A stretch of DNA of 45,814 bases, from the sequence record MG050172. One strand, 5' to 3'. The notes below the pieces were generated by a model. That model did no database searches, had not been told where the DNA came from, and worked only from the letters and a program-made list of their open reading frames with translations. Numbering within the stretch: the stretch's first letter is position 1; every line of letters starts with the position of its first letter. Positions 1-45,814 of this stretch are shown here, piece after piece. Source of the stretch: Escherichia phage DTL. The position numbers and the translations under genes were made by a program.

Positions 1-249
1 ATGATAGTCGAAACAGGACGCGCCGCCGTATGGGCGCACTGTGGAGAGGCGGGGTTGCAGGATGACATTAAGAAGATTTCTCGCTTCTTTGACATTAAAG
101 ATATCAGCGTTGTTTTCAATGGTAAATTCTCCTACATGGATGAACGCCCAAGAAAATACGTAAGAGTTAAACCAGGTGTCAGAATTGATGTTAATGAGTT
201 CCTTAAATCTGAGGGGTTCAAGTTTAAGATAACGAAGCCTAAGGATTAA
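1..249 (+). CDS. hypothetical protein, possibly 5'-truncated at window edge
   Basis: 82-aa ORF from the track; no recognisable motif. Confidence 0.3.
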   Translation: MIVETGRAAVWAHCGEAGLQDDIKKISRFFDIKDISVVFNGKFSYMDERPRKYVRVKPGVRIDVNEFLKSEGFKFKITKPKD

Positions 250-251
250 GT

Positions 252-503
252 ATGTTGGGTTTATATTTTCAGCCAGAGCATTATGATTTAGTGCATGGGC
301 AAAGTGGTGCAAAGTTTAGAGCGATACCTATCGCTGACTGGCTCCCTCCTGATTATGTGGATGTGAACGCAAAAACTAAAGACGGGAAGTGGGTGCGGAT
401 TTACTACTCCCCAGCATGCGGAAACCTTTGTATGACTGACCTTGATGGAAAATTAGCAATTAGTGCTGATTTGATTGGCTACTGGTTGAAAGAAGTTGAA
501 TGA
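252..503 (+). CDS. hypothetical protein
   Basis: 83-aa ORF directly after the previous stop, same strand. Confidence 0.35.
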   Translation: MLGLYFQPEHYDLVHGQSGAKFRAIPIADWLPPDYVDVNAKTKDGKWVRIYYSPACGNLCMTDLDGKLAISADLIGYWLKEVE

Positions 504-585
504 AGAGCCTGATACTAGTAGCATTAGTCCCACTGCTTAGCTTTACTATCTTATACTTTATCGTAATGAATTAAGGAACTTATAA

Positions 586-1722
586 ATGGCAACTGCAAAG
601 ATTACCAACGAAGAACTTCGCGAAGAGCTGAAAAATGGCATGACCAACAAGGCAATCTCAGAGAAGTACGGAATGAACATTCGCAACGTTGAATTGCGTC
701 GTAGTAAATTGGCAAAATCCGGCGAGCTTCATGGAAACCCTGGAATTAAGAAGCTAGTTCCTGACGGCTATTTGGTCAAGGGGACTTCAACAATGATTGA
801 CGCTGAAGGTAACGAAAAGATTATATGGGTAAAGACTTCAATAGACAATGAGCGCCTTGAAGTACTAATGGAGCAAGCTCGAGAGGCATTTTGTTCAGAG
901 TTGCCAAAAGCTATTCCATCTCAATCACCTAATGTTAACTTTGATGATAACACGCTTTCTATGTATCCAGTTTTTGATTTGCACATTGGGGCAATGGCTC
1001 ACAAACATGAGTGCGGCGAAAACTATGATACAGCAACAGCAGAGAAGGTTATGAATGGGTTCTTTGACTACGCTGTAGATAAGGCACCAAACTCTAAGAA
1101 TGCTGTATTGGTATTGGGTGGCGATTTCCTACATTACGATTCTCTGGAGGCTAAAACCCCGGCATCAGGTCACATATTAGATAGTGACAGTCGTTACGCC
1201 AAGATTGTTTATGTCGCAATCCGGTCAGTTCGTCGTGCGATTTCTAGAATGATGGAAAAGCATCAAGTTATTGATATTAAAGTAATAAGTGGGAATCACG
1301 ACGAGGCTGGGATGGTTTGGCTTCGCGCTGCTCTTGCTGCATTTTATGAAGACGAACCGCGAGTAAATGTTGATGTTAGCCCAGCTGCAATGATGATGAC
1401 AAGCTTTGGAACGACGCTTATTGGATACACGCATGGTCACCAAATGCGAAAAGCCGATACCCGACTAACTGTTATGGCAACTGATTTTCGTAAGTTATTT
1501 GGTCAAAGTGAGTATGTTTACACACATAGCGGACACTGGCATTCGCAGAAGATTACAGAAACAAACCTGGGAATTGATGAGGTTCACGGGCAGCTTGGAA
1601 GTCCTGACGCGTACTCCGCAAATGGCGGCTGGCGCTCTCAACGTCAAGCGGCAGTTATTGTCTACCATAAAGAATTCGGTGAAGTTGGTCGATTCATTTG
1701 TCGCCCTAAAATGTTTAGCTAA
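586..1722 (+). CDS. putative metallophosphoesterase with N-terminal HTH-like region
   Basis: 378-aa ORF; calcineurin-like motifs LGGDFLHYD and SGNHDE; RBS AAGGAA upstream; stop TAA abuts ATAGCAC element. Confidence 0.5.
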   Translation: MATAKITNEELREELKNGMTNKAISEKYGMNIRNVELRRSKLAKSGELHGNPGIKKLVPDGYLVKGTSTMIDAEGNEKIIWVKTSIDNERLEVLMEQAREAFCSELPKAIPSQSPNVNFDDNTLSMYPVFDLHIGAMAHKHECGENYDTATAEKVMNGFFDYAVDKAPNSKNAVLVLGGDFLHYDSLEAKTPASGHILDSDSRYAKIVYVAIRSVRRAISRMMEKHQVIDIKVISGNHDEAGMVWLRAALAAFYEDEPRVNVDVSPAAMMMTSFGTTLIGYTHGHQMRKADTRLTVMATDFRKLFGQSEYVYTHSGHWHSQKITETNLGIDEVHGQLGSPDAYSANGGWRSQRQAAVIVYHKEFGEVGRFICRPKMFS

Positions 1723-1793
1723 TAGCACCTTTTGTTAAAACAGTAGCCGCGAAAGCGGCTATTATTGTTTTATAGAAACGACAGGAGATTGAA

Positions 1794-2222
1794 ATGAATT
1801 GGCATGAACATTACGATTACAAAGATGGAAAGCTTTATAGGAAGTACCAAAACCACAATCACCCGGCAGGAAAGGAGTGTGGCTGGATTGATTTAAGGGG
1901 TTACGTTAGGACTAAGCTGTTTTCAAAGATGACTTTTGCCCATCTAGTAATATGGGAAATGCATAACGGAGAGGTTCCCGAGGGCATGGAGATCGACCAC
2001 ATTAATGGAGTTAAGCATGATAACAGGATTGAGAACCTAAGGTGCGTAGATAGGTGGGTAAACTGCAAGAATATGGCGAAGAGAAAAGACAATAAAAGCG
2101 GGCAAACTGGAGTTAGTTACGTTGAGTCAAGAAATGTTTGGGTAGTAAGTATACATGTAAACAAATTCACACATAGTCACACGTGCGATACGAAAGATGA
2201 GGCAATTTCAATTGCAAAATAA
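1794..2222 (+). CDS. HNH homing endonuclease
   Basis: Signature AHLVIWEMHNGEVPEGMEIDHINGVKHDNRIENLR; RBS GGAG upstream. Confidence 0.8.
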   Translation: MNWHEHYDYKDGKLYRKYQNHNHPAGKECGWIDLRGYVRTKLFSKMTFAHLVIWEMHNGEVPEGMEIDHINGVKHDNRIENLRCVDRWVNCKNMAKRKDNKSGQTGVSYVESRNVWVVSIHVNKFTHSHTCDTKDEAISIAK

Positions 2223-2348
2223 ATTTACGCAGAAAACCCAGAATTCACAGAGAGGCACGGTAAATAGCACTTTTTGCCTAACCCACGCCGTAGAAATACG
2301 GCATAATCACCACATCGAAACGAGACAAACCAAGAGAGGAAGCACAAA

Positions 2349-2525
2349 ATGACTAAAATGATTTATTGCACCAAGAACAACTCCAAGACACTGCCATTTA
2401 CAGTTAACCAGCCGTACAATGCAGAGTATCAGGGTGACGGATACTACAAAATTTACGGTGACGATATGACGTGGATTTTAGCGCCGATTGACGGTTCGTT
2501 GGTTGAATTTATTATCGCAGACTAG
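2349..2525 (+). CDS. small hypothetical protein (58 aa)
   Basis: ATG after RBS-like AGAGAGGAAG; preceded by CATCGAAACGAGAC leader motif; followed by terminator. Confidence 0.3.
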   Translation: MTKMIYCTKNNSKTLPFTVNQPYNAEYQGDGYYKIYGDDMTWILAPIDGSLVEFIIAD

Positions 2526-2551
2526 CGCAGAAAAAACATAGCGTTACAAAC

Positions 2552-2578
2552 GGGGAGCCTTTTGGCTCCCTTTTTTTA
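2552..2578 (+). terminator. rho-independent terminator
   Basis: GGGAGCC-TTTT-GGCTCCC hairpin followed by T7 run. Confidence 0.7.
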
Positions 2579-2655
2579 TGCTTCTTTTCCGAGCGGTGCT
2601 AATGTATCATTCTTTTATTAACTTAAACATTGACAAATACATAAAGGTGGATCAC

Positions 2656-2871
2656 ATGAGGGAAGTAATTAACGCCGCTACGGCATCAACTGGCGGTGCT
2701 GCGTTTACTGGAGCTGCAACTGGTCAAATGACTATAGCAATAATCAGCCTTATCGCTCTAATCATTTTTGGAGCTTGGGGGGCTTATTGGAAGTATAAGG
2801 ATAGCCAGGCGATTCGCAGAGCGCTTGAATCTGGGGATTTAAAAACAGCAATCAATATAAGGAGCAAATAA
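2656..2871 (+). CDS. putative holin
   Basis: Small protein with hydrophobic TM segment IAIISLIALIIFGAWGAYW and charged C-terminus; RBS AGGTGG; immediately upstream of endolysin. Confidence 0.55.
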   Translation: MREVINAATASTGGAAFTGAATGQMTIAIISLIALIIFGAWGAYWKYKDSQAIRRALESGDLKTAINIRSK

Positions 2872-3357
2872 ATGAAGCAGAAGCTGCTAATTAGCGCGGC
2901 TACGGCTGCGGCAATATACATCGCAGCGCCGCTTATTGAGCTCGTTGAGGGTGTGGAGAACAAGCCTTACATGGACATTGCCGGAATCCCTACGGTGTGT
3001 TCCGGTATTACCGGTCCAGATGTGGTCTGGGGTAAAACATACAGCAACAGGGAGTGCCGGAACCTGCTTGAGAAACACATTGAGATTCATGACAAGCATG
3101 TTCAAAGTGCTGTAACCTACCCAATAGCACCGCAGACAAGAGCGGCGTTAATCAGCTTTAGCTACAATGTTGGAGGCTCAGCGATGAGGAAATCAACTGC
3201 TGTTAAGTTGATTAACCAGGGTAAAGTGGAGCAGGGCTGTAAGGCTCTAGGCCTTTGGAATAAAGCTACCGTTAATAGCAAGAAGGTTGTGGTTAAGGGG
3301 TTAGTAAATCGCAGGAATGAGGAGATTAAGTTATGCTTAAGTGGATTGCAGCGTTAG
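2872..3357 (+). CDS. SAR endolysin (T4-lysozyme-like muramidase)
   Basis: N-terminal signal-anchor-release segment; catalytic E-x8-D-x5-T pattern (ELVEGVENKPYMDIAGIPT); start overlaps holin stop (TAAATG). Confidence 0.75.
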   Translation: MKQKLLISAATAAAIYIAAPLIELVEGVENKPYMDIAGIPTVCSGITGPDVVWGKTYSNRECRNLLEKHIEIHDKHVQSAVTYPIAPQTRAALISFSYNVGGSAMRKSTAVKLINQGKVEQGCKALGLWNKATVNSKKVVVKGLVNRRNEEIKLCLSGLQR

Positions 3358-3722
3358 TAATGTGCGTAGCTTTATCTGGGTGTTCAGCAACATCTGCTCT
3401 GACTGGTTTGATTGGCAGTAAGCCAGAGATTAGCGCTCAAGCTGGTGCAGAGAACAATAAGGTTGGTGTTGGGTTAACGAACAAGGTTGACTCCAGTAAC
3501 TCCAGCGAAGCTACGGTTAAGGATTCCAAGGTTGGGTCACTGGATAGCTCGAGCGGGAAAAAGACTGCTGATAACTCTATTAAGGCCTCAACAATTACCG
3601 CCGAAAAGATTGAGATTACTAATAACGAATCATCAGCGCTTCCGTGGGTTGGAACAGGAGCTATGGGTCTGCTGGTTTTAATTCTCATGGCATTAATCTT
3701 AAGACGTAAAAAAGCCTCCTAA
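3333..3722 (+). CDS. unimolecular spanin (T1 gp11-like): OM lipoprotein signal plus C-terminal TMD
   Basis: Lipobox LSGC near N-terminus, Ser/Thr-rich periplasmic region, C-terminal TM helix GAMGLLVLILMALIL then RRKK; overlaps endolysin 3' end. Confidence 0.7.
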   Translation: MLKWIAALVMCVALSGCSATSALTGLIGSKPEISAQAGAENNKVGVGLTNKVDSSNSSEATVKDSKVGSLDSSSGKKTADNSIKASTITAEKIEITNNESSALPWVGTGAMGLLVLILMALILRRKKAS

Positions 3723-3729
3723 TGGAGGC
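3714..3729. terminator. putative bidirectional terminator hairpin between convergent genes
   Basis: GCCTCC-TAAT-GGAGGC hairpin flanked by A-run upstream and T-run downstream. Confidence 0.45.
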
Positions 3730-3736
3730 TATATTT

Positions 3737-4072
3737 TTAGCTAAATAACTCGTCGTCCGTCATTTTTCCTATGTTCATCATCTCTTTTATGTACTTGCTC
3801 TCATACCCGCTAAGCGCCTCAAAGTTAAACTCAAATGGCCTCTTCAAGCTGCCATTGCTAACAAACTCACCACACTTACCATCAATGTATCCTGCAGTAA
3901 GCATCTTTGCGCAAAACTCCTTTGATGCAGCGCTGCAAAATTCCCTATGCGATAAGCCTGCTGCCTTGCTGAATCTCTGAGACTCCTTATGTTGGTAGAT
4001 GAATCGCGCCAAATGCTGGCGCGTAAAGTAACTAAAACTTTCACAGAACTTAAATATATCGAGCAGGAACAT
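3737..4072 (-). CDS. hypothetical protein
   Basis: 111-aa ORF immediately downstream of the 527-aa minus-strand gene. Confidence 0.4.
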   Translation of the reverse strand: MFLLDIFKFCESFSYFTRQHLARFIYQHKESQRFSKAAGLSHREFCSAASKEFCAKMLTAGYIDGKCGEFVSNGSLKRPFEFNFEALSGYESKYIKEMMNIGKMTDDELFS

Positions 4073-4075
4073 TTA

Positions 4076-5659
4076 TCACCCCAGCAGTCGCGGATTAATG
4101 TAAACTTTATCACCAATCAGGCACGTATAGTTCTTCTCATCGAGCATCGGCAGTAAGTGATCTTTAATCTTCGTCATTACTCCAGCCTGAGCCTCGAACG
4201 GCTTAACCTTGCGAGCCGCTTCATACAATGAACGAATGCCAACAACACCCTTACCGTTTTTGCCTTGCTTGATCAGAATGTCAATCAACTTATTCATCTC
4301 GGCATTGTCACCAGCGTGACCTGCGGCATTAGCAGATGAAAGGTAAGTTTTGCTTAGTTCATTAAACATAATTACAGCTTCTTGCATGGTATCCAATTCA
4401 ATTTCCCTGGACTTCTGCGGACTACCACCATTTGGGTTGAACCAGTTACGCACAGTGTGAAGAACCGCCGCAATCCTGATAGCCTGTTTATCGAATTTAC
4501 CCAGGGCGCCGCGCAGCATCGTGTGCGAATATTTTCCGCCGTCAGCAAGGTGCGGCTCCATTTCCTGGCGTGCTTTGTTGAGATATTTCATTGCCGAGTT
4601 GCTAACCGTGAGCTTAACATCTTGTTCGTTCATTATTTCGTGAACCAAGCGGAAATAATCAGCCTTCAGCCCACCATCAATAGGTTCGTAAGTTGAGTCT
4701 CCATTCTCATCAACGAACACGCGCTCGCCAAGAAATGACTTCTCGCGTACAAGCAGAAAACGCTCAGAAACACCGATACCACGCGCACCAGCATTCATGA
4801 TTGCGTTAATCGTCTCATCCTGCGCAATTACAGATATGCAGCCCATAGCAACGAAACTCATATTATTCTCTGAGTTCGCGCGCGCAATAGATACGTTACC
4901 CGCATCCCACGCTTTAAGCACGAGTTCGCTGTTCGTTTTCTTAGAGCCATCACCATAGGTCATGCCTAAAAGTGAGTTAACGCTAGTTGCTTCGTCAGAA
5001 ATTACCGCAAAGTTGCCCTGACGGTTGTTTATTCGCGCAAGACCTTCCGGCGTGGTGTCGGATACGGGGAAAACGATATCGCAAAGTTTCTCGAGCTTTT
5101 CCTCAAGATCCTCCTTCTCCTCAAAAAGAGAGGCCATCTCTGACGGAGATTTTTCCTGCTTAATCTCTTTGGATAATGCAGATAGTTTGGCCATAATCTT
5201 TTTTCGCTCACGTTTTCGCACTTCATTAAGCCGCTCAGTCTCAGCAATCATTGGAGCAATTGAAAGTGAGTTGATTGCTGATTTACCAGTCGATGGCGGC
5301 TGGCTTGTTACAACATAAAGCGAAGTTGGTTGCTGAGTTCCGTGATACTCAACTGTAAATCGTCCTAGCATGGCGGCAGAAATACACCCCAGGAAGTGCA
5401 TGTATGCGGACGACTCCGGAAACTGAACAGAACGAGCGATATTGGATGATAGTTTGCCAACAACATCAATATCATTACCCAATGAGATTACGGGATACTT
5501 GTCATTAGCCGCATCAATCTCGACTGGCGCTTTCCAGAATGATTGAGACTGGCGATATCCATTAGCATTAATAGCGACTCGCAGTGGGGTGAGGTTGTCT
5601 GCTGCAGCAATTGCCATAACCTGTTCAACAGATAGTTTATCTTCGTTGAAATCAAACAT
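4076..5659 (-). CDS. hypothetical protein (527 aa), full-length member of a two-member paralog family
   Basis: Long ORF; N- and C-terminal ~40 and ~80 aa are homologous to the 140-aa product of 8671..9093. Confidence 0.5.
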   Translation of the reverse strand: MFDFNEDKLSVEQVMAIAAADNLTPLRVAINANGYRQSQSFWKAPVEIDAANDKYPVISLGNDIDVVGKLSSNIARSVQFPESSAYMHFLGCISAAMLGRFTVEYHGTQQPTSLYVVTSQPPSTGKSAINSLSIAPMIAETERLNEVRKRERKKIMAKLSALSKEIKQEKSPSEMASLFEEKEDLEEKLEKLCDIVFPVSDTTPEGLARINNRQGNFAVISDEATSVNSLLGMTYGDGSKKTNSELVLKAWDAGNVSIARANSENNMSFVAMGCISVIAQDETINAIMNAGARGIGVSERFLLVREKSFLGERVFVDENGDSTYEPIDGGLKADYFRLVHEIMNEQDVKLTVSNSAMKYLNKARQEMEPHLADGGKYSHTMLRGALGKFDKQAIRIAAVLHTVRNWFNPNGGSPQKSREIELDTMQEAVIMFNELSKTYLSSANAAGHAGDNAEMNKLIDILIKQGKNGKGVVGIRSLYEAARKVKPFEAQAGVMTKIKDHLLPMLDEKNYTCLIGDKVYINPRLLG

Positions 5660-5733
5660 TACTTCTCTCCGTATTGTTTCTGAGCGGCCATTATATCAAC
5701 GACCGCTTATAATTCATTATCAATTTTTGCTAT

Positions 5734-6087
5734 TTACAGGTATTGAGCCTCAAAATAGTACGTGCCACAGAGAGTAAAGAACCCAACACCCTCACTTCGG
5801 TAAAGCTGCCATGGCTGACCATCTTCGTCATAAATGTATCCGGCATTTTGTCCAAGCCCCGCATGAAGTGCCACCTGGTATCTCTTTCCAAGCTTGAATG
5901 ACTTCTTAAGTGATGAGTTGTGGTTAACTCTGGTTACATAAAGAGTCTTGGTCTTAATGTATTTGCCGCGCTCTTCAAGGTTAAACCATTTGCCATCTTT
6001 CTTGATTTGATCCACTCCATCTTTAACGCGAGCCTTGTATAGTACGTTTTCGTTGCTGATCCAGTTTTTAGTAATCGTAGTGGTCAT
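5734..6087 (-). CDS. hypothetical protein
   Basis: 117-aa ORF; preceded on its own strand by the TATATT -10 and CATCGAAACGAAAC leader. Confidence 0.45.
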   Translation of the reverse strand: MTTTITKNWISNENVLYKARVKDGVDQIKKDGKWFNLEERGKYIKTKTLYVTRVNHNSSLKKSFKLGKRYQVALHAGLGQNAGYIYDEDGQPWQLYRSEGVGFFTLCGTYYFEAQYL

Positions 6088-6150
6088 TTTGTTTGCCTTC
6101 GTGTGTTTCGTTTCGATGAGATGAATATACAGGAAAAGCCCCGAATGGCT

Positions 6151-6402
6151 TTAGCAATTAGTGCTATTTATTGCATTGAGTCCAAGTGGTGTTATCACTA
6201 CATTATACCAAGTTCCAATCTCTGGCTTATTTACATTATATGCCATCTCTACATAGCCTAGCCGAAATAGTTTTGGTATACACCTGGATGACTTGCCAGA
6301 ATCTCGAATCCTGCCTCGACTAAAGTCATAACTTATTTGATGAATCTCTCCATTATGAATGCAGTGGAGGGTTTTTATTGCGGATTCAGAAATTTTAATC
6401 AT
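6151..6402 (-). CDS. hypothetical protein
   Basis: 83-aa ORF; its stop lies within a minus-strand copy of the ATAGCAC element. Confidence 0.4.
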   Translation of the reverse strand: MIKISESAIKTLHCIHNGEIHQISYDFSRGRIRDSGKSSRCIPKLFRLGYVEMAYNVNKPEIGTWYNVVITPLGLNAINSTNC

Positions 6403-6566
6403 TTATGTTCACCGTTAATATTCTTTGCTTTTTCTATCGCCTTAAGCATAATTTCATGACTCTCCAGCAAGTCCTCGCGGAACCAATCACCGCAAGGCCA
6501 GCCCTTTCCAGACATTCTTGATATAACTTCAAAATCCCAATAATTCAAATCTGAAGGTAAAAGCAT
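6399..6566 (-). CDS. small hypothetical protein (55 aa)
   Basis: ORF found by eye, start/stop overlapping neighbours (ATGA); below track cutoff. Confidence 0.25.
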   Translation of the reverse strand: MLLPSDLNYWDFEVISRMSGKGWPCGDWFREDLLESHEIMLKAIEKAKNINGEHK

Positions 6567-6568
6567 AG

Positions 6569-7093
6569 TTATCTCCCGTGGTTTTTGTGGAATTTACCAT
6601 TCGCAAACTCAGCTCTAGCAGCAATTGCATCATCTATGTTGTCATAAAAACCAAGATGATATCTTTTCTTTTCGTATCTGGCGTAGGCGGCGAACTTTCC
6701 TGTTCGGCTCATGTAGCAAACACCAGTAACTCCGGTCTTGTTGTCAGACCTTCTTTTGGCGTTCCTTGTGTTTTCTGACCACGTTGCCAGCCTTAGGTTT
6801 GATATGTGGTTGTTTGATTTATCACCATCTATGTGGTCAACAACCATTTCATCTGGAACCTTTTGACCTGTCTCTATCTCGTAGACTATCTTATGAACAC
6901 AGTATAGCTTTGCGTGTATGCCAACTTGATGATACCCACTATTTGAAAGCTTGCATCCGCATGGCTTATTTGCGTGTCTTTTATTCCACCTCTTTAAGTC
7001 CCAATCTATATTGTTAGTGTGAGTGTCGATCGTTCTCTCCTTGAAGTAAGGGACTCCATCAACAAGATAAATATATTTAGAGAAGTCCATCAC
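6569..7093 (-). CDS. HNH homing endonuclease
   Basis: Motif VVDHIDGDKSNNHISNLRLATWSEN plus AP2-like C-terminus. Confidence 0.8.
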   Translation of the reverse strand: MMDFSKYIYLVDGVPYFKERTIDTHTNNIDWDLKRWNKRHANKPCGCKLSNSGYHQVGIHAKLYCVHKIVYEIETGQKVPDEMVVDHIDGDKSNNHISNLRLATWSENTRNAKRRSDNKTGVTGVCYMSRTGKFAAYARYEKKRYHLGFYDNIDDAIAARAEFANGKFHKNHGR

Positions 7094-7329
7094 TTCACCT
7101 CGTCAAAAGTTGCGATTCCAGGAATAAACATTCCAACCTTCCAGCCAGCGATGGCAATCCATCCAGAATCGTGCTTGTGCGGTCGCTCAGCGCCTTTAAT
7201 TAACCACTCGTTCGGGATTGCCTTGCCATTAATGATTAGCGGCTCAGCGTCGTATACAGAGCCTTTAACGAAGGGTGTTAGGACTTTCTTGTCGGTACTT
7301 GTGATGCAATTGGTGCAGCGAATTTTCAT
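7090..7329 (-). CDS. hypothetical protein
   Basis: 79-aa ORF overlapping HNH start. Confidence 0.4.
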   Translation of the reverse strand: MKIRCTNCITSTDKKVLTPFVKGSVYDAEPLIINGKAIPNEWLIKGAERPHKHDSGWIAIAGWKVGMFIPGIATFDEVK

Positions 7330-7342
7330 ATTTCAATCCTCA

Positions 7343-7516
7343 AAATGGAATGCAGTGATTACAACCCTCACCACTACAACAGAAATCTTCATCTTCTGAC
7401 TGGAATTGCTTTGCCAGATCAATGTCTAGCTTTCCGCGCACCACAAGGTCTGTGTAATCTTCGTTAAGTCCAATCAGTGCACATTCGTGACGTAACTCAT
7501 CTTTATCAAGCTTCAT
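7343..7516 (-). CDS. small Cys-containing hypothetical protein (57 aa)
   Basis: ORF found by eye with CCSGEGCNHC; first gene downstream of the minus-strand promoter element at 7571..7590. Confidence 0.3.
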
Positions 7517-7739
7517 GTCTTTCTCCTCGCTGTTGATGGGTTAACTATATCCCCACTAACTCATAATGTCTTTAGCAAAAAGTGCCATTCGTTAGATTTA
7601 TGGATTGTTGCAGATATTGCAATGATTCTCATGATTATTGCGTATATAGCAATATTGCTTCAGATGCAATGATTTTTTTGATTGTTGCGAAAAGTGAAAT
7701 GAAGTGGTGAGTGAGTGAATGAAAGAATGATGGACTACC

Positions 7740-8170
7740 ATACAAGTTGATTTTGATTCTGGCTGAGCCATTTTAACGCTTACGCGTAACGCCAGTAGCG
7801 CGATGTAAGCCAACGCCTATCGTTACGCTAGTTACGCGCAGATACGCCATGACTTACACTATAAGTGCTTAATATATATATATATCTTCTTTCTATTATT
7901 ATTATTATTATTAATATTATTGTATGTAAGTCGTGTAACGGGGGTCCCGGCGATATCTATATGTTTTTTCCTATCAGGATGCATTATTTCCATTTTATGT
8001 GAGATTTAGCCATTATGGGGCCACCCAGCCAATTTACCTCGTTACACGAACGACGCGAAACTACATTGAGCTATAGCTGGGCTAGTGTGCCATTTAGCGT
8101 AACGACCCCCGGAAGTTACCAAAAATTACACTTGACTACATGTGTAAGTCGGGATATGATTGATTCAACT
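7740..8170. promoter_or_regulatory. divergent control region A: iteron-like GTTACGC repeats, (AT)n and (ATT)n tracts
   Basis: ~650 bp between divergent gene blocks; TCGTTACGC/TAGTTACGC direct repeats, palindrome TTACGCGTAA, (AT)7 at ~7873 and (ATT)6 at ~7894; homologous to 34400..34860. Confidence 0.5.
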
Positions 8171-8191
8171 TAAACGAGAGGAGTGATAGAG

Positions 8192-8671
8192 ATGAGCGAG
8201 AAGGTAACATTAGGCCAAGTGATTCGTGAGATGGTAAAAGCAGCGCTTAATTCTGAGGATAAGCAGATCAGCGTGACACTCAACAAGATTGAGAGCCTTA
8301 TTGGCGCCGAGGATGGTGGTCTACACAAGCTTAAGAGCTCATACATCTACAATACAACGGCTCGTATGCCTGAGTTGAGAGGCGCGGGGCTGAAGGCAAC
8401 TCACCATTATGATGAGGAAAGGGGTATTAATGAATTTACTGGGAGTGAGATACTTGGGGATAAAAAGCTGGTTATCAAGCTGATTCCTGGAACTGCAAAC
8501 ATTGGAATCAGAAAGAAGACCAACGACGCGATCAAGGATGAGGCAATCACTGAGTTCAAGTCCAGGATTTCTAAGGTGATGCCAGACCTTTCTGAGTATG
8601 AAGGTGAGGCGCTTGCTGCTGCGATGAAGGCCATTAAAGATTACCGTCTAATTATTGAGGAGATTAAGTAA
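8192..8671 (+). CDS. hypothetical protein
   Basis: ATG after RBS GAGGAG; track ORF 8183..8671. Confidence 0.45.
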   Translation: MSEKVTLGQVIREMVKAALNSEDKQISVTLNKIESLIGAEDGGLHKLKSSYIYNTTARMPELRGAGLKATHHYDEERGINEFTGSEILGDKKLVIKLIPGTANIGIRKKTNDAIKDEAITEFKSRISKVMPDLSEYEGEALAAAMKAIKDYRLIIEEIK

Positions 8672-18094: not shown

Positions 18095-18784
18095 ATGGCT
18101 TACACCGAAGTTAAGGCTATCAATGCAGATAGCGGACGATTCAATGCACTACTGCAAGCAGCAATCACGGCAGGCTTTCAGCCAGTAAGTAAAATCACGG
18201 TAAATGGCTCACAGTCATATTCCCTCGTTGTTGCTAAGGGTGCTGATAGTTCAATAACTGAAGCTAAGGTGATTACTTTCACAAATATGCGCAAGCTGTT
18301 CGAAGCCATTGAGGCCGCGTCTAATGACGGATTTACCATTGACACATCAAGCCTGAACCTTACCTCTGGGCAGTTCTTTGCTTACGCATATAAAGGCAGT
18401 TCTGGTGGCGCAGCTTCAGTAGCCTGGGGTGATGTGACCGGAAAGCCAGCAACTTTTGCGCCGATTGTTGGTAATGGAGCAAACCAAGCCATGGCTGGCG
18501 ATAAGACGTTGGCTAACATTGGTGGTGTAGTTCCTGTGTCTGGACTTCCCGCCGCAAGCACCTCGGCGGCTGTGGTTATCCAGATTGGCGCTGGTGCAGT
18601 TCAAGCCATGCCTGGCAATAAGTTTGTTGCAGGTGCGGCTGTCGCTAACGTTGGAACCCAGGCCGTGGCTGGCGCTGACGCTGCTGAAGTGGCCACCTCA
18701 GCTACCACGGCAGTTAACGCAGTAGCCAGTAAAGTAAACGACCTTCTCGCGCAGCTTCGAGTAGCTAAGATTATCGCAAGCTAA
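18095..18784 (+). CDS. hypothetical Ala/Gly-rich structural protein with internal repeats
   Basis: Repeated AMAGDK / AMPGNK / AVAGAD segments; RBS AAGGAG. Confidence 0.35.
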   Translation: MAYTEVKAINADSGRFNALLQAAITAGFQPVSKITVNGSQSYSLVVAKGADSSITEAKVITFTNMRKLFEAIEAASNDGFTIDTSSLNLTSGQFFAYAYKGSSGGAASVAWGDVTGKPATFAPIVGNGANQAMAGDKTLANIGGVVPVSGLPAASTSAAVVIQIGAGAVQAMPGNKFVAGAAVANVGTQAVAGADAAEVATSATTAVNAVASKVNDLLAQLRVAKIIAS

Positions 18785-18876
18785 CACGTCGTGGGCGACT
18801 AACTTATCTGTTGATTTGCGGTCGCCCTACTGTATAATGAATCCGTAGACACATAACTGAAAAGGAACAATAAAGA

Positions 18877-19818
18877 ATGGCCATTAAATTTGATGCAGAA
18901 CAAGCAAAAATCACCGCTCACCTAGAGCAAATTGGCGTAGAGAAAGCCGATGCCGCTGGTGTCTGGACTGTTAGCCAGCTTACCGCTGCTCTGAATCGTG
19001 CTTACGAAAAAGAATACGCAGAAAACTCTGTTGTTAACATCTTCCCTGTAACCAATGAAATTCCTGGTCATGCGAAGTATTTCGAATACCCAGAATTTGA
19101 TGGTGTTGGTATTGCTCAGATTATCGCCGATTACTCTGATGACCTGCCGCTGGTTGATGCTTTCATGACTGAGAAACAAGGTAAAGTGTTCCGTTTCGGT
19201 AACGCATTCCTGATCTCAACCGATGAAATCAAAGCCGGTGCCGCAACGGGTCAGTCTCTATCAACTCGCAAGCAGGCACTTGCATTCGAAGCGCACGACA
19301 ACCTGCTGGATAAACTGGTTTGGTCTGGCTCAGCTCCGCACGGTATCCCTAGCGTATTCGACCATCCGAACATCAACAACGTTGTTGCTGGTACGTGGAA
19401 CTCCGCAGCTGCTGCCATGACTGATATTACCTCACTTATTGATGCAATCGAGACTTCGACCAATGGCACTCACACCGCAACTGATATCTTGCTGCCTGCT
19501 TCCGCTCGCCGACTGATGCAAGAGCTGGTTCCTAACACCTCTATCAGTTACGCGCAGCTGTTCGCCACCAACAACTCGGGTATCAATCTGCGTTACCTTC
19601 AGTTCCTGGATAACTACGATGGCGCAGGTGGTAAGGCTGCTCTGGCGTTTGAGAAGGACCAATTAAATATGTCTATCGAGATCCCGGAGGTTACTAACGT
19701 ACTTCCGGCTCAACCGAAAGACCTGCATTTCCGATATCCTGTAACATCAAAAGCTACAGGTTTGATCGTTTATCGTCCACTGACGATGGCCGTAATGAAA
19801 GGTATTACTTTCAAGTAA
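18877..19818 (+). CDS. major capsid protein
   Basis: 313 aa, position in head module; preceded by TATAAT and followed by strong terminator. Confidence 0.65.
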   Translation: MAIKFDAEQAKITAHLEQIGVEKADAAGVWTVSQLTAALNRAYEKEYAENSVVNIFPVTNEIPGHAKYFEYPEFDGVGIAQIIADYSDDLPLVDAFMTEKQGKVFRFGNAFLISTDEIKAGAATGQSLSTRKQALAFEAHDNLLDKLVWSGSAPHGIPSVFDHPNINNVVAGTWNSAAAAMTDITSLIDAIETSTNGTHTATDILLPASARRLMQELVPNTSISYAQLFATNNSGINLRYLQFLDNYDGAGGKAALAFEKDQLNMSIEIPEVTNVLPAQPKDLHFRYPVTSKATGLIVYRPLTMAVMKGITFK

Positions 19819-19821
19819 TAA

Positions 19822-19846
19822 ATCGCCCTCTTCGGAGGGCTTTTTT
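19822..19846 (+). terminator. rho-independent terminator
   Basis: GCCCTC-TTCG-GAGGGC followed by T6. Confidence 0.7.
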
Positions 19847-19910
19847 ACGTCTGTACCAAATGGATTTGTTGAGTTATAATCACTCAATCAGATAAACAAA
19901 GGAGATTAAA

Positions 19911-20156
19911 ATGATTCGTTTAGAACACACTGGCGCTTGCCTTATCGTTTACAAGGGTGAGAAATATTTGCCTGGTGACACTATTGAGGTTGATGCAATT
20001 TGCGACGGACTTAAGCGCTTAATCGCAGAGGGTAAACTGACTATTGAGGGTGACGCAAAAGCAACCAAGCAGATCGCGCAAGAAATTGTTAGCAAGAAAA
20101 AGCGCAAAGAACCGAAAACCATCTCCGAAGCTGAGGCGGGTAACGAGTATAAATAA
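19911..20156 (+). CDS. hypothetical protein
   Basis: 81-aa ORF; RBS AAGGAG. Confidence 0.4.
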   Translation: MIRLEHTGACLIVYKGEKYLPGDTIEVDAICDGLKRLIAEGKLTIEGDAKATKQIAQEIVSKKKRKEPKTISEAEAGNEYK

Positions 20157-20182
20157 CAAACAGGGCGCTTCGGCGTCCTTTA

Positions 20183-20599
20183 TTGTATGGAGGTAATATG
20201 AATGATGCAATTTTGGCGTTTATGCGCTCGCTTGTTCCGGCGCTCAAGGTGGTGGATGACGAATCAATTAATGTATGGATTGATTTGGCACGTCTATACG
20301 TATGCGAAAGCAAGTTTGGAGCAGATAAAGATAAGGCTGTGGGACTTTATGCATTACACTTGATGCTCGCTGATGGCGCGTTCAAGGGCGAGAATGAAGG
20401 CCTGGAAACATACAGCCGTAGAATGGCGAGTTACGCACTGAGCGGTGAATTTTCCATCACCTATGATAACCAATCAGCAATCCAGGGTGATTTATCATCT
20501 TCCTCCTGGGGGCGCATGTACAAAGCACTTCTCCGCAAGAAAGGTGGCGGCTTTGGATTGATCACTTCCGCTGGTGGCGGTGGGTGCGGTTGCCGATGA
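20183..20599 (+). CDS. putative head-tail connector protein
   Basis: 138-aa ORF between capsid and tail genes. Confidence 0.3.
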   Translation: MYGGNMNDAILAFMRSLVPALKVVDDESINVWIDLARLYVCESKFGADKDKAVGLYALHLMLADGAFKGENEGLETYSRRMASYALSGEFSITYDNQSAIQGDLSSSSWGRMYKALLRKKGGGFGLITSAGGGGCGCR

Positions 20600-20967
20600 A
20601 CTACAGTGAAATTGAATCAATCACTCGCGCTGGAATTAACTTCTTTAGTGATGCTAATGGCGTTTACGAGATGAGCACTGGCGCTGGATATGTTGAAATC
20701 GTTAACGGCGTAGAGGTTGTGGTTAATTCGCAGGCATTCCAGCTAAAAGGCCTGGTGCGAGAAATCAAGGCGCGAGATATTGATGGTGAGTTTATCCAGT
20801 TTGGCGATAAGCGCGGAATCTTCACGGCACAGGTTGAAATCAAACAGGGTTATCAGATTAAAGTTGATGGCGAGACTTTTGTTGTTGTTGACCCGCGCCC
20901 TGTAAAACCAACCGGAACAGTGGTTGGTTATAGACCGATTCTTCGTAGGGTGGCTACTTATGGCTAG
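20584..20967 (+). CDS. putative head-tail joining protein
   Basis: 127-aa ORF overlapping neighbours. Confidence 0.3.
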   Translation: MRLPMNYSEIESITRAGINFFSDANGVYEMSTGAGYVEIVNGVEVVVNSQAFQLKGLVREIKARDIDGEFIQFGDKRGIFTAQVEIKQGYQIKVDGETFVVVDPRPVKPTGTVVGYRPILRRVATYG

Positions 20968-21397
20968 AAATATTGGAAGCGTGGCTACTTTTGAGAAATC
21001 TATTGCCGACTGGATTGACAGGGCCGATAAAGGTTTTGAGATTATAGTGGCTAATACGGTCACTAAAACAGCTAACGCAATTGTTGACCTTTCGCCTGTC
21101 GACACGGGTAGGTTCAAAGCTAACTGGCAAATCACCGCAAATTCACCGGCCCAGCAATCACTGAATGAGTACGATCAGACTGGTTGGCAGACGAAAACAT
21201 ATCTCGCCAGACAAGCTAGGGCAGCTGCCAATTCAAAGGCCACTAGTGTTATTTATATAACCAACCGACTTGATTACGCAGCAGATCTTGAGTACGGAGC
21301 TTCAAATCAGGCTCCAGCTGGCGTTTTGGGAGTGGTGCAGGCAAGGTTAGGCAGGTATTTCCAGGAAGCAGTAGAGGAGGCGCGTCGTGCAATATGA
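20960..21397 (+). CDS. putative tail completion / neck protein (HK97 gp10-like)
   Basis: Motif VDTGRFKANW; internal ATG 20960 preferred over track start 20924. Confidence 0.4.
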   Translation: MARNIGSVATFEKSIADWIDRADKGFEIIVANTVTKTANAIVDLSPVDTGRFKANWQITANSPAQQSLNEYDQTGWQTKTYLARQARAAANSKATSVIYITNRLDYAADLEYGASNQAPAGVLGVVQARLGRYFQEAVEEARRAI

Positions 21398-21788
21398 ATT
21401 ATCATTAGCGGCAAGGAAATTCGTCAATGATTTACTGGTAAATGAATTTCCGGTCAGATATCCAGTTGCGTGGGAGAATGCTGCATTCACTCCTCCGGCG
21501 GATGGGTCAATCTGGCTTAAGTACGACTACACAGAAGCTGACACTGTAACCTACGGATTAAGCAGGAAGTGCAAATACTACGTAGGCATGGTGCAGATCT
21601 CTGTTTTCTTCAGCCCTGGAACTGGAATTGACAGGCCCAGACAAATCGCTAATAAATTGGCAGAATCTATCATTGATGGTACAATGCTTGACAGCGGGAC
21701 CATTTATGAGTCTGGATTTGTTAACCCCGTTATCAAATCTAAGTCTGGGTGGTTTATCCCGGTTCGTTTTTATGTTCGTCTAGACTAA
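21387..21788 (+). CDS. putative tail terminator protein
   Basis: 133-aa ORF just upstream of major tail gene. Confidence 0.35.
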   Translation: MQYELSLAARKFVNDLLVNEFPVRYPVAWENAAFTPPADGSIWLKYDYTEADTVTYGLSRKCKYYVGMVQISVFFSPGTGIDRPRQIANKLAESIIDGTMLDSGTIYESGFVNPVIKSKSGWFIPVRFYVRLD

Positions 21789-21815
21789 ATTAACTCATTT
21801 ATTTGGAGGTGTATT

Positions 21816-22472
21816 ATTGCTCATTTATCAAATGGCACGCAGGTCTTCGTAGAAGGCTCTCGCGGAGCTGCAATTAACGTAACTGCAATTTCTAACGCAG
21901 TTACCCCTGTTTTAACCGTAGCTGACGGCTCTGGTATTGAGGTTGGCAATCACCTCCTGTTTACCGCGTCTTCCTCTACACTGCTTGCTGACAAGCATGT
22001 CCGAGTTACCGCAGTTACTGGTACATCAATCACAGTTGAAGGTATCGATACTTCTAGTACAACAAAATTCCCGGAGGGGTTGACTGGTGAAGTGGTTAAG
22101 ATTCTTTCCTGGTTCGAGGTTCCATGCGTTCAAGATGTATCCACTGACGGCGGCGAGCAGCAGTTCGTTAGCTTCCAGTGCTTGTCAGATGACCGTGAGC
22201 AGCAGATTCCGACTTATAAATCTGCCGTAACAAACACGTTCACCTTTGCTCATGAGTACACCAACCCGGTTTATCCGGTTCTGCGTAACTACGATGAGTC
22301 AGGGCAGGTTGTCGCAATTCATCTGTATGTTCCACGCGCACAGGAGATGCGTTTGCAGTCCGGCACTATCGCTTTCAACGACACGCCAACCATTGGTGTT
22401 AACGAAATCGAAACGGTGTCCATCTCGGTATCCATTCGTGGTCGACTGTCATCTGTGGCAGCACCAGCTTAA
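21816..22472 (+). CDS. major tail protein (start codon uncertain, apparent ATT)
   Basis: Frame open from 21789 to 22472 with no ATG/GTG/TTG until 22080; strong RBS GGAGGT 5 nt upstream of ATT 21816. Confidence 0.5.
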   Translation: MAHLSNGTQVFVEGSRGAAINVTAISNAVTPVLTVADGSGIEVGNHLLFTASSSTLLADKHVRVTAVTGTSITVEGIDTSSTTKFPEGLTGEVVKILSWFEVPCVQDVSTDGGEQQFVSFQCLSDDREQQIPTYKSAVTNTFTFAHEYTNPVYPVLRNYDESGQVVAIHLYVPRAQEMRLQSGTIAFNDTPTIGVNEIETVSISVSIRGRLSSVAAPA

Positions 22473-22475
22473 AGA

Positions 22476-22500
22476 ACAAACCCTCTTCGGAGGGTTTTTT
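22476..22500 (+). terminator. rho-independent terminator
   Basis: CCCTC-TTCG-GAGGG followed by TTTTTTATT. Confidence 0.65.
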
Positions 22501-22582
22501 ATTGCATAGCACTTTTTGCTAAAGCGCTCGTTCAACTTTGCTGTATAGTTACTTCATCGAAACGAAATGAAGGAATTAAGAA

Positions 22583-22831
22583 ATGAATAACGTTAAAAAC
22601 ATTATCAAGCTCGCTGCGGTTCTTGTTGCTTTTTATGCAGTAGTTCAGATTGTTAACCCAACTGGCGAGGCTGATGCCAATAGCAAGGCAAACAGATATA
22701 CTGTTGAATTTTCTAAGGCTGAGCTAGCATGTCAGGAACTTGTAGGTGGCAAAGTTGACCAAATCATGAAATACGGCAAAGAGGTTTGTAAGGACTCGGC
22801 TGCTAAGATTGCAAAAGAAAACACTAAGTAA
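22583..22831 (+). CDS. small secreted/membrane protein (moron-like insert in tail cluster)
   Basis: N-terminal hydrophobic segment; own promoter element and CATCGAAACGAAA leader upstream. Confidence 0.45.
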   Translation: MNNVKNIIKLAAVLVAFYAVVQIVNPTGEADANSKANRYTVEFSKAELACQELVGGKVDQIMKYGKEVCKDSAAKIAKENTK

Positions 22832-22869
22832 TAGAATACATACTCACAAACAATAAGAGGATTAACATA

Positions 22870-23184
22870 ATGGCAAAGTTCAAACTTTCACTGGCGGCAC
22901 TTCCTGACTTTAAGCTGCCGGTAAAATTCAAGCTGGCTAACGACCAGGATGTAGAGGTTATCTTTACGGTCAAGCACAAGAAAACATCTGAGTTGCAGGA
23001 ATTACTTAGCAAGGAAGATTTGAGCACAAAGGAACTTATCATGGCAATTGCTTCTGATTGGGATTTGGAGGAGGAATATAACGAAGATAACGTTAATGAG
23101 TTATCTGACCTTTTCCCAGCCTCAACCGTTGCACTGACTACCGCTTACATGCAAGCTTTAGCTGGTCAGCGAGTAAAAAACTAA
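22870..23184 (+). CDS. tail assembly chaperone (lambda G-like)
   Basis: 104-aa ORF between major tail and tape measure genes; ends in slippery A_AAA_AAC. Confidence 0.65.
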   Translation: MAKFKLSLAALPDFKLPVKFKLANDQDVEVIFTVKHKKTSELQELLSKEDLSTKELIMAIASDWDLEEEYNEDNVNELSDLFPASTVALTTAYMQALAGQRVKN

Positions 23185-23504
23185 AGAGGGCGGTGTATCT
23201 ACAGTACCAGTCAGACCCAACAGATGCCGAACTGGAAGCTATTGGGATGCGCCGCTCTGATTACGAAGATGAAGAGCCTGAGGTTTTACACTTCGACGAC
23301 AACATGATGAAGGCGTGGGACATTTATTGTTCAATGGCTACACAGTGGAGAGTCGGAGCTAACGGAGCTACAGGTTTAGATTACAACGTGCTAAACTTCC
23401 TCTTTAGAGTGTATAATGTTTCTGAAGAAGAATTGGTGCTCAGCGATTTACGCATCCTTGAAGCTAAGGCTCTAGAGATGATGGATAACCTGAGAAAAAA
23501 ATAA
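22870..23504 (+). CDS. tail assembly chaperone frameshift fusion (lambda G-T-like) by -1 slip at 23175..23181
   Basis: Heptamer AAAAAAC immediately before the G stop; -1 frame is open from the slip site through 23504. Confidence 0.55.
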
Positions 23505-23539
23505 CCCGCTTCGGCGGGTTTTCTATTATGGAGGCTTAG

Positions 23540-26515
23540 ATGGCAACAAATGAATTAGCCGGAATCACACTAGCCGTAGACGTCTCGCAAGTAGACAGTG
23601 GCACGCAATCCCTGCAAAAGTTCAGACAGGCTAACCAACAGGCCGCTTCCGGTATTGGTGAGTTCGTCAACGCTGAGCAGGTTGCTAAAAACCAGGCTAG
23701 AGATACCGCTCGCGCACTGGCTGAGCAACAGGCATCTTTAGCTAAGCTTCAAACGGCTATTGACCCGACGGCTGCAAAGTTCCGCAAACTCCAGGAGGCA
23801 GCGGTAGGTCTTGATAAGGCATTCGCAGCTGGAGTAGTTCCTGATGAGGAGTTTTTCCGATTAGGTGAAGCGCTTGAAACTCAAAACGCAAAACTTGCTC
23901 GTTCACGCGCGGCGCTAACTGAGGAAGGTAGAGCGGCAGCACAGGCTGCAAAGGATAAGGCAAAAGCAAAGGCTGAAGCGGATAGGTTCATTGCATCACT
24001 TGAGCGTCAGGCTCAGGCGGCAACATTGACGCGAGAGGAGTACATAAAGTTACAAGCGGCCCAGCTTGGCGTTAGCTCTCAGGCTGCACCCATCATTGAC
24101 AGAATCGCCGACGCATCACAGAAGGCAAACACCCAGTTAATTGCTCAGAGTAAGGCTTTTCAGAAATCAGGATTAAGCGCCGGGCAATACAAGAATGCTA
24201 TATCTCAACTGCCAGCGCAGATTACTGATATTGGCACATCGCTTGCTGGAGGCATTCCGATTTGGCTTATTGCAATTCAGCAAGGTGGGCAGATCAAGGA
24301 TGCATTTGGCGGTATTGGTAACACCTTTAGATTCGCGCTTGCAGCCTTAAACCCATTCAATGTAGCTGTTGGTGTTTTGGGTGGGGCACTTGTAGCTCTT
24401 GGTGTTGGCGCGGCTCAGGCTGAAAGTGAATTCAGGGCGTTAAACTCCGCAATTGCATTCTCCAACAACTCTACAATCGCATCAATCTCGCAGGTTAGGG
24501 AGTTGGTTAGCTCTGTTTCTGATGCAACAGGTGCCACCAGGGGGCTTGTGACTAGCATCGCAACAAGCCTTATTGAACAAGGTAACCTTACGCTGACGCA
24601 GATTGACAAGATTACTAAATCGACCGCAAGATGGGCGCAGTTGACAGGTAAGGATGCGAAGGAGATTACTGGTTACTATAACCAGATTGCGAGCGACCCA
24701 ATACAGGGATTGGTTGATTTGGATAAGCGCTTTAACTTCCTCACTAATGGTCAGTTGACGACGATCGAAAACCTGAGAAAGACAAAGGGAGAAGTTGAGG
24801 CAGTTACCGCTGCGATCGATATTTTCAGCAAGTCACAGGAAGCTAACCTTAACGACATAGCAGCTCAATTGACACCACTTGAATTGGCCTGGAATGATTT
24901 CAAAAAGTACATCTCTGATATCTGGGATGCAATTAGCCGTAGAACGGTTGGGGCGCTGAACCTGTTTGTTGACGTAATTGCCGGAACAATTGAGCAAATC
25001 AGGGTCTTCATTAACCAGGGTGATGTGCTGATTGGTGAATTCGTAATTAGCGCAACCCAAGCATTGCAGAGCATTCCTGGTCTTGATGGCGTTGGTGATG
25101 ATGTTATCAAGGGTCAGCAAAAGATTATCGATGCAGCTAAGAAACAAAACCTTGAGCTAGAAAAGTCTATCAGGGAGCGATATGCCAGAATCAGAGAGGG
25201 AGAACTTGGTTACGTTACTCGCAGAGAAAATCAGAATACCAACGAGCAATCAGGGACCGATGAGGAATTCGCAAAAAGGAGGAAGGCACTTCAGGATGAA
25301 CTTGATGCGATCAAGAAGAACAGGAAAGAAGAAAATGGTAGGGTTAAAGAGCAAAGAGACCTTACAATTGGTTACGAATCCGGCGTACTGGCACTTCAGG
25401 CTCAACTCAAGGTTCTTCAGGAAAATAGGGATATTGGCGCAGTAATAAGCAATGAGCGCAAACAGTATCTTCAGGAAGAGGCCAAATTCAGGATTCTTGA
25501 ACAGAGACAACTTGATGGCTCAATTACCAAAGAGCAGGCAAGACTTCTTCTTGAAAAGGACAAGATTCTTGAGTTAGCAAAGCAGAAGGCTGAACTAGGA
25601 GATCAGATTATTTTGCAGGAGCAAGCCAATAAGTTAGCTGAAGATAACCGCAAGAAGATTATTCAGATTAACAATGAAGCAAGTAACATCGACTTGGGTG
25701 CTGGGTTATCATCTCGTGAGCAGCAAAGGGCTAAGGAGATTCAGGCACTTCAATCCAATCAGGTTAATGCTGGTGGTTCTGTTGATGACGTAGACTTTCA
25801 ACAGCTACTGGAGGCGAGACGCAACTTTTACGCTCAGGAGGATGCGCTACGTGAAAACTGGCTCGCCGGCGTGAATCAATCCTTTGCCAATTGGGCTGAG
25901 AGCGCGACGGATGCATTCTCAATTGCTGGAAGTTTAACTACTACCGTCTTCGAGGGCATTACCGACCAGATTACCAACCTTGTAACCACTGGCGAGACTA
26001 ATTTCAGGGAGTTCACAGTTAGCATCCTTAAGCAGATAGCGAAGATTGCAACCCAGCTTCTTATTGTAAAGGCCATCGAGTCTAGCTTAAGTAGCTTTGG
26101 TGGTACTGGTGGCACTATTGGTTCAATTGCCTCTGGATTAGGTTTTGCTGGTGGCGGCTACACTGGGGATGGTGGAAAATATCAGCCAGCAGGCACGGTT
26201 CATCGTGGAGAGTTTGTATTCACAAAAGAAGCTACAAGCCGAATCGGTGTGAAAAACCTTTACGCGCTAATGAAAGGATATGCAAACGGCGGCGCGGTTG
26301 GTGGTCATTCCGGTTATGCAAATGGCGGTTTGGTTTCTGGTGGAACAGATGTTAATGTTAGTGGCATCACTGTTAACGTAAACTCCGGGGTTGGTAGCGA
26401 CCCAGAGCAAGCTAAGGCATTGCAAAGTGGAGTTAAGGCAATCGTAGCGGAAGAGATTGCTCAGTCTTTCCAGCAGGGTGGCCGTGCTTATGCTTACCTT
26501 CGCGGATTCAACTAA
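23540..26515 (+). CDS. tail tape measure protein
   Basis: 991 aa, Ala/Gln-rich coiled-coil N-half, TM-like central segment, Gly-rich C-terminus; canonical position. Confidence 0.85.
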
Positions 26516-26546
26516 TTAACGGGGCTTCGGCCCCTAAGGATTTTTT

Positions 26547-26897
26547 ATGGCTATTGATACATTTAATTACTGCACTCAAGTCCAAAATGGAGGCGGCTCA
26601 TTTACCAACGCAAGCAATGTAAGGAGTGTTTCATTCGGAAATGGATACAAGCAAATTGGAAGTGGAGGATATAACACAAACGTCAGAACCTACAACATGA
26701 CATATACCAACACTAACTGGAAGGAAGTGTTAGACTTCTGTTTTACGCACATCATTACACCTTTTGCGTGGACCACACCGCAGGGTGAGATTAAGTTGTT
26801 TGTTGTTTCTCAGGATAGCATTAGCGTCACACCAGTCAGCAAGGTGATTCAGACTGTAAGCATGCAATTCGTGGAAGTTTTTAGCTCAATGCGTTAA
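26547..26897 (+). CDS. minor tail protein (lambda M-like)
   Basis: 116 aa directly after tape measure. Confidence 0.6.
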   Translation: MAIDTFNYCTQVQNGGGSFTNASNVRSVSFGNGYKQIGSGGYNTNVRTYNMTYTNTNWKEVLDFCFTHIITPFAWTTPQGEIKLFVVSQDSISVTPVSKVIQTVSMQFVEVFSSMR

Positions 26898-26924
26898 ACT
26901 AAGCCCCATTAGGGGCTTTTTTTA

Positions 26925-27813
26925 TTGGAGAAAATCATGTTAAGTACAAAGTTTGAAAATCAGTTGCAAAGCCTTTTTCCTGGCGAGATTGTGACATTAA
27001 TCCAGGTTGACGGAACCTCTTTTGGCAGTCTCGTTTATTCGTTCCACAATGAGAACATTTCATACACACCTGAAGAGATCATGCTAGCCCAAATGAATGG
27101 CGAGCCACTACCAGAGAAAACCATCACCTTTCGTGGTGAAGAGTACGGGCCTCGCCCATTCGGTATCTCGGGCATTAATATGACCTCTGACGGAAAAGCC
27201 AACAAGGTTACACTAACAGTATCAAACGTAGACCAGCGCATTAGCGCATTGATTAGAACATACAACGGACTTGTTAAAGCTAAGGTTACCATATGGATTA
27301 CCACGAGAGATAACATCAATGAAGACGGAAGCATTGCTGATGGTGACTATCGCAGATTTGTTTACTTCATTGAGCGACCGAAGCAGGTTGATTACAAAAC
27401 TGCGTCATTTGAGCTTAGTAGCCCGATGGATATGGATGGCATTTACATCCCTGCCAGACTTGTTTGACTATCGCAGATTTGTTTACTTCATTGAGCGACC
27501 GAAGCAGGTTGATTACAAAACTGCGTCATTTGAGCTTAGTAGCCCGATGGATATGGATGGCATTTACATCCCTGCCAGACTTGTTCAATCGGTTTGCTAT
27601 TGGGCGTCCAGGGGCTGGTATCGTAGCGGTAATGGTTGCGGCTATGCTGGTAATAGATACTTCAACAAGGATGATGAGCCTGTGTCAGACCCCTCATTAG
27701 ACTTCTGCGCAGGAACTGTTAACAGTTGCAAAATTAGGTTTGGAGAGAATAATCAGCTGGACTTTGGTGGTTGCGCGGCAGCAAGTCTTCAGGCTAAAGC
27801 GAATCAATCATAG
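26925..27813 (+). pseudogene. minor tail protein (lambda L-like) frameshifted by a 121-bp tandem duplication
   Basis: Track ORFs 26925..27467 and 27271..27813 both encode DYRRFVYFIERPKQVDYKTASFELSSPMDMDGIYIPARLV in different frames. Confidence 0.6.
27344..27585 (+). repeat. perfect tandem direct duplication, 2 x 121 bp
   Basis: 27344..27464 and 27465..27585 identical base-for-base on hand comparison. Confidence 0.85.
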
Positions 27814-27866
27814 CACTTTTTGTTAAGAGGACGGCCCAGATTTGGGCTATCCTCTAATCTCTTAAA

Positions 27867-28364
27867 TTGGAGACAAAAATGAACTGGAATGAAATTTTCG
27901 AATACAGAGATGGCAAGATCTATTGGAAAGTTAGCCCTGGCAGGAGGGCTAAGGTTGGTTCGGAAGCTGGATCAAATCAAATAAAAGGGTATAGATTTGT
28001 GAAATTTCACGGAGTTTTATATATGACACACATGGTTATTTGGGAGATGCATAACTGTGAAATACCGCATGGAATGGAGGTTGACCATTTAAATCACATT
28101 AGGGACGATAACAGGATAGAGAATTTAAGAGTTGTTACAAAGTCAATTAATCAGAGGAATGCATCTAAAAGAATTGATAATAAAAGCGGTTTTACAGGCG
28201 TTTCTTGGTATCCCAAATATTCAAAGTGGAATGCTTACGCGACAGTAAATTCCAAGAGGTTTAATCTTGGTTACTTTGAATCAAAGCAAGATGCCTGTGT
28301 GGCTGTTAAAAAATTTAGGTCCATAAATTATTTTCATAAAAACCATGGAGTTGATTTATGTTAA
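27867..28364 (+). CDS. HNH homing endonuclease
   Basis: Motif HMVIWEMHNCEIPHGMEVDHLNHIRDDNRIENLR; inserted between L-like and K-like tail genes. Confidence 0.8.
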   Translation: METKMNWNEIFEYRDGKIYWKVSPGRRAKVGSEAGSNQIKGYRFVKFHGVLYMTHMVIWEMHNCEIPHGMEVDHLNHIRDDNRIENLRVVTKSINQRNASKRIDNKSGFTGVSWYPKYSKWNAYATVNSKRFNLGYFESKQDACVAVKKFRSINYFHKNHGVDLC

Positions 28365-29116
28365 CAAAAAGATGCAAATTAGAAATCTTCCAGCACGCAA
28401 AAGAAGTTTACCCGCAAGAATGCTGTGGTGTTGTCACGCAGAAGGGTCGGGCGCAGAAGTACCACAGAATCACCAACGCCAGCAAAGACCCTGAAAATGA
28501 GTTTATCCTTGATTCAAGTGAGTATGCAGATGCTCTCCTTGAGTTGGCTCACAATGAATCTATTGTTTACGTAGTCCACTCTCACACGGGTGATGGTGCT
28601 ACAACAAGGCCTAGCCCGGCGGATATCTGTAGCTGCAATGAGTGCGAGATTCCTTATGTTATCGTAAGTATCCCAGAGGGAGATATGCGTATTCTTGAAC
28701 CATCAACCATGCCGCTGATTGGTCGCCCGTGGGGGTTGGGTAGCTTTGATTGCTGGGAGCTGGTTATGTCGTTTCACAAGAAATACGGAGTCAAACTGAG
28801 TGACTACCGAGTTAATTACCCGTGGTGGGAGAAGCGGTACAATGAAAATATCTATGACGACAACTGGATTAATGAAGGATTTGAGCTGGTAAAAACTTCA
28901 GATATTCCGATTGGCTCAATGATTATGATGCAGGTGCAAAGTGATGTGACAAACCACGCTGGAATCTACATTGGCAATAACAGATTCATTCACCATCTAT
29001 ATGGTAAAATGAGTTCTGTTGATATCTACTCCAATTACTGGCGCGAGCGCACTGTGCGAATCGTTCGCCATAAGGATTTACCAGAGGATGTAATTTATGA
29101 CCCAGAAACTGATTGA
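28358..29116 (+). CDS. tail assembly protein (lambda K-like; JAB/MPN plus NlpC/P60-like)
   Basis: JAMM-like HSHTGDGATTRPSPAD and Cys/His C-terminal half. Confidence 0.7.
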   Translation: MLTKRCKLEIFQHAKEVYPQECCGVVTQKGRAQKYHRITNASKDPENEFILDSSEYADALLELAHNESIVYVVHSHTGDGATTRPSPADICSCNECEIPYVIVSIPEGDMRILEPSTMPLIGRPWGLGSFDCWELVMSFHKKYGVKLSDYRVNYPWWEKRYNENIYDDNWINEGFELVKTSDIPIGSMIMMQVQSDVTNHAGIYIGNNRFIHHLYGKMSSVDIYSNYWRERTVRIVRHKDLPEDVIYDPETD

Positions 29117-29669
29117 TATTAAGTTAGGCCTGTCTCTAGGTAGAAAGTTTGGCAAGATTCACCAGATGGCGGTGAATAGCGTTCCAGAGGCTATGCGAGC
29201 ACTATGCTCTCAGGTTCCTGCATTCAAGGAGTTCATGAATAGCCATGTAGGGCAAAACACCAGATATGCTGTGTTCGTTGACGGAAAAAATGTGAACGAG
29301 CATAGAATTTCTGATTTTAGCGCCGTTCAGGAGATACGCATCTTGCCAATCCCTCAGGGTCGTAAGTCTGGCGGGTTGTTTCAGACAATTCTAGGTGCTG
29401 CGCTTATAACGGTTGGTATCTTCACTGGCCAGATTTATCTTGTTGGTGCCGGCGTTTCCCTGGCTGCGGGTGGTATTGCTCAGTTACTTTCACCGCAAGC
29501 AACTGGATTAAAGACTCAGAACAACCAAACAAGTAACCGCGCATCATATGCATTCGGCTCCGCAGTAAACACGGTAGCGGCTGGCTATCCGGTATGCCTC
29601 CCTTATGGCTATCGAACGGTTGGCGGATCGGTATTTAGTGCCGGCAGTTACGCCGAAGACAATGCTTAA
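29097..29669 (+). CDS. tail assembly protein (lambda I-like)
   Basis: 190 aa with hydrophobic C-terminal region; overlaps K-like gene. Confidence 0.6.
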   Translation: MTQKLIDIKLGLSLGRKFGKIHQMAVNSVPEAMRALCSQVPAFKEFMNSHVGQNTRYAVFVDGKNVNEHRISDFSAVQEIRILPIPQGRKSGGLFQTILGAALITVGIFTGQIYLVGAGVSLAAGGIAQLLSPQATGLKTQNNQTSNRASYAFGSAVNTVAAGYPVCLPYGYRTVGGSVFSAGSYAEDNA

Positions 29670-29710
29670 ATATCATACCCGCCTAGTGCGGGTTTTTTAT
29701 TTAGTGTAGA

Positions 29711-32700
29711 ATGGCACAAATGATCAAAACAAACACGAGGCTTTGTGATATGTCTGAAGATATTAAGATTTATGGCGCTAAAGGTGGGAGCCAGAAGCAG
29801 CATCAACCAGTGGAGCAGGAAGATAACCTCATTTCACTAAACAAGGTTAAGGTATTGCTTGCTGTAGCTGACGGAGAGGTGGATTCAAACTTCTCAATGA
29901 AGGATTTATACCTTGCTGACGTTCCGGTACAAAACCAGGACGGTAGCTACAACTACGAAGGTGTTCGCGCCGAGTTTCGCGCTGGTACGCAGTATCAGGA
30001 CTATATCGCCGGGCTTGATGGCGCTAACTCAGAGATTCAGGCCTCAAGAGAAATAACTAACGATACCCCGTACATCATTGCGGTTAACAATACTCAGCTT
30101 TCAGCAATTCGAGTAAAGCTATACTGGCCTCGACTAGTTAAGCAAGAAAGTAACGGAGACCTGAACGGAACGACTTGCGAGTACGCAATTGACCTTTCTG
30201 TTAATGGTGGTGCTTACCAGGAATATACTCGCGGAGTTGCAAACGGGAAGACAACAACTGGTTACGACCGCAGCATTCGCGTGAACCTTCCGGCTGAATT
30301 TGATAGCGCACTGGTTCGAATCCGTAAGATTACGCCGGATTCGACGAGTAGCACGCTGGTTAATGGAATGCAGATTACAACCTATCAGGAAGTAATCGAT
30401 GCTAAATTCCGCTACCCGCTTACGGCTCTGGTTTACGTTGAGTTTGGTTCCGACTTGTTCCCTAACGGAATCCCGACAATCTCCATCAAGAAGAGATGGA
30501 AGTTGATTCAGGTCCCGACAAACTACAGACCTGAGACAAGGACTTACAGCGGGACATGGAATGGCCTGTTCAAGATGGCATGGTCAAACAACCCTGCATG
30601 GGTTCTCTATGACTTGGTGACAAACCGCCGATATGGTCTTGATCAGAGAGAGATTGGAGTAGAGATTGATAAATGGGGTCTTTACGAAGCTGCGCAATTC
30701 TGCGACCAGATGGTGCCGGATGGTAAGGGTGGTTTAGAGCCGCGTTATCTTTGCGATATGGTTGTACAGAATAAAGCTGAGGCATACACGCTAATTCGTG
30801 ATATCTGTTCAATATTCCGTGGCCTGACTTTCTATGATGGCGAAAAGATTGGTATCGTGGTTGATAATCCTCGCAACCCATCTTACATCTTCACCAATGA
30901 TAACGTTGTAAACGGATTGTTCAGCCGCACATTTGCCAGTGACAAGAGCCTTTACACTACTGCTAACGTTCAGTTTGATGATGTAGAGAACAACTATCAA
31001 CAGGATGTTGAGCCAGTTTTCGAGCTCGAGGCGACAAGGCGTTTTGGATTTAACCCTGTGGACCTAACTGCAATTGGATGTACTCGCAGAAGTGAAGCAA
31101 ACAGGCGCGGCAGATGGCTCCTGAAAACCAACCTGAGAAGCGAAACCATCAGCTTCACTACCGGGTTGGAAGGCATGATTCCGATGATTGGTGAGGTCAT
31201 TGCGGTCAATGATGCTGCATGGTCGAGCAACTATCAGTTAAACCTTTCCGGTCGTATTGAATCAGTTCAGGGATTGCAGGTTTTCACCCCGTTTAAAGTT
31301 GACGCAGCGCCTGGTGACAGAATTCTTCTGAACAAGCCTGACGGAAGCCCGGAGGCAAGAACTATCGCAAGCGTTTCGGAAGATGGAAGAACTATCAACC
31401 TTAACACTGCTTTCAGTTTTGTGGCTCAACCTGATACTGTTTTTGCAATCGATAAAGATAACCTTGCTCTTCAGCAGTATGTTGTGACCGGGATTCAAAA
31501 AGCAGATTCCGACGGCTCGGACTCATTCCAGTATACGATTACAGCAGTAGAGTATGACCCAAACAAGTATGACGAGATTGACTACGGCGTTAACATTGTT
31601 GATCGCCCGACTTCAATTGTTGAGCCTGACAGATTGTCGCCGCCTGAGAACTTAACAGTATCAAGCTACAGTAAGGTTGTTCAGGGCTTGTCAGTTGAGA
31701 CGATGGTTATCGGATGGGATAAGGCGCCATACGCTAAAACCTACAATGTTCAGTGGAGAAAAGAGAATGGCAACTGGATTAACGTACCAAGAACAGCAAG
31801 TACAGAGGTTGATATCGAAGGTATTTACGCAGGAATCTATGACGTTAGGGTTCGCAGCGTATCAGATACTGAAAACGTGTCTGCCTGGTCTGGCATTGTA
31901 ACCGTATCGCTAACTGGCAAGATTGGTCGCCCATCTGCACCTACGGTTATCACGGCGTCAACTGATGAAGTATTTGGTATCCGTGTTAAATGGGGGTTCC
32001 CTGAAGGCTCTGGCGATACTGCTTACACTGAGCTTCAGCAGGTTCCAGATAATGGTGATGGTACTTACAATCCTGATAATGCAAGTTTGCTTACGTTACT
32101 TCCGTATCCGGCCTATGAATACTGGCACACGCCAATTCAGCCAGGAAAGGTTATCTGGTATCGCGCAAGATTGATTGACAGAATAGGCAATACCTCTGAT
32201 TGGTCTAATTTCGCTAGAGGCATGAGCACTGATGATGCCAACATTATCAACGATTATATCAAGGTTGATATAGAGCAGTCTGAAGGCTTTAAATACCTAC
32301 AGCAGAATGCAATTGAGAAAAACCAGGACATTCAGAATCAGGCTGAGGCAATTATCGAGAACGCATTGGCAAATGATGGCGATGTTCGCAGAATGACAAA
32401 GGAGAATGGCAAGCGCAAGGCTGAATATGTTCAGGCAGTTAATCTTATAGCCGATGAGACTCAGGCACGCGTAGATGCTCTCACGCAGCTTAAGGCGCAG
32501 ATAGATGATGAGATCGTTGGTCAGATTACAACAATTGAAACAGCACTAGCTACAGAGACAGAGGCTAGAGCAACCGCCGACACGGCTTTGAGCGCAAGGG
32601 TTGGTAATAACGAGGCTGCTCTAAACCAGAAGCTTGATGCTTTCTCTAATGCCACGTCAACTGGTGTACAGTACGGTATTAGTCTTGGCCTGAAATACAA

Positions 32701-33136
32701 TGGGCAGACTTATTCATCCGGCATGAGCATGGAGCTTGTTGGCACTGGTGGTAATGTTCGTAGTCAGTTCATCTTTGACGCAAACAGATTCGCTATCAGT
32801 AACGGTATTGGTTCTGGTTCCGGTCAGTGGCAACTCCCCTTCGTTGTCGAGAACGGGAACGTAATCATCCAGAGCGCAGTAATCGGCGATGGCTCAATCA
32901 GCAACGCGAAGATTGGTAACTTTATTCAGTCCAATAACTACGTGGCAGGAACTACAGGTTGGAGGATTGATAAATCAGGAAGTGCAGAGTTAAGCAACGC
33001 AACTGTAAGGGGGAATCTTTACGCCAACAATGGTAACTTTGCTTTTAATGGAACCAACAACACGGTTCAGATTAACGGTAATGGAATCACGGTAAATCTA
33101 CCAAACGGCGGTCGCGTTGTTGTAGGTACGTTCTAA
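29711..33136 (+). CDS. tail tip host-specificity protein (lambda J-like)
   Basis: 1141 aa; blocks such as RIRKITPDSTSS, IQVPTNYRPETRTYSGTWNG and DKWGLYEAAQFCDQMVPDGKGG parallel lambda J as recalled from memory. Confidence 0.8.
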   Translation: MAQMIKTNTRLCDMSEDIKIYGAKGGSQKQHQPVEQEDNLISLNKVKVLLAVADGEVDSNFSMKDLYLADVPVQNQDGSYNYEGVRAEFRAGTQYQDYIAGLDGANSEIQASREITNDTPYIIAVNNTQLSAIRVKLYWPRLVKQESNGDLNGTTCEYAIDLSVNGGAYQEYTRGVANGKTTTGYDRSIRVNLPAEFDSALVRIRKITPDSTSSTLVNGMQITTYQEVIDAKFRYPLTALVYVEFGSDLFPNGIPTISIKKRWKLIQVPTNYRPETRTYSGTWNGLFKMAWSNNPAWVLYDLVTNRRYGLDQREIGVEIDKWGLYEAAQFCDQMVPDGKGGLEPRYLCDMVVQNKAEAYTLIRDICSIFRGLTFYDGEKIGIVVDNPRNPSYIFTNDNVVNGLFSRTFASDKSLYTTANVQFDDVENNYQQDVEPVFELEATRRFGFNPVDLTAIGCTRRSEANRRGRWLLKTNLRSETISFTTGLEGMIPMIGEVIAVNDAAWSSNYQLNLSGRIESVQGLQVFTPFKVDAAPGDRILLNKPDGSPEARTIASVSEDGRTINLNTAFSFVAQPDTVFAIDKDNLALQQYVVTGIQKADSDGSDSFQYTITAVEYDPNKYDEIDYGVNIVDRPTSIVEPDRLSPPENLTVSSYSKVVQGLSVETMVIGWDKAPYAKTYNVQWRKENGNWINVPRTASTEVDIEGIYAGIYDVRVRSVSDTENVSAWSGIVTVSLTGKIGRPSAPTVITASTDEVFGIRVKWGFPEGSGDTAYTELQQVPDNGDGTYNPDNASLLTLLPYPAYEYWHTPIQPGKVIWYRARLIDRIGNTSDWSNFARGMSTDDANIINDYIKVDIEQSEGFKYLQQNAIEKNQDIQNQAEAIIENALANDGDVRRMTKENGKRKAEYVQAVNLIADETQARVDALTQLKAQIDDEIVGQITTIETALATETEARATADTALSARVGNNEAALNQKLDAFSNATSTGVQYGISLGLKYNGQTYSSGMSMELVGTGGNVRSQFIFDANRFAISNGIGSGSGQWQLPFVVENGNVIIQSAVIGDGSISNAKIGNFIQSNNYVAGTTGWRIDKSGSAELSNATVRGNLYANNGNFAFNGTNNTVQINGNGITVNLPNGGRVVVGTF

Positions 33137-33142
33137 AATAAA

Positions 33143-33162
33143 AGCCCCTTTCGGGGCTTTAT
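33143..33162. terminator. bidirectional terminator between convergent genes
   Basis: A-run, AGCCCC-TTTC-GGGGCT, T-rich tail. Confidence 0.65.
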
Positions 33163-33167
33163 CTTTA

Positions 33168-34133
33168 TCAGTACATGTTTGGTATGTACGGCAACTGCAT
33201 TGATATGTTTGTATTGAATGGAAATTTAGCGCCAGTCTTTGTTGAGTAGTTTCCGATCACACTGCAAAACTCAGACCTGACAGAACCATTAGACATTACA
33301 ACCCCTTTATATCTAAGGTTGTTATAGCCACCAGTTACGCGAGTATAAGCTCCGGTCCTAAGTATGGGGAAGTATCCGTCACCTATTGACTGAAATGAGT
33401 TTGATATCTGAATGAATCCACCAAGCACAAAAGGCCTCTTGACAGTAGAGAATACAACCTGGCCGGCCGGGTTTGCTATTGTTATCCCCGGCCCGCCAAC
33501 CGGCGCAGTGTTGTTGAATATAACCAGGTCAACGACAACTGATGCCGACACGTTATCTATGCCGCCGTATGTGTTATTCCTGCAAAGAATCCTAGACCCA
33601 TCAAACTCGAGCGTAACGTTTGGATTACTCCACCTACCAAACGGGATTCCAGTTATTGGTAGTGTATAACTCCCATTCACCGTAACTCTACCAACAAACT
33701 GAGCTGTCATTAGCCTTGAGTTTGTCGTTATAGAGATAAAGTCAGTTGAGTTGGCAACAAGTATGCCTTGACCCGTGGACGCACCTGTTATTTCAAAGCA
33801 GTTTCCTGAGAAGTTTATCAGCCTTCCTTTAGCGCCGTTAAAGTTGCTAATATTTATTCTTCCTTGCGTATTTGATACCCGCTGGAATCCATTCATATAG
33901 TAAACCTCAGGTATAACATTGAAGTCTATAACATCAACAGCCTTTATTGGCAATGCGAATGCGGTTGATCCATCTGTTTGGCTAAGTGAAAATGTAAGAC
34001 CCCCAGACTGAGATGCAAAACTTTTAGTTGGAATAGATCCGGTCACATTAGGTGCTCTTAAGCCGGACGTTATCTGCATTGCTGGACTTCCATCATTCAG
34101 GTCTATTAGAATACCCTGTGGCATTATTTCCAC
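33168..34133 (-). CDS. hypothetical protein, possible receptor-binding protein
   Basis: 321 aa, Gly/Asn/Thr-rich; co-transcribed downstream of the Cor-like gene. Confidence 0.4.
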
Positions 34134-34366
34134 TCCTTAGAACCATGGTCTTTAATGGAGCCACCGTAACCGCCACCAGTGGCCTTAATTCCATCGTAGC
34201 GCACATCAACTTCGCCAGCTGGAACAACCACACCATTTTTCCATTTAGCCACGCATACGCCGCTTGCTTGCGTTGCACACCAACCATCAGGACGTGGACC
34301 TGATGAACAACCAACTGTCATTATTACTGCTGCTGAGATGATTACTGATTTGATGAAGTTAGTCAC
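34124..34366 (-). CDS. putative Cor-like superinfection-exclusion lipoprotein
   Basis: 80 aa, lipobox TVGCSS, GTG start, placed just beyond the J-like gene. Confidence 0.45.
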
Positions 34367-34399
34367 TTTGTACTCCTTAGTTAGTATGTTTCGTTTCGA

Positions 34400-34860
34400 T
34401 GGGATAACTATACAACCGTCAGTGAGGAATGTCTTTAGCTATTCGTGCTATTGTATACACGTAACCGATGTAACTGCGTGTATACCAGTGCCATCCGCGA
34501 GAAATCGTATACGCCTAGTTACGCCTAGTTACGCATTGGTTACACTAAAATATCTATATATATCAACCTTTTACTATTATTATTATTATTATATATATTA
34601 CTGTGTATATCATGTAACTACCTCTATAGGGTGTTGCGGTTATAAATTTCTAATATGTACATTTATACAGTATCTATCAACCAGCACACCAACGCACCCT
34701 CCGCGAGAAGCGGTATACACGATATACACGCTGGTTACGCTGAGCTATGGCTGGCTTGATATGCCAAAAAACGTAACTAGTGCCAACGCCTACACGTAAT
34801 TACAAAGATTCACGCGTAAGTTTGAATCAACGATTGGAGAAACCAATTGGACCCAAGCCA
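34400..34860. promoter_or_regulatory. divergent control region B: iteron-like TAGTTACGC repeats, (TA)n and (ATT)n tracts
   Basis: CCTAGTTACG x2 at ~34513..34537, (ATT)n at ~34574..34592, GAGCTATGGCTGGCT block; homologous to 7740..8170. Confidence 0.5.
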
Positions 34861-34913
34861 TGAACTCTCATATAGTTAACCCATCGAAAGCGAACAACCA
34901 GAGAGATAAAGAA

Positions 34914-35108
34914 ATGACCTACTACATTATCAAAGAGAAAAACAATGCGCTGTTCGGCGACTGCTACTTTGGCGGCCACTCTGGATACACCACAGATAAG
35001 AACGAGGCCGACAGATTCGAGACTAAAGAAGAAGCCCGAGATGTTCTGACCGGGTACTTCACTAAAGAAGATTTGAAATCTGTTAAGGTAGTTAAGGTTA
35101 AAATTTAA
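34914..35108 (+). CDS. hypothetical protein
   Basis: ATG 34914 preferred over track start 34860; preceded by CATCGAAAGCGAAC leader variant. Confidence 0.35.
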   Translation: MTYYIIKEKNNALFGDCYFGGHSGYTTDKNEADRFETKEEARDVLTGYFTKEDLKSVKVVKVKI

Positions 35109-35109
35109 A

Positions 35110-35583
35110 ATGGAATACAAACTCTACTTCAATTACGACAATGGAAAGTTGATATGGAAAGTCAAAAAGAAATCAGGAAATCCGGGCTCAGAGGCTGGTA
35201 GTGTGATGAGGGATGGTTACATCATGGTTGGTTTAAATAGAAAACTAATTCTTGCTCACAGAATAGTTTGGGAAATGCTTAAAGGCCCGATACCTGAAGG
35301 TATGGAGATTGATCATATTAATCATTGTAGGTCAGACAATAGGATAGAAAACTTAAGGATGGTGAGTAAGCCGATAAATCAAAGAAATAGATCGAGATCA
35401 AAAAATAACACAAGCGTATTCACGGGAGTTTGTTGGAGTAAGTCAGCTTCAAAGTTGGTCTCATCAATGAAAGTTAACGGGAAAAAAATTCATCTTGGAT
35501 CGTTCGATGAAATACAAGATGCAATAGCTGCAAGAAAGTCAGCAAACCAAAAGTATAAATTTCACAAAAATCATGGAGAATAA
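35110..35583 (+). CDS. HNH homing endonuclease
   Basis: Motif HRIVWEMLKGPIPEGMEIDHINHCRSDNRIENLR. Confidence 0.8.
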   Translation: MEYKLYFNYDNGKLIWKVKKKSGNPGSEAGSVMRDGYIMVGLNRKLILAHRIVWEMLKGPIPEGMEIDHINHCRSDNRIENLRMVSKPINQRNRSRSKNNTSVFTGVCWSKSASKLVSSMKVNGKKIHLGSFDEIQDAIAARKSANQKYKFHKNHGE

Positions 35584-36550
35584 AATGTTTAAGGTTTTTA
35601 CGCGAGAAGAGTTAAGCAACGAAGAGTATCACTCAGAGTCTGACCACATCTCCGGTAGCTCACTTGTCGAGATTATCCAGGGCTCGCCAGCTAAGTGGAA
35701 ATTCAAGCGGCGTAATAGCGACAGCAAGGCGCTAAAGTTTGGAACCCTAAGCCACACGATGATTCTGGAGCAGGATGTATTTGATAAAGAATACCTTCGC
35801 GAAACCGATCTTGATGCCATCGAAGGCTTAATTACAAGCCAGACCGGATTATCAGCAGCACTTAAAAAAGTTGGCGTAGCTGGCACGTCTGGGAAGGGGT
35901 ATAGCGAGCTCGTAGAGATGATGTATCGTTCAGGTGAGTATTGGGATGTTAAATGGCTAATTGAGCAGCAGGATAGTGCTCAGGCTATTGCGGAGGGCAA
36001 GGAGCTAGTTAGCGCAGCAGATTACGACAAGGTTGTCGCGATGCGCGAGGTTCTTTGTAATATTCCTGCGTATGATGCAATTGTGAACAGTGAGACTGCG
36101 CAGAAGGAGTTATCAATCTTCGGTGAGATTCTAGGTGTTGGCGTTAAGATTCGAATTGACCACGTAGATGTTATTGATGGGGTTGTATGCATTACCGACC
36201 TGAAGACGACAGCCAGCGCATCACCTCAGGAGTTTGGTAGACTTGCATTCAAGCATGGTTATCTTGCAAAAATGGCGCTACAGCACGATGTTTTTGTTAG
36301 GGCTTTTAATGAAAAAAGAAAAACAAAAGTAAGGCTACTTGCGATCGAGAAAGAGGAGCCTTACCTACCAATGCTTTACAGCATTACAGAAGAGCAACTG
36401 AAGGTTGGCCGCAGGATGTATTTAGAGGCGCTTGCCACTTACAAAAAGTGCAAAGAGAATGATGAGTGGCCAGGTTATGCAATGGGCGCAACAGAGATTG
36501 ATTTAGATGTTCCTGAGTGGGATATGAGGAAGTATAGAGATGAAATATAG
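35573..36550 (+). CDS. PD-(D/E)XK family exonuclease (RecE/YqaJ-like recombination nuclease)
   Basis: Motif ITDLKT (D-x-K core); sits upstream of the ERF and SSB genes. Confidence 0.55.
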   Translation: MENKMFKVFTREELSNEEYHSESDHISGSSLVEIIQGSPAKWKFKRRNSDSKALKFGTLSHTMILEQDVFDKEYLRETDLDAIEGLITSQTGLSAALKKVGVAGTSGKGYSELVEMMYRSGEYWDVKWLIEQQDSAQAIAEGKELVSAADYDKVVAMREVLCNIPAYDAIVNSETAQKELSIFGEILGVGVKIRIDHVDVIDGVVCITDLKTTASASPQEFGRLAFKHGYLAKMALQHDVFVRAFNEKRKTKVRLLAIEKEEPYLPMLYSITEEQLKVGRRMYLEALATYKKCKENDEWPGYAMGATEIDLDVPEWDMRKYRDEI

Positions 36551-36619
36551 CACTAATTGCTAAAGACAAAATTAACGAGTGGGGTATGATTGCCACATCA
36601 ACAACGAACGAGGTTAAAG

Positions 36620-37270
36620 ATGCAAATTTCAGAGTCATGCAAGTCAATTTTAAACGCGCTACACACTGCTAAATCGCTATTTGCGAAGGCTGAAAAGTCT
36701 AAGCAGAACTCACACCTAAAGAACAAGTACGCAACCCTTGAAGACGTTTTGGCTGCTGTTGAGCCAGGACTTGATGAGTGCGGGCTGGTAATGTTCCAGA
36801 GCGTACTTGATGATGAACAAACGAATCGAATGAAGGTTGAGACAAAGCTATTTCACGCAGAATCTGGAGAGTGGGTTAGCTTCTTAATGATTGTACCAAT
36901 CAGCAAGAATGACGCGCAAGGTTACGGCTCAGCTTTAACATACGCTCGTCGCTACGGAATCACGGCGGCATTAGGACTTAGCCAGGCAGATGATGATGGA
37001 AATCTTGCAGCGAAGGGTGTCAAGGATTTCAAACGAGAGCTAGAGAAATGCAATGCTCTTGATGAACTGCGTAACGTCTGGAAAGAAGCAAAGCAGTCAC
37101 TTGACGCTGCCGGATGGAAGGTTTTTGAGCCACACATCATCGAGCGCAAGGCAGAGATTGAGGCAAACGCAGCAACTGGCTTCAACCCGGCAACACCAAA
37201 GAAAGTTGCAGAAAAAAGTAGTGCTAATGAAAAGACTGAAGTAGAATCACAACAAATCGACACATTCTGA
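36620..37270 (+). CDS. ERF-family single-strand annealing protein
   Basis: Motif GSALTYARRYGI; internal ATG 36620 with RBS GAGG preferred over track start 36590. Confidence 0.6.
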   Translation: MQISESCKSILNALHTAKSLFAKAEKSKQNSHLKNKYATLEDVLAAVEPGLDECGLVMFQSVLDDEQTNRMKVETKLFHAESGEWVSFLMIVPISKNDAQGYGSALTYARRYGITAALGLSQADDDGNLAAKGVKDFKRELEKCNALDELRNVWKEAKQSLDAAGWKVFEPHIIERKAEIEANAATGFNPATPKKVAEKSSANEKTEVESQQIDTF

Positions 37271-37311
37271 ATTTAACGGGGCCTCGGCCCCAACAATAGA
37301 GACATATAAAA

Positions 37312-37734
37312 ATGCACGTAATTACTGGTCAGATTCGCCGCGCTCCATTCACTAAAGAAGGTCAAAACGCAAATGGTAACTGGAAAATGTTTGCGGTTGA
37401 CTTGAGTGAGAGATACAAGGATAAAGATGGGCAAACTCAGTACACTAACTATCGCGCTGTGCTTTTCGCTAAAGAGTCAATGCTAGATTGGTACAATGAA
37501 GCATTTCAAGAGGGTAAGGTTGTTAGCGTTAGCGCTGAAAGTCTGGCTGTTGATGTTCGTGATAAAGATGGTAAGACTTACGTAACGATTAACATGAATA
37601 ACCCTCGACTTGAGTTTAGTCAGCGTGGTGAAGGCGGTCAGCAACAACAGAAACCGCAGCAACAACAACAGCAGCAACAACAGCAGCGACAGCCGCAACA
37701 GCAAAACACATTCGACGGAGATATCCCATTCTGA
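37312..37734 (+). CDS. single-stranded DNA-binding protein (SSB)
   Basis: OB-fold-like N-terminus, Gln-rich linker, C-terminal DGDIPF tail. Confidence 0.8.
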   Translation: MHVITGQIRRAPFTKEGQNANGNWKMFAVDLSERYKDKDGQTQYTNYRAVLFAKESMLDWYNEAFQEGKVVSVSAESLAVDVRDKDGKTYVTINMNNPRLEFSQRGEGGQQQQKPQQQQQQQQQQRQPQQQNTFDGDIPF

Positions 37735-37741
37735 TAAAAAG

Positions 37742-37767
37742 ATAAAGCCCCTTTCGGGGCTTTTTTT
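37742..37767. terminator. bidirectional terminator
   Basis: A-run, AGCCCC-TTTC-GGGGCT, T7 run. Confidence 0.7.
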
Positions 37768-38563
37768 ATGGAGCTACAATCATGAATGATATGAAAACAG
37801 ACTGTGAACCACTTGTGTTTGGCGATATCACTACTGCATTACCAGTTGTTAATTCATATGCTCTTATTAATACGTAGGCATAACCATCACCATCGACAGA
37901 AAAATTACCTATTGTTGCAGTTTTGGCTGGTGAGCCATCTCCAGTTATTGAGCAAAATAATAGAGGTCTGAGTTCCCCAGTAGTGCCAGCGTAATTGGAG
38001 TATTTGTGACTAAGAGTTACCCTAAATGTAGTTCTGTCTTCAGCTCGTACAGAAGCAACGCCGAAGTTTGAAAAAGTAGATGAAAGCTCAGGAGCTATGC
38101 TGTTTGTTGATCTAACCATTCCAGATGCAATAACTCGATAAGTTGAGTATCTTGATGATCCTCCAACAATCTTAACTCTAGGATTTGAGAATGTGGAAAC
38201 CGTATTCGATTGCGCACCATTGTTTCCAACCCTGAAAAGAACAAGAACAGTGCTACCATTTATTGGCGCAACATATCTCATTACTTGCTCTGAGTTTCTA
38301 TTAGATACCGGTATTGGGTTAGAGTAAACAACATTTGATAGTGAATCAACGCAAATGTCAACGGAAGCGCCAGGTGAGCCTGTACATTTTGCTTTTACCC
38401 TAAACTCAATACAATCACCAGGGCCTATTAAATACTGCGCATATCTGTATGTTTCCACACCACTACAAACAAGAGTCCACGCGGATACATTACTCGTTCC
38501 AGATGGCGTTCTAGACACCCAAACTCCACTGTCGAAAGATGCAGTAGTCATTAAGTTGCTCAT
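37766..38563 (-). CDS. hypothetical protein co-transcribed with tail fiber
   Basis: Ser/Thr/Gly/Asn-rich; ATG 38563 after RBS AAGGA chosen over track start 38629. Confidence 0.4.
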   Translation of the reverse strand: MSNLMTTASFDSGVWVSRTPSGTSNVSAWTLVCSGVETYRYAQYLIGPGDCIEFRVKAKCTGSPGASVDICVDSLSNVVYSNPIPVSNRNSEQVMRYVAPINGSTVLVLFRVGNNGAQSNTVSTFSNPRVKIVGGSSRYSTYRVIASGMVRSTNSIAPELSSTFSNFGVASVRAEDRTTFRVTLSHKYSNYAGTTGELRPLLFCSITGDGSPAKTATIGNFSVDGDGYAYVLIRAYELTTGNAVVISPNTSGSQSVFISFMIVAP

Positions 38564-38579
38564 AAATGAATCCTTAAAA

Positions 38580-39956
38580 TTAGTTGAATGAGTAAATTGG
38601 CTCGTTAAACATAAACTTATTAAACCCATGACTTAGTGCTAGCCTTGCTGAAACTGGCGTATCAAGAGTCCATAGTGAGTGTTGCAATCCTGCCACCTCC
38701 AGCTTTTTCAAAAGCTCCTTACTTGCCCTCCACGCTTGAAACTGAATGTAGCACTTACCTAGAGATTTTCCATCCTGAATTACGGAGTCTGTAACTTCGC
38801 CATATATAAGGTATCCAACAGCTATATCTTTGTCTAGTTCTCTGACCTTTTGTAACTTGCTTATGTCAGCAGCGCAAAGAACGCACAAGTTTTCCATTCC
38901 AAGCTCTTTAACCATATCAACTACAATTGATGCGTCATCAGTACTTCTTAAATGAGCAAGTTCTGCGTAAATTTTACACCCTCTTGACTTGCAGAAGAGT
39001 AGTACATCATAGAGCAGTGGAACTGGTTCCCCTGCGTACCTATAGGTGCTGAATTTAGATCCAGCATCAAGACCAAGAACATATGAAGATTGAAGCTGTG
39101 TAGTAATGCCAGTTCCGTTGGTTGTTCTTGATACATTTTCATCATGCATTAGTACCGGAATACCATCCAAGGTAATTGAAATATCACATTCCAGAGCATT
39201 TGCCCCAAGTGAAAGCGAACCCTCCATTGCTGCCATTGTGTTTTCAGGGAAAACCAAAGAAAAACCACGATGAGCAATTAGTTCTTGCTTCTGATTTTCG
39301 TACCTGTCAGATTGCATTCTTGAGTAAACATCAATATTCTGCCTTGCTAGTGGCTTGTCCGTTAAATCAGAGAATGCCAAATCCTTTCTTAATAAGTTTT
39401 GCGTATCAAGTGATGCGGCATAATCTGCAGCTTCCAGAGCCGATTCCGCTGCCGCATCTTTATATGTTGATGCACTACTGGCGCTTGCAGCCGCTGCATC
39501 CTTGTCAGTTGAAACCTGAGATGCATCAGATGATACCTGAGCAGCAATAGTAACAATTTCTACAAATTGTGTGTTAACTTGGCTTACATCATTTGAAAAT
39601 TTATCCTGATCAAAATCCTTAAAAATATCAACCGCTGTTGAAACCTCTGTTTCGCGTGACTGATAATATCGAAGAGTCTCCGCAACATCCTGAGCCAACC
39701 CCTGAACACTAATTCCGTCATGCGCAAGGATCGCATAACCCGTTCCAACAGGAACAGTTTCGCCATTAGGGTTGTATACAGCCATTGATGTGTCACTGGT
39801 GATTTCAGAGATGGTGTAAATCTGTACTGGCTCCGTTTTAAAAACTAAGGTAGAACCAACTCTAATCAATGTTAGTGGCATAGTCCATTGAGTGCCAACG
39901 CCAGTAACTTGGCCGTTAGCGGCTAAACTGGCAGTACCAGTATCATAAATTGCCAT
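38580..39956 (-). CDS. tail fiber protein with C-terminal glycerophosphodiester phosphodiesterase (GDPD) domain
   Basis: GDPD signature AHRGFSLVFPENTMAAMEGSLSLGANALECDISITLDGIPVLMHDENV; ATG 39956 after RBS GGAG. Confidence 0.6.
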   Translation of the reverse strand: MAIYDTGTASLAANGQVTGVGTQWTMPLTLIRVGSTLVFKTEPVQIYTISEITSDTSMAVYNPNGETVPVGTGYAILAHDGISVQGLAQDVAETLRYYQSRETEVSTAVDIFKDFDQDKFSNDVSQVNTQFVEIVTIAAQVSSDASQVSTDKDAAAASASSASTYKDAAAESALEAADYAASLDTQNLLRKDLAFSDLTDKPLARQNIDVYSRMQSDRYENQKQELIAHRGFSLVFPENTMAAMEGSLSLGANALECDISITLDGIPVLMHDENVSRTTNGTGITTQLQSSYVLGLDAGSKFSTYRYAGEPVPLLYDVLLFCKSRGCKIYAELAHLRSTDDASIVVDMVKELGMENLCVLCAADISKLQKVRELDKDIAVGYLIYGEVTDSVIQDGKSLGKCYIQFQAWRASKELLKKLEVAGLQHSLWTLDTPVSARLALSHGFNKFMFNEPIYSFN

Positions 39957-40026
39957 TGTGTAAAGTCTCCATTTGTAAAATAGCACTAATTGCTAAGTTG
40001 GATTGTAGCATCTTTCAGGTATAAAA

Positions 40027-40043
40027 AAACCTCCAGAAGGAGG
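40027..40043 (-). terminator. rho-independent terminator for primase transcript
   Basis: On minus strand CCTCC-TTCT-GGAGG followed by T7. Confidence 0.6.
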
Positions 40044-40967
40044 TTAGCTATTCAATAAATCACTCGCCTTATATATCTTCTTCCTGATGCCGCTCTTGAA
40101 TGAGTATTCATCATTTGGTATTACCACCTCAACGTTCCTGTCATCCGCAACGCAAAGTAATTCCATATCAAGATTGCACGCCACTCTCAACTTGTAGTTT
40201 TTGAGCGCATAAGCAACCATCTCCATATTGTAGCTGGAGTGGCAAACAAGCGCGCAGCGGTTCCCAGTAGCAAGATGAACGCGAACACCATCAATCCAAT
40301 TATCGACAAGATAAGCGTACTCATCACTTTTAAAGGTACCAATAACAGCAACTGACTGACGGGTATAATCTTTTGCAGCATAACTAACAACTCCCTCTTC
40401 ATTTATAAACATTACATTGCACATCTCATCTGACAACCCATCACTATAAGCCATAAAGCACGGTATTGCGTGTATTAGTTCTCCTGATTTTGTCCTGCCA
40501 ACATCAAAACCAAACTCGCTATAGATTCCCTCGTATATACTGAGCGGAGTTGATTCTACTCTTTCCGTCCTTTCCATTATCTCTAAGCACCTTTTGTGGT
40601 CAATCTGAGCGCCCATTTTGTATAGTTTGGTTCTTGATGCTTGCTTGTTTGCTTTAACTATAACCTCAATTGGTGTTAAGTTCAGCCAGTCACCAAGCAA
40701 ATTTACTGAATCGGCGAAGGACGATCCAGTGCACTTCATGACCCATCCTATACCGGAGTCACTTCCGCATTTCGAACAAACTGCCGCGCCATTTCCTTTT
40801 TCACTGCCTATTTCGTCGGTAAATCTGAATCTGTCAGTGCCAAAGCAGTATGGGCATGGTCCGTGCTTCTTACTTAGGTGTCTATCATTCCAACCAAGTT
40901 CCTTTGCATAAAATGATTTCCACAATCCGGCCATCTTAGGTATAACTTCATTCTTATCGTAATTCAT
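40044..40967 (-). CDS. DNA primase (zinc-ribbon plus TOPRIM-like)
   Basis: Zn-binding CPYCFG...CSKCG at N-terminus; acidic TOPRIM-like C-terminal half. Confidence 0.65.
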   Translation of the reverse strand: MNYDKNEVIPKMAGLWKSFYAKELGWNDRHLSKKHGPCPYCFGTDRFRFTDEIGSEKGNGAAVCSKCGSDSGIGWVMKCTGSSFADSVNLLGDWLNLTPIEVIVKANKQASRTKLYKMGAQIDHKRCLEIMERTERVESTPLSIYEGIYSEFGFDVGRTKSGELIHAIPCFMAYSDGLSDEMCNVMFINEEGVVSYAAKDYTRQSVAVIGTFKSDEYAYLVDNWIDGVRVHLATGNRCALVCHSSYNMEMVAYALKNYKLRVACNLDMELLCVADDRNVEVVIPNDEYSFKSGIRKKIYKASDLLNS

Positions 40968-41443
40968 TTGCTTAACCCGTGATTTTCGTGAAAGTTGTAT
41001 TTTCTCTCTGCTTCAATTCTTACTTTATACGCCTGCTCTGGAGTATCGAAGTTCCCAAGGTGTAGCTGCTTGCCGTCAACCTTGATGTGAGCCTTAAATT
41101 TTCCGTGATTTAGCTTTGCCACTCCACAATAACCAGTTGTTGATAAAACGCTAATCTTGCAATTTCTTGAGTTACCTTGATTTGTTGTTACTCTTAGGTT
41201 TTCTATTCTGTTATCTAATTTGTTATGGTTTATATGATCAATGTAGTCGCCATTTTGAAGTTCTCCATTAAACATCTCCCACACAACTCTATGTACATAA
41301 GTCCTAAAGCCATTAACAGACACTTTGTAATAGCCAGATGTAGATAGTGAGTTGCACTCATCGCCAACCTTAACACGTCTTGCAGTGCTAATCTTCCAAT
41401 GCAATTTGCCATCTACATAGTAAAAATAATCATGCCAGTTCAT
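40964..41443 (-). CDS. HNH homing endonuclease
   Basis: Motif HRVVWEMFNGELQNGDYIDHINHNKLDNRIENLR. Confidence 0.8.
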   Translation of the reverse strand: MNWHDYFYYVDGKLHWKISTARRVKVGDECNSLSTSGYYKVSVNGFRTYVHRVVWEMFNGELQNGDYIDHINHNKLDNRIENLRVTTNQGNSRNCKISVLSTTGYCGVAKLNHGKFKAHIKVDGKQLHLGNFDTPEQAYKVRIEAERKYNFHENHGLSK

Positions 41444-41495
41444 TTTCTTCTCTCCAATAAAAAAAGGATGTACCGATTATGGCACATCCAATTAT

Positions 41496-41969
41496 TTACT
41501 CTTTAGCTTTTCGTGCGGCTTCGTTAGCTGCCTTAATCTTTCGCCATGATCGACACTCTGGCTTGGTGGCCAATTCAGCCTCGGTAACCACGCGAAGCAT
41601 GTGACGCTTCTTGCATCTAAGTGTCAGCGGCTTGCCGTTACCGTCGAATTGCAGGTCTGGGCGGCAGAATGTGGCTCGAAAGCCTTCTCCATTTCGCTTA
41701 TAGTAGTTGTGCGACAGCTGGGCACCGCGTGCAGAAATCATTCCACGCTTAAACCACTCCTCTACAGCCTGTGGAGTTACCTTTAACTGCTTTGCGATAT
41801 TCGCCTTTGTGCCGAAGAAATCAAGAACTATCTCGAGTCTCGCTCGTAGTCCGGATCTTACTTCATCTTTTAAAACGTAGTAACCTGAAGGTCGCTTCCG
41901 TTTCTTCTTGTCTTCAGTGCGGACAGTTCCGTTATTCCCGTTAATGGTTCGCTTGTCAACTGCATTCAT
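41496..41969 (-). CDS. putative HTH DNA-binding protein / transcriptional regulator
   Basis: Basic N-terminus and HTH-like ANIAKQLKVTPQAVEEWFKRG. Confidence 0.4.
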   Translation of the reverse strand: MNAVDKRTINGNNGTVRTEDKKKRKRPSGYYVLKDEVRSGLRARLEIVLDFFGTKANIAKQLKVTPQAVEEWFKRGMISARGAQLSHNYYKRNGEGFRATFCRPDLQFDGNGKPLTLRCKKRHMLRVVTEAELATKPECRSWRKIKAANEAARKAKE

Positions 41970-42070
41970 TTAATCACCTCAATAGCATTTTTTGTTAAAA
42001 GTCATTCTGATTTGATGGTAGTATTGTACTCAATTAAACGCTACAAGACAATTTTTATAGGAATTTAGAT

Positions 42071-44065
42071 ATGTTGCCTATCGAGAGGCTGGTTGCCAAC
42101 TTTGATAAAGAAAGAATTAAACAGATTCAGAAAGATTACCAGTTTGGCGAGATAACCCCTTACGAGTTCCAGTGCGTTACATTTGATGCTATCGGAAAGG
42201 CAATTGGGAAGTACGAAGCACCATTTATCGCTGACCTTTCCGTGTCTGCTGGTAAGACAATCATTCTTGCCATGATTGGTAAGCGCATGGAGCAGCTTGG
42301 GCTTCCTTATATGGTTCTATCTCGCCAGTCAGAGATAATCAGTCAGAACTCAGAAGAACTTCGTAATTTCGGCATCCGTAATAGCGTCTATTGCGCCGGC
42401 CTTAACGTTAAATCGGTTTACTACCCAATCATAGTTGCCAGTGAAGGTACGGCAGCCAACGGCTTGTTTAAGGGTCTTGGTGACTACGTTCCGGCCGTTA
42501 TCGCTATAGATGAGTGTCACATGGTCGATCATATGGATATTGTAGAGGCCGAAGAGAACGAAGAAACATTTGAGCAAATGAGCACAAAGAAAGGGGAGAT
42601 GGTTTTTAAGGATGGCGTAAATACCGGACTGCTTGGCACGGGTCGCGCGCAGTACACGCTAATCATTACTGAAATGAAGCGGCGTTGTCGTGAGAAATAC
42701 GGGCGTGAGCTTCGTATATTCGGTCTAACTGGCAGTCCGTATCGCAATAACGACCATATCGTCGTTAGTAATCCTAATATCCGTGGATTCTGGCGTAAAA
42801 CAGTAATTCAGGTCCCAACAAATTACCTGGTTGATTTGGGTTTTGTTGTTCCAACTGTTTACGGTGAGGTTGGTGATTTGGGATATGACCTTAGCGAATT
42901 CTCTCCTGATGGTAGTGATGGTGTGAAAGACTTTAGCAAGAAAGAAATGGAAGCGATGCAGGAAAAAATTCATCAAAACCAGTCCATGACTCAAAAGATT
43001 ATGCAGTTCGCAGCCAAGTTTATGGAAACTCGTAACGCAGCACTAGTAACTTGCTCAGGCAAGCGGCATTGCGAGGAAGCAGCAGCGGCGCTTCCTAAGG
43101 GTGTAACCTGGGCTATAGTAACTGACTCTACTGGTGAGAAAAAGCGTCGTGAGATTCTTTCTGACGCAGCTGAAGGTAAGTATAAATTCATCTTTCAGAT
43201 TGGTTGCCTCACAACCGGCGTGAACGTTCCGCCATGGGACACGTCAATAATTCTTCGAAAGGTTGGTAGCATCACGTTACTGATTCAGCTTTTGGGGCGA
43301 GGTATGCGAATTCTTAAGAAGAAGCATAAGGAAATGGGAATGGTTAAGGATGATCACGTGGTGCTGGACTTCGCTGGTACTCTTGATGAAATGGCGGAAT
43401 TGTACTTTGACCCAATCATAGAGGAAGTGCAGGACCAGAAATTTAAGTCTTCACGCAAAGGCGGCGATGAGCCAAGAATATGTCCGGCCTGTAGTTACGA
43501 GAACTCTCTTTTTGCTCGTCGTTGCAATAACGTAATTGACGGGAAGCGTTGTGAGCATTTTTTTACATTTCGCTTATGTGAAGATATAGAGGACCCGCAG
43601 ACAAAAGTTACTATTAAGAAAGGTTGTGGTGAAAAGAATGATATCGCCGCTAAAAACTGCCGCTGCTGCGGAGAAATGCTTATTGACCCTAACGCAAAAT
43701 TGTCTGGAAAGATGTATCGACAAGGTGATTGGTTGAGAGTTTACGGATTCAGCATTGGATTAACTAAAAACCAAACTGGAATAGTTGCTCGCTATGAAAT
43801 CATGTCGCATAGTGGGGATAGGTTTGTTGCTTACGAAACTTTCTTCCCAGAGAGTGACCATCGAGTTTGCTCTGTTAAGTGGAAGGCATTTTGCCAGGCG
43901 CACATCCAGAACAAAACGGAGGCATTTCGCATAGGAAGACTTCGCAATGCAAAAATGATTATGACTAACGCAAGTCAATTTCGTGAGCCAATGCGAGTGA
44001 CTCATAGAAAGAACCAGAAAGGTCAGGATATTATCGCCAATAAATCTTTTACTATGGAGGATTGA
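42071..44065 (+). CDS. SF2 DNA helicase (DExH-type) with C-terminal Cys-rich region
   Basis: Walker A SVSAGKT, Walker B/DECH IAIDECHMV, multiple CxxC pairs near C-terminus. Confidence 0.75.
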   Translation: MLPIERLVANFDKERIKQIQKDYQFGEITPYEFQCVTFDAIGKAIGKYEAPFIADLSVSAGKTIILAMIGKRMEQLGLPYMVLSRQSEIISQNSEELRNFGIRNSVYCAGLNVKSVYYPIIVASEGTAANGLFKGLGDYVPAVIAIDECHMVDHMDIVEAEENEETFEQMSTKKGEMVFKDGVNTGLLGTGRAQYTLIITEMKRRCREKYGRELRIFGLTGSPYRNNDHIVVSNPNIRGFWRKTVIQVPTNYLVDLGFVVPTVYGEVGDLGYDLSEFSPDGSDGVKDFSKKEMEAMQEKIHQNQSMTQKIMQFAAKFMETRNAALVTCSGKRHCEEAAAALPKGVTWAIVTDSTGEKKRREILSDAAEGKYKFIFQIGCLTTGVNVPPWDTSIILRKVGSITLLIQLLGRGMRILKKKHKEMGMVKDDHVVLDFAGTLDEMAELYFDPIIEEVQDQKFKSSRKGGDEPRICPACSYENSLFARRCNNVIDGKRCEHFFTFRLCEDIEDPQTKVTIKKGCGEKNDIAAKNCRCCGEMLIDPNAKLSGKMYRQGDWLRVYGFSIGLTKNQTGIVARYEIMSHSGDRFVAYETFFPESDHRVCSVKWKAFCQAHIQNKTEAFRIGRLRNAKMIMTNASQFREPMRVTHRKNQKGQDIIANKSFTMED

Positions 44066-44066
44066 T

Positions 44067-44540
44067 ATGAATTGGAATGACATTTTCGAGTATAGTGATG
44101 GGCAGCTATTCTGGAATGAGAAGGGAAAAAGCCGCAAGATGGGAGTGGCGGTTGGTGCCATTCGTGACAATGGTTATATCCAGGTAGGGTACAATCGCAA
44201 GCTGTACCTTGCTCATCGCATCGTGTGGGAAAAGCATAATGGGCCGATACCTGAGGGCATGATGGTAGATCACATAAACCATATTAGAGATGATAATAGG
44301 ATAGAAAACCTTAGATTGGTAAATTGCAAGGACAATACAAGAAACACCAGCATAAGGTCTGACAACAATACTGGTCACCACGGTGTTTGCTGGTGTAATC
44401 GCAGGCTTAAGTGGTACGCAAGGATAAATATTGACGGTAAAAATAAGTTTTTAGGTTACTTCATAACAAAAGCTATGGCCATAGAGGCAAGAAAGCAAGC
44501 CGAGAAGTTATATGGATTCCACGAAAACCATGGAGTTTAG
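44067..44540 (+). CDS. HNH homing endonuclease
   Basis: Motif HRIVWEKHNGPIPEGMMVDHINHIRDDNRIENLR. Confidence 0.8.
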   Translation: MNWNDIFEYSDGQLFWNEKGKSRKMGVAVGAIRDNGYIQVGYNRKLYLAHRIVWEKHNGPIPEGMMVDHINHIRDDNRIENLRLVNCKDNTRNTSIRSDNNTGHHGVCWCNRRLKWYARINIDGKNKFLGYFITKAMAIEARKQAEKLYGFHENHGV

Positions 44541-44961
44541 AGTGAAAATTACAGACAAGGTTGATTATATTGAGTTTTACCCAGGTCCAGTTAAGTCTTG
44601 CCCTAAAGAGGATGACGAACAAATCTTTTGCTCTGATTGGGTTAAGTATAACTATCCAGAGATGGTATTTTTCCACTGCGTGAATGAGGGTAAGAAAACC
44701 ATTGGACAAGCAAGAAAGGACCAGGCAAAAGGTTTGCTTAAGGGTGTCTCGGACTGCTTATTCCTGATACCTGAATCACTTAGAGGAAAGCACCCTTTCG
44801 GGGCAATAGAGCTAAAGAGAGCAGGAAAAACTCAGGCCAGTCCAGTCAGTGACGAGCAGAGGTCCTTCCTGAAAAGCGTAAGAGAATCAGGCGGTTTCGC
44901 GGCCGTAGCTTACGGACGTGAAGGATTTCTAGCGGCATTTAGAGAGATGATTTCAAAATAG
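44530..44961 (+). CDS. VRR-NUC domain nuclease
   Basis: Pattern DCLFLIPE...IELKRAGKTQASPVSDEQ; start ambiguous (44512 or 44530). Confidence 0.5.
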   Translation: MEFRVKITDKVDYIEFYPGPVKSCPKEDDEQIFCSDWVKYNYPEMVFFHCVNEGKKTIGQARKDQAKGLLKGVSDCLFLIPESLRGKHPFGAIELKRAGKTQASPVSDEQRSFLKSVRESGGFAAVAYGREGFLAAFREMISK

Positions 44962-45039
44962 CACGAATTGCTAAAGACGTTTCGGTGAGTTGGTGTATTA
45001 TCTATTCATCGAAACGAAACGCACAAAGAGAGAAATAAA

Positions 45040-45234
45040 ATGGCTACTATCTATACTGGCAAAATGTACGAATCACGCAAGACTGGTTATGAGTATGAAT
45101 TAGTAATCACCGCTGATGGTTATGTTCTTGACGATGGTGAAGGTTATTCTTTCGAAGTTACCCCGACTTACAAAGATGATTTAGAGACTGTTAAAAACGC
45201 ATATGGCGAAAAATTTGATGAGGTATCAGAATGA
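45040..45234 (+). CDS. hypothetical protein
   Basis: 64-aa ORF with promoter element and CATCGAAACGAAAC leader upstream. Confidence 0.4.
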   Translation: MATIYTGKMYESRKTGYEYELVITADGYVLDDGEGYSFEVTPTYKDDLETVKNAYGEKFDEVSE

Positions 45235-45471
45235 GAGAGGCAATCGTAAGCTGGAAAACCGGAGAAGATTCAAAGTTCTTCTTCAATACATTCTCACAAT
45301 ATATTGACAAGTTTTTTTTCGTGATTGATGGTGGATGTGATGTTGTTGTTCCAATTAAGCTGGTTGATGGATTGGAGGTATCAGAATTATATACAAGACA
45401 CTTTATTTGATAGCATTGGTTTTACTAGTAATTTCTCTAATTATAAACATATACAACGGAGTGACAAACTA

Positions 45472-45693
45472 ATGGCTATCTTTACATTTGAGAATCAATG
45501 GGAAGCATTCAAGTTAATGGCGATTCAGGAATTGCTTAAGGCTGGTTATAAAAAACACGCTCCATCACTGGCTGAATGCCTGGATTACAGTTTCGAGGAA
45601 GACTACCTGAACGCCGACATAGAGACATGGCGTGACCGTATGGTTGCAGACATTGCGGAAATGAAGAAAGATTGCCCGGAGGATTTTGAATAA
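45472..45693 (+). CDS. hypothetical protein
   Basis: Internal ATG with RBS GGAG in track ORF 45325..45693; N-terminal extent uncertain. Confidence 0.3.
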   Translation: MAIFTFENQWEAFKLMAIQELLKAGYKKHAPSLAECLDYSFEEDYLNADIETWRDRMVADIAEMKKDCPEDFE

Positions 45694-45814
45694 TGAAAAT
45701 TGTAGACAAAGAAATGTTTGAAATTGCACAGATTTATGCAAATCAGTCTGTTAAATATAGTGACAATTACCGCTGGATGTTAGCTAAAGAATACCTGAAA
45801 ATGGCATACGGATT
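45693..45814 (+). CDS. hypothetical protein, 3'-truncated by window end
   Basis: ATG overlapping previous stop (TAATG); open to the window edge. Confidence 0.3.
   Translation, partial: MKIVDKEMFEIAQIYANQSVKYSDNYRWMLAKEYLKMAYG

What the first reader, a model, noticed from the sequence alone, without database searches (positions are those of the whole stretch)
22557..22582. Conserved leader motif CATCGAAACGAAAC five nucleotides downstream of the -10 hexamer
CATCGAAACGA(A/G)AC occurs upstream of starts at 2349 (about 2321), 22583 (about 22557) and 45040 (about 45012), and on the minus strand upstream of 6087 (about 6130..6117) and 34366 (about 34403..34390). Each begins about 5 nt after the putative -10, so it would span the transcription start and first ~13 nt of the transcript. 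Degenerate versions (CACACCAAACGAGAG, ATCAACACAACGAGAG, CATCAACAACGAACGAGG, CATCGAAAGCGAAC) sit at the same place in other copies. This could be an initiator region for a modified RNA polymerase, a binding or processing site in the 5' UTR, or a translational enhancer.
Basis: seen in the sequence. Interest (0 to 1): 0.7.

Follow-up and report, generated by a model that had tools for sequence, protein, structure and literature searches.

The report
Conserved transcript-start motif of phage promoters
A 14-base sequence at the predicted transcription start of this T1-like phage's promoters occurs at the same position in promoters of several unrelated phages of enteric bacteria, so it looks like a portable "start module" for host-polymerase transcription, though what it does is still untested.

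Summary
CATCGAAACGARAC occurs exactly four times (0 expected), and a fifth copy at 22555-22568 ends in T. Each copy starts exactly 5 nt after a TATAGT-like -10, so the A of CAT falls at the canonical +1.

The window is a Drexlerviridae (T1-like) genome. The motif is the 3' module of about 16 composite promoters: ATAGCAC-N5-GCTAAAG box, 19 nt, -10, 6 nt, then A(+1)UCGAAACGAAAC. Only the box has been published, as an unexplained 21-nt repeat in phage TLS.

ATCGAAACGAAA is the majority consensus of +1..+12 over 53 promoters of three T1-like subfamilies. At orthologous promoters it is the best-conserved element.

It is not T1-specific. The same 14-mer sits 5 nt after the -10 in T4-like phages, phi80/HK225/HK639 pL promoters, ECML-117 and an Erwinia phage tRNA promoter. 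T7 A1 and A3 start similarly.

Best reading: a portable start-site and initial-transcribed module for host sigma70 polymerase. It is T-poor and purine-rich, which fits efficient promoter escape, and it gives an unstructured, U-poor 5' end. 16S pairing, a modified phage polymerase and a purely translational role are not supported. The mechanism is inferred, not shown.

The parts
22506..22524 (+). Upstream box ATAGCACTTTTTGCTAAAG (contains the palindrome TAGCA-N5-TGCTA), at -50..-32 of the promoter the finding points to
   Evidence: matches the published TLS 21-nt repeat aaATAGCACnnnTTGnTAAAA (PMC11447400)
22544..22549 (+). -10 hexamer TATAGT, 19 nt after the box
22555..22568 (+). Leader motif copy CATCGAAACGAAAT (-1..+13); predicted start is the A at 22556; ATG at 22583
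   Evidence: orthologue alignment A1
22474..22499 (+). Terminator-like hairpin plus T-run (AAACCCTCTTCGGAGGGTTTTTT) just upstream of the box; invariant in orthologues
2264..2282 (+). Upstream box ATAGCACTTTTTGCCTAAC
2302..2307 (+). -10 hexamer CATAAT
2313..2326 (+). Motif copy CATCGAAACGAGAC; predicted start 2314; ATG 2349
6149..6167 (-). Upstream box ATAGCACTAATTGCTAAAG
6124..6129 (-). -10 hexamer TATATT
6105..6118 (-). Motif copy CATCGAAACGAAAC; predicted start 6117; ATG 6087
34433..34451 (-). Upstream box ATAGCACGAATAGCTAAAG
34407..34412 (-). -10 hexamer TATAGT (20-nt spacer)
34388..34401 (-). Motif copy CATCGAAACGAAAC; predicted start 34400; GTG 34366
   Evidence: orthologue alignment A3
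44958..44976 (+). Upstream box ATAGCACGAATTGCTAAAG
44996..45001 (+). -10 hexamer TATTAT
45007..45020 (+). Motif copy CATCGAAACGAAAC; predicted start 45008; ATG 45040
   Evidence: orthologue alignment A2
1771..1787 (+). Variant start region TATAGAAACGACAGGAG (box 1722-1740, -10 1760-1765); differs from the T7 A3 start ATGAAACGACAGTGAG by one inserted base and one substitution
7523..7538 (-). Variant CATCAACAGCGAGGAG (box 7570-7588, -10 7544-7549)
9956..9972 (+). Variant CATCAACCACACGAATG (box 9907-9925, -10 9945-9950)
10772..10786 (+). Variant CACACCAAACGAGAG (box 10723-10741, -10 10761-10766)
11222..11238 (+). Variant TATCAACACAACGAGAG (box 11173-11191, -10 11211-11216)
36596..36613 (+). Variant CATCAACAACGAACGAGG upstream of the Erf-like gene (box 36547-36565, -10 36585-36590)
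34882..34895 (+). Variant CATCGAAAGCGAAC, 5 nt after TATAGT (34871-34876) but with no ATAGCAC box; ATG 34914
5667..5682 (-). Box promoter with a divergent start region CAGAAACAATACGGAG (box 5715-5733, -10 5690-5695)
9241..9256 (+). Box promoter of the 'ggcctt-ATTGAAGCA' subtype (box 9192-9210, -10 9230-9235); AAGGCC/GGCCTT inverted repeat brackets the -10
42031..42046 (+). Box promoter upstream of the helicase gene, start region CAATTAAACGCTACAA (box 41982-42000, -10 42019-42024)

Best explanation
The 14-mer is the start-site and initial-transcribed module (-1 to +13) of the main promoter class of this T1-like phage.

The host sigma70 RNA polymerase would open the TATAGT-like -10, start at the A of CAT six bases downstream, and make AUCGAAACGAAAC as the first 13 nt of the transcript. 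This module is separable from what lies upstream. In T1-like phages that is an ATAGCAC box at -50..-32 with no -35 hexamer. Across 150 T1-like box promoters there is often a G at -14, although not in the five canonical copies of this window. In T4-like and lambdoid phages it is an ordinary -35. The module is equally separable from what lies downstream, which can be a ribosome-binding site, a tRNA or a nut/put leader.

I infer that the sequence is kept because it lets the polymerase pass through initial transcription and leave the promoter efficiently. It has no T from +3 to +13 and an A-run at +5..+7, where T and TG/TA steps are reported to slow escape most. It is also purine-rich. At the same time it gives the RNA an unstructured, U-poor 5' end.

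Shown here: the motif's existence, its fixed geometry relative to the -10, its conservation and its distribution across phage families. Inferred: the start nucleotide, the use of host polymerase, and the escape and 5'-end function.
For: Geometry. Sixteen box promoters in the window have box, 18-20 nt (mostly 19), then -10; fourteen of them have six bases between the -10 and a predicted purine start. In 123 unique IMG/VR contexts of the exact 14-mer, 102 have a -10-like hexamer upstream. In 101 of those 102 the gap is exactly 5 nt. At random positions in the same loci 13% pass the same -10 test.

Consensus. Over 53 box promoters from three complete genomes of three subfamilies (this window, T1, TLS), the majority base at +1..+12 spells ATCGAAACGAAA. 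T counts at +5, +6 and +7 are 5, 3 and 2 of 53, against 27% T genome-wide.

Selection. In gene-anchored orthologue sets the motif's pairwise identity is 0.97-0.99. The box scores 0.86-0.98, the -10 0.72-0.95, the spacer 0.48-0.72, the discriminator 0.57-0.79 and the rest of the leader 0.82-0.85.

Modularity and host polymerase. The same 14-mer follows plain TTGCAT/TTGACC -35 promoters without a box in Klebsiella phage Matisse and other 176-180 kb contigs. It also occurs in this position in phi80, HK225 and the annotated 'putative pL' of HK639, in Aeromonas phage 65, in ECML-117 and in Erwinia phage pEp_SNUABM_01, where its last base is nt 1 of a tRNA. T7 A1 (C|ATCGAGAGGG) and A3 (C|ATGAAACGACAG), each annotated at a single start position, begin with related sequences. 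G at -14 occurs in 122 of 150 T1-like box promoters. The TLS authors found no RNA polymerase or sigma gene in TLS.

Literature. Slowly escaping initial sequences carry 2-3 T's in the first ~7 nt, and TG/TA is worst at +5/+6. Purine content and 3'-end/NTP stacking correlate with productive, fast escape (PMC5961368).

5' end. Predicted unpaired probability of +1..+14 is 0.75-0.82 for the five canonical copies, against 0.52 +/- 0.17 for random 14-mers in the same transcripts.
Against: No 5' end has been mapped for any T1-like promoter that I could find.

The same study links fast escape with higher-than-average duplex stability. It also finds CG steps mildly inhibitory in two of its promoter contexts. 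The motif is only 38% G+C over +1..+13 and has CG at +3/+4 and +8/+9.

A compositional constraint (T-poor, purine-rich) does not by itself explain near-invariance of an exact 14-mer, which is conserved better than the -10. That pattern would fit a sequence-specific reader or an RNA-level role at least as well.

Across all 53 promoters the per-position information in the start region is only 0.05-0.8 bit. Many promoters therefore work with divergent start regions.
Confidence: 0.5

Rival explanations
1. The motif acts in the RNA as a 5'-terminal leader element. An unpaired, U-poor, A/C-rich 5' end with a pyrimidine at +2 would protect the transcript from 5'-end-dependent decay (RppH conversion, RNase E cleavage). 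It might also keep the downstream ribosome-binding site, tRNA or nut RNA accessible. The DNA sequence would then be conserved because of what the first 13 nt of RNA do, not because of how the polymerase starts.
For: Over the 16 window promoters U is about 10% at +3..+16 and 17% over the whole predicted leaders, against 27% in the genome. +1..+14 is predicted mostly unpaired. Strict anchoring to the 5' end fits a 5'-end-dependent process. The motif occurs ahead of three RNA types, mRNA, tRNA precursor and nut/put leader, all of which would benefit from a stable 5' end. RNase E's preference for U-containing single-stranded sites and RppH's dislike of a pyrimidine at position 2 come from my own knowledge and were not checked here.
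Against: No protein or RNase site was identified. No Rfam family matches the leaders. The tRNA leader is removed by RNase P anyway. A compositional requirement again does not explain exact sequence conservation. Related starts in T7 A1 and A3 are classically discussed as promoter features.
Confidence: 0.25
2. The motif is a specific recognition site for a trans-acting reader. This could be an operator-like DNA site overlapping the start, a core-promoter 'initiator' contacted by polymerase or an accessory factor, or a site for an RNA-binding protein. The tandem CGAAA-CGAAA-C units would be the recognition units.
For: Its conservation exceeds that of the -10 at orthologous promoters. It has an internal 5-nt direct repeat, CGAAACGAAAC. 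Divergent copies keep an (A)AACGA core. With the strict -10-anchored pattern, the enteric hits in the genome scan were prophage pL-type promoters (two further Enterobacterales contexts were not examined), and no Escherichia or Klebsiella record was hit.
Against: The carriers are unrelated phages with different regulators. Only HNH endonucleases are shared between this genome and the first 100 kb of Matisse. In a 30-row spread listing from best to weakest hit, every homologue of the T1-type HTH regulator was in a T1-sized record of about 44-52 kb (one 3-kb fragment aside); the listing is not exhaustive. Any reader would therefore have to be a host factor, and none with this specificity is known to me. 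A 5-bp repeat spacing is too tight for two helix-turn-helix domains.
Confidence: 0.1
3. The motif is mainly a hitch-hiking or recombination feature. It would be part of a promoter cassette that spreads between co-infecting phages and among sites within a genome, like the PeSL cassettes of T4-like phages or the boundary sequences of lambdoid phages. It would be kept by transfer and gene conversion rather than by its own function.
For: Whole cassettes (box, -10, motif) are about 80% identical between T1-like and T4-like phages. In lambdoid phages the motif sits exactly at the junction between variable immunity regions and at least three different downstream leaders. Many copies flank small ORFs of unknown function and HNH endonuclease genes. 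Several copies overlap terminator-like hairpins, as PeSLs do.
Against: Within one genome the copies have unrelated spacers, discriminators and downstream leaders, so conversion tracts would have to be about 14 bp long. At orthologous promoters the spacer has been replaced several times while the motif stays put. That pattern indicates purifying selection on the motif itself. Transfer explains how it spread, not why it is retained.
Confidence: 0.1
4. The motif is a translational enhancer that pairs with 16S rRNA, of the epsilon or downstream-box type.
For: It lies in the 5' UTR upstream of Shine-Dalgarno sequences in the window.
Against: The best duplex with E. coli 16S rRNA is -5.9 kcal/mol, against -9.8 +/- 1.7 for shuffled motifs; 99.8% of shuffles pair better. 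The longest perfect complement is 6 nt. The distance to the start codon varies. The motif also precedes a tRNA and nut leaders.
Confidence: 0.01

Closest known systems
Initial transcribed regions of the T7 early promoters A1 and A3 (E. coli polymerase promoters)
   Same: Strong early phage promoters read by host polymerase. The start is the A of C|AT. A1 begins ATCGAgaggg and A3 begins AT-GAAACGAcag. The window's 1771-1787 variant differs from the A3 start by one inserted base and one substitution.
   Different: The T7 promoters have canonical -35 hexamers and a 7-nt rather than 6-nt gap between the -10 and the start. Only 5-9 bases are shared, not the 14-mer. Nobody, to my knowledge, has described them as members of a wider start-region family.
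Downstream sequence region (+1..+20) shared by phage T5 early promoters such as PN25 (Gentz & Bujard 1985; Kammerer et al. 1986, cited in PMC5961368 and PMC11447400)
   Same: A conserved transcribed region directly after the start of strong early phage promoters. Changing it alters promoter strength more than 10-fold through late steps of initiation.
   Different: The sequence is different (the T5 region is A/T-rich, from my own knowledge), and it is confined to one phage. The present motif is T-poor and shared across phage families.
21-nt intergenic direct repeat aaATAGCACnnnTTGnTAAAA of T1-like phage TLS (PMC11447400, 2024)
   Same: This is the same upstream box, in the same orientation, and the distance to start codons is 73-85 nt in ten window copies (88 nt at 41982+) against about 76 nt in TLS. 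The authors also report it in T1, Rtp and Rogue1.
   Different: That paper describes only the box and leaves its role open (stoperator, enhancer site or UP element). It does not mention the -10 at a fixed 19 nt, the start-site motif, or the occurrence in T4-like phages.
PeSL (promoter-early stem-loop) cassettes of T4-like phages (PMC2839356, PMC4122927)
   Same: Repeated compact promoter-plus-hairpin units flanking small genes of unknown function. In Matisse-type phages the motif follows exactly such units, with the -35 inside a terminator-like stem-loop.
   Different: PeSLs were defined by a sigma70 consensus promoter plus stem-loop. No conserved transcribed motif was reported in the passages I read. 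The window's copies lack a -35 hexamer.
Conserved +1..+6 of single-subunit phage polymerase promoters (T7 class III GGGAGA)
   Same: The conserved sequence continues across the start into the transcript.
   Different: Those promoters are a contiguous 23-bp consensus read by a phage-encoded polymerase. Here the spacer is variable, the -10 is sigma70-type, and no RNA polymerase or sigma gene was found in TLS (the window's full gene set was not annotated here).

Membership tests
sigma70-type promoter, start-site and initial transcribed region | -10 hexamer (TAnnnT) ending 6-8 nt upstream of the start | tested here: met
   All five canonical copies and 16 of 16 box promoters have a -10-like hexamer. 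102 of 123 external contexts do, 101 of them with a 5-nt gap to the motif, against 13% at random positions.
sigma70-type promoter, start-site and initial transcribed region | -35 hexamer (TTGACA-like) 17+/-1 bp upstream of the -10 | tested here: not met
   In the window the -35 slot reads AAAGNN, and TTGCTA of the box lies 22 bp from the -10. The feature is met in other carriers of the motif: 39 of 123 contexts have TTGnnn at 16-18 bp.
sigma70-type promoter, start-site and initial transcribed region | Extended -10 (TG at -15/-14) that can substitute for a missing -35 | tested here: inconclusive
   G at -14 in 122 of 150 and TGn in 63 of 150 T1-like box promoters. In four of the five canonical window copies TG sits at -14/-13 instead; the fifth (2264+) has GG there.
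sigma70-type promoter, start-site and initial transcribed region | Mapped 5' end at the predicted +1 | not testable with these tools
   No start-site data for T1-like phages were found. The only support is by analogy with the T7 A1 and A3 starts, annotated at single positions.
TLS-type 21-nt direct repeat of T1-like phages | Consensus aaATAGCACnnnTTGnTAAAA | tested here: met
   24 matches at up to 3 mismatches against 4.8 expected; 5 perfect matches to ATAGCACNNNNNGCTAAAG.
TLS-type 21-nt direct repeat of T1-like phages | Intergenic, pointing in the direction of transcription, about 76 nt upstream of start codons | tested here: met
   Box start to start codon is 73-85 nt for 2264+, 6167-, 7588-, 10723+, 11173+, 22506+, 34451-, 36547+, 44958+ and 1722+, and 88 nt for 41982+.
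PeSL cassette (T4-like phages) | sigma70 consensus early promoter with both -35 and -10 | tested here: not met
   No -35 hexamer in the window copies. The feature is met in Matisse-type carriers.
PeSL cassette (T4-like phages) | Adjacent GC-rich stem-loop; repeated; flanking small genes of unknown function | tested here: met
   Terminator-like hairpins lie just upstream (22474-22499) or between box and -10 (1722+, 2264+, 6167-, 10723+). Downstream genes fall in PHROG families of unknown function.
PeSL cassette (T4-like phages) | Mediates excision or insertion (mini-circles) by recombination between copies | not testable with these tools
   Needs inverse PCR on infected cells (PMC2839356).
rRNA-pairing translational enhancer | Complementarity to 16S rRNA above chance | tested here: not met
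   -5.9 kcal/mol against -9.8 +/- 1.7 for shuffles.
rRNA-pairing translational enhancer | Fixed relation to the ribosome-binding site and always upstream of an ORF | tested here: not met
   Predicted leaders are 21-35 nt in the copies carrying the motif or a close variant. The motif abuts a tRNA and nutL/put leaders.
Phage-polymerase (T7-type) promoter | Contiguous ~23-bp consensus and a phage-encoded RNA polymerase | tested here: not met
   Spacer pairwise identity is only 0.48-0.72. The motif occurs with host-type promoters in other phages. No polymerase or sigma gene was found in TLS according to PMC11447400. The window's full proteome was not annotated here.

The most novel reading that the evidence does not exclude
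CATCGAAACGAAAC is a genuine sequence-specific element. It would be either a bacterial 'initiator'-type core-promoter element read by the gammaproteobacterial polymerase or an associated host factor, or a 5'-terminal RNA tag read by a host factor. At least six unrelated phage lineages (T1-like, several T4-like genera, phi80-type lambdoids, ECML-117-like, an Erwinia 147-kb myovirus, and in part T7) would have acquired and kept it to give their first transcripts privileged initiation or survival.
Probability: 0.2. Interest if true: 0.8.

Novelty: new variant of a known kind. Interest (0 to 1): 0.55.

Why it matters
T1-like phages are common laboratory and industrial contaminants and candidates for phage therapy, yet their transcription is essentially unmapped. 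The only published statement about these promoters is that a 21-nt repeat exists and is unexplained.

This work turns that repeat into a complete promoter model with a predicted start. It also shows that the start-site module is shared with T4-like, lambdoid and other phages.

If the module measurably improves initiation or RNA survival, it would be a ready-made portable part for strong expression in enteric bacteria. It would also be a rare natural example of selection acting on the initial transcribed sequence, and a marker for finding early promoters in new phage genomes.

If it has a dedicated reader, that would be a new layer of phage-host transcription control.

Tried and rejected
- **16S rRNA pairing.** Rejected: the motif pairs worse than 99.8% of its shuffles.
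- **Known RNA families.** Rfam finds only the tRNA-Arg in the window and a tRNA in L073. Nothing matches the leaders, and nothing matches the phi80-type leaders searched.
- **A phage-encoded reader shared by carriers.** tblastn of all window ORFs against 100 kb of Matisse finds only HNH endonucleases. The T1-type HTH regulator (41496-41969, PHROG 2856) has 823 homologous records. In a 30-row spread listing, all rows are T1-sized genomes of about 44-52 kb apart from one 3-kb fragment.
- **Alternative sigma factors, judged by eye from remembered consensus sequences.** For sigma54, the box resembles TGGCAC-N5-TTGC, but the GG-to-GC spacing is 2 bp short and the start would be misplaced. The FliA consensus, the sigma32 and sigmaE consensus sequences and the T4 MotA box (centred at -30) do not fit the spacing.
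- **TTGCTA of the box as the -35.** The spacer would be 22 bp, which is too long.
- **Concerted change of the motif within one phage.** Two promoters of contig 3300000290_000010 both read CATCGAAACT. The 99.5%-identical phage PCEc3 does not share this. Not pursued further.
- **Literature.** No paper in the library holds ATCGAAACGAAAC; the one hit for CATCGAAACGA was an unrelated primer. No start-site mapping for Drexlerviridae was found. The HK639 antiterminator paper (King et al. 2011) is not held. The Heyduk 2018 supplementary data, which would give the escape score of +2..+10 = TCGAAACGA, are not held.
Full report
**What the window is.** The 45,814-bp window is a complete or near-complete Drexlerviridae (T1-like) genome. 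Over 6 kb of tail genes it is 91% identical to Veterinaerplatzvirus T145P1 and 86-90% identical to ACG-M12, CEB_EC3a and other Braunvirinae. It is itself IMG/VR contig 2974667180_000001.

**Checking the observation.** CATCGAAACGARAC matches exactly at 2313-2326(+), 6105-6118(-), 34388-34401(-) and 45007-45020(+). No match occurred in any of 100 dinucleotide-preserving shuffles. The copy inside the reported coordinates is 22555-22568 and reads CATCGAAACGAAAT, one mismatch from the pattern. The four degenerate versions are also present in the same slot.

**Anatomy in the window.** The motif is the last module of a composite repeat:
- ATAGCAC-N5-GCTAAAG, which contains the palindrome TAGCA-N5-TGCTA;
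- a spacer of 19 nt, rarely 18 or 20;
- a -10 hexamer (TATAGT, TATAAT, TATTAT or CATAAT);
- six bases, then A.

There are 16 such units, all pointing at a downstream gene. If the hexamer occupies -12..-7, the box occupies -50..-32 and the A of CAT is +1. The transcript would then begin AUCGAAACGAAAC. The canonical -35 slot reads AAAGNN, so there is no -35 hexamer. TTGCTA inside the box is 22 bp from the -10.

The genes behind the five best copies encode 58-117-residue proteins of PHROG families with no known function. Several units overlap terminator-like hairpins.

**What is already published.** The 2024 re-annotation of phage TLS reports a 21-nt direct repeat, aaATAGCACnnnTTGnTAAAA, in 18 intergenic places about 76 nt upstream of start codons. 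It is also seen in T1, Rtp and Rogue1. The authors suggest stoperators, enhancer-binding sites or UP elements (PMC11447400). That is the upstream box. The passages I retrieved do not mention the -10 at a fixed distance or the start-site motif. It is the only paper in the library that combines ATAGCAC with Drexlerviridae. No paper holds ATCGAAACGAAAC.

**The motif is the family consensus and is under selection.**
- I collected every box promoter from three complete genomes of three subfamilies: this window, T1 (NC_005833) and TLS (NC_009540). That gave 53 promoters, 47 of them with a 19-nt spacer.
- Aligned on the -10, the majority base from +1 to +12 spells ATCGAAACGAAA, preceded by C at -3 and -1.
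- Per-position information is modest (0.05-0.8 bit). T1 itself has no exact copy, only variants such as CATCAAAACGAG and CATCGACAACGAACGAGG. The exact 14-mers are therefore the promoters closest to a fuzzy consensus.
- That consensus is A-rich and T-poor. T occurs in 5, 3 and 2 of 53 promoters at +5, +6 and +7, and returns towards the genomic 27% only from about +18.
- At orthologous promoters the picture is sharper. I fetched relatives through the downstream protein, so the sets were not selected for the motif. Motif pairwise identity is 0.97-0.99. The box scores 0.86-0.98, the -10 0.72-0.95, the spacer 0.48-0.72, the discriminator 0.57-0.79 and the rest of the leader 0.82-0.85.
- In two of these sets the spacer exists in several unrelated versions while the motif is unchanged.

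**The motif is not specific to T1-like phages.** A BLAST search with the 131-bp promoter region unexpectedly hit about 175-kb Klebsiella and Cronobacter T4-like phages. In Klebsiella phage Matisse (Slopekvirus) and Cronobacter phage Dev_CS701 (Pseudotevenvirus) the whole unit is present: box, 19-20 nt, TATAGT, 5 nt, CATCGAAACGAAAC.

Scanning 100 kb of Matisse showed more:
- The motif also follows ordinary promoters that have no box, for example TTGCAT-17-TATAGT-5-CATCGAAACGAAAC.
- Often the -35 lies inside a terminator-like stem-loop.
- In other copies the box sits one helical turn further upstream, with a TTGCA -35 in between.

- 102 have a -10-like hexamer, and in 101 of them the gap to the motif is exactly 5 nt. 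The same test is passed by 13% of random positions.
- 52 have the box, at -49/-50 or at -59/-60.
- 39 have a TTGnnn -35 at 16-18 bp.
- Most contexts without a clear promoter look like chance hits in G+C-rich sequence.

Besides T1-like and T4-like contigs, the carriers are:
- phi80, HK225 and HK639, where the promoter is annotated 'putative pL' and the motif is followed by nutL or a put-like RNA;
- Aeromonas phage 65, Escherichia phage ECML-117 and Erwinia phage pEp_SNUABM_01.

In the Erwinia phage the unit reads TTGACA-17-TAATCT-6 nt-motif. The motif's last C is nucleotide 1 of a tRNA.

I also scanned one genome per bacterial species with the pattern TAnnnT-N5-motif. It returned 77 places, against roughly 35 expected by my own estimate from database size. 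Among Enterobacterales the hits are mostly prophage pL-type promoters with at least three different downstream leaders; three sit on a T1-like 46.7-kb contig filed under Nitratidesulfovibrio. In several Vibrio chromosomes the hits follow sequences resembling Fur boxes. No Escherichia or Klebsiella record was hit.

Finally, the T7 promoters A1 and A3, each annotated at a single start position, begin C|ATCGAGAGGG and C|ATGAAACGACAG. The window's 1771-1787 variant differs from the A3 start by one inserted base and one substitution.

**What this excludes.**
- A phage-specific modified polymerase or regulator is unlikely. The carriers share no candidate protein: only HNH endonucleases are shared with Matisse. 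In a spread sample of the 823 hit records, the T1-type HTH regulator appeared only in T1-sized genomes.
- A primarily translational role is unlikely. The motif is tied to the -10, not to the ribosome-binding site. It never turned up inside operons away from a promoter. It also precedes RNAs that are not translated.
- Pairing with 16S rRNA is rejected.
- No Rfam family matches.

**How it most likely works.** All carriers are promoters read by host sigma70 polymerase. In the phages whose biology is known (T7 A1/A3, lambdoid pL) they are the early promoters. In T1-like phages the missing -35 is plausibly compensated by the box and by an extended -10: G at -14 in 122 of 150 promoters.

A large randomised-sequence study found that the first ~10 transcribed bases change escape kinetics 50- to 144-fold. 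Slow sequences carry 2-3 T's in the first ~7 bases. TG and TA at +5/+6 are the worst steps. Purine content and stacking at the RNA 3' end favour productive, fast escape (PMC5961368).

The motif has no T from +3 to +13, has AAA at +5..+7 and is 69% purine over +1..+13. The family-wide T minimum falls at +5..+7. The 5' end it creates is also predicted to be unpaired: 0.75-0.82 for the five canonical copies, against 0.52 +/- 0.17 for random 14-mers.

I therefore favour a portable start-site and initial-transcribed module that gives clean start selection (C-1/A+1), efficient escape and an open, U-poor 5' end.

**Weak points of that explanation.**
- No 5' end has been mapped.
- The same study associates fast escape with more stable duplexes and finds CG steps mildly unfavourable. 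The motif is 38% G+C over +1..+13 and has two CG steps.
- Composition alone does not explain why an exact 14-mer is held more tightly than the -10.

That last point keeps two rivals alive: an RNA-level function of the 5' end, and a sequence-specific reader. Spread between phages by recombination of promoter cassettes is likely how the motif came to be shared, but it does not explain its retention.

**Verdict.** The upstream box is known. The start-site motif, the full promoter model and the distribution across phage families appear to be new. The mechanism remains inferred.

Noticed in passing
window 9217-9241 (AAGGCC..TATAGT GGCCTT); also 5733-, 36547+ and 9907+; L207 (T1) 1450+, 2269+, 4344+; many IMG/VR loci: In 26% of 272 unique T1-like box promoters, the 6-nt discriminator right after the -10 is complementary (5-6 nt, mostly perfect) to a spacer segment 4-7 nt before the -10. 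The -10 therefore sits in the 'loop'. Only 4.4 +/- 1.2% show this when discriminators are swapped among promoters. At least 17 different arm pairs occur (GGGGTA/TACCCC, AAGGCC/GGCCTT, AGGGGA/TCCCCT and others), which is compensatory variation and suggests selection for pairing rather than for a fixed protein site. A single-register test on 125 promoters gives a covariation score of 0.246 against 0.175 +/- 0.014, with 0 of 500 shuffles as high. Function unknown.
   Followed up: partly
window 22506-22524 and the other boxes; L005 7031+, L004 10441-: The box contains the palindrome TAGCA-N5-TGCTA centred near -42 in T1-like promoters, and about one helical turn further upstream when a -35 is present in T4-like phages. 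Its half-sites match the Lrp consensus YAGHAWATTWTDCTR as I remember it. This is a lead from memory, not a test. The T1-type HTH regulator (41496-41969, minus strand) is another candidate binder, but it was not found in the T4-like carriers sampled.
   Followed up: partly
window 1722-1790, 2264-2310, 6124-6167(-), 10723-10770, 41455-41519(-): Terminator-like hairpins are packed between the box and the -10. At 41519- the -10 (CATAAT) lies in the loop of a 9-bp stem followed by T7. These are compact terminator-promoter overlaps reminiscent of the PeSL cassettes of T4-like phages.
   Followed up: no
window 1794-2222, 6569-7093(-), 27867-28364, 35110-35583, 40964-41443(-), 44067-44540: Six HNH homing-endonuclease-like ORFs. 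They are the only proteins shared with the first 100 kb of the T4-like phage Matisse. Three have their own box promoter (1722+, 27810+, 41519-). They could be vehicles for moving promoter cassettes between phage families.
   Followed up: no
window 34452-34870: About 420 bp of non-coding, partly very A+T-rich sequence between two divergent motif-bearing promoters. It holds a tandem TACGCCTAGT x2, (TAT)n runs, GTATACACG-type inverted repeats and 17-22-nt direct repeats. This could be a replication origin or another cis site.
   Followed up: partly
L149, L151, L152, L153, L194 (Vibrio chromosomes): Chromosomal Vibrio promoters read TATACT-ctctc-CATCGAAACGAAAC, with upstream sequences resembling Fur boxes (gataat-type repeats, judged by eye). 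Outside probable prophages they were the clearest chromosomal carriers I noticed in the genome scan (other Vibrio and Enterobacterales contexts were not examined); their genes were not examined.
   Followed up: no
L215 and L234 (both IMG/VR contig 3300000290_000010): Two different promoters of one metagenomic T1-like contig carry the same G-to-T change at +9 (CATCGAAACTAAA). The 99.5%-identical isolate PCEc3 has the normal G at both sites. This could be concerted change or an assembly quirk.
   Followed up: partly
L206 371-385 (T7 A3 start): The A3 transcript begins with AUG AAA CGA CAG UGA, which is a five-codon leaderless mini-ORF exactly at the 5' end. I do not know whether this has been noted before.
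   Followed up: no
window 12077-12154 and 12400-12463: There is a tRNA-Arg (anticodon TCT). There is also a separate ordinary promoter-like site with an extended -10 (TGGTATAAT) after a terminator, upstream of the small terminase gene. It has neither the box nor the motif.
   Followed up: no
public records MG065688.1, PP134917.1, NZ_VSMK01000220.1 (L195-L197): T1-like coliphage sequences are filed under unlikely hosts: 'Campylobacter phage A110b', 'Pseudomonas phage PsgS01F', and a 46.7-kb contig in a Nitratidesulfovibrio assembly. These are probably contaminants of cultures or assemblies.
   Followed up: no

Follow-up and report, generated by a model that had tools for sequence, protein, structure and literature searches.

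An accessory cassette encoding a predicted envelope protein in the tail operon of Escherichia phage DTL

The locus and its transcription signals

The window analysed here is the whole 45,814-nucleotide stretch of Escherichia phage DTL (sequence record MG050172), and the feature of interest is a small open reading frame within its tail genes. When positions 21800–23540 were compared with GenBank phages by blastn, 541 records were matched; the best matches were the Escherichia phages BEK2 and BEK3, at 92% identity, with Veterinaerplatzvirus and Guelphvirus also among the best (family Drexlerviridae, subfamily Braunvirinae, T1-like siphoviruses). Phages of the Drexlerviridae are virulent. The tail terminator gene (21387–21788; PF13554) is followed by the gene for the major tail protein (21816–22472; PF08813), which has ATT as its start codon and a stop at 22472, and then by an intrinsic transcription terminator on the plus strand (22478–22503), made up of the hairpin AAACCCTCTTCGGAGGGTTT at 22478–22497 and a T-run. 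This terminator is kept in all Braunvirinae compared by nucleotide alignment, every one of the other Drexlerviridae examined has a terminator at the equivalent position, and in the window it forms the upstream boundary of the insert. Further along the plus strand lie an ORF of 82 residues (22583–22831; phrog_22925), hereafter ORF82, the gene for tail assembly chaperone G (22870–23184; PF08748), the T extension of this chaperone in the −1 frame (23193–23504; DUF1799) and, after G/G-T, a terminator located by terminator scan (23503–23520). The gene for the tape measure protein, of 991 residues, occupies 23540–26515.

The repeat element ATAGCACTTTTTGCTAA lies just after the major tail protein terminator, at 22506–22522 (+), with ATAGCAC at 22506–22512; it contains the half-palindrome TAGCA-N5-TGCTA, and its centre falls some 42 nt before the inferred transcription start. 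The heptamer ATAGCAC belongs to the 17-nt element ATAGCACnnnTTGnTAA, which is present in the window in 15 copies with at most one mismatch, against 0.1 expected, a count reached by none of 100 shuffles; in most of these copies a TATAAT-like box follows after about 20 nt and a start codon after about 75 nt. It has been reported that phage TLS carries a 21-nt direct repeat, aaATAGCACnnnTTGnTAAAA, at 21 sites, co-oriented with transcription and about 76 nt before start codons; the repeat was noted in T1 and Rtp too, and enhancer, UP-element and repressor-site roles were discussed for it by its authors (PMC11447400). A candidate for binding TAGCA-N5-TGCTA is the HTH regulator of the phage, a homolog of Rtp rtp52. 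The copy at 22506, ATAGCACTTTTTGCTAAAG, agrees with this ATAGCAC family in consensus, in its intergenic position, in its co-orientation and in its spacing from the start codon (about 76 nt in the family), lying 77 nt upstream of the ATG at 22583 in the same orientation. It is followed by the −10-like hexamer TATAGT at 22544–22549 (+), which aligns with the TATAGT/TATAAT-type boxes of other repeat copies, by the leader CATCGAAACGAAA at 22555–22567 (+), with an inferred transcription start near 22556, and by the Shine–Dalgarno sequence AAGGA at 22570–22574 (+), 8 nt before the ATG. The leader recurs exactly at 6106 (−), 34389 (−) and 45007, and with a single mismatch at 2313. The 5′ UTR (22555–22582) is predicted to be unstructured, its fold being weaker than that of shuffled controls (z = +1.9). 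The elements named in the original prediction, namely the terminator, ATAGCAC, TATAGT, the leader and the ORF of 82 residues, are all present within the positions it gave.

A generic sigma-70 scan did not call a promoter for ORF82, there being no −35 hexamer 16–18 bp from the −10 box; we infer the promoter from the repeated motif and its position. An Rfam scan gave no RNA family, the sole hit being rsmX, which scored 21 bits where the gathering score is 56 and overlapped the terminator. When metagenomes were scanned with the 15-nt leader ATCGAAACGAAATGA, ATAGCAC stood upstream in only 1 of 120 loci, a pattern of this length being too short for such a collection. Within the phage, ATAGCAC-type elements also precede two HNH endonuclease genes, the lysis cassette, replication genes, an Erf-like gene and the receptor-binding protein operon; the ATAGCAC-type promoter is the phage's general repeat, standing ahead of early, replication, lysis and structural genes alike. 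The idea that this promoter marks early or autonomous expression was therefore rejected, and the element gives nothing on the timing or independence of ORF82 expression. Meanwhile, the terminator scan found no terminator-like site on the plus strand between 22497 and 23503, and so none between ORF82 and the chaperone gene, from which it follows that ORF82 does not form a transcription unit by itself; transcription should pass from it into G and G-T and would be expected to continue to the terminator at 23503. The independent expression that had been proposed for ORF82 therefore needs qualification, given this missing terminator and a promoter type that is generic for T1-like phages.

The 3′ end of ORF82 overlaps a second promoter-like sequence, a sigma-70-like TTGCAA-17 nt-TAGAAT at 22809–22837 (+), with TAGAAT at 22832–22837; it was found by promoter scan with 9 of 12 matches, a score that is not above chance on its own. 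In the record of phage EC3a, a promoter is annotated at the equivalent place. The insert-free relatives examined have a −10-like box (TGTTATAAT, TGTAAAAT or TGCATAAT) directly after the terminator, followed by a short UTR of the form ACTCACAAAC..AGGAG. The segments after the cargo gene and those after the terminator were aligned with MAFFT, which replaced a global pairwise intergenic alignment that was scattered and uninformative, and in this alignment the TAGAAT box and the ACTCACAAAC UTR located 3′ of ORF82 are homologous to the post-terminator box and UTR of the insert-free phages. The alignment thus identifies 22809–22837 as the putative retained ancestral promoter of the chaperone genes and as the downstream boundary of the insert; transcription from it would start about 7 nt after 22837. 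It was also considered that the promoter of ORF82 is a mere replacement of the ancestral restart promoter, and this was rejected because the ancestral box persists downstream of the ORF. Since the ancestral box and UTR are kept there, the insert consists of promoter, leader and ORF and is bounded by the terminator on one side and by the resident promoter of the chaperone gene on the other. With regard to the claim that ORF82 has a promoter of its own, the part that stands is that ATAGCAC and TATAGT were brought in with the insert while the chaperone box was retained downstream; a −35 hexamer at canonical spacing is lacking.

The product of ORF82

ORF82 matches phrog_22925 from end to end (E = 1.6e-55). 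Compared with its ortholog in phage EC3a, it has a pN of 0.026 and a pS of 0.28 (pN/pS 0.09), and homologs at 50–61% identity keep its length, the cysteines C50 and C69 and a set of invariant residues. The low pN/pS and the conserved length and cysteines indicate that ORF82 is a real gene and no chance reading frame.

The N-terminal hydrophobic segment noticed at the outset is borne out by a Kyte–Doolittle mean of 2.1 over residues 6–24. A charged n-region (K5/K9) is followed by a 15-residue hydrophobic core (L10–V24), an Asn-Pro-Thr-Gly break (Pro/Gly breaker), A30-x-A32 and then the invariant N33, so that the signal region ends in ...NPTGEADA|N; the first cysteine of the protein is residue 50. 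These Sec signal features (K5/K9, core and A30-x-A32) are kept in most homologs, the one in ACG-M12 having Glu at −3. Residues 1–32 (22583–22678, +) are accordingly predicted to form a signal peptide or signal anchor, and residues 33–82 (22679–22828, +), with the invariant C50 and C69, an exported helical hairpin. It has been reported for phage MSK that MSK_000011, the gene after the major tail protein, has a SignalP 4.1 signal peptide, one of two in that phage, together with a TMHMM helix (PMC8421802); this ortholog is 95% identical to ORF82, and the earlier description of a small membrane or secreted product is thereby supported. The first 28 residues have a pN/pS of 0–0.2, compared with 0.11–0.47 in the exported part, so the N-terminus is under the stronger constraint; such constraint is unusual for a disposable signal peptide and would fit an uncleaved functional anchor equally well. 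If the precursor, of 8.9 kDa, were cleaved, the product would have 50 residues, a mass of 5.5 kDa and a computed pI of 9.0. An AlphaFold2 model places a helix at residues 2–24, followed by a hairpin of helices 30–54 and 58–81, at low confidence (mean pLDDT 64). On these predictions, the product of ORF82 is very probably exported or membrane-anchored and located in the envelope.

No homolog of known function was found for ORF82 by searches of profiles, PDB sequences and folds. Neither Pfam nor NCBIfam nor PADLOC gave a match at E up to 1, and PDB sequences gave none in a profile search at E up to 10; Foldseek of the model against the PDB returned generic helical hairpins alone (best E = 1.8), from which no fold-based inference was drawn. 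Similarly, an exhaustive HMMER profile search of 1.84 billion representative proteins recovered ORF82's own cluster and no distant relatives, and a word-indexed search of a large protein collection returned close relatives alone, all on phage-sized contigs of at most 49 kb. Judged by these sequence searches, ORF82 belongs to an orphan family, phrog_22925, to which no function is assigned.

The insertion slot and the tape measure protein

The gap between the tail tube and chaperone genes measures 397 bp in the window, against 72–115 bp without an ORF in 13 relatives outside Braunvirinae, and this synteny agrees with the proposal that the gene is an insert inside the tail operon. The 13 relatives are T1 and ISF001 (Tunavirinae), tonnikala and PHB07 (Tempevirinae), e4/1c (Rogunavirinae), BMac (Webervirus), the Klebsiella phage K50 and six Rogunavirinae-like loci from IMG/VR. 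ORF82 was found by tblastn in 80 phage records, compared with 848 for the adjacent chaperone, a distribution far from the universal presence in orthologous tail operons that had been named as the observation to look for against the original prediction. The sequences compared point to a lineage-restricted insert and not a universal structural tail gene.

Every Braunvirinae sampled carries cargo in this slot, either a member of the ORF82 family or an unrelated lipoprotein. The ORF82 family is carried by the window, EC3a, ACG-M12, TR2, Rao1, IMM-001, IME253, IME542 and the DSM 12242 group, and the lipoprotein by Rtp (rtp34), AugustePiccard, RobRod40, MM01 and TR1; in TR2 and Rao1, an extra ORF of 46 residues with two hydrophobic segments stands ahead of the ORF82 homolog. 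Searching IMG/VR with the chaperone protein recovered 13 loci, for the most part isolates already known; they extended the synteny table and added no new cargo types. The rtp34 and TR1 126-residue lipoproteins, 31% identical to one another, have the lipoboxes LLAGC and LTLTGC, respectively. Their genes occupy the slot in the same way as ORF82, behind a common promoter, leader and ribosome binding site and with borders within a few bases of each other; as is predicted for ORF82, they are exported, and they too have two conserved cysteines, in their case beyond the lipid-anchor cysteine. Unlike ORF82, to which they are unrelated (9–18% identity), they are lipid-anchored, have a mature length of about 110 residues and are paired with a different type of tape measure protein, type Y. 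All cargo found in the slot is predicted to be envelope-directed. In the nucleotide alignment of the region, the borders of the cassette are sharp: conservation extends from the terminator through ATAGCAC, the −10 box, the leader and the ribosome binding site as far as the start codon, and it picks up again just before the ribosome binding site of the chaperone gene.

When the cassette is set against the marks by which morons are recognised (PMC3594210), it is found to be extra DNA between genes that are adjacent in relatives and to deviate in base composition, modestly, with a GC content of 40.2% and a GC3 of 37.3% against 49.0% and 42.5% in the flanking genes and 44.3% GC in the window; it has no terminator of its own, and on the side of an own promoter it shows ATAGCAC and TATAGT with the resident box downstream and no canonically spaced −35 hexamer. 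From this anatomy and distribution, the ORF82 cassette is almost certainly a Braunvirinae-specific accessory insert. A Braunvirinae-specific tail assembly or virion component, which the position of ORF82 inside the tail module and the read-through that would co-transcribe it with G and G-T might suggest, is most unlikely: tails are assembled in the cytoplasm, with which a Sec signal or anchor cannot be reconciled, most of the family lacks the gene, and close relatives swap in an unrelated lipoprotein while their tail genes are still 89–100% identical.

The identity of the cargo goes together with the type of the tape measure protein. This protein is a mosaic in which the first ~260 and the last ~400 residues are shared and the centre exists as two types, X and Y, that do not align; they diverge from inside the second hydrophobic helix, and the whole protein has about 990 residues with type X and about 921 with type Y. 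In the window, the central variable domain is of type X and covers 24333–25324 (+), with approximate limits at residues ~265–595. Among the phages examined, ORF82 is accompanied by a type X tape measure protein in every carrier, and the lipoprotein by type Y; domains of type Y at an identity of at least 88% are found within Braunvirinae only in Rtp, AugustePiccard, TR1, RobRod40 and MM01, which are exactly the lipoprotein carriers. In total, the cargo type agrees with the tape measure type in 86 of the 86 records surveyed, a co-variation that rests on about four independent lineages. The pairing is seen in two chaperone backgrounds. In the first, cargo and tape measure protein both separate the window and EC3a from Rtp and AugustePiccard, and the chaperones are 93–100% identical; in the second, both separate TR2 from TR1, and the chaperones are 96–99% identical.

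A single patch replacement of the chaperone genes could yield this co-variation, and physical linkage could be a sufficient explanation of it. In ACG-M12 and ECH1, the type X domain is 98% identical to that of the window and the ORF82 homolog just 50%, which argues against tight co-evolution of the pair. In addition, X-like and Y-like tape measure domains are also found in the subfamilies with an empty slot, so the cargo is not needed for the function of the tape measure protein. These data bear on another reading, in which ORF82 is an envelope-directed accessory protein with some other target and its site beside the tape measure gene is merely tolerated; it might, for instance, inhibit a host factor of the periplasm or membrane, such as a nuclease, a protease, a sensor of envelope stress or an exclusion protein that a prophage or plasmid encodes. 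This reading accommodates a predicted exported or anchored product of an orphan family, a slot that takes unrelated envelope cargo (the lipoprotein and the 46-residue two-TM ORF) and an ORF that drifts to 50% identity while the tape measure centre stays at 98%. However, it offers no candidate target that can be named, and the match in all 86 records would have to be coincidence or linkage; it is considered doubtful, though by no means negligible.

Candidate functions and known systems

The window contains a second small envelope gene that can be compared with ORF82, an Rtp45-like lipoprotein gene at 34124–34366 (−) that matches PF24052 at E = 3e-37, is close to Rtp45 and adjoins the receptor-binding protein gene (33168–34133, −). 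It has been reported that Rtp45 binds LptDE from the periplasm (bioRxiv 10.1101/2025.07.07.663478), and the Rtp45/Rtp44-like genes of the phage would indicate LptD as its receptor. According to the BASEL paper, the receptor of phage IME253 is FepA and that of JeanPiccard is LptD. The ORF82 homolog of IME253 is 94–95% identical to that of the window, and the tail region of JeanPiccard has 88% nucleotide identity to that of the window; by these comparisons, ORF82 does not appear to follow the type of outer-membrane receptor. Masking of an outer-membrane receptor in the manner of Cor, Llp and Rtp45, by which progeny would be spared from loss on debris, is therefore a function that ORF82 is very unlikely to have, since the ORF is shared by phages whose receptors differ (FepA and LptD) and the phage has a dedicated Rtp45 homolog. 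ORF82 does resemble Rtp45, T5 Llp and Cor in being a small exported phage protein, made in lytic growth, with a disulfide that is predicted and probable in ORF82; its size is near that of mature Llp and Rtp45, and the Rtp45 homolog of the window has a promoter and leader of the same type, the CATCGAAACGAAA before it at 34389 (−) being identical to that of ORF82. Unlike these proteins, ORF82 has no lipobox, with no cysteine before residue 50, gives no match to the PF24052 profile that the real Rtp45 homolog matches so strongly, and neither adjoins the receptor-binding protein gene nor correlates with the receptor.

Regulation of lysis timing is another possibility, in which ORF82 would act like an antiholin or RI and modulate the holin or spanin. 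Its predicted N-in/C-out topology, small periplasmic domain and conserved N-terminal helix would recall the architecture of T4 RI and class III holins. On the other side, ORF82 lies about 20 kb from the lysis cassette (~2339–3722, recognised by homology to Rtp rtp62–65), the slot is empty in the other Drexlerviridae sampled, Rtp has a full lysis cassette together with a different cargo, and Pfam and PHROG profiles reveal no similarity to any holin or antiholin family. A role in lysis timing is thus quite unlikely.

The reading preferred here is that of an accessory cassette whose product acts in exclusion after adsorption; taken as a whole, it is plausible but tentative. In this mechanism, host RNA polymerase would start near 22556 at the ATAGCAC-type phage promoter, and the unstructured leader would permit efficient translation of the 82-residue precursor. 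The precursor would be exported by Sec and either anchored in the inner membrane through its unusually conserved N-terminal helix or cleaved after Ala32; either way, a basic helical hairpin of about 50 residues, held by a disulfide, would face the periplasm. There it may disturb the envelope crossing or insertion of the tape measure protein ejected by a superinfecting phage of the same type, and genome delivery into infected cells or debris would be blocked in this way. Such exclusion would complement the receptor-masking Rtp45-like lipoprotein (34124–34366, −) of the same phage. The specific proposal that ORF82 is a periplasm-facing exclusion factor directed after adsorption against the ejected homotypic tape measure protein is possible, though less likely than not. 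What a virulent phage would gain by excluding others at injection is less evident than it is for a prophage. It is rather unlikely, as a still wider reading, that Braunvirinae have a swappable exclusion slot ahead of the chaperone and tape measure genes, with cargo matched to the centre of the phage's own tape measure protein; two unrelated periplasm-facing proteins, an anchored or soluble helical hairpin in type X phages and a lipoprotein in type Y phages, would then each recognise the tape measure protein ejected by homotypic phages and block genome delivery. Exclusion directed at the tape measure protein would, on that wider reading, be described for the first time in virulent T1-like phages, and it would give direct access to the way in which siphovirus tape measure proteins cross the Gram-negative periplasm.

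The closest precedent for the proposed exclusion appears to be gp15 of HK97. It has been reported that HK97 gp15 is a small, YebO-like moron product of the inner membrane, that its gene lies between the chaperone and tape measure genes, and that it stops genome entry without touching the receptor, the exclusion depending on the tail of the incoming phage (PMC3594210). HK97 gp15 and ORF82 are alike as small envelope proteins encoded by inserts in a siphovirus tail operon that are absent from close relatives. They differ in that no sequence relationship exists between them, Pfam at E up to 1, YebO included, giving no hit; in that ORF82 lies upstream of the chaperone gene and gp15 between chaperone and tape measure; and in that ORF82 has no terminator of its own and belongs to a virulent phage, to which prophage expression is inapplicable. 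Among virulent phages, T4 makes Spackle (Sp), a largely helical small protein with a signal peptide for export, which acts in the periplasm of the infected cell and there neutralises part of the tail tip of superinfecting virions. Spackle is the closest virulent-phage analogue of the mechanism proposed for ORF82, with no detectable similarity of sequence or fold; the target of Spackle is the tail lysozyme, whereas the presumed target of ORF82 is the tape measure protein.

Accessory envelope proteins encoded by inserts in tail operons are a well-known kind of element, and both the repeat element and a hypothetical gene at the position of ORF82 are already in public records. In the literature searched, the promoter-bearing insert, its alternative envelope cargo, the retained chaperone promoter and the co-variation of cargo and tape measure protein appear to be undescribed. 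If exclusion by ORF82 were true, the slot would offer a compact genetic system, testable in available phages: of the BASEL phages, JeanPiccard and JulesPiccard carry the region and AugustePiccard the lipoprotein alternative. It would bear on a poorly understood step, the passage of the genome through periplasm and inner membrane with the help of the siphovirus tape measure protein, and on how phages block this delivery step in their rivals. The design of cocktails of T1-like phages would then be affected, with cross-exclusion to be expected by tape measure type and not by receptor type only. If the function were otherwise, the annotation of ORF82 as a conserved exported accessory protein rather than a tail component would still be useful, and the gap between tail tube and chaperone genes would still be a recognised insertion hot spot in Braunvirinae.

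Repeat copies as possible factor-binding sites

The ATAGCAC-type promoter-like repeat ATAGCACnnnTTGnTAA occurs at 15 sites in the window, including 1722, 6151 (minus strand), 9192, 10723, 11173, 22506, 27810, 34435 (minus strand), 36547, 39980 and 44958, and contains the half-palindrome TAGCA-N5-TG(C/T)TA. In the copy at 22506, which precedes the 82-aa exported-protein gene (ORF82, 22583-22831), the half-palindrome has its centre some 42 nt before the inferred transcription start, where a class II activator site would lie, and no -35 hexamer was found at normal spacing at this copy. The combination of half-palindrome, class II position and lack of a normally spaced -35 hexamer suggests that the repeat is a site for a putative dimeric DNA-binding factor rather than a UP element. 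The plus-strand copy at 39980-40030 has a -10-like box, TATAAA, followed immediately by the GC-rich hairpin AACCTCCAGAAGGAGGTT, and faces minus-strand genes that converge on it; candidate roles are a gene-less promoter, the source of a very short RNA, or a start for antisense transcription.

In the relatives T1 and tonnikala, both of which are without the insert, a copy of this repeat in inverted orientation, TTAACAAAAAGTGCTAT (1757-1779 in the T1 locus and 1764-1786 in that of tonnikala), lies between the post-terminator -10-like box and the ribosome binding site of the chaperone gene. In these phages it would be located downstream of the putative start, an arrangement closer to that of an operator, or of a promoter for the reverse strand.

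Leader, accessory inserts and receptor genes

The conserved leader of ORF82 holds an ATG (AAATGA), which in the window opens a 7-codon mini-ORF, MKELRNE (22567-22590), overlapping the start of ORF82 in a different frame; in the relatives EC3a and Rtp the leader mini-ORF has only 3 codons, and it is probably incidental. In TR2 (4342-4482 of its locus), and at the same position in Rao1, the promoter and the ORF82 homolog are separated by an extra and very hydrophobic 46-aa ORF, MILIGMLTAFFYYATGLTFWVSLGAAIGTYFVSAVLALIVIALRNR, which is predicted to have two transmembrane segments and is unannotated in both records.

An ATAGCAC-type element is also found upstream of each of the two HNH homing-endonuclease genes of the window (1794-2222 and 27867-28364), both of whose products begin MNW.E..Y.DGK.Y; one of these genes lies inside the tail operon, as does rtp40 in Rtp. 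Accessory inserts of this phage group tend to arrive with a promoter of this type. An exact copy of the leader CATCGAAACGAAA is present in the promoter of two minus-strand genes, one for an Rtp44-like receptor-binding protein (33168-34133) and one for an Rtp45-like superinfection-exclusion lipoprotein (34124-34366; match to PF24052 at E = 3e-37), and the presence of this pair indicates that LptD is the target of the phage.

Tail genes, tRNA gene and database host labels

The major tail protein gene has an apparent ATT start behind a strong GGAGG (21813-21818), where relatives have ATG, and the 30 nt upstream of the start are also unlike those of relatives; it is unusual for the most abundant tail protein to have a non-canonical start codon. 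The tape measure protein (23540-26515) is a mosaic of conserved termini and a variable central third (roughly residues 265-595), which exists as two non-aligning types whose divergence begins inside the second hydrophobic helix; both types alternate in Rogunavirinae and in other subfamilies too.

A plus-strand tRNA-Arg gene (anticodon TCT, 12077-12154) immediately precedes the gene for the small terminase subunit, matching reports for other T1-like phages.

Several database entries (PP134917.1, MG065688.1 and others), including Pseudomonas phage PsgS01F and Campylobacter phages A110b and A143, are near-identical to coliphages of this group; the length of PsgS01F (44,679 bp) and its match statistics both equal those of an E. 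coli phage record, and protein P0036, labelled Nitratidesulfovibrio liaohensis, comes from a phage-sized contig of 46.7 kb. All these entries, P0036 included, look like cases in which the host was wrongly assigned or a T1-like phage was a contaminant.

Follow-up and report, generated by a model that had tools for sequence, protein, structure and literature searches.

Introduction

Between their major tail and tape-measure genes, long-tailed phages carry a conserved −1 frameshift that links the tail assembly chaperone products G and GT (Xu, Hendrix and Duda 2004), and the ratio of G to GT in phage lambda is roughly 30:1 (PMC5009743). In E. coli, the slippery heptamer A_AAA_AAC is far less shifty than A_AAA_AAG, and re-pairing from AAC to AAA is poorly tolerated (PMC5009743; PMC4066793). 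Shifting to the −1 frame at A_AAA_AAC has been proven in E. coli for one cluster of insertion sequences (IS), A_AAA_AAC_1, where the shift is of low efficiency and has no established stimulator (PMC4066793). Among T1-like phages, Citrobacter phage Stevie has the conserved frameshift according to its genome announcement (PMC4319613). Protein-level evidence of the frameshift was found in the literature searched neither for the phage studied here nor for any other T1-like phage.

Here we analyzed a 45,814-nucleotide stretch of DNA from Escherichia phage DTL (sequence record MG050172; hereafter the window), whose source is a T1-like coliphage (Drexlerviridae, Braunvirinae-like). A programmed −1 frameshift at the end of a tail chaperone gene had been proposed there from the letters of the sequence (the original prediction). 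We compared the locus with 15 representative phages and then with 155 further loci, comprising 80 viral contigs and 75 bacterial-genome loci, the latter being mostly prophages of Enterobacterales, Pseudomonas, Stenotrophomonas, and Burkholderiales. The sequence comparisons make it very probable that programmed −1 ribosomal frameshifting of the lambda G/GT type takes place at the locus. Coordinates are those of the window; the G and T frames, the signals at their junction, the major tail and tape-measure genes, and the terminator-like hairpin at the end of T are all on the + strand.

Anatomy of the locus and the slippery site

The G-like tail assembly chaperone ORF (22870..23184; zero frame, 104 aa) starts at ATG 22870, with AAGAGG located 9 nt upstream, and its last zero-frame codons are CGA GTA AAA AAC TAA, so that the ORF and its GTA AAA AAC TAA ending are as originally described. 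The heptamer A_AAA_AAC was likewise confirmed at 23175..23181 in the canonical X_XXY_YYZ register, with AAA (Lys) in the P site and AAC (Asn) in the A site. The zero-frame stop UAA (23182..23184) is located directly 3′ of the heptamer, and its first two bases lie within the −1 Leu codon CUA. The −1 frame is open from 23109 to TAA 23502–23504, and no −1 stop codon was found between the slip site and 23193. The first codon after the slip is CTA at 23181, from which the −1 extension, the T domain (LKRAVYL...), runs for 107 codons (23181..23504). Thus, the −1 frame is open through 23504 as had been claimed, while the length of the predicted G-T fusion, previously given as about 210 aa, is corrected to 211 aa.

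The bare string AAAAAAC is not enriched in the window (10 copies observed on both strands versus 14.1 expected), and heptamer enrichment was therefore set aside as evidence. The open segments of at least 80 codons in the window contain 60 in-frame X_XXY_YYZ heptamers, for which the median −1 open length is 8.5 codons. The heptamer at 23175 is the only one that combines direct contact with the zero-frame stop, a −1 frame open for more than 100 codons, and a place in a recognizable gene pair. An upstream SD-like stimulator, sought about 10 nt 5′ of the heptamer, is absent, since GCTGGTCAGCGAGT contains none of AGGA, GGAG, and GAGG. The T frame itself ends with AGA AAA AAA TAA (23493–23504), a second A-rich heptamer flush with a stop codon. 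This one is probably meaningless because its −1 frame is open for just 12 codons, into the terminator.

Gene families and gene order

G showed a match to Pfam Phage_TAC_4 (PF08748; E=1.4e-33, 116.2 bits, gathering threshold 21.1), with residues 1–104 covering profile positions 1–124 of 124, and to phrog_569 and phrog_17368. The −1 extension matched Pfam DUF1799 (PF08809; E=1.6e-15, 57.5 bits, gathering threshold 26), with fusion residues 125–205 aligned on profile positions 1–80 of 80, as well as phrog_17368 and phrog_680. phrog_17368, a profile of 213 positions, aligns with G over its first half and with T over its second (T on positions 109–210). Because this profile spans both halves, it suggests that fused products are already in databases. 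A PDB sequence search with the GT profile found no relative (best E=0.11).

The major tail (tube) protein gene (21816..22472; Phage_tail_3, E=8.4e-67) is located upstream of G, and the tape-measure protein gene (23540..26515; 991 aa; TMP_2, 4e-49; Tape_meas_lam_C, 4e-20) is located downstream of T. The gene order is major tail, an 82-aa ORF, G, T, and tape-measure, followed by M-, L-, and K-like genes. Gene families, synteny, and the conservation described below all bear out the claim of a G/GT-like frameshift between the major tail and tape-measure genes, with the correction that an extra ORF of 82 aa (22583..22831) is present between the major tail gene and G. This ORF encodes a hydrophobic N-terminal segment, matches phrog_22925 (unknown function), and has no match in Pfam; it is found in Braunvirinae relatives as a hypothetical protein.

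An intrinsic-terminator-like GC hairpin with a T tract (23503..23520) overlaps the T stop ahead of the tape-measure gene. A second terminator-like GC hairpin with a T tract is located directly after the major tail gene (22478–22497), and the two bracket the chaperone unit G/T. Counterpart terminators are annotated in T1 (19508–19527) and EC3a. A scan of 22800–23600 against Rfam at E<=1 detected no known frameshift element, and the sub-threshold chance matches (rsmX and P9) were near the terminator.

Conservation of the slippery site among relatives

The identity of the locus was 94% to Veterinaerplatzvirus T145P1 and 90–93% to many Escherichia phages. T is in the −1 frame in approximately 147 of the 155 related loci. 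The heptanucleotide preceding the G stop in this 155-locus set is AAAAAAC (91 loci), GGGAAAC (36), GGGAAAT (2), or AAAAAAA (1), and 5 more loci have AAAAAAC one codon earlier. A canonical heptamer flush with the G stop (TAA or TGA) was thus found in 130 of the approximately 147 loci having T in −1. T1, Tempevirinae, Webervirus F20, Kyungwonvirus, and Dhillonvirus all have the identical AAAAAAC with TAA right behind it, and Dhillonvirus keeps the heptamer and the stop at approximately 29% amino acid identity. The heptamer and stop are also kept in prophages from many Proteobacteria, with the heptamer alternating there with G_GGA_AAC.

The residue just before the AAA or GGA codon varies among 10 amino acids across the loci, being V, A, E, L, T, S, Q, or K ahead of AAA and L, K, R, E, or V ahead of GGA. 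At the slip site, however, Lys is always encoded by AAA and Gly always by GGA, and AAA AAC or GGA AAC with a non-matching preceding base occurred in none of the loci of the unselected 155-locus tally. Since the residues change while the slippery pattern persists, it is the nucleotide pattern, and not the peptide, that is under selection. The flush position of the stop is partly a matter of dual coding, because a T-frame CUA or CUG followed by an A-initial codon reads UAA or UGA in the zero frame. The first T residue, Leu, is invariant (L105 in the protein alignment), the N-terminus of T is conserved as L-K/R-R-A-V-Y-L in Drexlerviridae, and protein conservation is continuous through the junction.

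Conservation of the terminal site in approximately 135 loci is not explicable by coincidence, and it is scarcely credible that the whole arrangement has no function or that the shift takes place at the other heptamer, T_TTC_CCA (23112..23118). The latter formally fits X_XXY_YYZ and is located where the −1 frame is open (from 23109), but it was seen in just one other lineage examined (SG01, as TTTCCCG), and the −1 frame of several relatives is not open upstream of the terminal site. Additionally, a shift at 23112 would replace the conserved C-terminus of G.

The conservation also bears on whether T could be a 103-aa protein of its own, produced with no frameshift by ribosomes that initiate, or terminate and reinitiate, at the GTG in the T frame (23193..23195). 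This GTG is located 9 nt past the G stop and 3 nt past GAGG (23186–23189), and with the SD-like GAGG(G) in the window it could yield some free T. An independent RBS for T was remarked on by the annotators of phage OzMSK, and many records annotate two separate CDS. However, the GTG start is limited to the Braunvirinae group, the SD spacing of 3 nt before it is poor, and the SD is weakened to CGAG in EC3a-type relatives. Outside this group, no ATG, GTG, or TTG is present within the first 17–67 codons of T; in T1, Tempevirinae, Webervirus, Rogunavirus, and Dhillonvirus, the first start-like codon appears 17–67 codons into T, although T is conserved from codon 1. Since these 17–67 codons lack a start and are nevertheless conserved, T cannot be an independent gene outside Braunvirinae. 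Separate production of T would also leave the persistence of X_XXA_AAC despite changing amino acids unexplained, and we consider it very unlikely as the sole explanation of the locus.

Transcriptional slippage, in which the A6 run (23175–23180) would gain one A from RNA polymerase and G and T would share one frame in the mRNA, would yield an identical K-K-L junction. The run differs by one A in a GenBank relative, phage 2725-N35, which indicates that it is prone to indels in replication or sequencing. Efficient slippage by bacterial RNA polymerase is known at runs of approximately 9 or more (summarised in PMC5009743), and A6 is shorter than these. Moreover, approximately 38 homologous loci carry G_GGA_AAC/T at the slip position, a site for ribosomal tandem slippage that is unable to support slippage by polymerase. 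Polymerase slippage needs neither C at position 7 of the heptamer nor a matching X base, yet both are conserved. On account of the short A6 run and of GGGAAAC in the homologues, transcriptional slippage is disfavored and is, in our estimation, extremely unlikely.

Some relatives keep the −1 architecture with no canonical heptamer. In Rogunavirus (L018 and L038–L043), G ends with GCA AAG GTC TAA, and in some Webervirus (L026 and L027) with GCA AAA GTT TAA; judging from these sequences, both lineages may shift on the shorter motifs A_AAG or A_AAA. In phage 2725-N35 (MN840485; L001, 3177–3225), the slip site has A5 instead of A6, and therefore the G ORF continues to 117 aa and T is in the +1 frame. 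This A5 is probably a homopolymer sequencing error. Similar frame anomalies were observed in IMG/VR contigs L037, L080, L097, L100, and L101 and in Enterobacter phage N5822, and the few loci in which T is found in the +1 or 0 frame have the appearance of assembly indels.

Predicted RNA structure downstream of the slippery site

A downstream stimulatory structure had been suggested as a target for RNA folding, and folding of the region 3′ of the site gave a predicted extended hairpin of 14 bp + 5 bp + 5 bp (72 nt; 23187..23258), which starts 5 nt past the heptamer. Over the 89 nt 3′ of the site, the MFE is −31.6 kcal/mol (z=−3.5), which places this segment within the most stable 0.34% of 6533 segments of equal length across the 45.8 kb. 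Braunvirinae relatives retain the extended hairpin, with z of −4.4 to −5.4. T1, Tempevirinae, and Dhillonvirus have instead a compact hairpin, GGCGGUU(N)AACCGCC, located 7 nt past the heptamer (z of −1.3 to −5.0). Since the extended hairpin is not conserved outside Braunvirinae, we regard it as lineage-specific. Among 59 non-redundant loci, the mean z directly 3′ of the site was −1.0 (50 nt) and −1.4 (90 nt), and the mean z further into T was −0.06 to −0.5.

RNAalifold on 15 diverse sequences predicted no pairs and hence no family-wide consensus structure. When the extended hairpin of the window was projected onto the 15-sequence alignment, 65% of the cells were paired compared to 63% in shuffles, and covariation was not significant. 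Within Braunvirinae, variation is confined to 7 of the 89 columns (3 of 56 paired and 4 of 33 unpaired), which is too few for covariation. For the compact T1-type hairpin, the observed pairing was reached by 0 of 500 shuffles and the covariation score by 6 of 500, figures that are confounded by sequence relatedness. The TTT/TCT and AAA/AAG changes inspected in this hairpin were not true compensatory partners. From these folding results, the extended hairpin is a reasonable but unproven candidate for a stimulator.

Proposed mechanism of frameshifting

Starting from the sequence anatomy, family memberships, and conservation, which were established directly here, we infer the fusion product, its ratio to G, the role of the hairpin, and, by analogy, the function in tail assembly. 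With programmed −1 ribosomal frameshifting, most ribosomes would stop at UAA 23182 and release the 104-aa G. In a small fraction of ribosomes, tRNA-Lys and tRNA-Asn on AAA AAC (23176–23181) would slip back by 1 nt and re-pair on A_AAA_A. By an alternative route, the P-site tRNA could slip while UAA occupies the A site. After the slip, decoding would resume at CUA 23181 and continue to 23504, producing the 211-aa G-T (...GQRVK-N/K-LKRAVYL...). Tandem slippage would leave Asn at the junction (...MQALAGQRVKNLKRAVY), and slippage in the P site before A-site decoding would give ...RVKKLKRAVY.

By analogy with lambda GT, whose roles are taken from Xu et al. (2004, 2013, 2014) as far as they are summarised in PMC5009743, the G part may bind the tape-measure protein and the T part may recruit the major tail protein. 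The weakly slippery AAC in the A site would set a low and fixed GT:G ratio, which the hairpin 5 nt downstream possibly tunes. The efficiency of the frameshift is expected to be low because A_AAA_AAC is weakly shifty in E. coli, and a weak slip site would fit the lambda G:GT ratio given above.

We also put forward, tentatively and with more doubt than confidence, that the Phage_TAC_4/DUF1799 family shares a fixed cassette consisting of X_XXA_AAC flush with the stop, an AAC codon in the A site, and 3′ hairpins that evolved in each lineage and tune the ratio. In such a cassette, UAA or UGA would double as the T-frame Leu codon CUA or CUG, and AAC would be used even in E. coli phages. The hairpin would be the 72-nt extended form in Braunvirinae and the compact GGCGGUU...AACCGCC in T1, Tempevirinae, and Dhillonvirus. 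If this were true, the hairpin and the adjacent stop would be real stimulators, and the family would provide a natural series for how low-level −1 frameshifting is set in bacteria.

Other features of the window

For the major tail gene, no ATG, GTG, or TTG is available from the in-frame stop at 21786 up to TTG 22080. Its start is most likely ATT 21816, located 6 nt past GGAGG; most relatives have ATG at this position. AUU is an unusual start for the most abundant tail protein. Phages MM01 (MK373793) and RobRod40 (OR896835) have the GGAGGTGTATTATTGC arrangement in common with the window (21805–21818), and their annotators picked an upstream TTG, which is absent from the window. In RobRod40 (OR896835; L186, 248–733), an HNH endonuclease gene is inserted precisely at the boundary of the tail terminator and major tail genes, bordered by the variant intergenic sequence common to the window (21786–21815) and MM01. 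A link is possible between homing-endonuclease traffic and this variant junction with the ATT start. Further downstream in the window, an HNH_3 endonuclease ORF (27867–28364; 165 aa, E=4e-19) separates the tail L gene from the K gene (Prok-JAB + NlpC/P60).

The minor tail L gene (Phage_tail_L) contains a perfect 121-nt tandem duplication (27344–27464 and 27465–27585; 100% identical). Because 121 is 3×40+1, the frame of the L gene is broken into the ORFs 26925..27467 and 27271..27813. EC3a, OzMSK, and FP cover the 551-nt duplication query in 430 nt, indicating that they have a single copy. Either the duplication is very recent and disruptive, or it is an artefact of assembly.

Comparison with known systems

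The sequence comparisons support a match of this locus to the conserved tail-assembly-chaperone G/GT frameshift of Xu, Hendrix and Duda (2004), which is already known. In both this locus and lambda G/GT, two ORFs overlap in the interval from the major tail gene to the tape-measure gene, the first has a canonical heptamer for a −1 shift close to its end, the second lacks a conserved start, and the fusion is expected at a low level. The locus differs from lambda in its heptamer, which is A_AAA_AAC rather than G_GGA_AAG and is flush with the stop, and in the stable hairpin predicted after the site in this lineage. The proteins, members of Phage_TAC_4 and DUF1799, probably belong to other Pfam families than lambda gpG and gpT.

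The orthologous locus of vB_ecoS_OzMSK (PQ659294; XLM52744/XLM52745), with approximately 91% nucleotide identity, has the identical GTAAAAAACTAAAGAGGGCGGTG junction and carries a joined (ribosomal slippage) CDS for G/T. A joined CDS is also annotated for the orthologous genes of Klebsiella phage Skenny (MK931444; QEG07221/QEG07222). Skenny differs in having GCA AAA GTT TAA and no canonical heptamer, and it presumably shifts on a shorter A-run. In many GenBank relatives, G and T appear as a pair of hypothetical proteins or under the wrong name of tape-measure protein. The annotation of the window should join G and T into one ribosomal-slippage CDS, 22870..23181 + 23181..23504.

Outside the tail chaperones, the IS cluster A_AAA_AAC_1 mentioned above, which we take to be the IS1 insA-insB′ frameshift, shares with the phage site the heptamer A_AAA_AAC and the host translation apparatus. 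This IS1-type site differs from the phage site in that it serves a transposase, has no flush stop codon, and shows no homology. E. coli dnaX (gamma/tau), for which the efficiency of the frameshift is roughly 50%, shares an A-rich heptamer, tRNA-Lys in the P site, and a downstream hairpin at approximately 5–6 nt, which is predicted here. In contrast, dnaX has A_AAA_AAG with the highly shifty A-site codon AAG and an upstream SD, whereas the phage site has AAC and no upstream SD-like 4-mer.

For biology, this locus is one more instance of a well-established rule and leaves the current understanding unchanged. What is modestly new is at the family level, namely the near-invariant X_XXA_AAC-plus-stop across T1-like phages and proteobacterial prophages, and a region just 3′ of the site that has more structure than the remainder of T and hairpins specific to each lineage. 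The X_XXA_AAC-stop signature and these hairpins could guide experiments on frameshift efficiency.

Follow-up and report, generated by a model that had tools for sequence, protein, structure and literature searches.

The window analyzed here is the whole 45,814-nucleotide stretch deposited for Escherichia phage DTL (accessions MG050172 and NC_047893, as given in papers), and the paper behind MG050172 is that of Halter and Zahn 2018 (PMC5816109). Exact protein look-ups place the record under taxid 2048061, species Loudonvirus DTL. DTL is T1-like and virulent, and its genome was determined by 454 sequencing (PMC5816109). Across the region of interest, the gene order is TMP, Phage_min_tail, L, an HNH gene, Prok-JAB/NlpC_P60, Lambda_tail_I, and a J-like gene; L thus follows an M-type gene and precedes a K-type gene, as part of a lambda-like tail-tip cassette. 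The features around L are as follows:

26547 to 26897, plus strand: M-type minor tail gene (Pfam Phage_min_tail), upstream of L; GenBank ATW61817
26937 to 27467, plus strand: ORF1, the N-terminal 176 residues of an L-type tail-tip hub protein and a TGA created by the repeat junction
27344 to 27464, plus strand: copy 1 of a 121-bp unit, L residues 137 to 176 in the frame of ORF1
27465 to 27585, plus strand: copy 2 of the 121-bp unit, the same 40 residues in the +1 frame
27466 to 27813, plus strand: continuation in the +1 frame, L residues 137 to 251 and a TAG stop (27811 to 27813)
27879 to 28364, plus strand: HNH_3 homing-type endonuclease gene in the slot between L and K (Pfam HNH_3, E value of 4e-19); GenBank ATW61818
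28358 to 29116, plus strand: K-type tail gene (Prok-JAB and NlpC/P60), continuing the M-L-K-I-J cassette

Tandem Repeats Finder reports positions 27344 to 27585 as a tandem repeat with a period of 121 bp, 2.0 copies, 100% matches, and 0 indels, and direct string comparison finds 27344 to 27464 equal to 27465 to 27585 base for base, so that the exact duplication described in the original prediction stands. The match cannot be extended by even one base to the left or to the right. It is the sole exact repeat of at least 25 bp in the 45,814-bp window, which excludes chance as its origin. The junction between copy 1 and copy 2 that is novel to the record reads ...CCAGACTTGTT followed directly by TGACTATCGCAG..., and the joins between unit and flank expected from reads of a single copy are GCTGATGG followed by TGACTATCG and CTTGTT followed by CAATCGG. 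The repeat borders show none of the microhomology looked for in slippage-type duplications, in which the first bases of the unit recur directly after it (0 bp of extension); this is weak evidence in itself, since real events can also have 0 bp.

Because 121 equals 3 × 40 + 1, ORF1 runs into a TGA at the repeat junction. The ORF starts at ATG 26937 or TTG 26925, and its stop (27465 to 27467) is formed where the last T of the codon frame of copy 1 meets the first bases of copy 2. As had been predicted, the remainder of the protein continues in the +1 frame through 27813, and both frames encode an identical segment of 40 residues (DYRRF...PARLV). Deleting one copy yields a single ORF of 251 amino acids from the ATG or 255 from the TTG, in agreement with the roughly 255-residue product that had been anticipated. 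The assignment of the gene as L-like also holds. The deduplicated 251-residue protein matches Pfam Phage_tail_L (PF05100) with 153.4 bits against a cutoff of 25 (E value of 6e-45) over model positions 2 to 204 of 206. It aligns with T1 gp36 (9l9p_J) over residues 5 to 247 (E value of 5.6e-113) and with lambda gpL (8iyk_L) over residues 61 to 240 (E value of 2e-18); in the T1 alignment, all gaps are of single residues, and the duplicated segment is free of gaps.

L homologs are structural tail-tip hub proteins; in T1, three copies of the hub protein sit at the tail tip, and the C terminus of this protein forms an iron-sulfur-binding domain (PMC11945409). Four cysteines (C180, C194, C217, and C224), whose iron-sulfur role we take from the same study, are invariant in the alignment of L homologs and fall in the part of the DTL gene encoded in the +1 frame. 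ORF1 alone lacks the Cys-rich, iron-sulfur-binding C-terminal domain, since these cysteines are encoded past the break. DTL L therefore shares with lambda gpL and T1 gp36 the PF05100 match, the C-terminal cysteines, and the placement within M-L-K-I-J. As deposited, however, it differs from both in having no single ORF, with residues 1 to 176 in one frame and residues 137 to 251 in the +1 frame.

Relatives of DTL carry the gene intact. In DNA alignments, a clean gap of 121 columns falls exactly at the repeat in all five relatives compared (two ENA metagenome contigs whose L is 98% identical, vB_Ec-G8, ACG-M12, and 2725-N35), each of which has one copy of the unit. At the protein level, L homologs of 245 to 261 amino acids are encoded by single ORFs in 120 out of 120 cases among the best 120 of 145 matches (E value of ≤1e-40). 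When 47 conserved proteins of 2725-N35 were searched against the window with tblastn, L was the sole gene split across frames, and the other genes of this set showed neither a frameshift nor an in-frame stop. The repeat junction was absent from IMG/VR, apart from the DTL record itself, and from the JGI metagenomes, and a search of both for a near-identical phage returned the DTL record alone. Exact copies of DTL proteins were found in sources derived from NCBI only, with none in a Logan or ENA assembly. The repeat is thus absent from the relatives and independent assemblies searched, as an end-overlap artifact would lead one to expect.

The first base of the record bears on how the sequence was handled. 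Two features meet at the origin:

45693 to 45814 continuing into bases 1 to 4, plus strand: last gene (rtp58 homolog, 126 bp in Table 1 of the DTL paper), cut by the ends of the record
1 to 249, plus strand: first ORF of the record, with its ATG at base 1 overlapping the stop of the origin-spanning gene

The record ends in TT and begins with ATGA, in which the ATG starting at base 1 overlaps with the stop codon of the gene before it. The identical 126-bp gene, together with the 4-bp overlap, is intact in vB_Ec-G8. An arbitrary break by an assembler would fall at the first base of a gene with a frequency of about 0.15% (67 ORFs in 45,814 bp). Since the last gene is interrupted at the record ends and intact in vB_Ec-G8, the origin was deliberately reset to a gene start, and since it was reset, the old contig ends must have been joined. 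The DTL record was rotated after gene calling; the genome was thus treated as a circle and its origin moved after assembly, as would be expected if an end overlap lies behind the repeat. Such treatment is in keeping with the circular permutation reported for four T1-like relatives (PMC4070988). The redundant ends of circular contigs are known to need trimming, as described for Metavir 2 (PMC4002922), as a caveat for PhageTerm (PMC5557969), and elsewhere (PMC5418689).

The phage was annotated by RAST, and its maps were drawn in Geneious (PMC5816109). Table 1 of the DTL paper runs in the same orientation as the window, with ORF 1 at 249 bp, ORF 2 at 252 bp, and ORF 3 at 1137 bp, and the printed sizes of 15 other ORFs whose best match is ACG-M12 are reproduced exactly in the window. 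ORF 46, a "minor tail protein," is listed at 756 bp, and ORF 67, the origin-spanning gene, at 126 bp (PMC5816109). The former equals 877 minus 121, the exact length of a single-copy L gene. There is no 756-bp ORF on either strand of the record, and both ORF 46 and ORF 67 are unreadable from the linear record. The size entry of ORF 46 is the size of the single-copy gene. A possible route to this size is a template-guided frameshift correction by RAST that skipped one copy, which would fit a real duplication just as well.

The E value printed for ORF 46 is harder to place. In a calibration of locally computed against printed E values, 13 of the 14 comparable ORFs were offset by +0.6 to +1.8 log units and one by +3.3; ORF 48 was left out of this comparison, as its local value underflowed to 0.0. 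On this scale, the truncated ORF (176/180 amino acids, 357 bits) would appear in the table with an E value of about 1e-122, and the intact L protein (251 amino acids, 508 bits) with about 1e-180 to 2e-179; for comparison, ORF 48, with 506 bits, is printed as 1e-179. The value printed for ORF 46, 3.00E-130, fits neither the intact nor the truncated prediction, and for this reason we no longer treat the 756-bp entry as unambiguous evidence that the ORF was intact. The printed value was not reproduced by a read-through translation, by a 756-nucleotide window ending at the true stop, or by truncated frameshift products, nor by blastx and tblastn on 756, 877, and 889 nucleotides. The table contains other character errors, including YP_006987353.1 for YP_006987853.1 (a change of 8 to 3, two rows below), YP_39890.1, and 4.00E-3C. 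By analogy with these, the entry may be a misprint of 3.00E-180, again with 3 in place of 8.

We consider it likely, with a probability of roughly three in four, that the duplication is an in silico artifact of sequence finishing that is not present in the phage, namely an untrimmed 121-bp overlap of contig ends that was internalized when the contig was circularized. T1-like genomes, being circularly permuted, assemble as a circle, and the single linear 454 contig would have had an identical stretch of 121 bp at either end. If this contig was closed and its origin moved to the ATG of ORF 1 with the overlap left untrimmed, the two end copies would have become an internal, perfect tandem repeat in gene L, with the old contig ends presumably at 27464/27465. 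The true genome would then be 45,693 bp long and carry one intact L gene of 756 bp. The paper gives the provided contig as 45,814 bp and does not document a 45,693-bp version (PMC5816109). Such an overlap explains the identity of the two copies, the lack of microhomology at their borders, and the uniqueness of the repeat, exactly two adjacent copies with 100% identity being what was found. It also explains the 756-bp entry, and why a highly virulent phage should have a broken essential gene in a record that is otherwise clean.

The original prediction had offered three alternatives: an assembly artifact, a recent inactivating duplication in a defective phage, or a variant rescued by recoding. 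The first is favored by the circular resetting of the origin, the 756-bp entry, the essential nature of the gene, and the comparison with relatives, and the last fared poorly, as set out below. The DTL repeat shares several features with the untrimmed redundant contig ends known from Metavir 2 and PhageTerm: a direct repeat in two exact copies, roughly as long as a read or k-mer, a circle-type assembly, no counterpart in relatives, and an origin reset that places the end copies side by side. In contrast to these cases, in which the redundancy is terminal, the DTL repeat is internal and would be linked to the old ends only through the proposed rejoining. Furthermore, DTL was assembled from 454 reads, and overlaps of a fixed k-mer length are not to be expected from such data. 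We initially regarded the odd length of 121 as a sign of a k-mer overlap of the SPAdes-style de Bruijn type but dropped this argument, as 454 assembly is not based on k-mers. An argument from generally poor sequence quality was also dropped, since a search for 454 homopolymer frameshifts elsewhere in the record found none.

The main competitor to a finishing artifact, which we regard as unlikely, is a real and very recent inactivating duplication present in a large share of the genomes in the lysate, with the defective mutant complemented by coinfecting wild-type phage. The sequenced DNA came from a crude fermenter lysate without plaque purification (PMC5816109). DTL forms plaques and was grown to titers of up to 1e13 PFU/ml (PMC5816109), which implies a high multiplicity at which defective genomes can hitchhike. 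Additionally, 454 reads are long enough to span 242 bp, so that a correct assembly of a real duplication would have been possible, the perfect identity of the copies suits a very recent event, and the cleanliness of the rest of the record suggests that the assembly was otherwise careful. However, a mutant without a replication advantage would have to be in the majority to reach the consensus, and the border microhomology that is normal for slippage-type duplications is missing. The authors' own table gives the single-copy size, the junction is found in no other record searched in IMG/VR and the JGI metagenomes, and the manual handling of the record as a circle is a simpler cause. If the duplication were nevertheless real, it would represent an unusual survival of an essential structural gene after a frame-breaking duplication.

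It is quite improbable that the duplication is real and also tolerated, either through a +1 frameshift at GUU UGA C that would yield an L protein of 291 residues or through the assembly of two fragments, residues 1 to 176 and a restart product. The shift that would be needed is indeed +1 and lies exactly at a UGA C stop, the three hub copies per virion (PMC11945409) mean that a low efficiency might suffice, and the predicted 291-residue product aligns along its length to ACG-M12 L with 487 bits. The closest known parallel is the +1 frameshifting of prfB (RF2). UGA C is the stop context used by prfB, in which the P-site codon is CUU. DTL L shares with prfB the property that a +1 shift at UGA C would restore the downstream frame. 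In contrast to prfB, the DTL sequence reads CUU GUU UGA C, with GUU rather than CUU in the P site, and re-pairing on UUU would leave a mismatch in the first position. There is no Shine-Dalgarno-like motif in 27381 to 27560 that could act as the upstream stimulator, the relatives conserve no shift site and have one uninterrupted ORF, and the product would contain an internal repeat of 40 residues. For a restart, the earliest start codons available in the +1 frame are ATG 27547 and 27553, at least 80 nucleotides past the stop, and neither has a ribosome-binding site. A comparable insertion was seen in none of the 120 homologs listed, and there is no hint of an evolved signal. Rescue by recoding, as raised in the original prediction, thus failed every sequence test applied (codon, Shine-Dalgarno motif, restart, and conservation). 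The repeat would also double a beta-hairpin predicted in the N-terminal domain (E139-151 and E155-161), although the model of the closest homolog from which this hairpin is taken has a mean pLDDT of 54, and about 70 to 75 in that stretch, and is too weak to speak to whether a repeat would be tolerated. Were this reading true, an essential and tightly packed tail-tip protein would tolerate a large internal repeat or a split.

The slot between L and K is an insertion site with variable content: nothing in four ENA contigs, where it spans 10 bp; an EB49 gp37-like gene in both vB_Ec-G8 and ACG-M12; an HNH gene in DTL; and, by annotation only, a Rha gene in IME253. L is intact in all relatives with these differing contents. 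The HNH gene, which had been placed about 280 bp downstream of the repeat in the original prediction, is confirmed as HNH_3 and starts at 27879, 294 bp past the end of the repeat. The 45.8-kb genome contains six paralogous HNH_3 genes (approximately 1794 to 2153; 6572 to 6994, minus strand; 27879 to 28364; 35110 to 35577; 40976 to 41443, minus strand; and 44067 to 44540).

Homing repair proceeds by gene conversion from a donor allele and is not known to produce tandem duplications. The earlier suggestion that the repeat arose when a double-strand break introduced by the neighboring endonuclease was misrepaired, which the short distance and the variability of the slot might favor, is accordingly the least probable explanation and close to negligible: homing repair would copy the donor allele rather than duplicate a segment, relatives with other inserts in the slot keep an intact L, none of the other HNH_3 paralogs in DTL has a duplication beside it, the identical copies show neither a conversion tract nor border microhomology, and there is no sequence link between the repeat borders and the boundary of the HNH insertion.

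The biological importance of the 121-bp duplication is small. The consequences of a finishing artifact for reference data are broader, as the type genome of Loudonvirus DTL probably carries 121 spurious bases, which leaves DTL without an annotated essential tail-tip gene in GenBank, RefSeq, and IMG/VR. The missing L affects pangenome and core-gene analyses of the Drexlerviridae, as well as automated screens for pseudogenes or recoding. The database record MG050172 probably needs correction. An exact two-copy tandem repeat that is unique in its genome, in a record with a reset origin, is a usable signature of this type of error.

The annotation of L reflects the broken frame. Accessions pass straight from M (ATW61817) to the HNH gene (ATW61818), and no possible L translation (176, 180, 180, or 251 amino acids) was found in a collection of 15 billion proteins; together, these observations indicate that GenBank and RefSeq hold no DTL L protein. 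The supplement of the DTL paper, which we checked for L, covers CRISPR cassette construction only (PMC5816109). The paper reports 67 ORFs, and the accessions from ATW61778 (ORF 1) to ATW61837 (ORF 66) amount to 60 proteins, such that the deposited record lacks a protein for seven of the ORFs in the paper, L and ORF 67 among them. The 41-residue product of the origin-spanning gene is accordingly missing from the GenBank proteins.

Several other annotations in the DTL record could be refined. The major tail protein gene (21816 to 22472, plus strand) aligns to residues 1 to 216 of the 218-residue 2725-N35 homolog over 21816 to 22463. The GenBank entry for this protein, ATW61812, has only 130 residues (22080 to 22472), and its start was apparently called too far downstream. 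An EB49 gp53-like gene at 18095 to 18781 (plus strand) gives one unbroken alignment of 229 residues with no stops. In Table 1 of the paper, gp53 is the match of two separate ORFs, of 450 and 177 bp, which looks like a split in the annotation and not a defect in the sequence. ARAGORN identifies a tRNA-Arg gene (anticodon TCT) at 12077 to 12154 on the plus strand that the annotation seems to have overlooked; the paper's ORF 26 (12092 to 12352) overlaps it, and a published comparison describes DTL as lacking the tRNA-Arg gene found in its relatives (PMC8421802). Lastly, an imperfect CAG/CAA array encoding a Gln-rich tract lies at 37639 to 37708 (plus strand), near the 3' end of the ORF at 37312 to 37734, which the paper lists as a homolog of a single-stranded DNA-binding protein (PMC5816109).

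Follow-up and report, generated by a model that had tools for sequence, protein, structure and literature searches.

The receptor-binding proteins encoded beside gpJ were sorted in a 2026 preprint into four unrelated families at one locus, each specific for FhuA, BtuB, LptD or YncD, and the J tips were found to be specific to each binding-protein family (bioRxiv 10.64898/2026.04.02.716166). Membership of the LptD-specific family requires, in the same work, an identity above 30% at a coverage above 99%. Maffei et al. reported that the phages AugustePiccard (Bas01) and Oekolampad (Bas18) are LptD-dependent, and the allelic form downstream of gpJ was matched to LptD by resistant lptD mutants (PMC8594841). 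Black et al. showed that OzMSK is also LptD-dependent and does not infect lptD loop-deletion strains (PMC13035648). AugustePiccard needs NupG in addition, through a domain of J (bioRxiv 10.64898/2026.04.02.716166). Both kinds of product of such loci have been solved on the receptor (Dunbar et al. 2025, PMC12685063). Chain C of PDB 9RPT is the receptor-binding protein of Oekolampad on an open state of LptDE, where it is deeply inserted, buries an interface of about 1,700 Å² and contacts the extracellular loops EL3-5 and EL11. Chain D of PDB 9RPS, described in the depositors' paper (PMC12685063), is Rtp45 of phage Rtp with Shigella flexneri LptDE-LptM, determined by cryo-EM. Rtp45 is located at the periplasmic face next to LptD strands 5-8, between LptE and LptM, and forms a beta-sheet with LptD through its residues 30-35; a Cys30-Cys38 disulfide is present, and a hairpin reaching up the lumen contacts LptD and lifts EL4 by up to 20 Å into a conformation in which the binding protein cannot dock (PMC12685063). 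Dunbar et al. also noted that the AlphaFold3 models of Rtp45 and of the Rtp45-LptDE complex were wrong (PMC12685063).

The window analysed here, i.e., the whole stretch of 45,814 nucleotides from Escherichia phage DTL (MG050172), carries two ORFs on the minus strand beyond the J-like gene. The features of the locus are as follows.

29711-33136, plus strand: J-like central tail-fibre / tip-attachment gene, 1141 aa, recognised by its Pfam domains
33141-33160, both strands: bidirectional intrinsic terminator hairpin AAAGCCCC-TTTC-GGGGCTTT, from a terminator scan
33168-34124, minus strand: predicted LptD-type receptor-binding-protein gene, 318 aa, ATG at 34124-34122, PF20051
34133-34138, minus strand: AAGGAG ribosome-binding site of the binding-protein gene, sequence read directly, ATG eight nt downstream
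34124-34366, minus strand: predicted Rtp45-type lipoprotein gene, 80-aa precursor, GTG start, PF24052
34373-34378, minus strand: AAGGAG ribosome-binding site of the lipoprotein gene, sequence read directly, GTG six nt downstream
34407-34435, minus strand: candidate sigma-70 promoter AAGACA-17-TATAGT, by consensus scan only, 9 of 12 matches

Both ORFs can be taken as real genes and not chance ORFs because of their Pfam E-values, 4.8e-38 for the lipoprotein and 3.8e-139 for the binding protein. The lipoprotein gene begins with GTG at 34366-34364. The second ORF at its maximal extent spans 33168-34133, with a GTG start and 321 aa, and this GTG abuts the AAGGAG at 34138-34133 and has one base (34133) in common with it. 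The binding protein is very probably 318 aa long and not 321, since the ribosome-binding site serves the ATG and every annotated homologue starts at the equivalent ATG, with MPQGIL or MAQGI. This ribosome-binding site lies within the 3' end of the lipoprotein gene, whose stop codon overlaps the ATG at 34124-34122 (TAATG); the stop/start overlap and the second ribosome-binding site therefore indicate translational coupling of the two genes. The pair and the J-like gene are convergent, with the terminator hairpin between them. The hairpin was found on both strands and is perfect, with eight pairs (five of them G-C) and T-runs on each side, and a terminator is annotated at the equivalent position in ETEP102 and CEB_EC3a. 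The pair is a two-gene operon and has its terminator in common with gpJ. An earlier sequence-only reading of this DNA had described an 80-aa ORF with a GTG start and a lipobox, transcribed convergently toward the J-like gene together with a 321-aa Gly/Asn/Thr-rich protein. The first ORF, its start, its lipobox (Cys20) and the convergent orientation were all borne out; the composition of the partner also held roughly (G 11.6%, S 9.7%, N 9.1% and T 8.5%), and its length has to be corrected to 318 aa.

The sigma-70 candidate at 34407-34435 lies some 40 nt ahead of the lipoprotein GTG, and the consensus scan gave a second one at 34652-34680. Both are candidate promoters by consensus match and carry no evidence of function. 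The 490-bp divergent intergenic region contains, within 34445-34730, three of the five GTATACAC sites of the window, where about one would be expected by chance window-wide. It also contains an exact 10-nt tandem duplication (TACGCCTAGT twice, at 34510-34529), a TAA/TA-rich tract, and inverted repeats at 34603-34616 and 34716-34729. These elements may act as operators or promoters of the early and adsorption transcripts, which run divergently. In CEB_EC3a the lipoprotein gene is preceded by Ec3a_40, a DNA-binding-protein gene of about 650 bp which the window does not have (34367-34860), and OzMSK and AugustePiccard have a DNA methyltransferase gene in the slot upstream of the cassette. The differing upstream genes therefore mark this slot as a site of variable cargo, and the cassette stands here as a two-gene operon on its own.

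The 80-aa product matched PF24052 'Phage_lipoprotein' over residues 1-79 of 80 (E 4.8e-38, 129.4 bits; the gathering cut-off is 27 bits). The lipoprotein signal posited by the sequence-only reading passed a PROSITE-style lipobox rule, with MTVG directly before Cys20, Lys6 in the n-region and a hydrophobic core. The mature protein, counted from Cys20, which is predicted to be lipidated, has 61 aa, and its +2 residue is Ser. In E. coli, Ser at this position leads to outer-membrane sorting by the Lol pathway. Among solved structures the protein matched Rtp45 (9RPS chain D, E 2.7e-38). It has the same sequence as Rtp45 from residue 20 through residue 61 (the first 42 of the mature protein), and this block holds the LptD-contacting part, including the 30-35 strand and the hairpin as well as Cys30 and Cys38, which are invariant across the family alignment. 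The two proteins differ solely at a few positions of the signal peptide and by a four-residue Gly-rich C-terminal insertion. We assign the 80-aa protein to the superinfection-exclusion lipoproteins of the Rtp45 type, and because of its identity to Rtp45 it would be expected to bind LptDE and to exclude LptD-dependent phages. Cloned rtp45 reportedly confers resistance to Rtp, and later papers cite the original work on Rtp (Wietzorrek 2006) in this sense.

The lipoprotein family comes in a 76-aa form (Rtp45, AugustePiccard) and in 80/81-aa forms, and the window protein is among the latter. In these longer forms a Gly-rich insertion, TGGGYGG, directly follows the block identical to Rtp45 (window 34124-34190). 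Podophages of about 76 kb and a lambdoid phage (e.g., ECBP2, vB_EcoP_SU7, Bas86-Bas91 and mEp021) also have Rtp45-like homologues, of 36-45% identity, and the same group gave weak DUF6453-like matches of about 28% identity. From this distribution, modules directed at LptD, or at least their lipoprotein, would seem to reach past the small siphophages.

The sequence-only reading had named the lipoprotein as a Cor-type exclusion factor. Spelled out, this would make it a Cor homologue which inactivates FhuA as in T1, phi80 and N15, with the larger protein as an accessory component. Its size, its lipobox and its opposite-strand position near gpJ do recall cor of T1 (75 aa), which lies on the opposite strand beyond J; T1 Cor scored 17.7 bits on PF24052, below the cut-off of 27, and the Rtp45-type and Cor family profiles aligned at full length with 89% probability in hhalign. 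The source of this likeness is the signal peptide and lipobox, to which the BLASTP match between the window lipoprotein and T1 Cor was confined (14 of 37 residues), and when the signal peptides were left out hhalign gave 1% probability over 14 columns (E 0.05). In the family alignments the Cor motifs RAGYPFSFHYVSE..NFK.H.C are absent from the window lipoprotein and the Rtp45-family motifs are absent from Cor, and no Pfam family, PF24052 included, is annotated on the Cor homologues. The T1 genes after J, ST32 and ST31, had no Pfam match and thus no family in common with the DUF6453 partner found here, and the window lipoprotein is near-identical to a protein solved on LptDE. An FhuA-directed Cor system is therefore extremely unlikely at this locus. 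Membership of the Cor family was rejected on the confined match, the hhalign result for the mature part and the absent motifs, and a pairing with an FhuA-type adsorption module was rejected on the partner gene, which is DUF6453 and of the LptD type. What stands of the earlier proposal is a small, apparently outer-membrane-targeted lipoprotein positioned like T1 cor, now placed in the Rtp45 family (PF24052); the further idea that it blocks the receptor of the phage appears right in outline, through the near-identity to Rtp45. The partner had been taken for an additional receptor-binding or exclusion component. Receptor binding is indeed its predicted role, and 'additional' is the wrong word for a protein whose relatives are dedicated receptor-binding proteins (PMC12685063, PMC8594841).

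The 318-aa protein matched PF20051 'DUF6453' with 463 bits (E 3.8e-139, cut-off 25 bits), and it matched 9RPT chain C over its full length among solved structures (E 2.2e-66). An AlphaFold2 model built with 57 homologues reached a pLDDT of 90 and a pTM of 0.89 and predicted an all-beta fold, a double beta-sandwich. In a Foldseek search with this model, 9rpt_C was the sole significant PDB match (E 2.3e-21, target-normalised TM 0.85, rmsd 3.5 Å), and the next match had an E-value of 0.5. At 100% coverage the protein is 65% identical to that of OzMSK, 48% to that of AugustePiccard and 43% to that of Oekolampad; its closest isolate is ETEP102 (85% aa identity), and a metagenomic protein reaches 94%. 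Since 43-65% identity at full coverage exceeds the more than 30% and more than 99% of the published definition, the protein is placed in the LptD-specific family, and we regard it as the predicted dedicated receptor-binding protein of the phage, of the LptD type. PHROGs offers uninformative labels only for both the lipoprotein and the binding protein. The label of phrog_1265, 'membrane protein; moron, auxiliary metabolic gene and host takeover', together with the many RefSeq homologues called 'membrane protein', would make the 318-aa protein a membrane protein or moron without a role in adsorption. The label is an unverified automatic annotation, the protein is free of hydrophobic segments (its Kyte-Doolittle mean over 19 aa peaks at 1.3), and its predicted all-beta fold matches a solved receptor-binding protein in its receptor-bound form. 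The label was rejected on hydropathy and predicted fold, and we give such a role hardly any credence.

By homology the receptor implied for this protein is LptD, not FhuA. Family membership, fold and synteny are the grounds on which the specificity was transferred, and on these grounds LptD is likely to be the terminal receptor of this allele, with the specificity being extrapolated from binders at 43-65% identity. A receptor is known for some DUF6453 proteins only, and Klebsiella and Salmonella phages and prophages also encode members of the family. Further DUF6453 proteins, of 46-50% identity, were seen on megabase-scale Citrobacter and Salmonella contigs, presumably prophages.

The J-like protein contains the Pfam domains FNIII-A_GpJ, Phage-tail_3 and Phage_Tail_Tip. 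Its C-terminal residues, about 45 in number, align closely with those of OzMSK, AugustePiccard and the more distant Oekolampad, and differ from those of T1, which is of the FhuA type. By this alignment the C-terminus is that of LptD-module phages, and the grouping fits the reported family-specific J tips. The same residues are presumed to be the docking site of the binding protein, and the docking on J was deduced from earlier work (PMC8594841; bioRxiv 10.64898/2026.04.02.716166). The order of lipoprotein gene and then binding-protein gene, convergent on gpJ, is also seen in ETEP102, OzMSK, AugustePiccard, Oekolampad and CEB_EC3a. The window is the genome of a T1-like coliphage of the Drexlerviridae, Braunvirinae/Guelphvirus-like. 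Its nearest relative is vB_EcoS_CEB_EC3a (Braunvirinae, Guelphvirus), at roughly 88% identity with 80% coverage of the part queried, 22000-45814. Two ORFs with HNH_3 endonuclease matches (E about 1e-19) are found at 27867-28364 and 35110-35583, the first of them also with a weak AP2-like domain, and their positions correspond to the two gaps of the CEB_EC3a alignment, 27806-28358 and 35101-35588. Free-standing homing endonucleases seem to have been inserted at both places, in one case within the tail genes and in the other ahead of the exonuclease gene.

The comparative analysis showed that the three genes do not diverge alike. The nucleotide identity to CEB_EC3a was 89.6% for the J gene, 64.3% for the binding-protein gene and 86.8% for the lipoprotein gene; the corresponding values for ETEP102 were 66.8%, 75.7% and 89.7%. 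The breakpoints against CEB_EC3a coincide with the boundaries of the binding-protein gene. The contrast in identity and the breakpoints therefore point to a binding-protein allele whose history differs from that of its neighbours, in line with horizontal exchange, which Maffei et al. describe as frequent (PMC8594841). In the conservation profile of the binding-protein family, residues 1-25 and the core are conserved, and variation is greatest in residues 31-110 and 281-310; these variable segments may well include the receptor-contacting loops. Among Drexlerviridae the lipoprotein is conserved at 82-90% and the binding protein at 41-65%. Plausibly, the lipoprotein is held constant by its contact with a constrained lumenal and periplasmic surface of an essential protein.

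Such divergence raises the question of whether this allele still uses LptD, and in the same manner. It is conceivable, and in our view rather unlikely, that the divergent allele engages LptD differently, through other extracellular loops or another conformational state, or has a second receptor, with the lipoprotein acting as a generic cross-protective block. If a different engagement of LptD were true, the resistance mutations that are common in EL4 and EL11 might fail to stop the phage, and under either a different engagement or a second receptor the Rtp45-type lipoprotein would block all LptD-directed siphophages. Another version keeps the LptD-type architecture and supposes that the allele now binds a different outer-membrane receptor, or depends on a second receptor, with the lipoprotein retained as a carried-over factor against competing LptD phages. 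The sharp island of divergence (64% nucleotide identity to CEB_EC3a between flanks of 87-90%) would suit a switch, as would the variable segments of the family, none of which lies in the conserved N-terminal part. Black et al. distinguished three loop-sequence groupings with possibly different binding modes (PMC13035648), and AugustePiccard requires NupG together with LptD. Against a switch, the family at this locus predicted LptD without exception in at least 12 tested phages, even at about 35% identity between members, and OzMSK, at 65% identity to the window protein, is LptD-dependent. An exclusion protein is also expected to match the receptor of its own phage, and J is close to that of CEB_EC3a (89.6% at the nucleotide level), with a C-terminus of the LptD-module type over the roughly 45 residues compared. 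We judge this version, a switched or second receptor, to be improbable.

The reading that we prefer, and hold to be very likely, is that the cassette is the LptD-type host-recognition module of a T1-like coliphage, composed of a receptor-binding protein and an Rtp45-type exclusion lipoprotein. The binding protein would attach non-covalently at the C-terminal tip of the J-like fibre, and its distal loops would insert into the extracellular mouth of the barrel of LptD, the terminal receptor within LptDE, the lipopolysaccharide translocon. The 80-aa product would be exported, lipidated at Cys20 and, because its +2 residue is Ser, routed to the inner leaflet of the outer membrane, where it would bind the periplasmic side of LptDE and push its hairpin up the lumen of LptD, by which extracellular loop 4 would be displaced. 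With loop 4 displaced, the binding proteins of this and related phages could not dock, resulting in superinfection exclusion, and the block of LptD would also save progeny from loss on cell debris. The transfer of the Rtp45 mechanism seems well justified because the ordered N-terminal two-thirds of the mature lipoprotein are identical.

The system itself is already well described, and the window adds a moderately divergent allele to it, nothing categorically new. Phages directed at LptD attract interest in phage therapy and 'phage steering', and also as laboratory or fermenter contaminants that escape fhuA (tonA) strains (PMC13035648). The value for annotation is that sequence alone predicts the essential LptD channel as the terminal receptor together with an exclusion factor of the Rtp45 type. 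The allele, 85% identical to that of the nearest isolate and 65% to that of the nearest tested phage, offers one more variant for mapping the LptD-recognition residues, with no new mechanism.

As compared to the exclusion lipoproteins Cor (T1, phi80 and N15) and Llp (T5), the window lipoprotein shares a small size of about 60 mature residues, an internal disulfide and a gene beside the adsorption genes, and it is proposed to act, as they do, on the receptor of its own phage from the periplasm. The target of Cor and Llp is the TonB-dependent transporter FhuA, whereas that of the window lipoprotein would be LptDE. Cor and Llp work by reverse allostery (PMC9586334), and the Rtp45 type by sterically pushing loop 4 aside from within the lumen of the barrel (PMC12685063); the mature parts have no detectable homology. 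The lipoprotein would work like Cor and Llp in outline, yet it is outside the Cor family. The closest known counterparts of the second product of the locus are LptD binders. The proteins bas18_0025 of Oekolampad (9RPT), Rtp44 and bas01_0028 of AugustePiccard, and OzMSK_038 share the full-length family and the predicted double beta-sandwich fold with the window protein. The conserved N-terminal 25 residues, the locus and the orientation are also the same in Oekolampad, AugustePiccard and OzMSK as in the window, with the identity to the verified LptD binders being only 43-65%. The assignment of the pair as such a module is, in our estimation, highly probable. The closest counterpart of the lipoprotein is Rtp45 (UniProt Q333D9, PDB 9RPS), which has PF24052, the signal peptide, the lipobox and the cysteine pair in common with it. 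Rtp45 is the 76-aa form and ends in GSSGSVRDY, whereas the window protein is the 80-aa form with the four-residue Gly-rich insertion in its tail. In loci of the Rtp45 type, as in the window, the lipoprotein gene lies immediately upstream of the binding-protein gene and in the same orientation.

Follow-up and report, generated by a model that had tools for sequence, protein, structure and literature searches.

What does the repeat-rich stretch between the lipoprotein operon and the recombination genes of Escherichia phage DTL do, and what does it mean that the genome holds a second stretch like it? The DNA analyzed here (the window; 45,814 nt, sequence record MG050172) is the complete genome of an Rtp-like coliphage of the Drexlerviridae, which is also listed in IMG/VR as entry IMGVR_UViG_2974667180_000001. 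T1 is a founding model phage, and few coliphages are isolated as often as the Drexlerviridae, which turn up as contaminants in laboratories and as candidates for therapy. The origin of T1-like phages has been reported as not found (PMC11447400; PMC7718038), and one other genome paper inferred an origin from GC skew alone. Within the window, GC skew tracked the coding strand and transcription and was uninformative on replication. The literature covered, which did not extend to the original T1 (2004) and Rtp (2006) papers, contained nothing relevant on a mapped origin or a transcription map for the T1 family, and on that coverage the origin-like pair described below is apparently undescribed for the Drexlerviridae. 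The original prediction regarded the locus (region B) as a copy of a module elsewhere in the genome (region A), and proposed that the two were either two origins or two regulatory hubs. Both proposals survived the present analysis, and the sequence evidence leaned towards origins. We conclude that region B is a real, duplicated, and strongly constrained non-coding element. The reading that we favor, with a probability of about 0.55, is that region B may be one of two homologous replication origins, each built of iterons plus an unwinding element, with region A as the other.

Location and boundaries of region B

The gene order of the window is that of Rtp and T1, and across the recombination block the genomes of CY1, IME542, CEB_EC3a, and Rtp were 80-87% identical to the window. 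The structural genes run rightward as far as a J-like tail-tip gene (29711..33136). A DUF6453 protein and a Cor-like phage lipoprotein are then encoded on the minus strand (33168..34366), to the left of region B, and a small ORF and the HNH, RecE-like, Erf, and SSB genes lie on the plus strand to its right. Region B itself (34367..34913) is non-coding. Its core occupies 34453..34847, or ~400 nt when measured between the two -35 elements. A promoter scan placed outward-facing promoters on both flanks of this core, and the placement of the region between divergent transcription units was thus confirmed. All of the sequence elements that had been named in the original prediction were found, at most 2 nt from where they had been placed. 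The module as first described was smaller than the actual one: the repeats stood as listed, and the simple repeats proved to be merely the center of a ~400-nt composite element with promoter and leader flanks that reach 34367 and 34913.

The left flank (34367..34452, minus strand) contains the promoter and leader of the lipoprotein operon. The promoter scan identified AAGACA-17-TATAGT, with the -35 element AAGACA at 34430..34435 and the -10 element TATAGT at 34407..34412, both on the minus strand; the leader CATCGAAACGAAAC (34388..34401) and the ribosome-binding site (34373..34378) are on the same strand. At the left boundary of region B lies a 21-nt Drexlerviridae direct repeat in the form AATAGCAC-N3-AGCTAAAGACATT (34428..34452, minus strand), and repeat families D12/D17 and I18 of this cassette match more than 12 other copies in the genome. 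The 21-nt repeat aaATAGCACnnnTTGnTAAAA is known in TLS, T1, Rtp, and Rogue1, and its function is unknown (PMC11447400). In the window it is promoter-linked, occurs at no fewer than 15 sites, and lies outside the duplicated core; it is not what regions A and B specifically have in common.

The right flank (34831..34913, plus strand) contains the promoter and leader of the recombination block. It begins with a palindrome, CGATTGG-N5-CCAATTG (34831..34849), and the scan identified the promoter as TGGACC-17-TATAGT (-35 TGGACC, 34848..34853; -10 TATAGT, 34871..34876). The leader CCCATCGAAAGCGAAC (34880..34895) resembles the leader of the left flank, and repeats I20/I23 match other promoter-leader cassettes of the genome. 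Given the position of this promoter and leader, the start codon of the downstream gene is most likely the ATG at 34914, from which a 64-aa product with a full-length match to PHROG 5247 is encoded.

Anatomy of the region B core

The core is composed of a left arm, an iteron array, an AT-rich center, an inverted iteron, a variable spacer, and a right arm. In the left arm (34453..34512), an inverted repeat, GTATACACG / CGTGTATAC (34453..34461 and 34477..34485; repeat I12), encloses two GTAAC sites (34461 and 34470) and is followed by the box CCATCCGCGAGAAATCGTATAC (34491..34512; repeat D3), which recurs 206 bp rightward at 34697..34718 with 82% identity. The iteron array (34510..34545, plus strand) consists of three copies of TACGC/GTTACGC and then GTTACAC. 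TACGC starts at 34510, 34520, and 34530, a spacing of exactly 10 bp that can also be written as two copies of CTAGTTACGC, and TRF reported a period of 10 with 2.5 copies and 100% match at 34510..34534. The series CCTAGTTACG CCTAGTTACG CATTGGTTACAC was located at 34514..34545, and its last element, GTTACAC (34539..34545), abuts the AT-rich tract. In all 13 of the aligned A and B modules, the ACGC/TTAC columns of the iterons were invariant.

The AT-rich center (34546..34611), a candidate DNA unwinding element, is 66 nt long with 9 G/C positions (86% A+T). It contains two (TA)4 tracts (34555..34562 and 34590..34597) and an (ATT)5 tract (34576..34590; TRF, 34571..34592). An exact match to the IHF core consensus, TATCAACCTTTTA, is present at 34561..34573. 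This match was conserved in the Braunvirinae B modules and absent from the Rogunavirinae B modules and from region A of the window, and 3-8 such matches per genome are found by chance; we therefore treat a functional IHF site here as a lead. Directly to the right lies the inverted iteron GTGTATATCATGTAAC (34603..34629, minus strand), in which GTAAC (34614..34618), part of an inverted ATGTAAC, is oriented opposite to the left array and is followed by the palindrome TCTATAG. The columns of the inverted iteron were invariant in the 13-genome alignment. Repeat I1 pairs 34603..34616 with 34716..34729 (14 nt, 93%), and the intervening spacer (34630..34696) was the least conserved stretch of both the 13-genome and the combined A and B alignments.

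The right arm (34697..34820) is a second repeat array, with repeats D1/D2/D3 (206-bp spacing) and I14/I15/I17. It includes the second CCCTCCGCGAGAAGCGGTATAC box (34697..34718) and CGATATACAC, and then CTGGTTACGC (34731..34740), CTGAGCTATGGCTGGCT (34740..34756), GAGCTATGGCTGG (34742..34754; a near-palindrome of AGCTATAGCT), the inverted iteron TGCCAAAAAACGTAACTAG (34762..34780), and CACGCGTAAG (34811..34820). The right arm is in part an internal duplication, in that the CCGCGAGAA...GTATAC box and CTGGTTACGC are repeated at the 206-bp offset; beyond these duplicated boxes it adds GAGCTATGGCTGG and the inverted CGTAACTAG. When the short sites were compared across the tract, GTTAC started at 34518, 34528, and 34539 on the left, and GTAAC sites of the opposite orientation were present on the far side at 34614 and 34773, together with one GTTAC of the same orientation at 34734. 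GTTAC[GA]C occurs 21 times in the 45.8-kb genome (both strands), and 10 of these 21 fall within the 1.2 kb of A plus B. Moreover, the A/T-only trinucleotide arrays of the genome are confined to regions A and B. Such clustering exceeds what chance would give. No match to the DnaA box TTWTNCACA was found in region A or B; GATC was also absent, and counts of GATC indicated that this absence was not significant.

Region A contains a second copy of the module

When a profile of 13 B modules was searched against the window with nhmmer, region A was the only other hit in the genome (7779..8149, E 4.9e-27, profile positions 2-369), and the same outcome was obtained in Rtp, JulesPiccard, ESCO41, and AHP24. 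Direct comparison of A with B in one genome was patchy. The middle 43 nt were 86% identical (E 7e-6), the left flank scored z = 8 against shuffles, and the right flank was not significant on its own; the matching blocks were colinear. Given these colinear blocks and the hit of the B profile on A, the two regions are, by sequence comparison, homologous over ~370 nt. The proposal that B is a homologous copy of the A module was therefore upheld, and the likeness between the two is not confined to simple repeats, a concern that had accompanied the proposal.

The elements of A follow the same order as those of B at nearly equal distances. In region A, TACGC occurs at 7824, 7833, and 7843, CTTACAC at 7853, (TA)6 at 7873..7884, and (ATT)6 at 7895..7912. 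GTAAC (7935..7939) comes directly after the AT tract, as it does in B, and the matching blocks of the right arm (8041..8103) include GAGCTATAGCTGG (8068..8080) and GCGTAAC (8097..8103). GTTAC sites at 7822 and 7831 thus face GTAAC sites at 7935 and 8099, the latter pair corresponding to 34614 and 34773 in B. GAGCTATRGCTGG has only two occurrences, one in each region at an equal relative position. A sigma-70 promoter, TTGACT-17-TATGAT (8132..8160), stands at the end of the region A module. We also observed that the A copy of Rtp looks partly converted to the B type, being 81% identical to window B over 140 nt.

Region A also contains repeats of its own, namely two copies each of TGCAATGATT and GATTGTTGC at 7598..7700, none of which is found in B. 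The shared core therefore stands, and the earlier description of B as mirroring A was too simple in that these A-specific repeats are missing from B. For T1, Rtp, and ESCO41 alike, the first position of the database record falls within the homologous TGCAATGATT/GATTGTTGC cluster, and the cluster is accordingly probably the pac site. Because B is without this pac-type cluster, the element common to A and B is not the packaging site.

Conservation and duplex stability

Single-protein searches of IMG/VR combined with a DNA-pattern scan yielded 4-12 loci, and GenBank phage records were used instead, from which 13 B modules of the Braunvirinae and Rogunavirinae were taken as the comparison set. The left 170 nt of B, comprising the left arm, the iterons, the A/T tract, and the inverted iteron, were nearly invariant in these 13 phages of two subfamilies, and the length of the tract in B was identical in 12 of 13 genomes. 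The framing of the tracts as microsatellites was thus not supported, in that they are not variable in length, and the suggested check on their length was answered by comparison, in that the tract length in the assembly is no artefact. A simple-sequence contingency locus (phase variation) was likewise rejected, given the fixed length of the B tract and its location outside both promoters. The A copies were more variable, ranging from (ATT)4 to about (ATT)7. The right arm was kept in the Braunvirinae and in ESCO41 and not in the Rogunavirinae. Altogether, the module was carried by more than 130 phage records, while a recE homologue was present in roughly 1,260 Drexlerviridae records, and no match to the core was found in plasmids or in 5,426 complete E. 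coli genomes (as satellites or decoys).

Module B of ESCO41 (Nouzillyvirus) was 84% identical to that of the window at the DNA level, compared with 69% for the left flank and an unalignable right flank; most ESCO41 proteins are 40-60% identical to those of the window, RecE is 48% identical in amino acids, and recE is unalignable as DNA. Extra genes (morons) carried by relatives, encoding a Dcm methyltransferase, an anti-repressor, Rha, or a regulatory protein, were located just outside the core and never inside it. In T1, Stevie (TLS-like), a Klebsiella Webervirus, and a Pantoea phage, the sequence has diverged and the design has been kept: upstream of recE, each of these four phages has a gap of 450-600 nt in which short repeats surround an A/T-only center.

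Nearest-neighbor duplex stability was calculated over whole genomes in 60- and 100-bp windows. Regions A and B were the two least stable segments genome-wide in the phage under study, Rtp, T1, JulesPiccard, AHP24, and ESCO41, with z values of 4.2-5.9 compared with 2.9-3.8 for the next best segment in these six genomes; the B tract studied here gave z values of 5.1 and 4.5 for the 60- and 100-bp windows, respectively. In Stevie, K50_evo3, and AAS23, the gap upstream of recE was a local stability minimum. Against taking this as a sign of an origin, an A+T-rich promoter region is expected to melt easily whatever its function. The 6-mers GTTACA, CGTAAC, and GCGTAA were enriched 10-40-fold in A and B in six genomes, including T1.

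Region B as a putative replication origin

Taken together, the phased iterons, the tract of fixed length and minimal stability, and the oppositely oriented sites on its far side favor the reading of region B as one of a pair of origins. Counting against it are the lack of DnaA boxes, the patchy occurrence of the IHF match, the right arm that the Rogunavirinae do not conserve, and the varying tract length of the A copies; host-factor sites of the DnaA and IHF kind are common in enterobacterial origins but not obligatory. A possible course of events can be outlined from this architecture. As read from the sequence, an initiator would encounter an array of three TACGC/GTTACGC units plus GTTACAC in 10-bp phase, then the 66-nt A/T tract, the opposed GTAAC sites, and a second array ~200 bp away. 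The GTTAC(G/A) sites to the left and right of the tract may be bound by a phage protein; this could be the DUF3987 protein, which would use its C-terminal winged helix for binding and act as a self-loading initiator helicase, or alternatively the Cro-like HTH protein. The outward promoters (34435..34407 and 34848..34876) would build negative supercoiling between them, and this supercoiling, together with bending at the IHF-like site, might open the (TA)n/(ATT)n tract. The phage primase and host Pol III would then begin synthesis, and RecE/Erf/SSB, encoded just rightward, would take early replication over into concatemer formation for headful packaging. The fixed length of the B tract, also read from the sequence, would amount to a constraint on the spacing and phase of the flanking sites.

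With respect to candidate binding proteins, the DUF3987 "helicase" is encoded at 4076..5659 on the minus strand, ~2 kb from A and ~17 kb from B; the Cro-like HTH protein (157 aa) at 41496..41969; and a phage Zn-ribbon primase at 40044..40967. A RadD-like SF2 helicase is encoded as well. When the DUF3987 protein was modeled from 24 homologues (pLDDT 89.8), it was predicted to have an MCM-like AAA+ core and a C-terminal winged helix, an arrangement found in self-loading initiator helicases; the C-terminal domain spans about residues 450-527. Sequence searches of the PDB with the DUF3987 and HTH proteins gave no useful hit. In ESCO41, the DUF3987 protein is 93%, the HTH protein 91%, and a VRR-NUC-like protein 95% identical to the window counterpart, against a background of 40-60%. 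This co-conservation is unspecific, with several early proteins conserved alongside the module rather than a single iteron binder. We consider the DUF3987 MCM-like helicase to be the best candidate for binding the iterons and the Cro-like HTH protein to be the alternative candidate. The fully specified scheme, in which a self-loading DUF3987 helicase would read GTTAC(G/A) iterons at two origins, one coupled to pac and the other to recE-erf-ssb, and would load to either side of the fixed-length tract, itself opened by divergent transcription, is offered tentatively, and we would not expect it to hold in all of its parts. If it were true, two origins would organize how theta replication is initiated, how it gives way to recombination-dependent synthesis of concatemers, and how the DNA is packaged.

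A bounded, family-wide pair of origin-like modules makes the old question of where T1-type replication starts directly testable. It would also provide an engineering handle (phagemids, replication-dependent reporters, and attenuated phages), would correct the recurring misannotation of "hypothetical proteins" over the module, and would suggest that the DUF3987 proteins, which are widespread, are MCM-like initiator helicases.

Other readings of the element

The best surviving alternative is a transcription-control hub. Here, the GTTAC(G/A) repeats and CCGCGAGAA boxes would be operators for a regulator, such as a Cro-like HTH protein; the A/T tract would be a spacer, bendable and sensitive to supercoiling, by which the divergent promoters are coupled or insulated; and two copies would be present because two divergent early/middle units need one timing switch. 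We regard this as possible, if unlikely. Both copies stand exactly between divergent promoters, a position that suits regulation equally well, and the elaborate repeated promoter cassette indicates that promoter-linked control is a theme of this genome. The conservation of the HTH regulator in ESCO41 along with the module also fits. Moreover, the promoter scan counted 7 promoter-like hexamers within the A/T tract, compared with 3.2 +/- 1.7 expected, and other annotators have likewise predicted promoters there. However, the -35-like hexamers of the tract were conserved neither between A and B nor across subfamilies, and the promoters themselves are separated from the arrays by 20-100 nt or more and fall outside the core. 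An operator region of 400 nt would be unusually large, and a dimeric HTH protein would be expected on palindromes like the 21-nt repeat (TAGCA-N5-TGCTA) rather than on direct repeats in 10-bp phase. Regulation also gives no reason why A and B should rank lowest in duplex stability in every genome, that of the diverged T1 included. The origin and operator/supercoiling-hub readings are not mutually exclusive.

An accessory role in packaging or recombination, as a second pac-like entry or as a break or strand-invasion site that seeds RecE/Erf recombination-dependent replication, appears improbable. Copy A adjoins the probable pac cluster in which the T1, Rtp, and ESCO41 records start, copy B lies directly upstream of recE-erf-ssb, and (TA)n tracts are able to extrude cruciforms. 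Against this, B lacks the A-specific pac-type repeats, and T1 had one pac site in classical work. The module showed no resemblance to a known terminase or recombinase site, and such a role would not account for phased iterons to the left and right of the tract. Region B as the pac site of the phage was rejected, given that the record starts fall in the region A cluster and that B is without those repeats.

It is very improbable that the module is a functionless A+T-rich spacer that hitchhikes with neighboring genes or has been spread by recent phage recombination. Drexlerviridae genomes are mosaic, and the partly B-like A copy of Rtp would fit such a history, but the ESCO41 module is more similar to that of the window than either of its flanks is. 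Across two subfamilies, the left half hardly varies and its repeats keep a fixed length, the architecture and the stability minimum were kept in the diverged T1, Stevie, and K50, and inserted genes avoid the core.

Least credible of all is an expressed product, either a small non-coding RNA or a 153-aa poly-Tyr protein: in most relatives, the plus-strand frame across the tract has no stop for 60-130 codons, and hypothetical proteins are annotated over the region in some GenBank records, but the poly-Tyr ORF (34338..34799, plus strand) runs antisense to the lipoprotein gene's promoter, ribosome-binding site, and start codon, and its stop positions differ among 13 relatives, leaving 53 aa in one genome. 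This ORF was therefore judged spurious, in agreement with the original prediction, with no part in the function of the element, and no ORF was conserved across the region in the 13 relatives. An annotation of the rtp46 type that starts inside the module was also rejected, as the frame of this N-terminal extension has a stop in the window; the 64-aa product from 34914 matches PHROG 5247 over its full length. An Rfam scan of the whole window returned tRNA only, no terminator was predicted in region B, and RNAalifold analysis of 13 A and B modules (529 columns, one strand) gave -0.83 kcal/mol with essentially no covariation. A structured non-coding RNA was rejected on the lack of an Rfam family match, a consensus fold, and covariation.

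Comparison with known systems

The kind of origin proposed here has precedents among other phages and among mobile elements, and no new principle is involved. In phage P4, ori and crr are two separated cis regions with the same short iteron, both bound by the primase-helicase. P4 alpha is a single superfamily 3 primase-helicase-DNA-binding protein, and crr itself is no origin. T1-family primases have been annotated as P4-alpha-like; the P4 iteron sequences differ from those of the window. The lambda ori and the origins of iteron plasmids have phased direct repeats beside an AT-rich region, and nearby transcription stimulates them. The lambda ori, however, is a single copy inside gene O, and the window encodes no O/P-type proteins. 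In the TLS genome, lambda-type repeats were looked for and none were reported (PMC11447400).

SPP1 has two similarly organized origins that combine direct repeats with an AT-rich DUE (PMC6316719). Like the phage studied here, it is a virulent, pac-type headful siphovirus of ~44 kb, with one of its two origins in a long intergenic region; both of its origins are bound by one phage protein, and its change to concatemer synthesis is driven by a phage-encoded exonuclease, annealing recombinase, and SSB (PMC6316719). The two phages differ in that SPP1 uses the initiator gp38 with a DnaB-type helicase and a loader, whereas the helicase of the window is predicted to be MCM-like and no gp38 homologue was identified in the window phage. 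Also, SPP1 oriL is intragenic, whereas A and B are both intergenic and lie between divergent promoters, and the SPP1 origins and the window modules share no sequence similarity.

In SaPI origins, a central AT-rich region is flanked left and right by oppositely oriented penta- or hexanucleotide iterons, to which a self-loading Rep helicase binds with its winged helix (PMC9371898). SCCmec Cch is a relative of this self-loading Rep system. The SaPI layout of at least two opposed iterons on each side is also found in A and in B, where in B GTTAC at 34518, 34528, and 34539 is set against GTAAC at 34614 and 34773. The SaPI origin lies directly downstream of the rep/helicase gene, which is not so in the window, where the DUF3987 gene is set apart from both modules. 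In layout, region B closely parallels the SaPI origins, and the two-copy arrangement of A and B parallels that of SPP1 oriL and oriR.

Gene content at the module borders in related phages

In the records of relatives, the core of the ~400-nt module common to regions A and B was found to be directly flanked on its outside by extra genes that differed from phage to phage. Such a gene was located beside the core in JeanPiccard (locus L036, 260..949), CEB_EC3a (locus L004, 709..1356), ESCO41 (locus L033, 782..1543), and AHP24 (locus L005, 1826..2629); the kinds of gene inserted at the borders were a Dcm methyltransferase, an anti-repressor, a Rha, and a regulatory protein. JeanPiccard also carried a duplication of the promoter cassette. 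As judged from these sequence records, the borders of the module are an insertion hotspot, with the core left intact. The conserved product of the gene to the right of the module was only ~64-67 aa in length, and its start was found at the site corresponding to window ATG 34914. Hypothetical proteins whose start lies within the non-coding module are annotated in several GenBank entries (e.g., rtp46, 28260..28658 in L002).

Mobile genes, tail genes, and promoter cassettes

Five paralogous HNH/AP2-type homing endonuclease genes (1794..2222, 27867..28364, 35110..35583, 40964..41443, and 44067..44540), sharing 60-72% DNA identity over 151 nt, were dispersed among essential genes in the window, one of them directly downstream of region B. 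At the 3′ end of the SSB gene, ~70 nt (37639..37708) were made up of an imperfect CAA/CAG (poly-Gln) repeat. A tandem duplication of 121 bp (2.0 copies, 100%; 27344..27585) fell within the lambda-L-like minor tail gene, resulting in two overlapping 180-aa ORFs (26925..27467 and 27271..27813) in place of the single gene of ~250 aa found in relatives; the duplication is either an assembly artefact or real and frameshifting. The lateral tail fibre protein (38580..39986, minus strand) contained a GDPD (glycerophosphodiester phosphodiesterase) domain (E 2.8e-27), and this match suggests an enzymatic receptor-binding fibre that degrades a surface polymer.

A conserved promoter-leader cassette was observed at 15 or more window sites, comprising a 21-nt repeat (AATAGCAC-N3-TTGCTAAA, with the internal palindrome TAGCA-N5-TGCTA), a -10 element (TATAGT/TATAAT), and the leader CATCGAAACGAAA. 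Examples were found at 1714..1741, 9184..9226, 10721..10773, 22498..22587, 36530..36563, and 44956..45040, and, on the minus strand, at 6097..6169, 7527..7589, and 34376..34452. The 21-mer alone was described previously, with its function given as unknown (PMC11447400).

Repeats adjoining region A

Two copies each of TGCAATGATT and GATTGTTGC were clustered at 7598..7700, adjoining region A only; neither repeat was found in region B. Because the first base of each GenBank entry for T1, Rtp, and ESCO41 falls inside the homologous cluster, 7598..7700 is probably the pac site.
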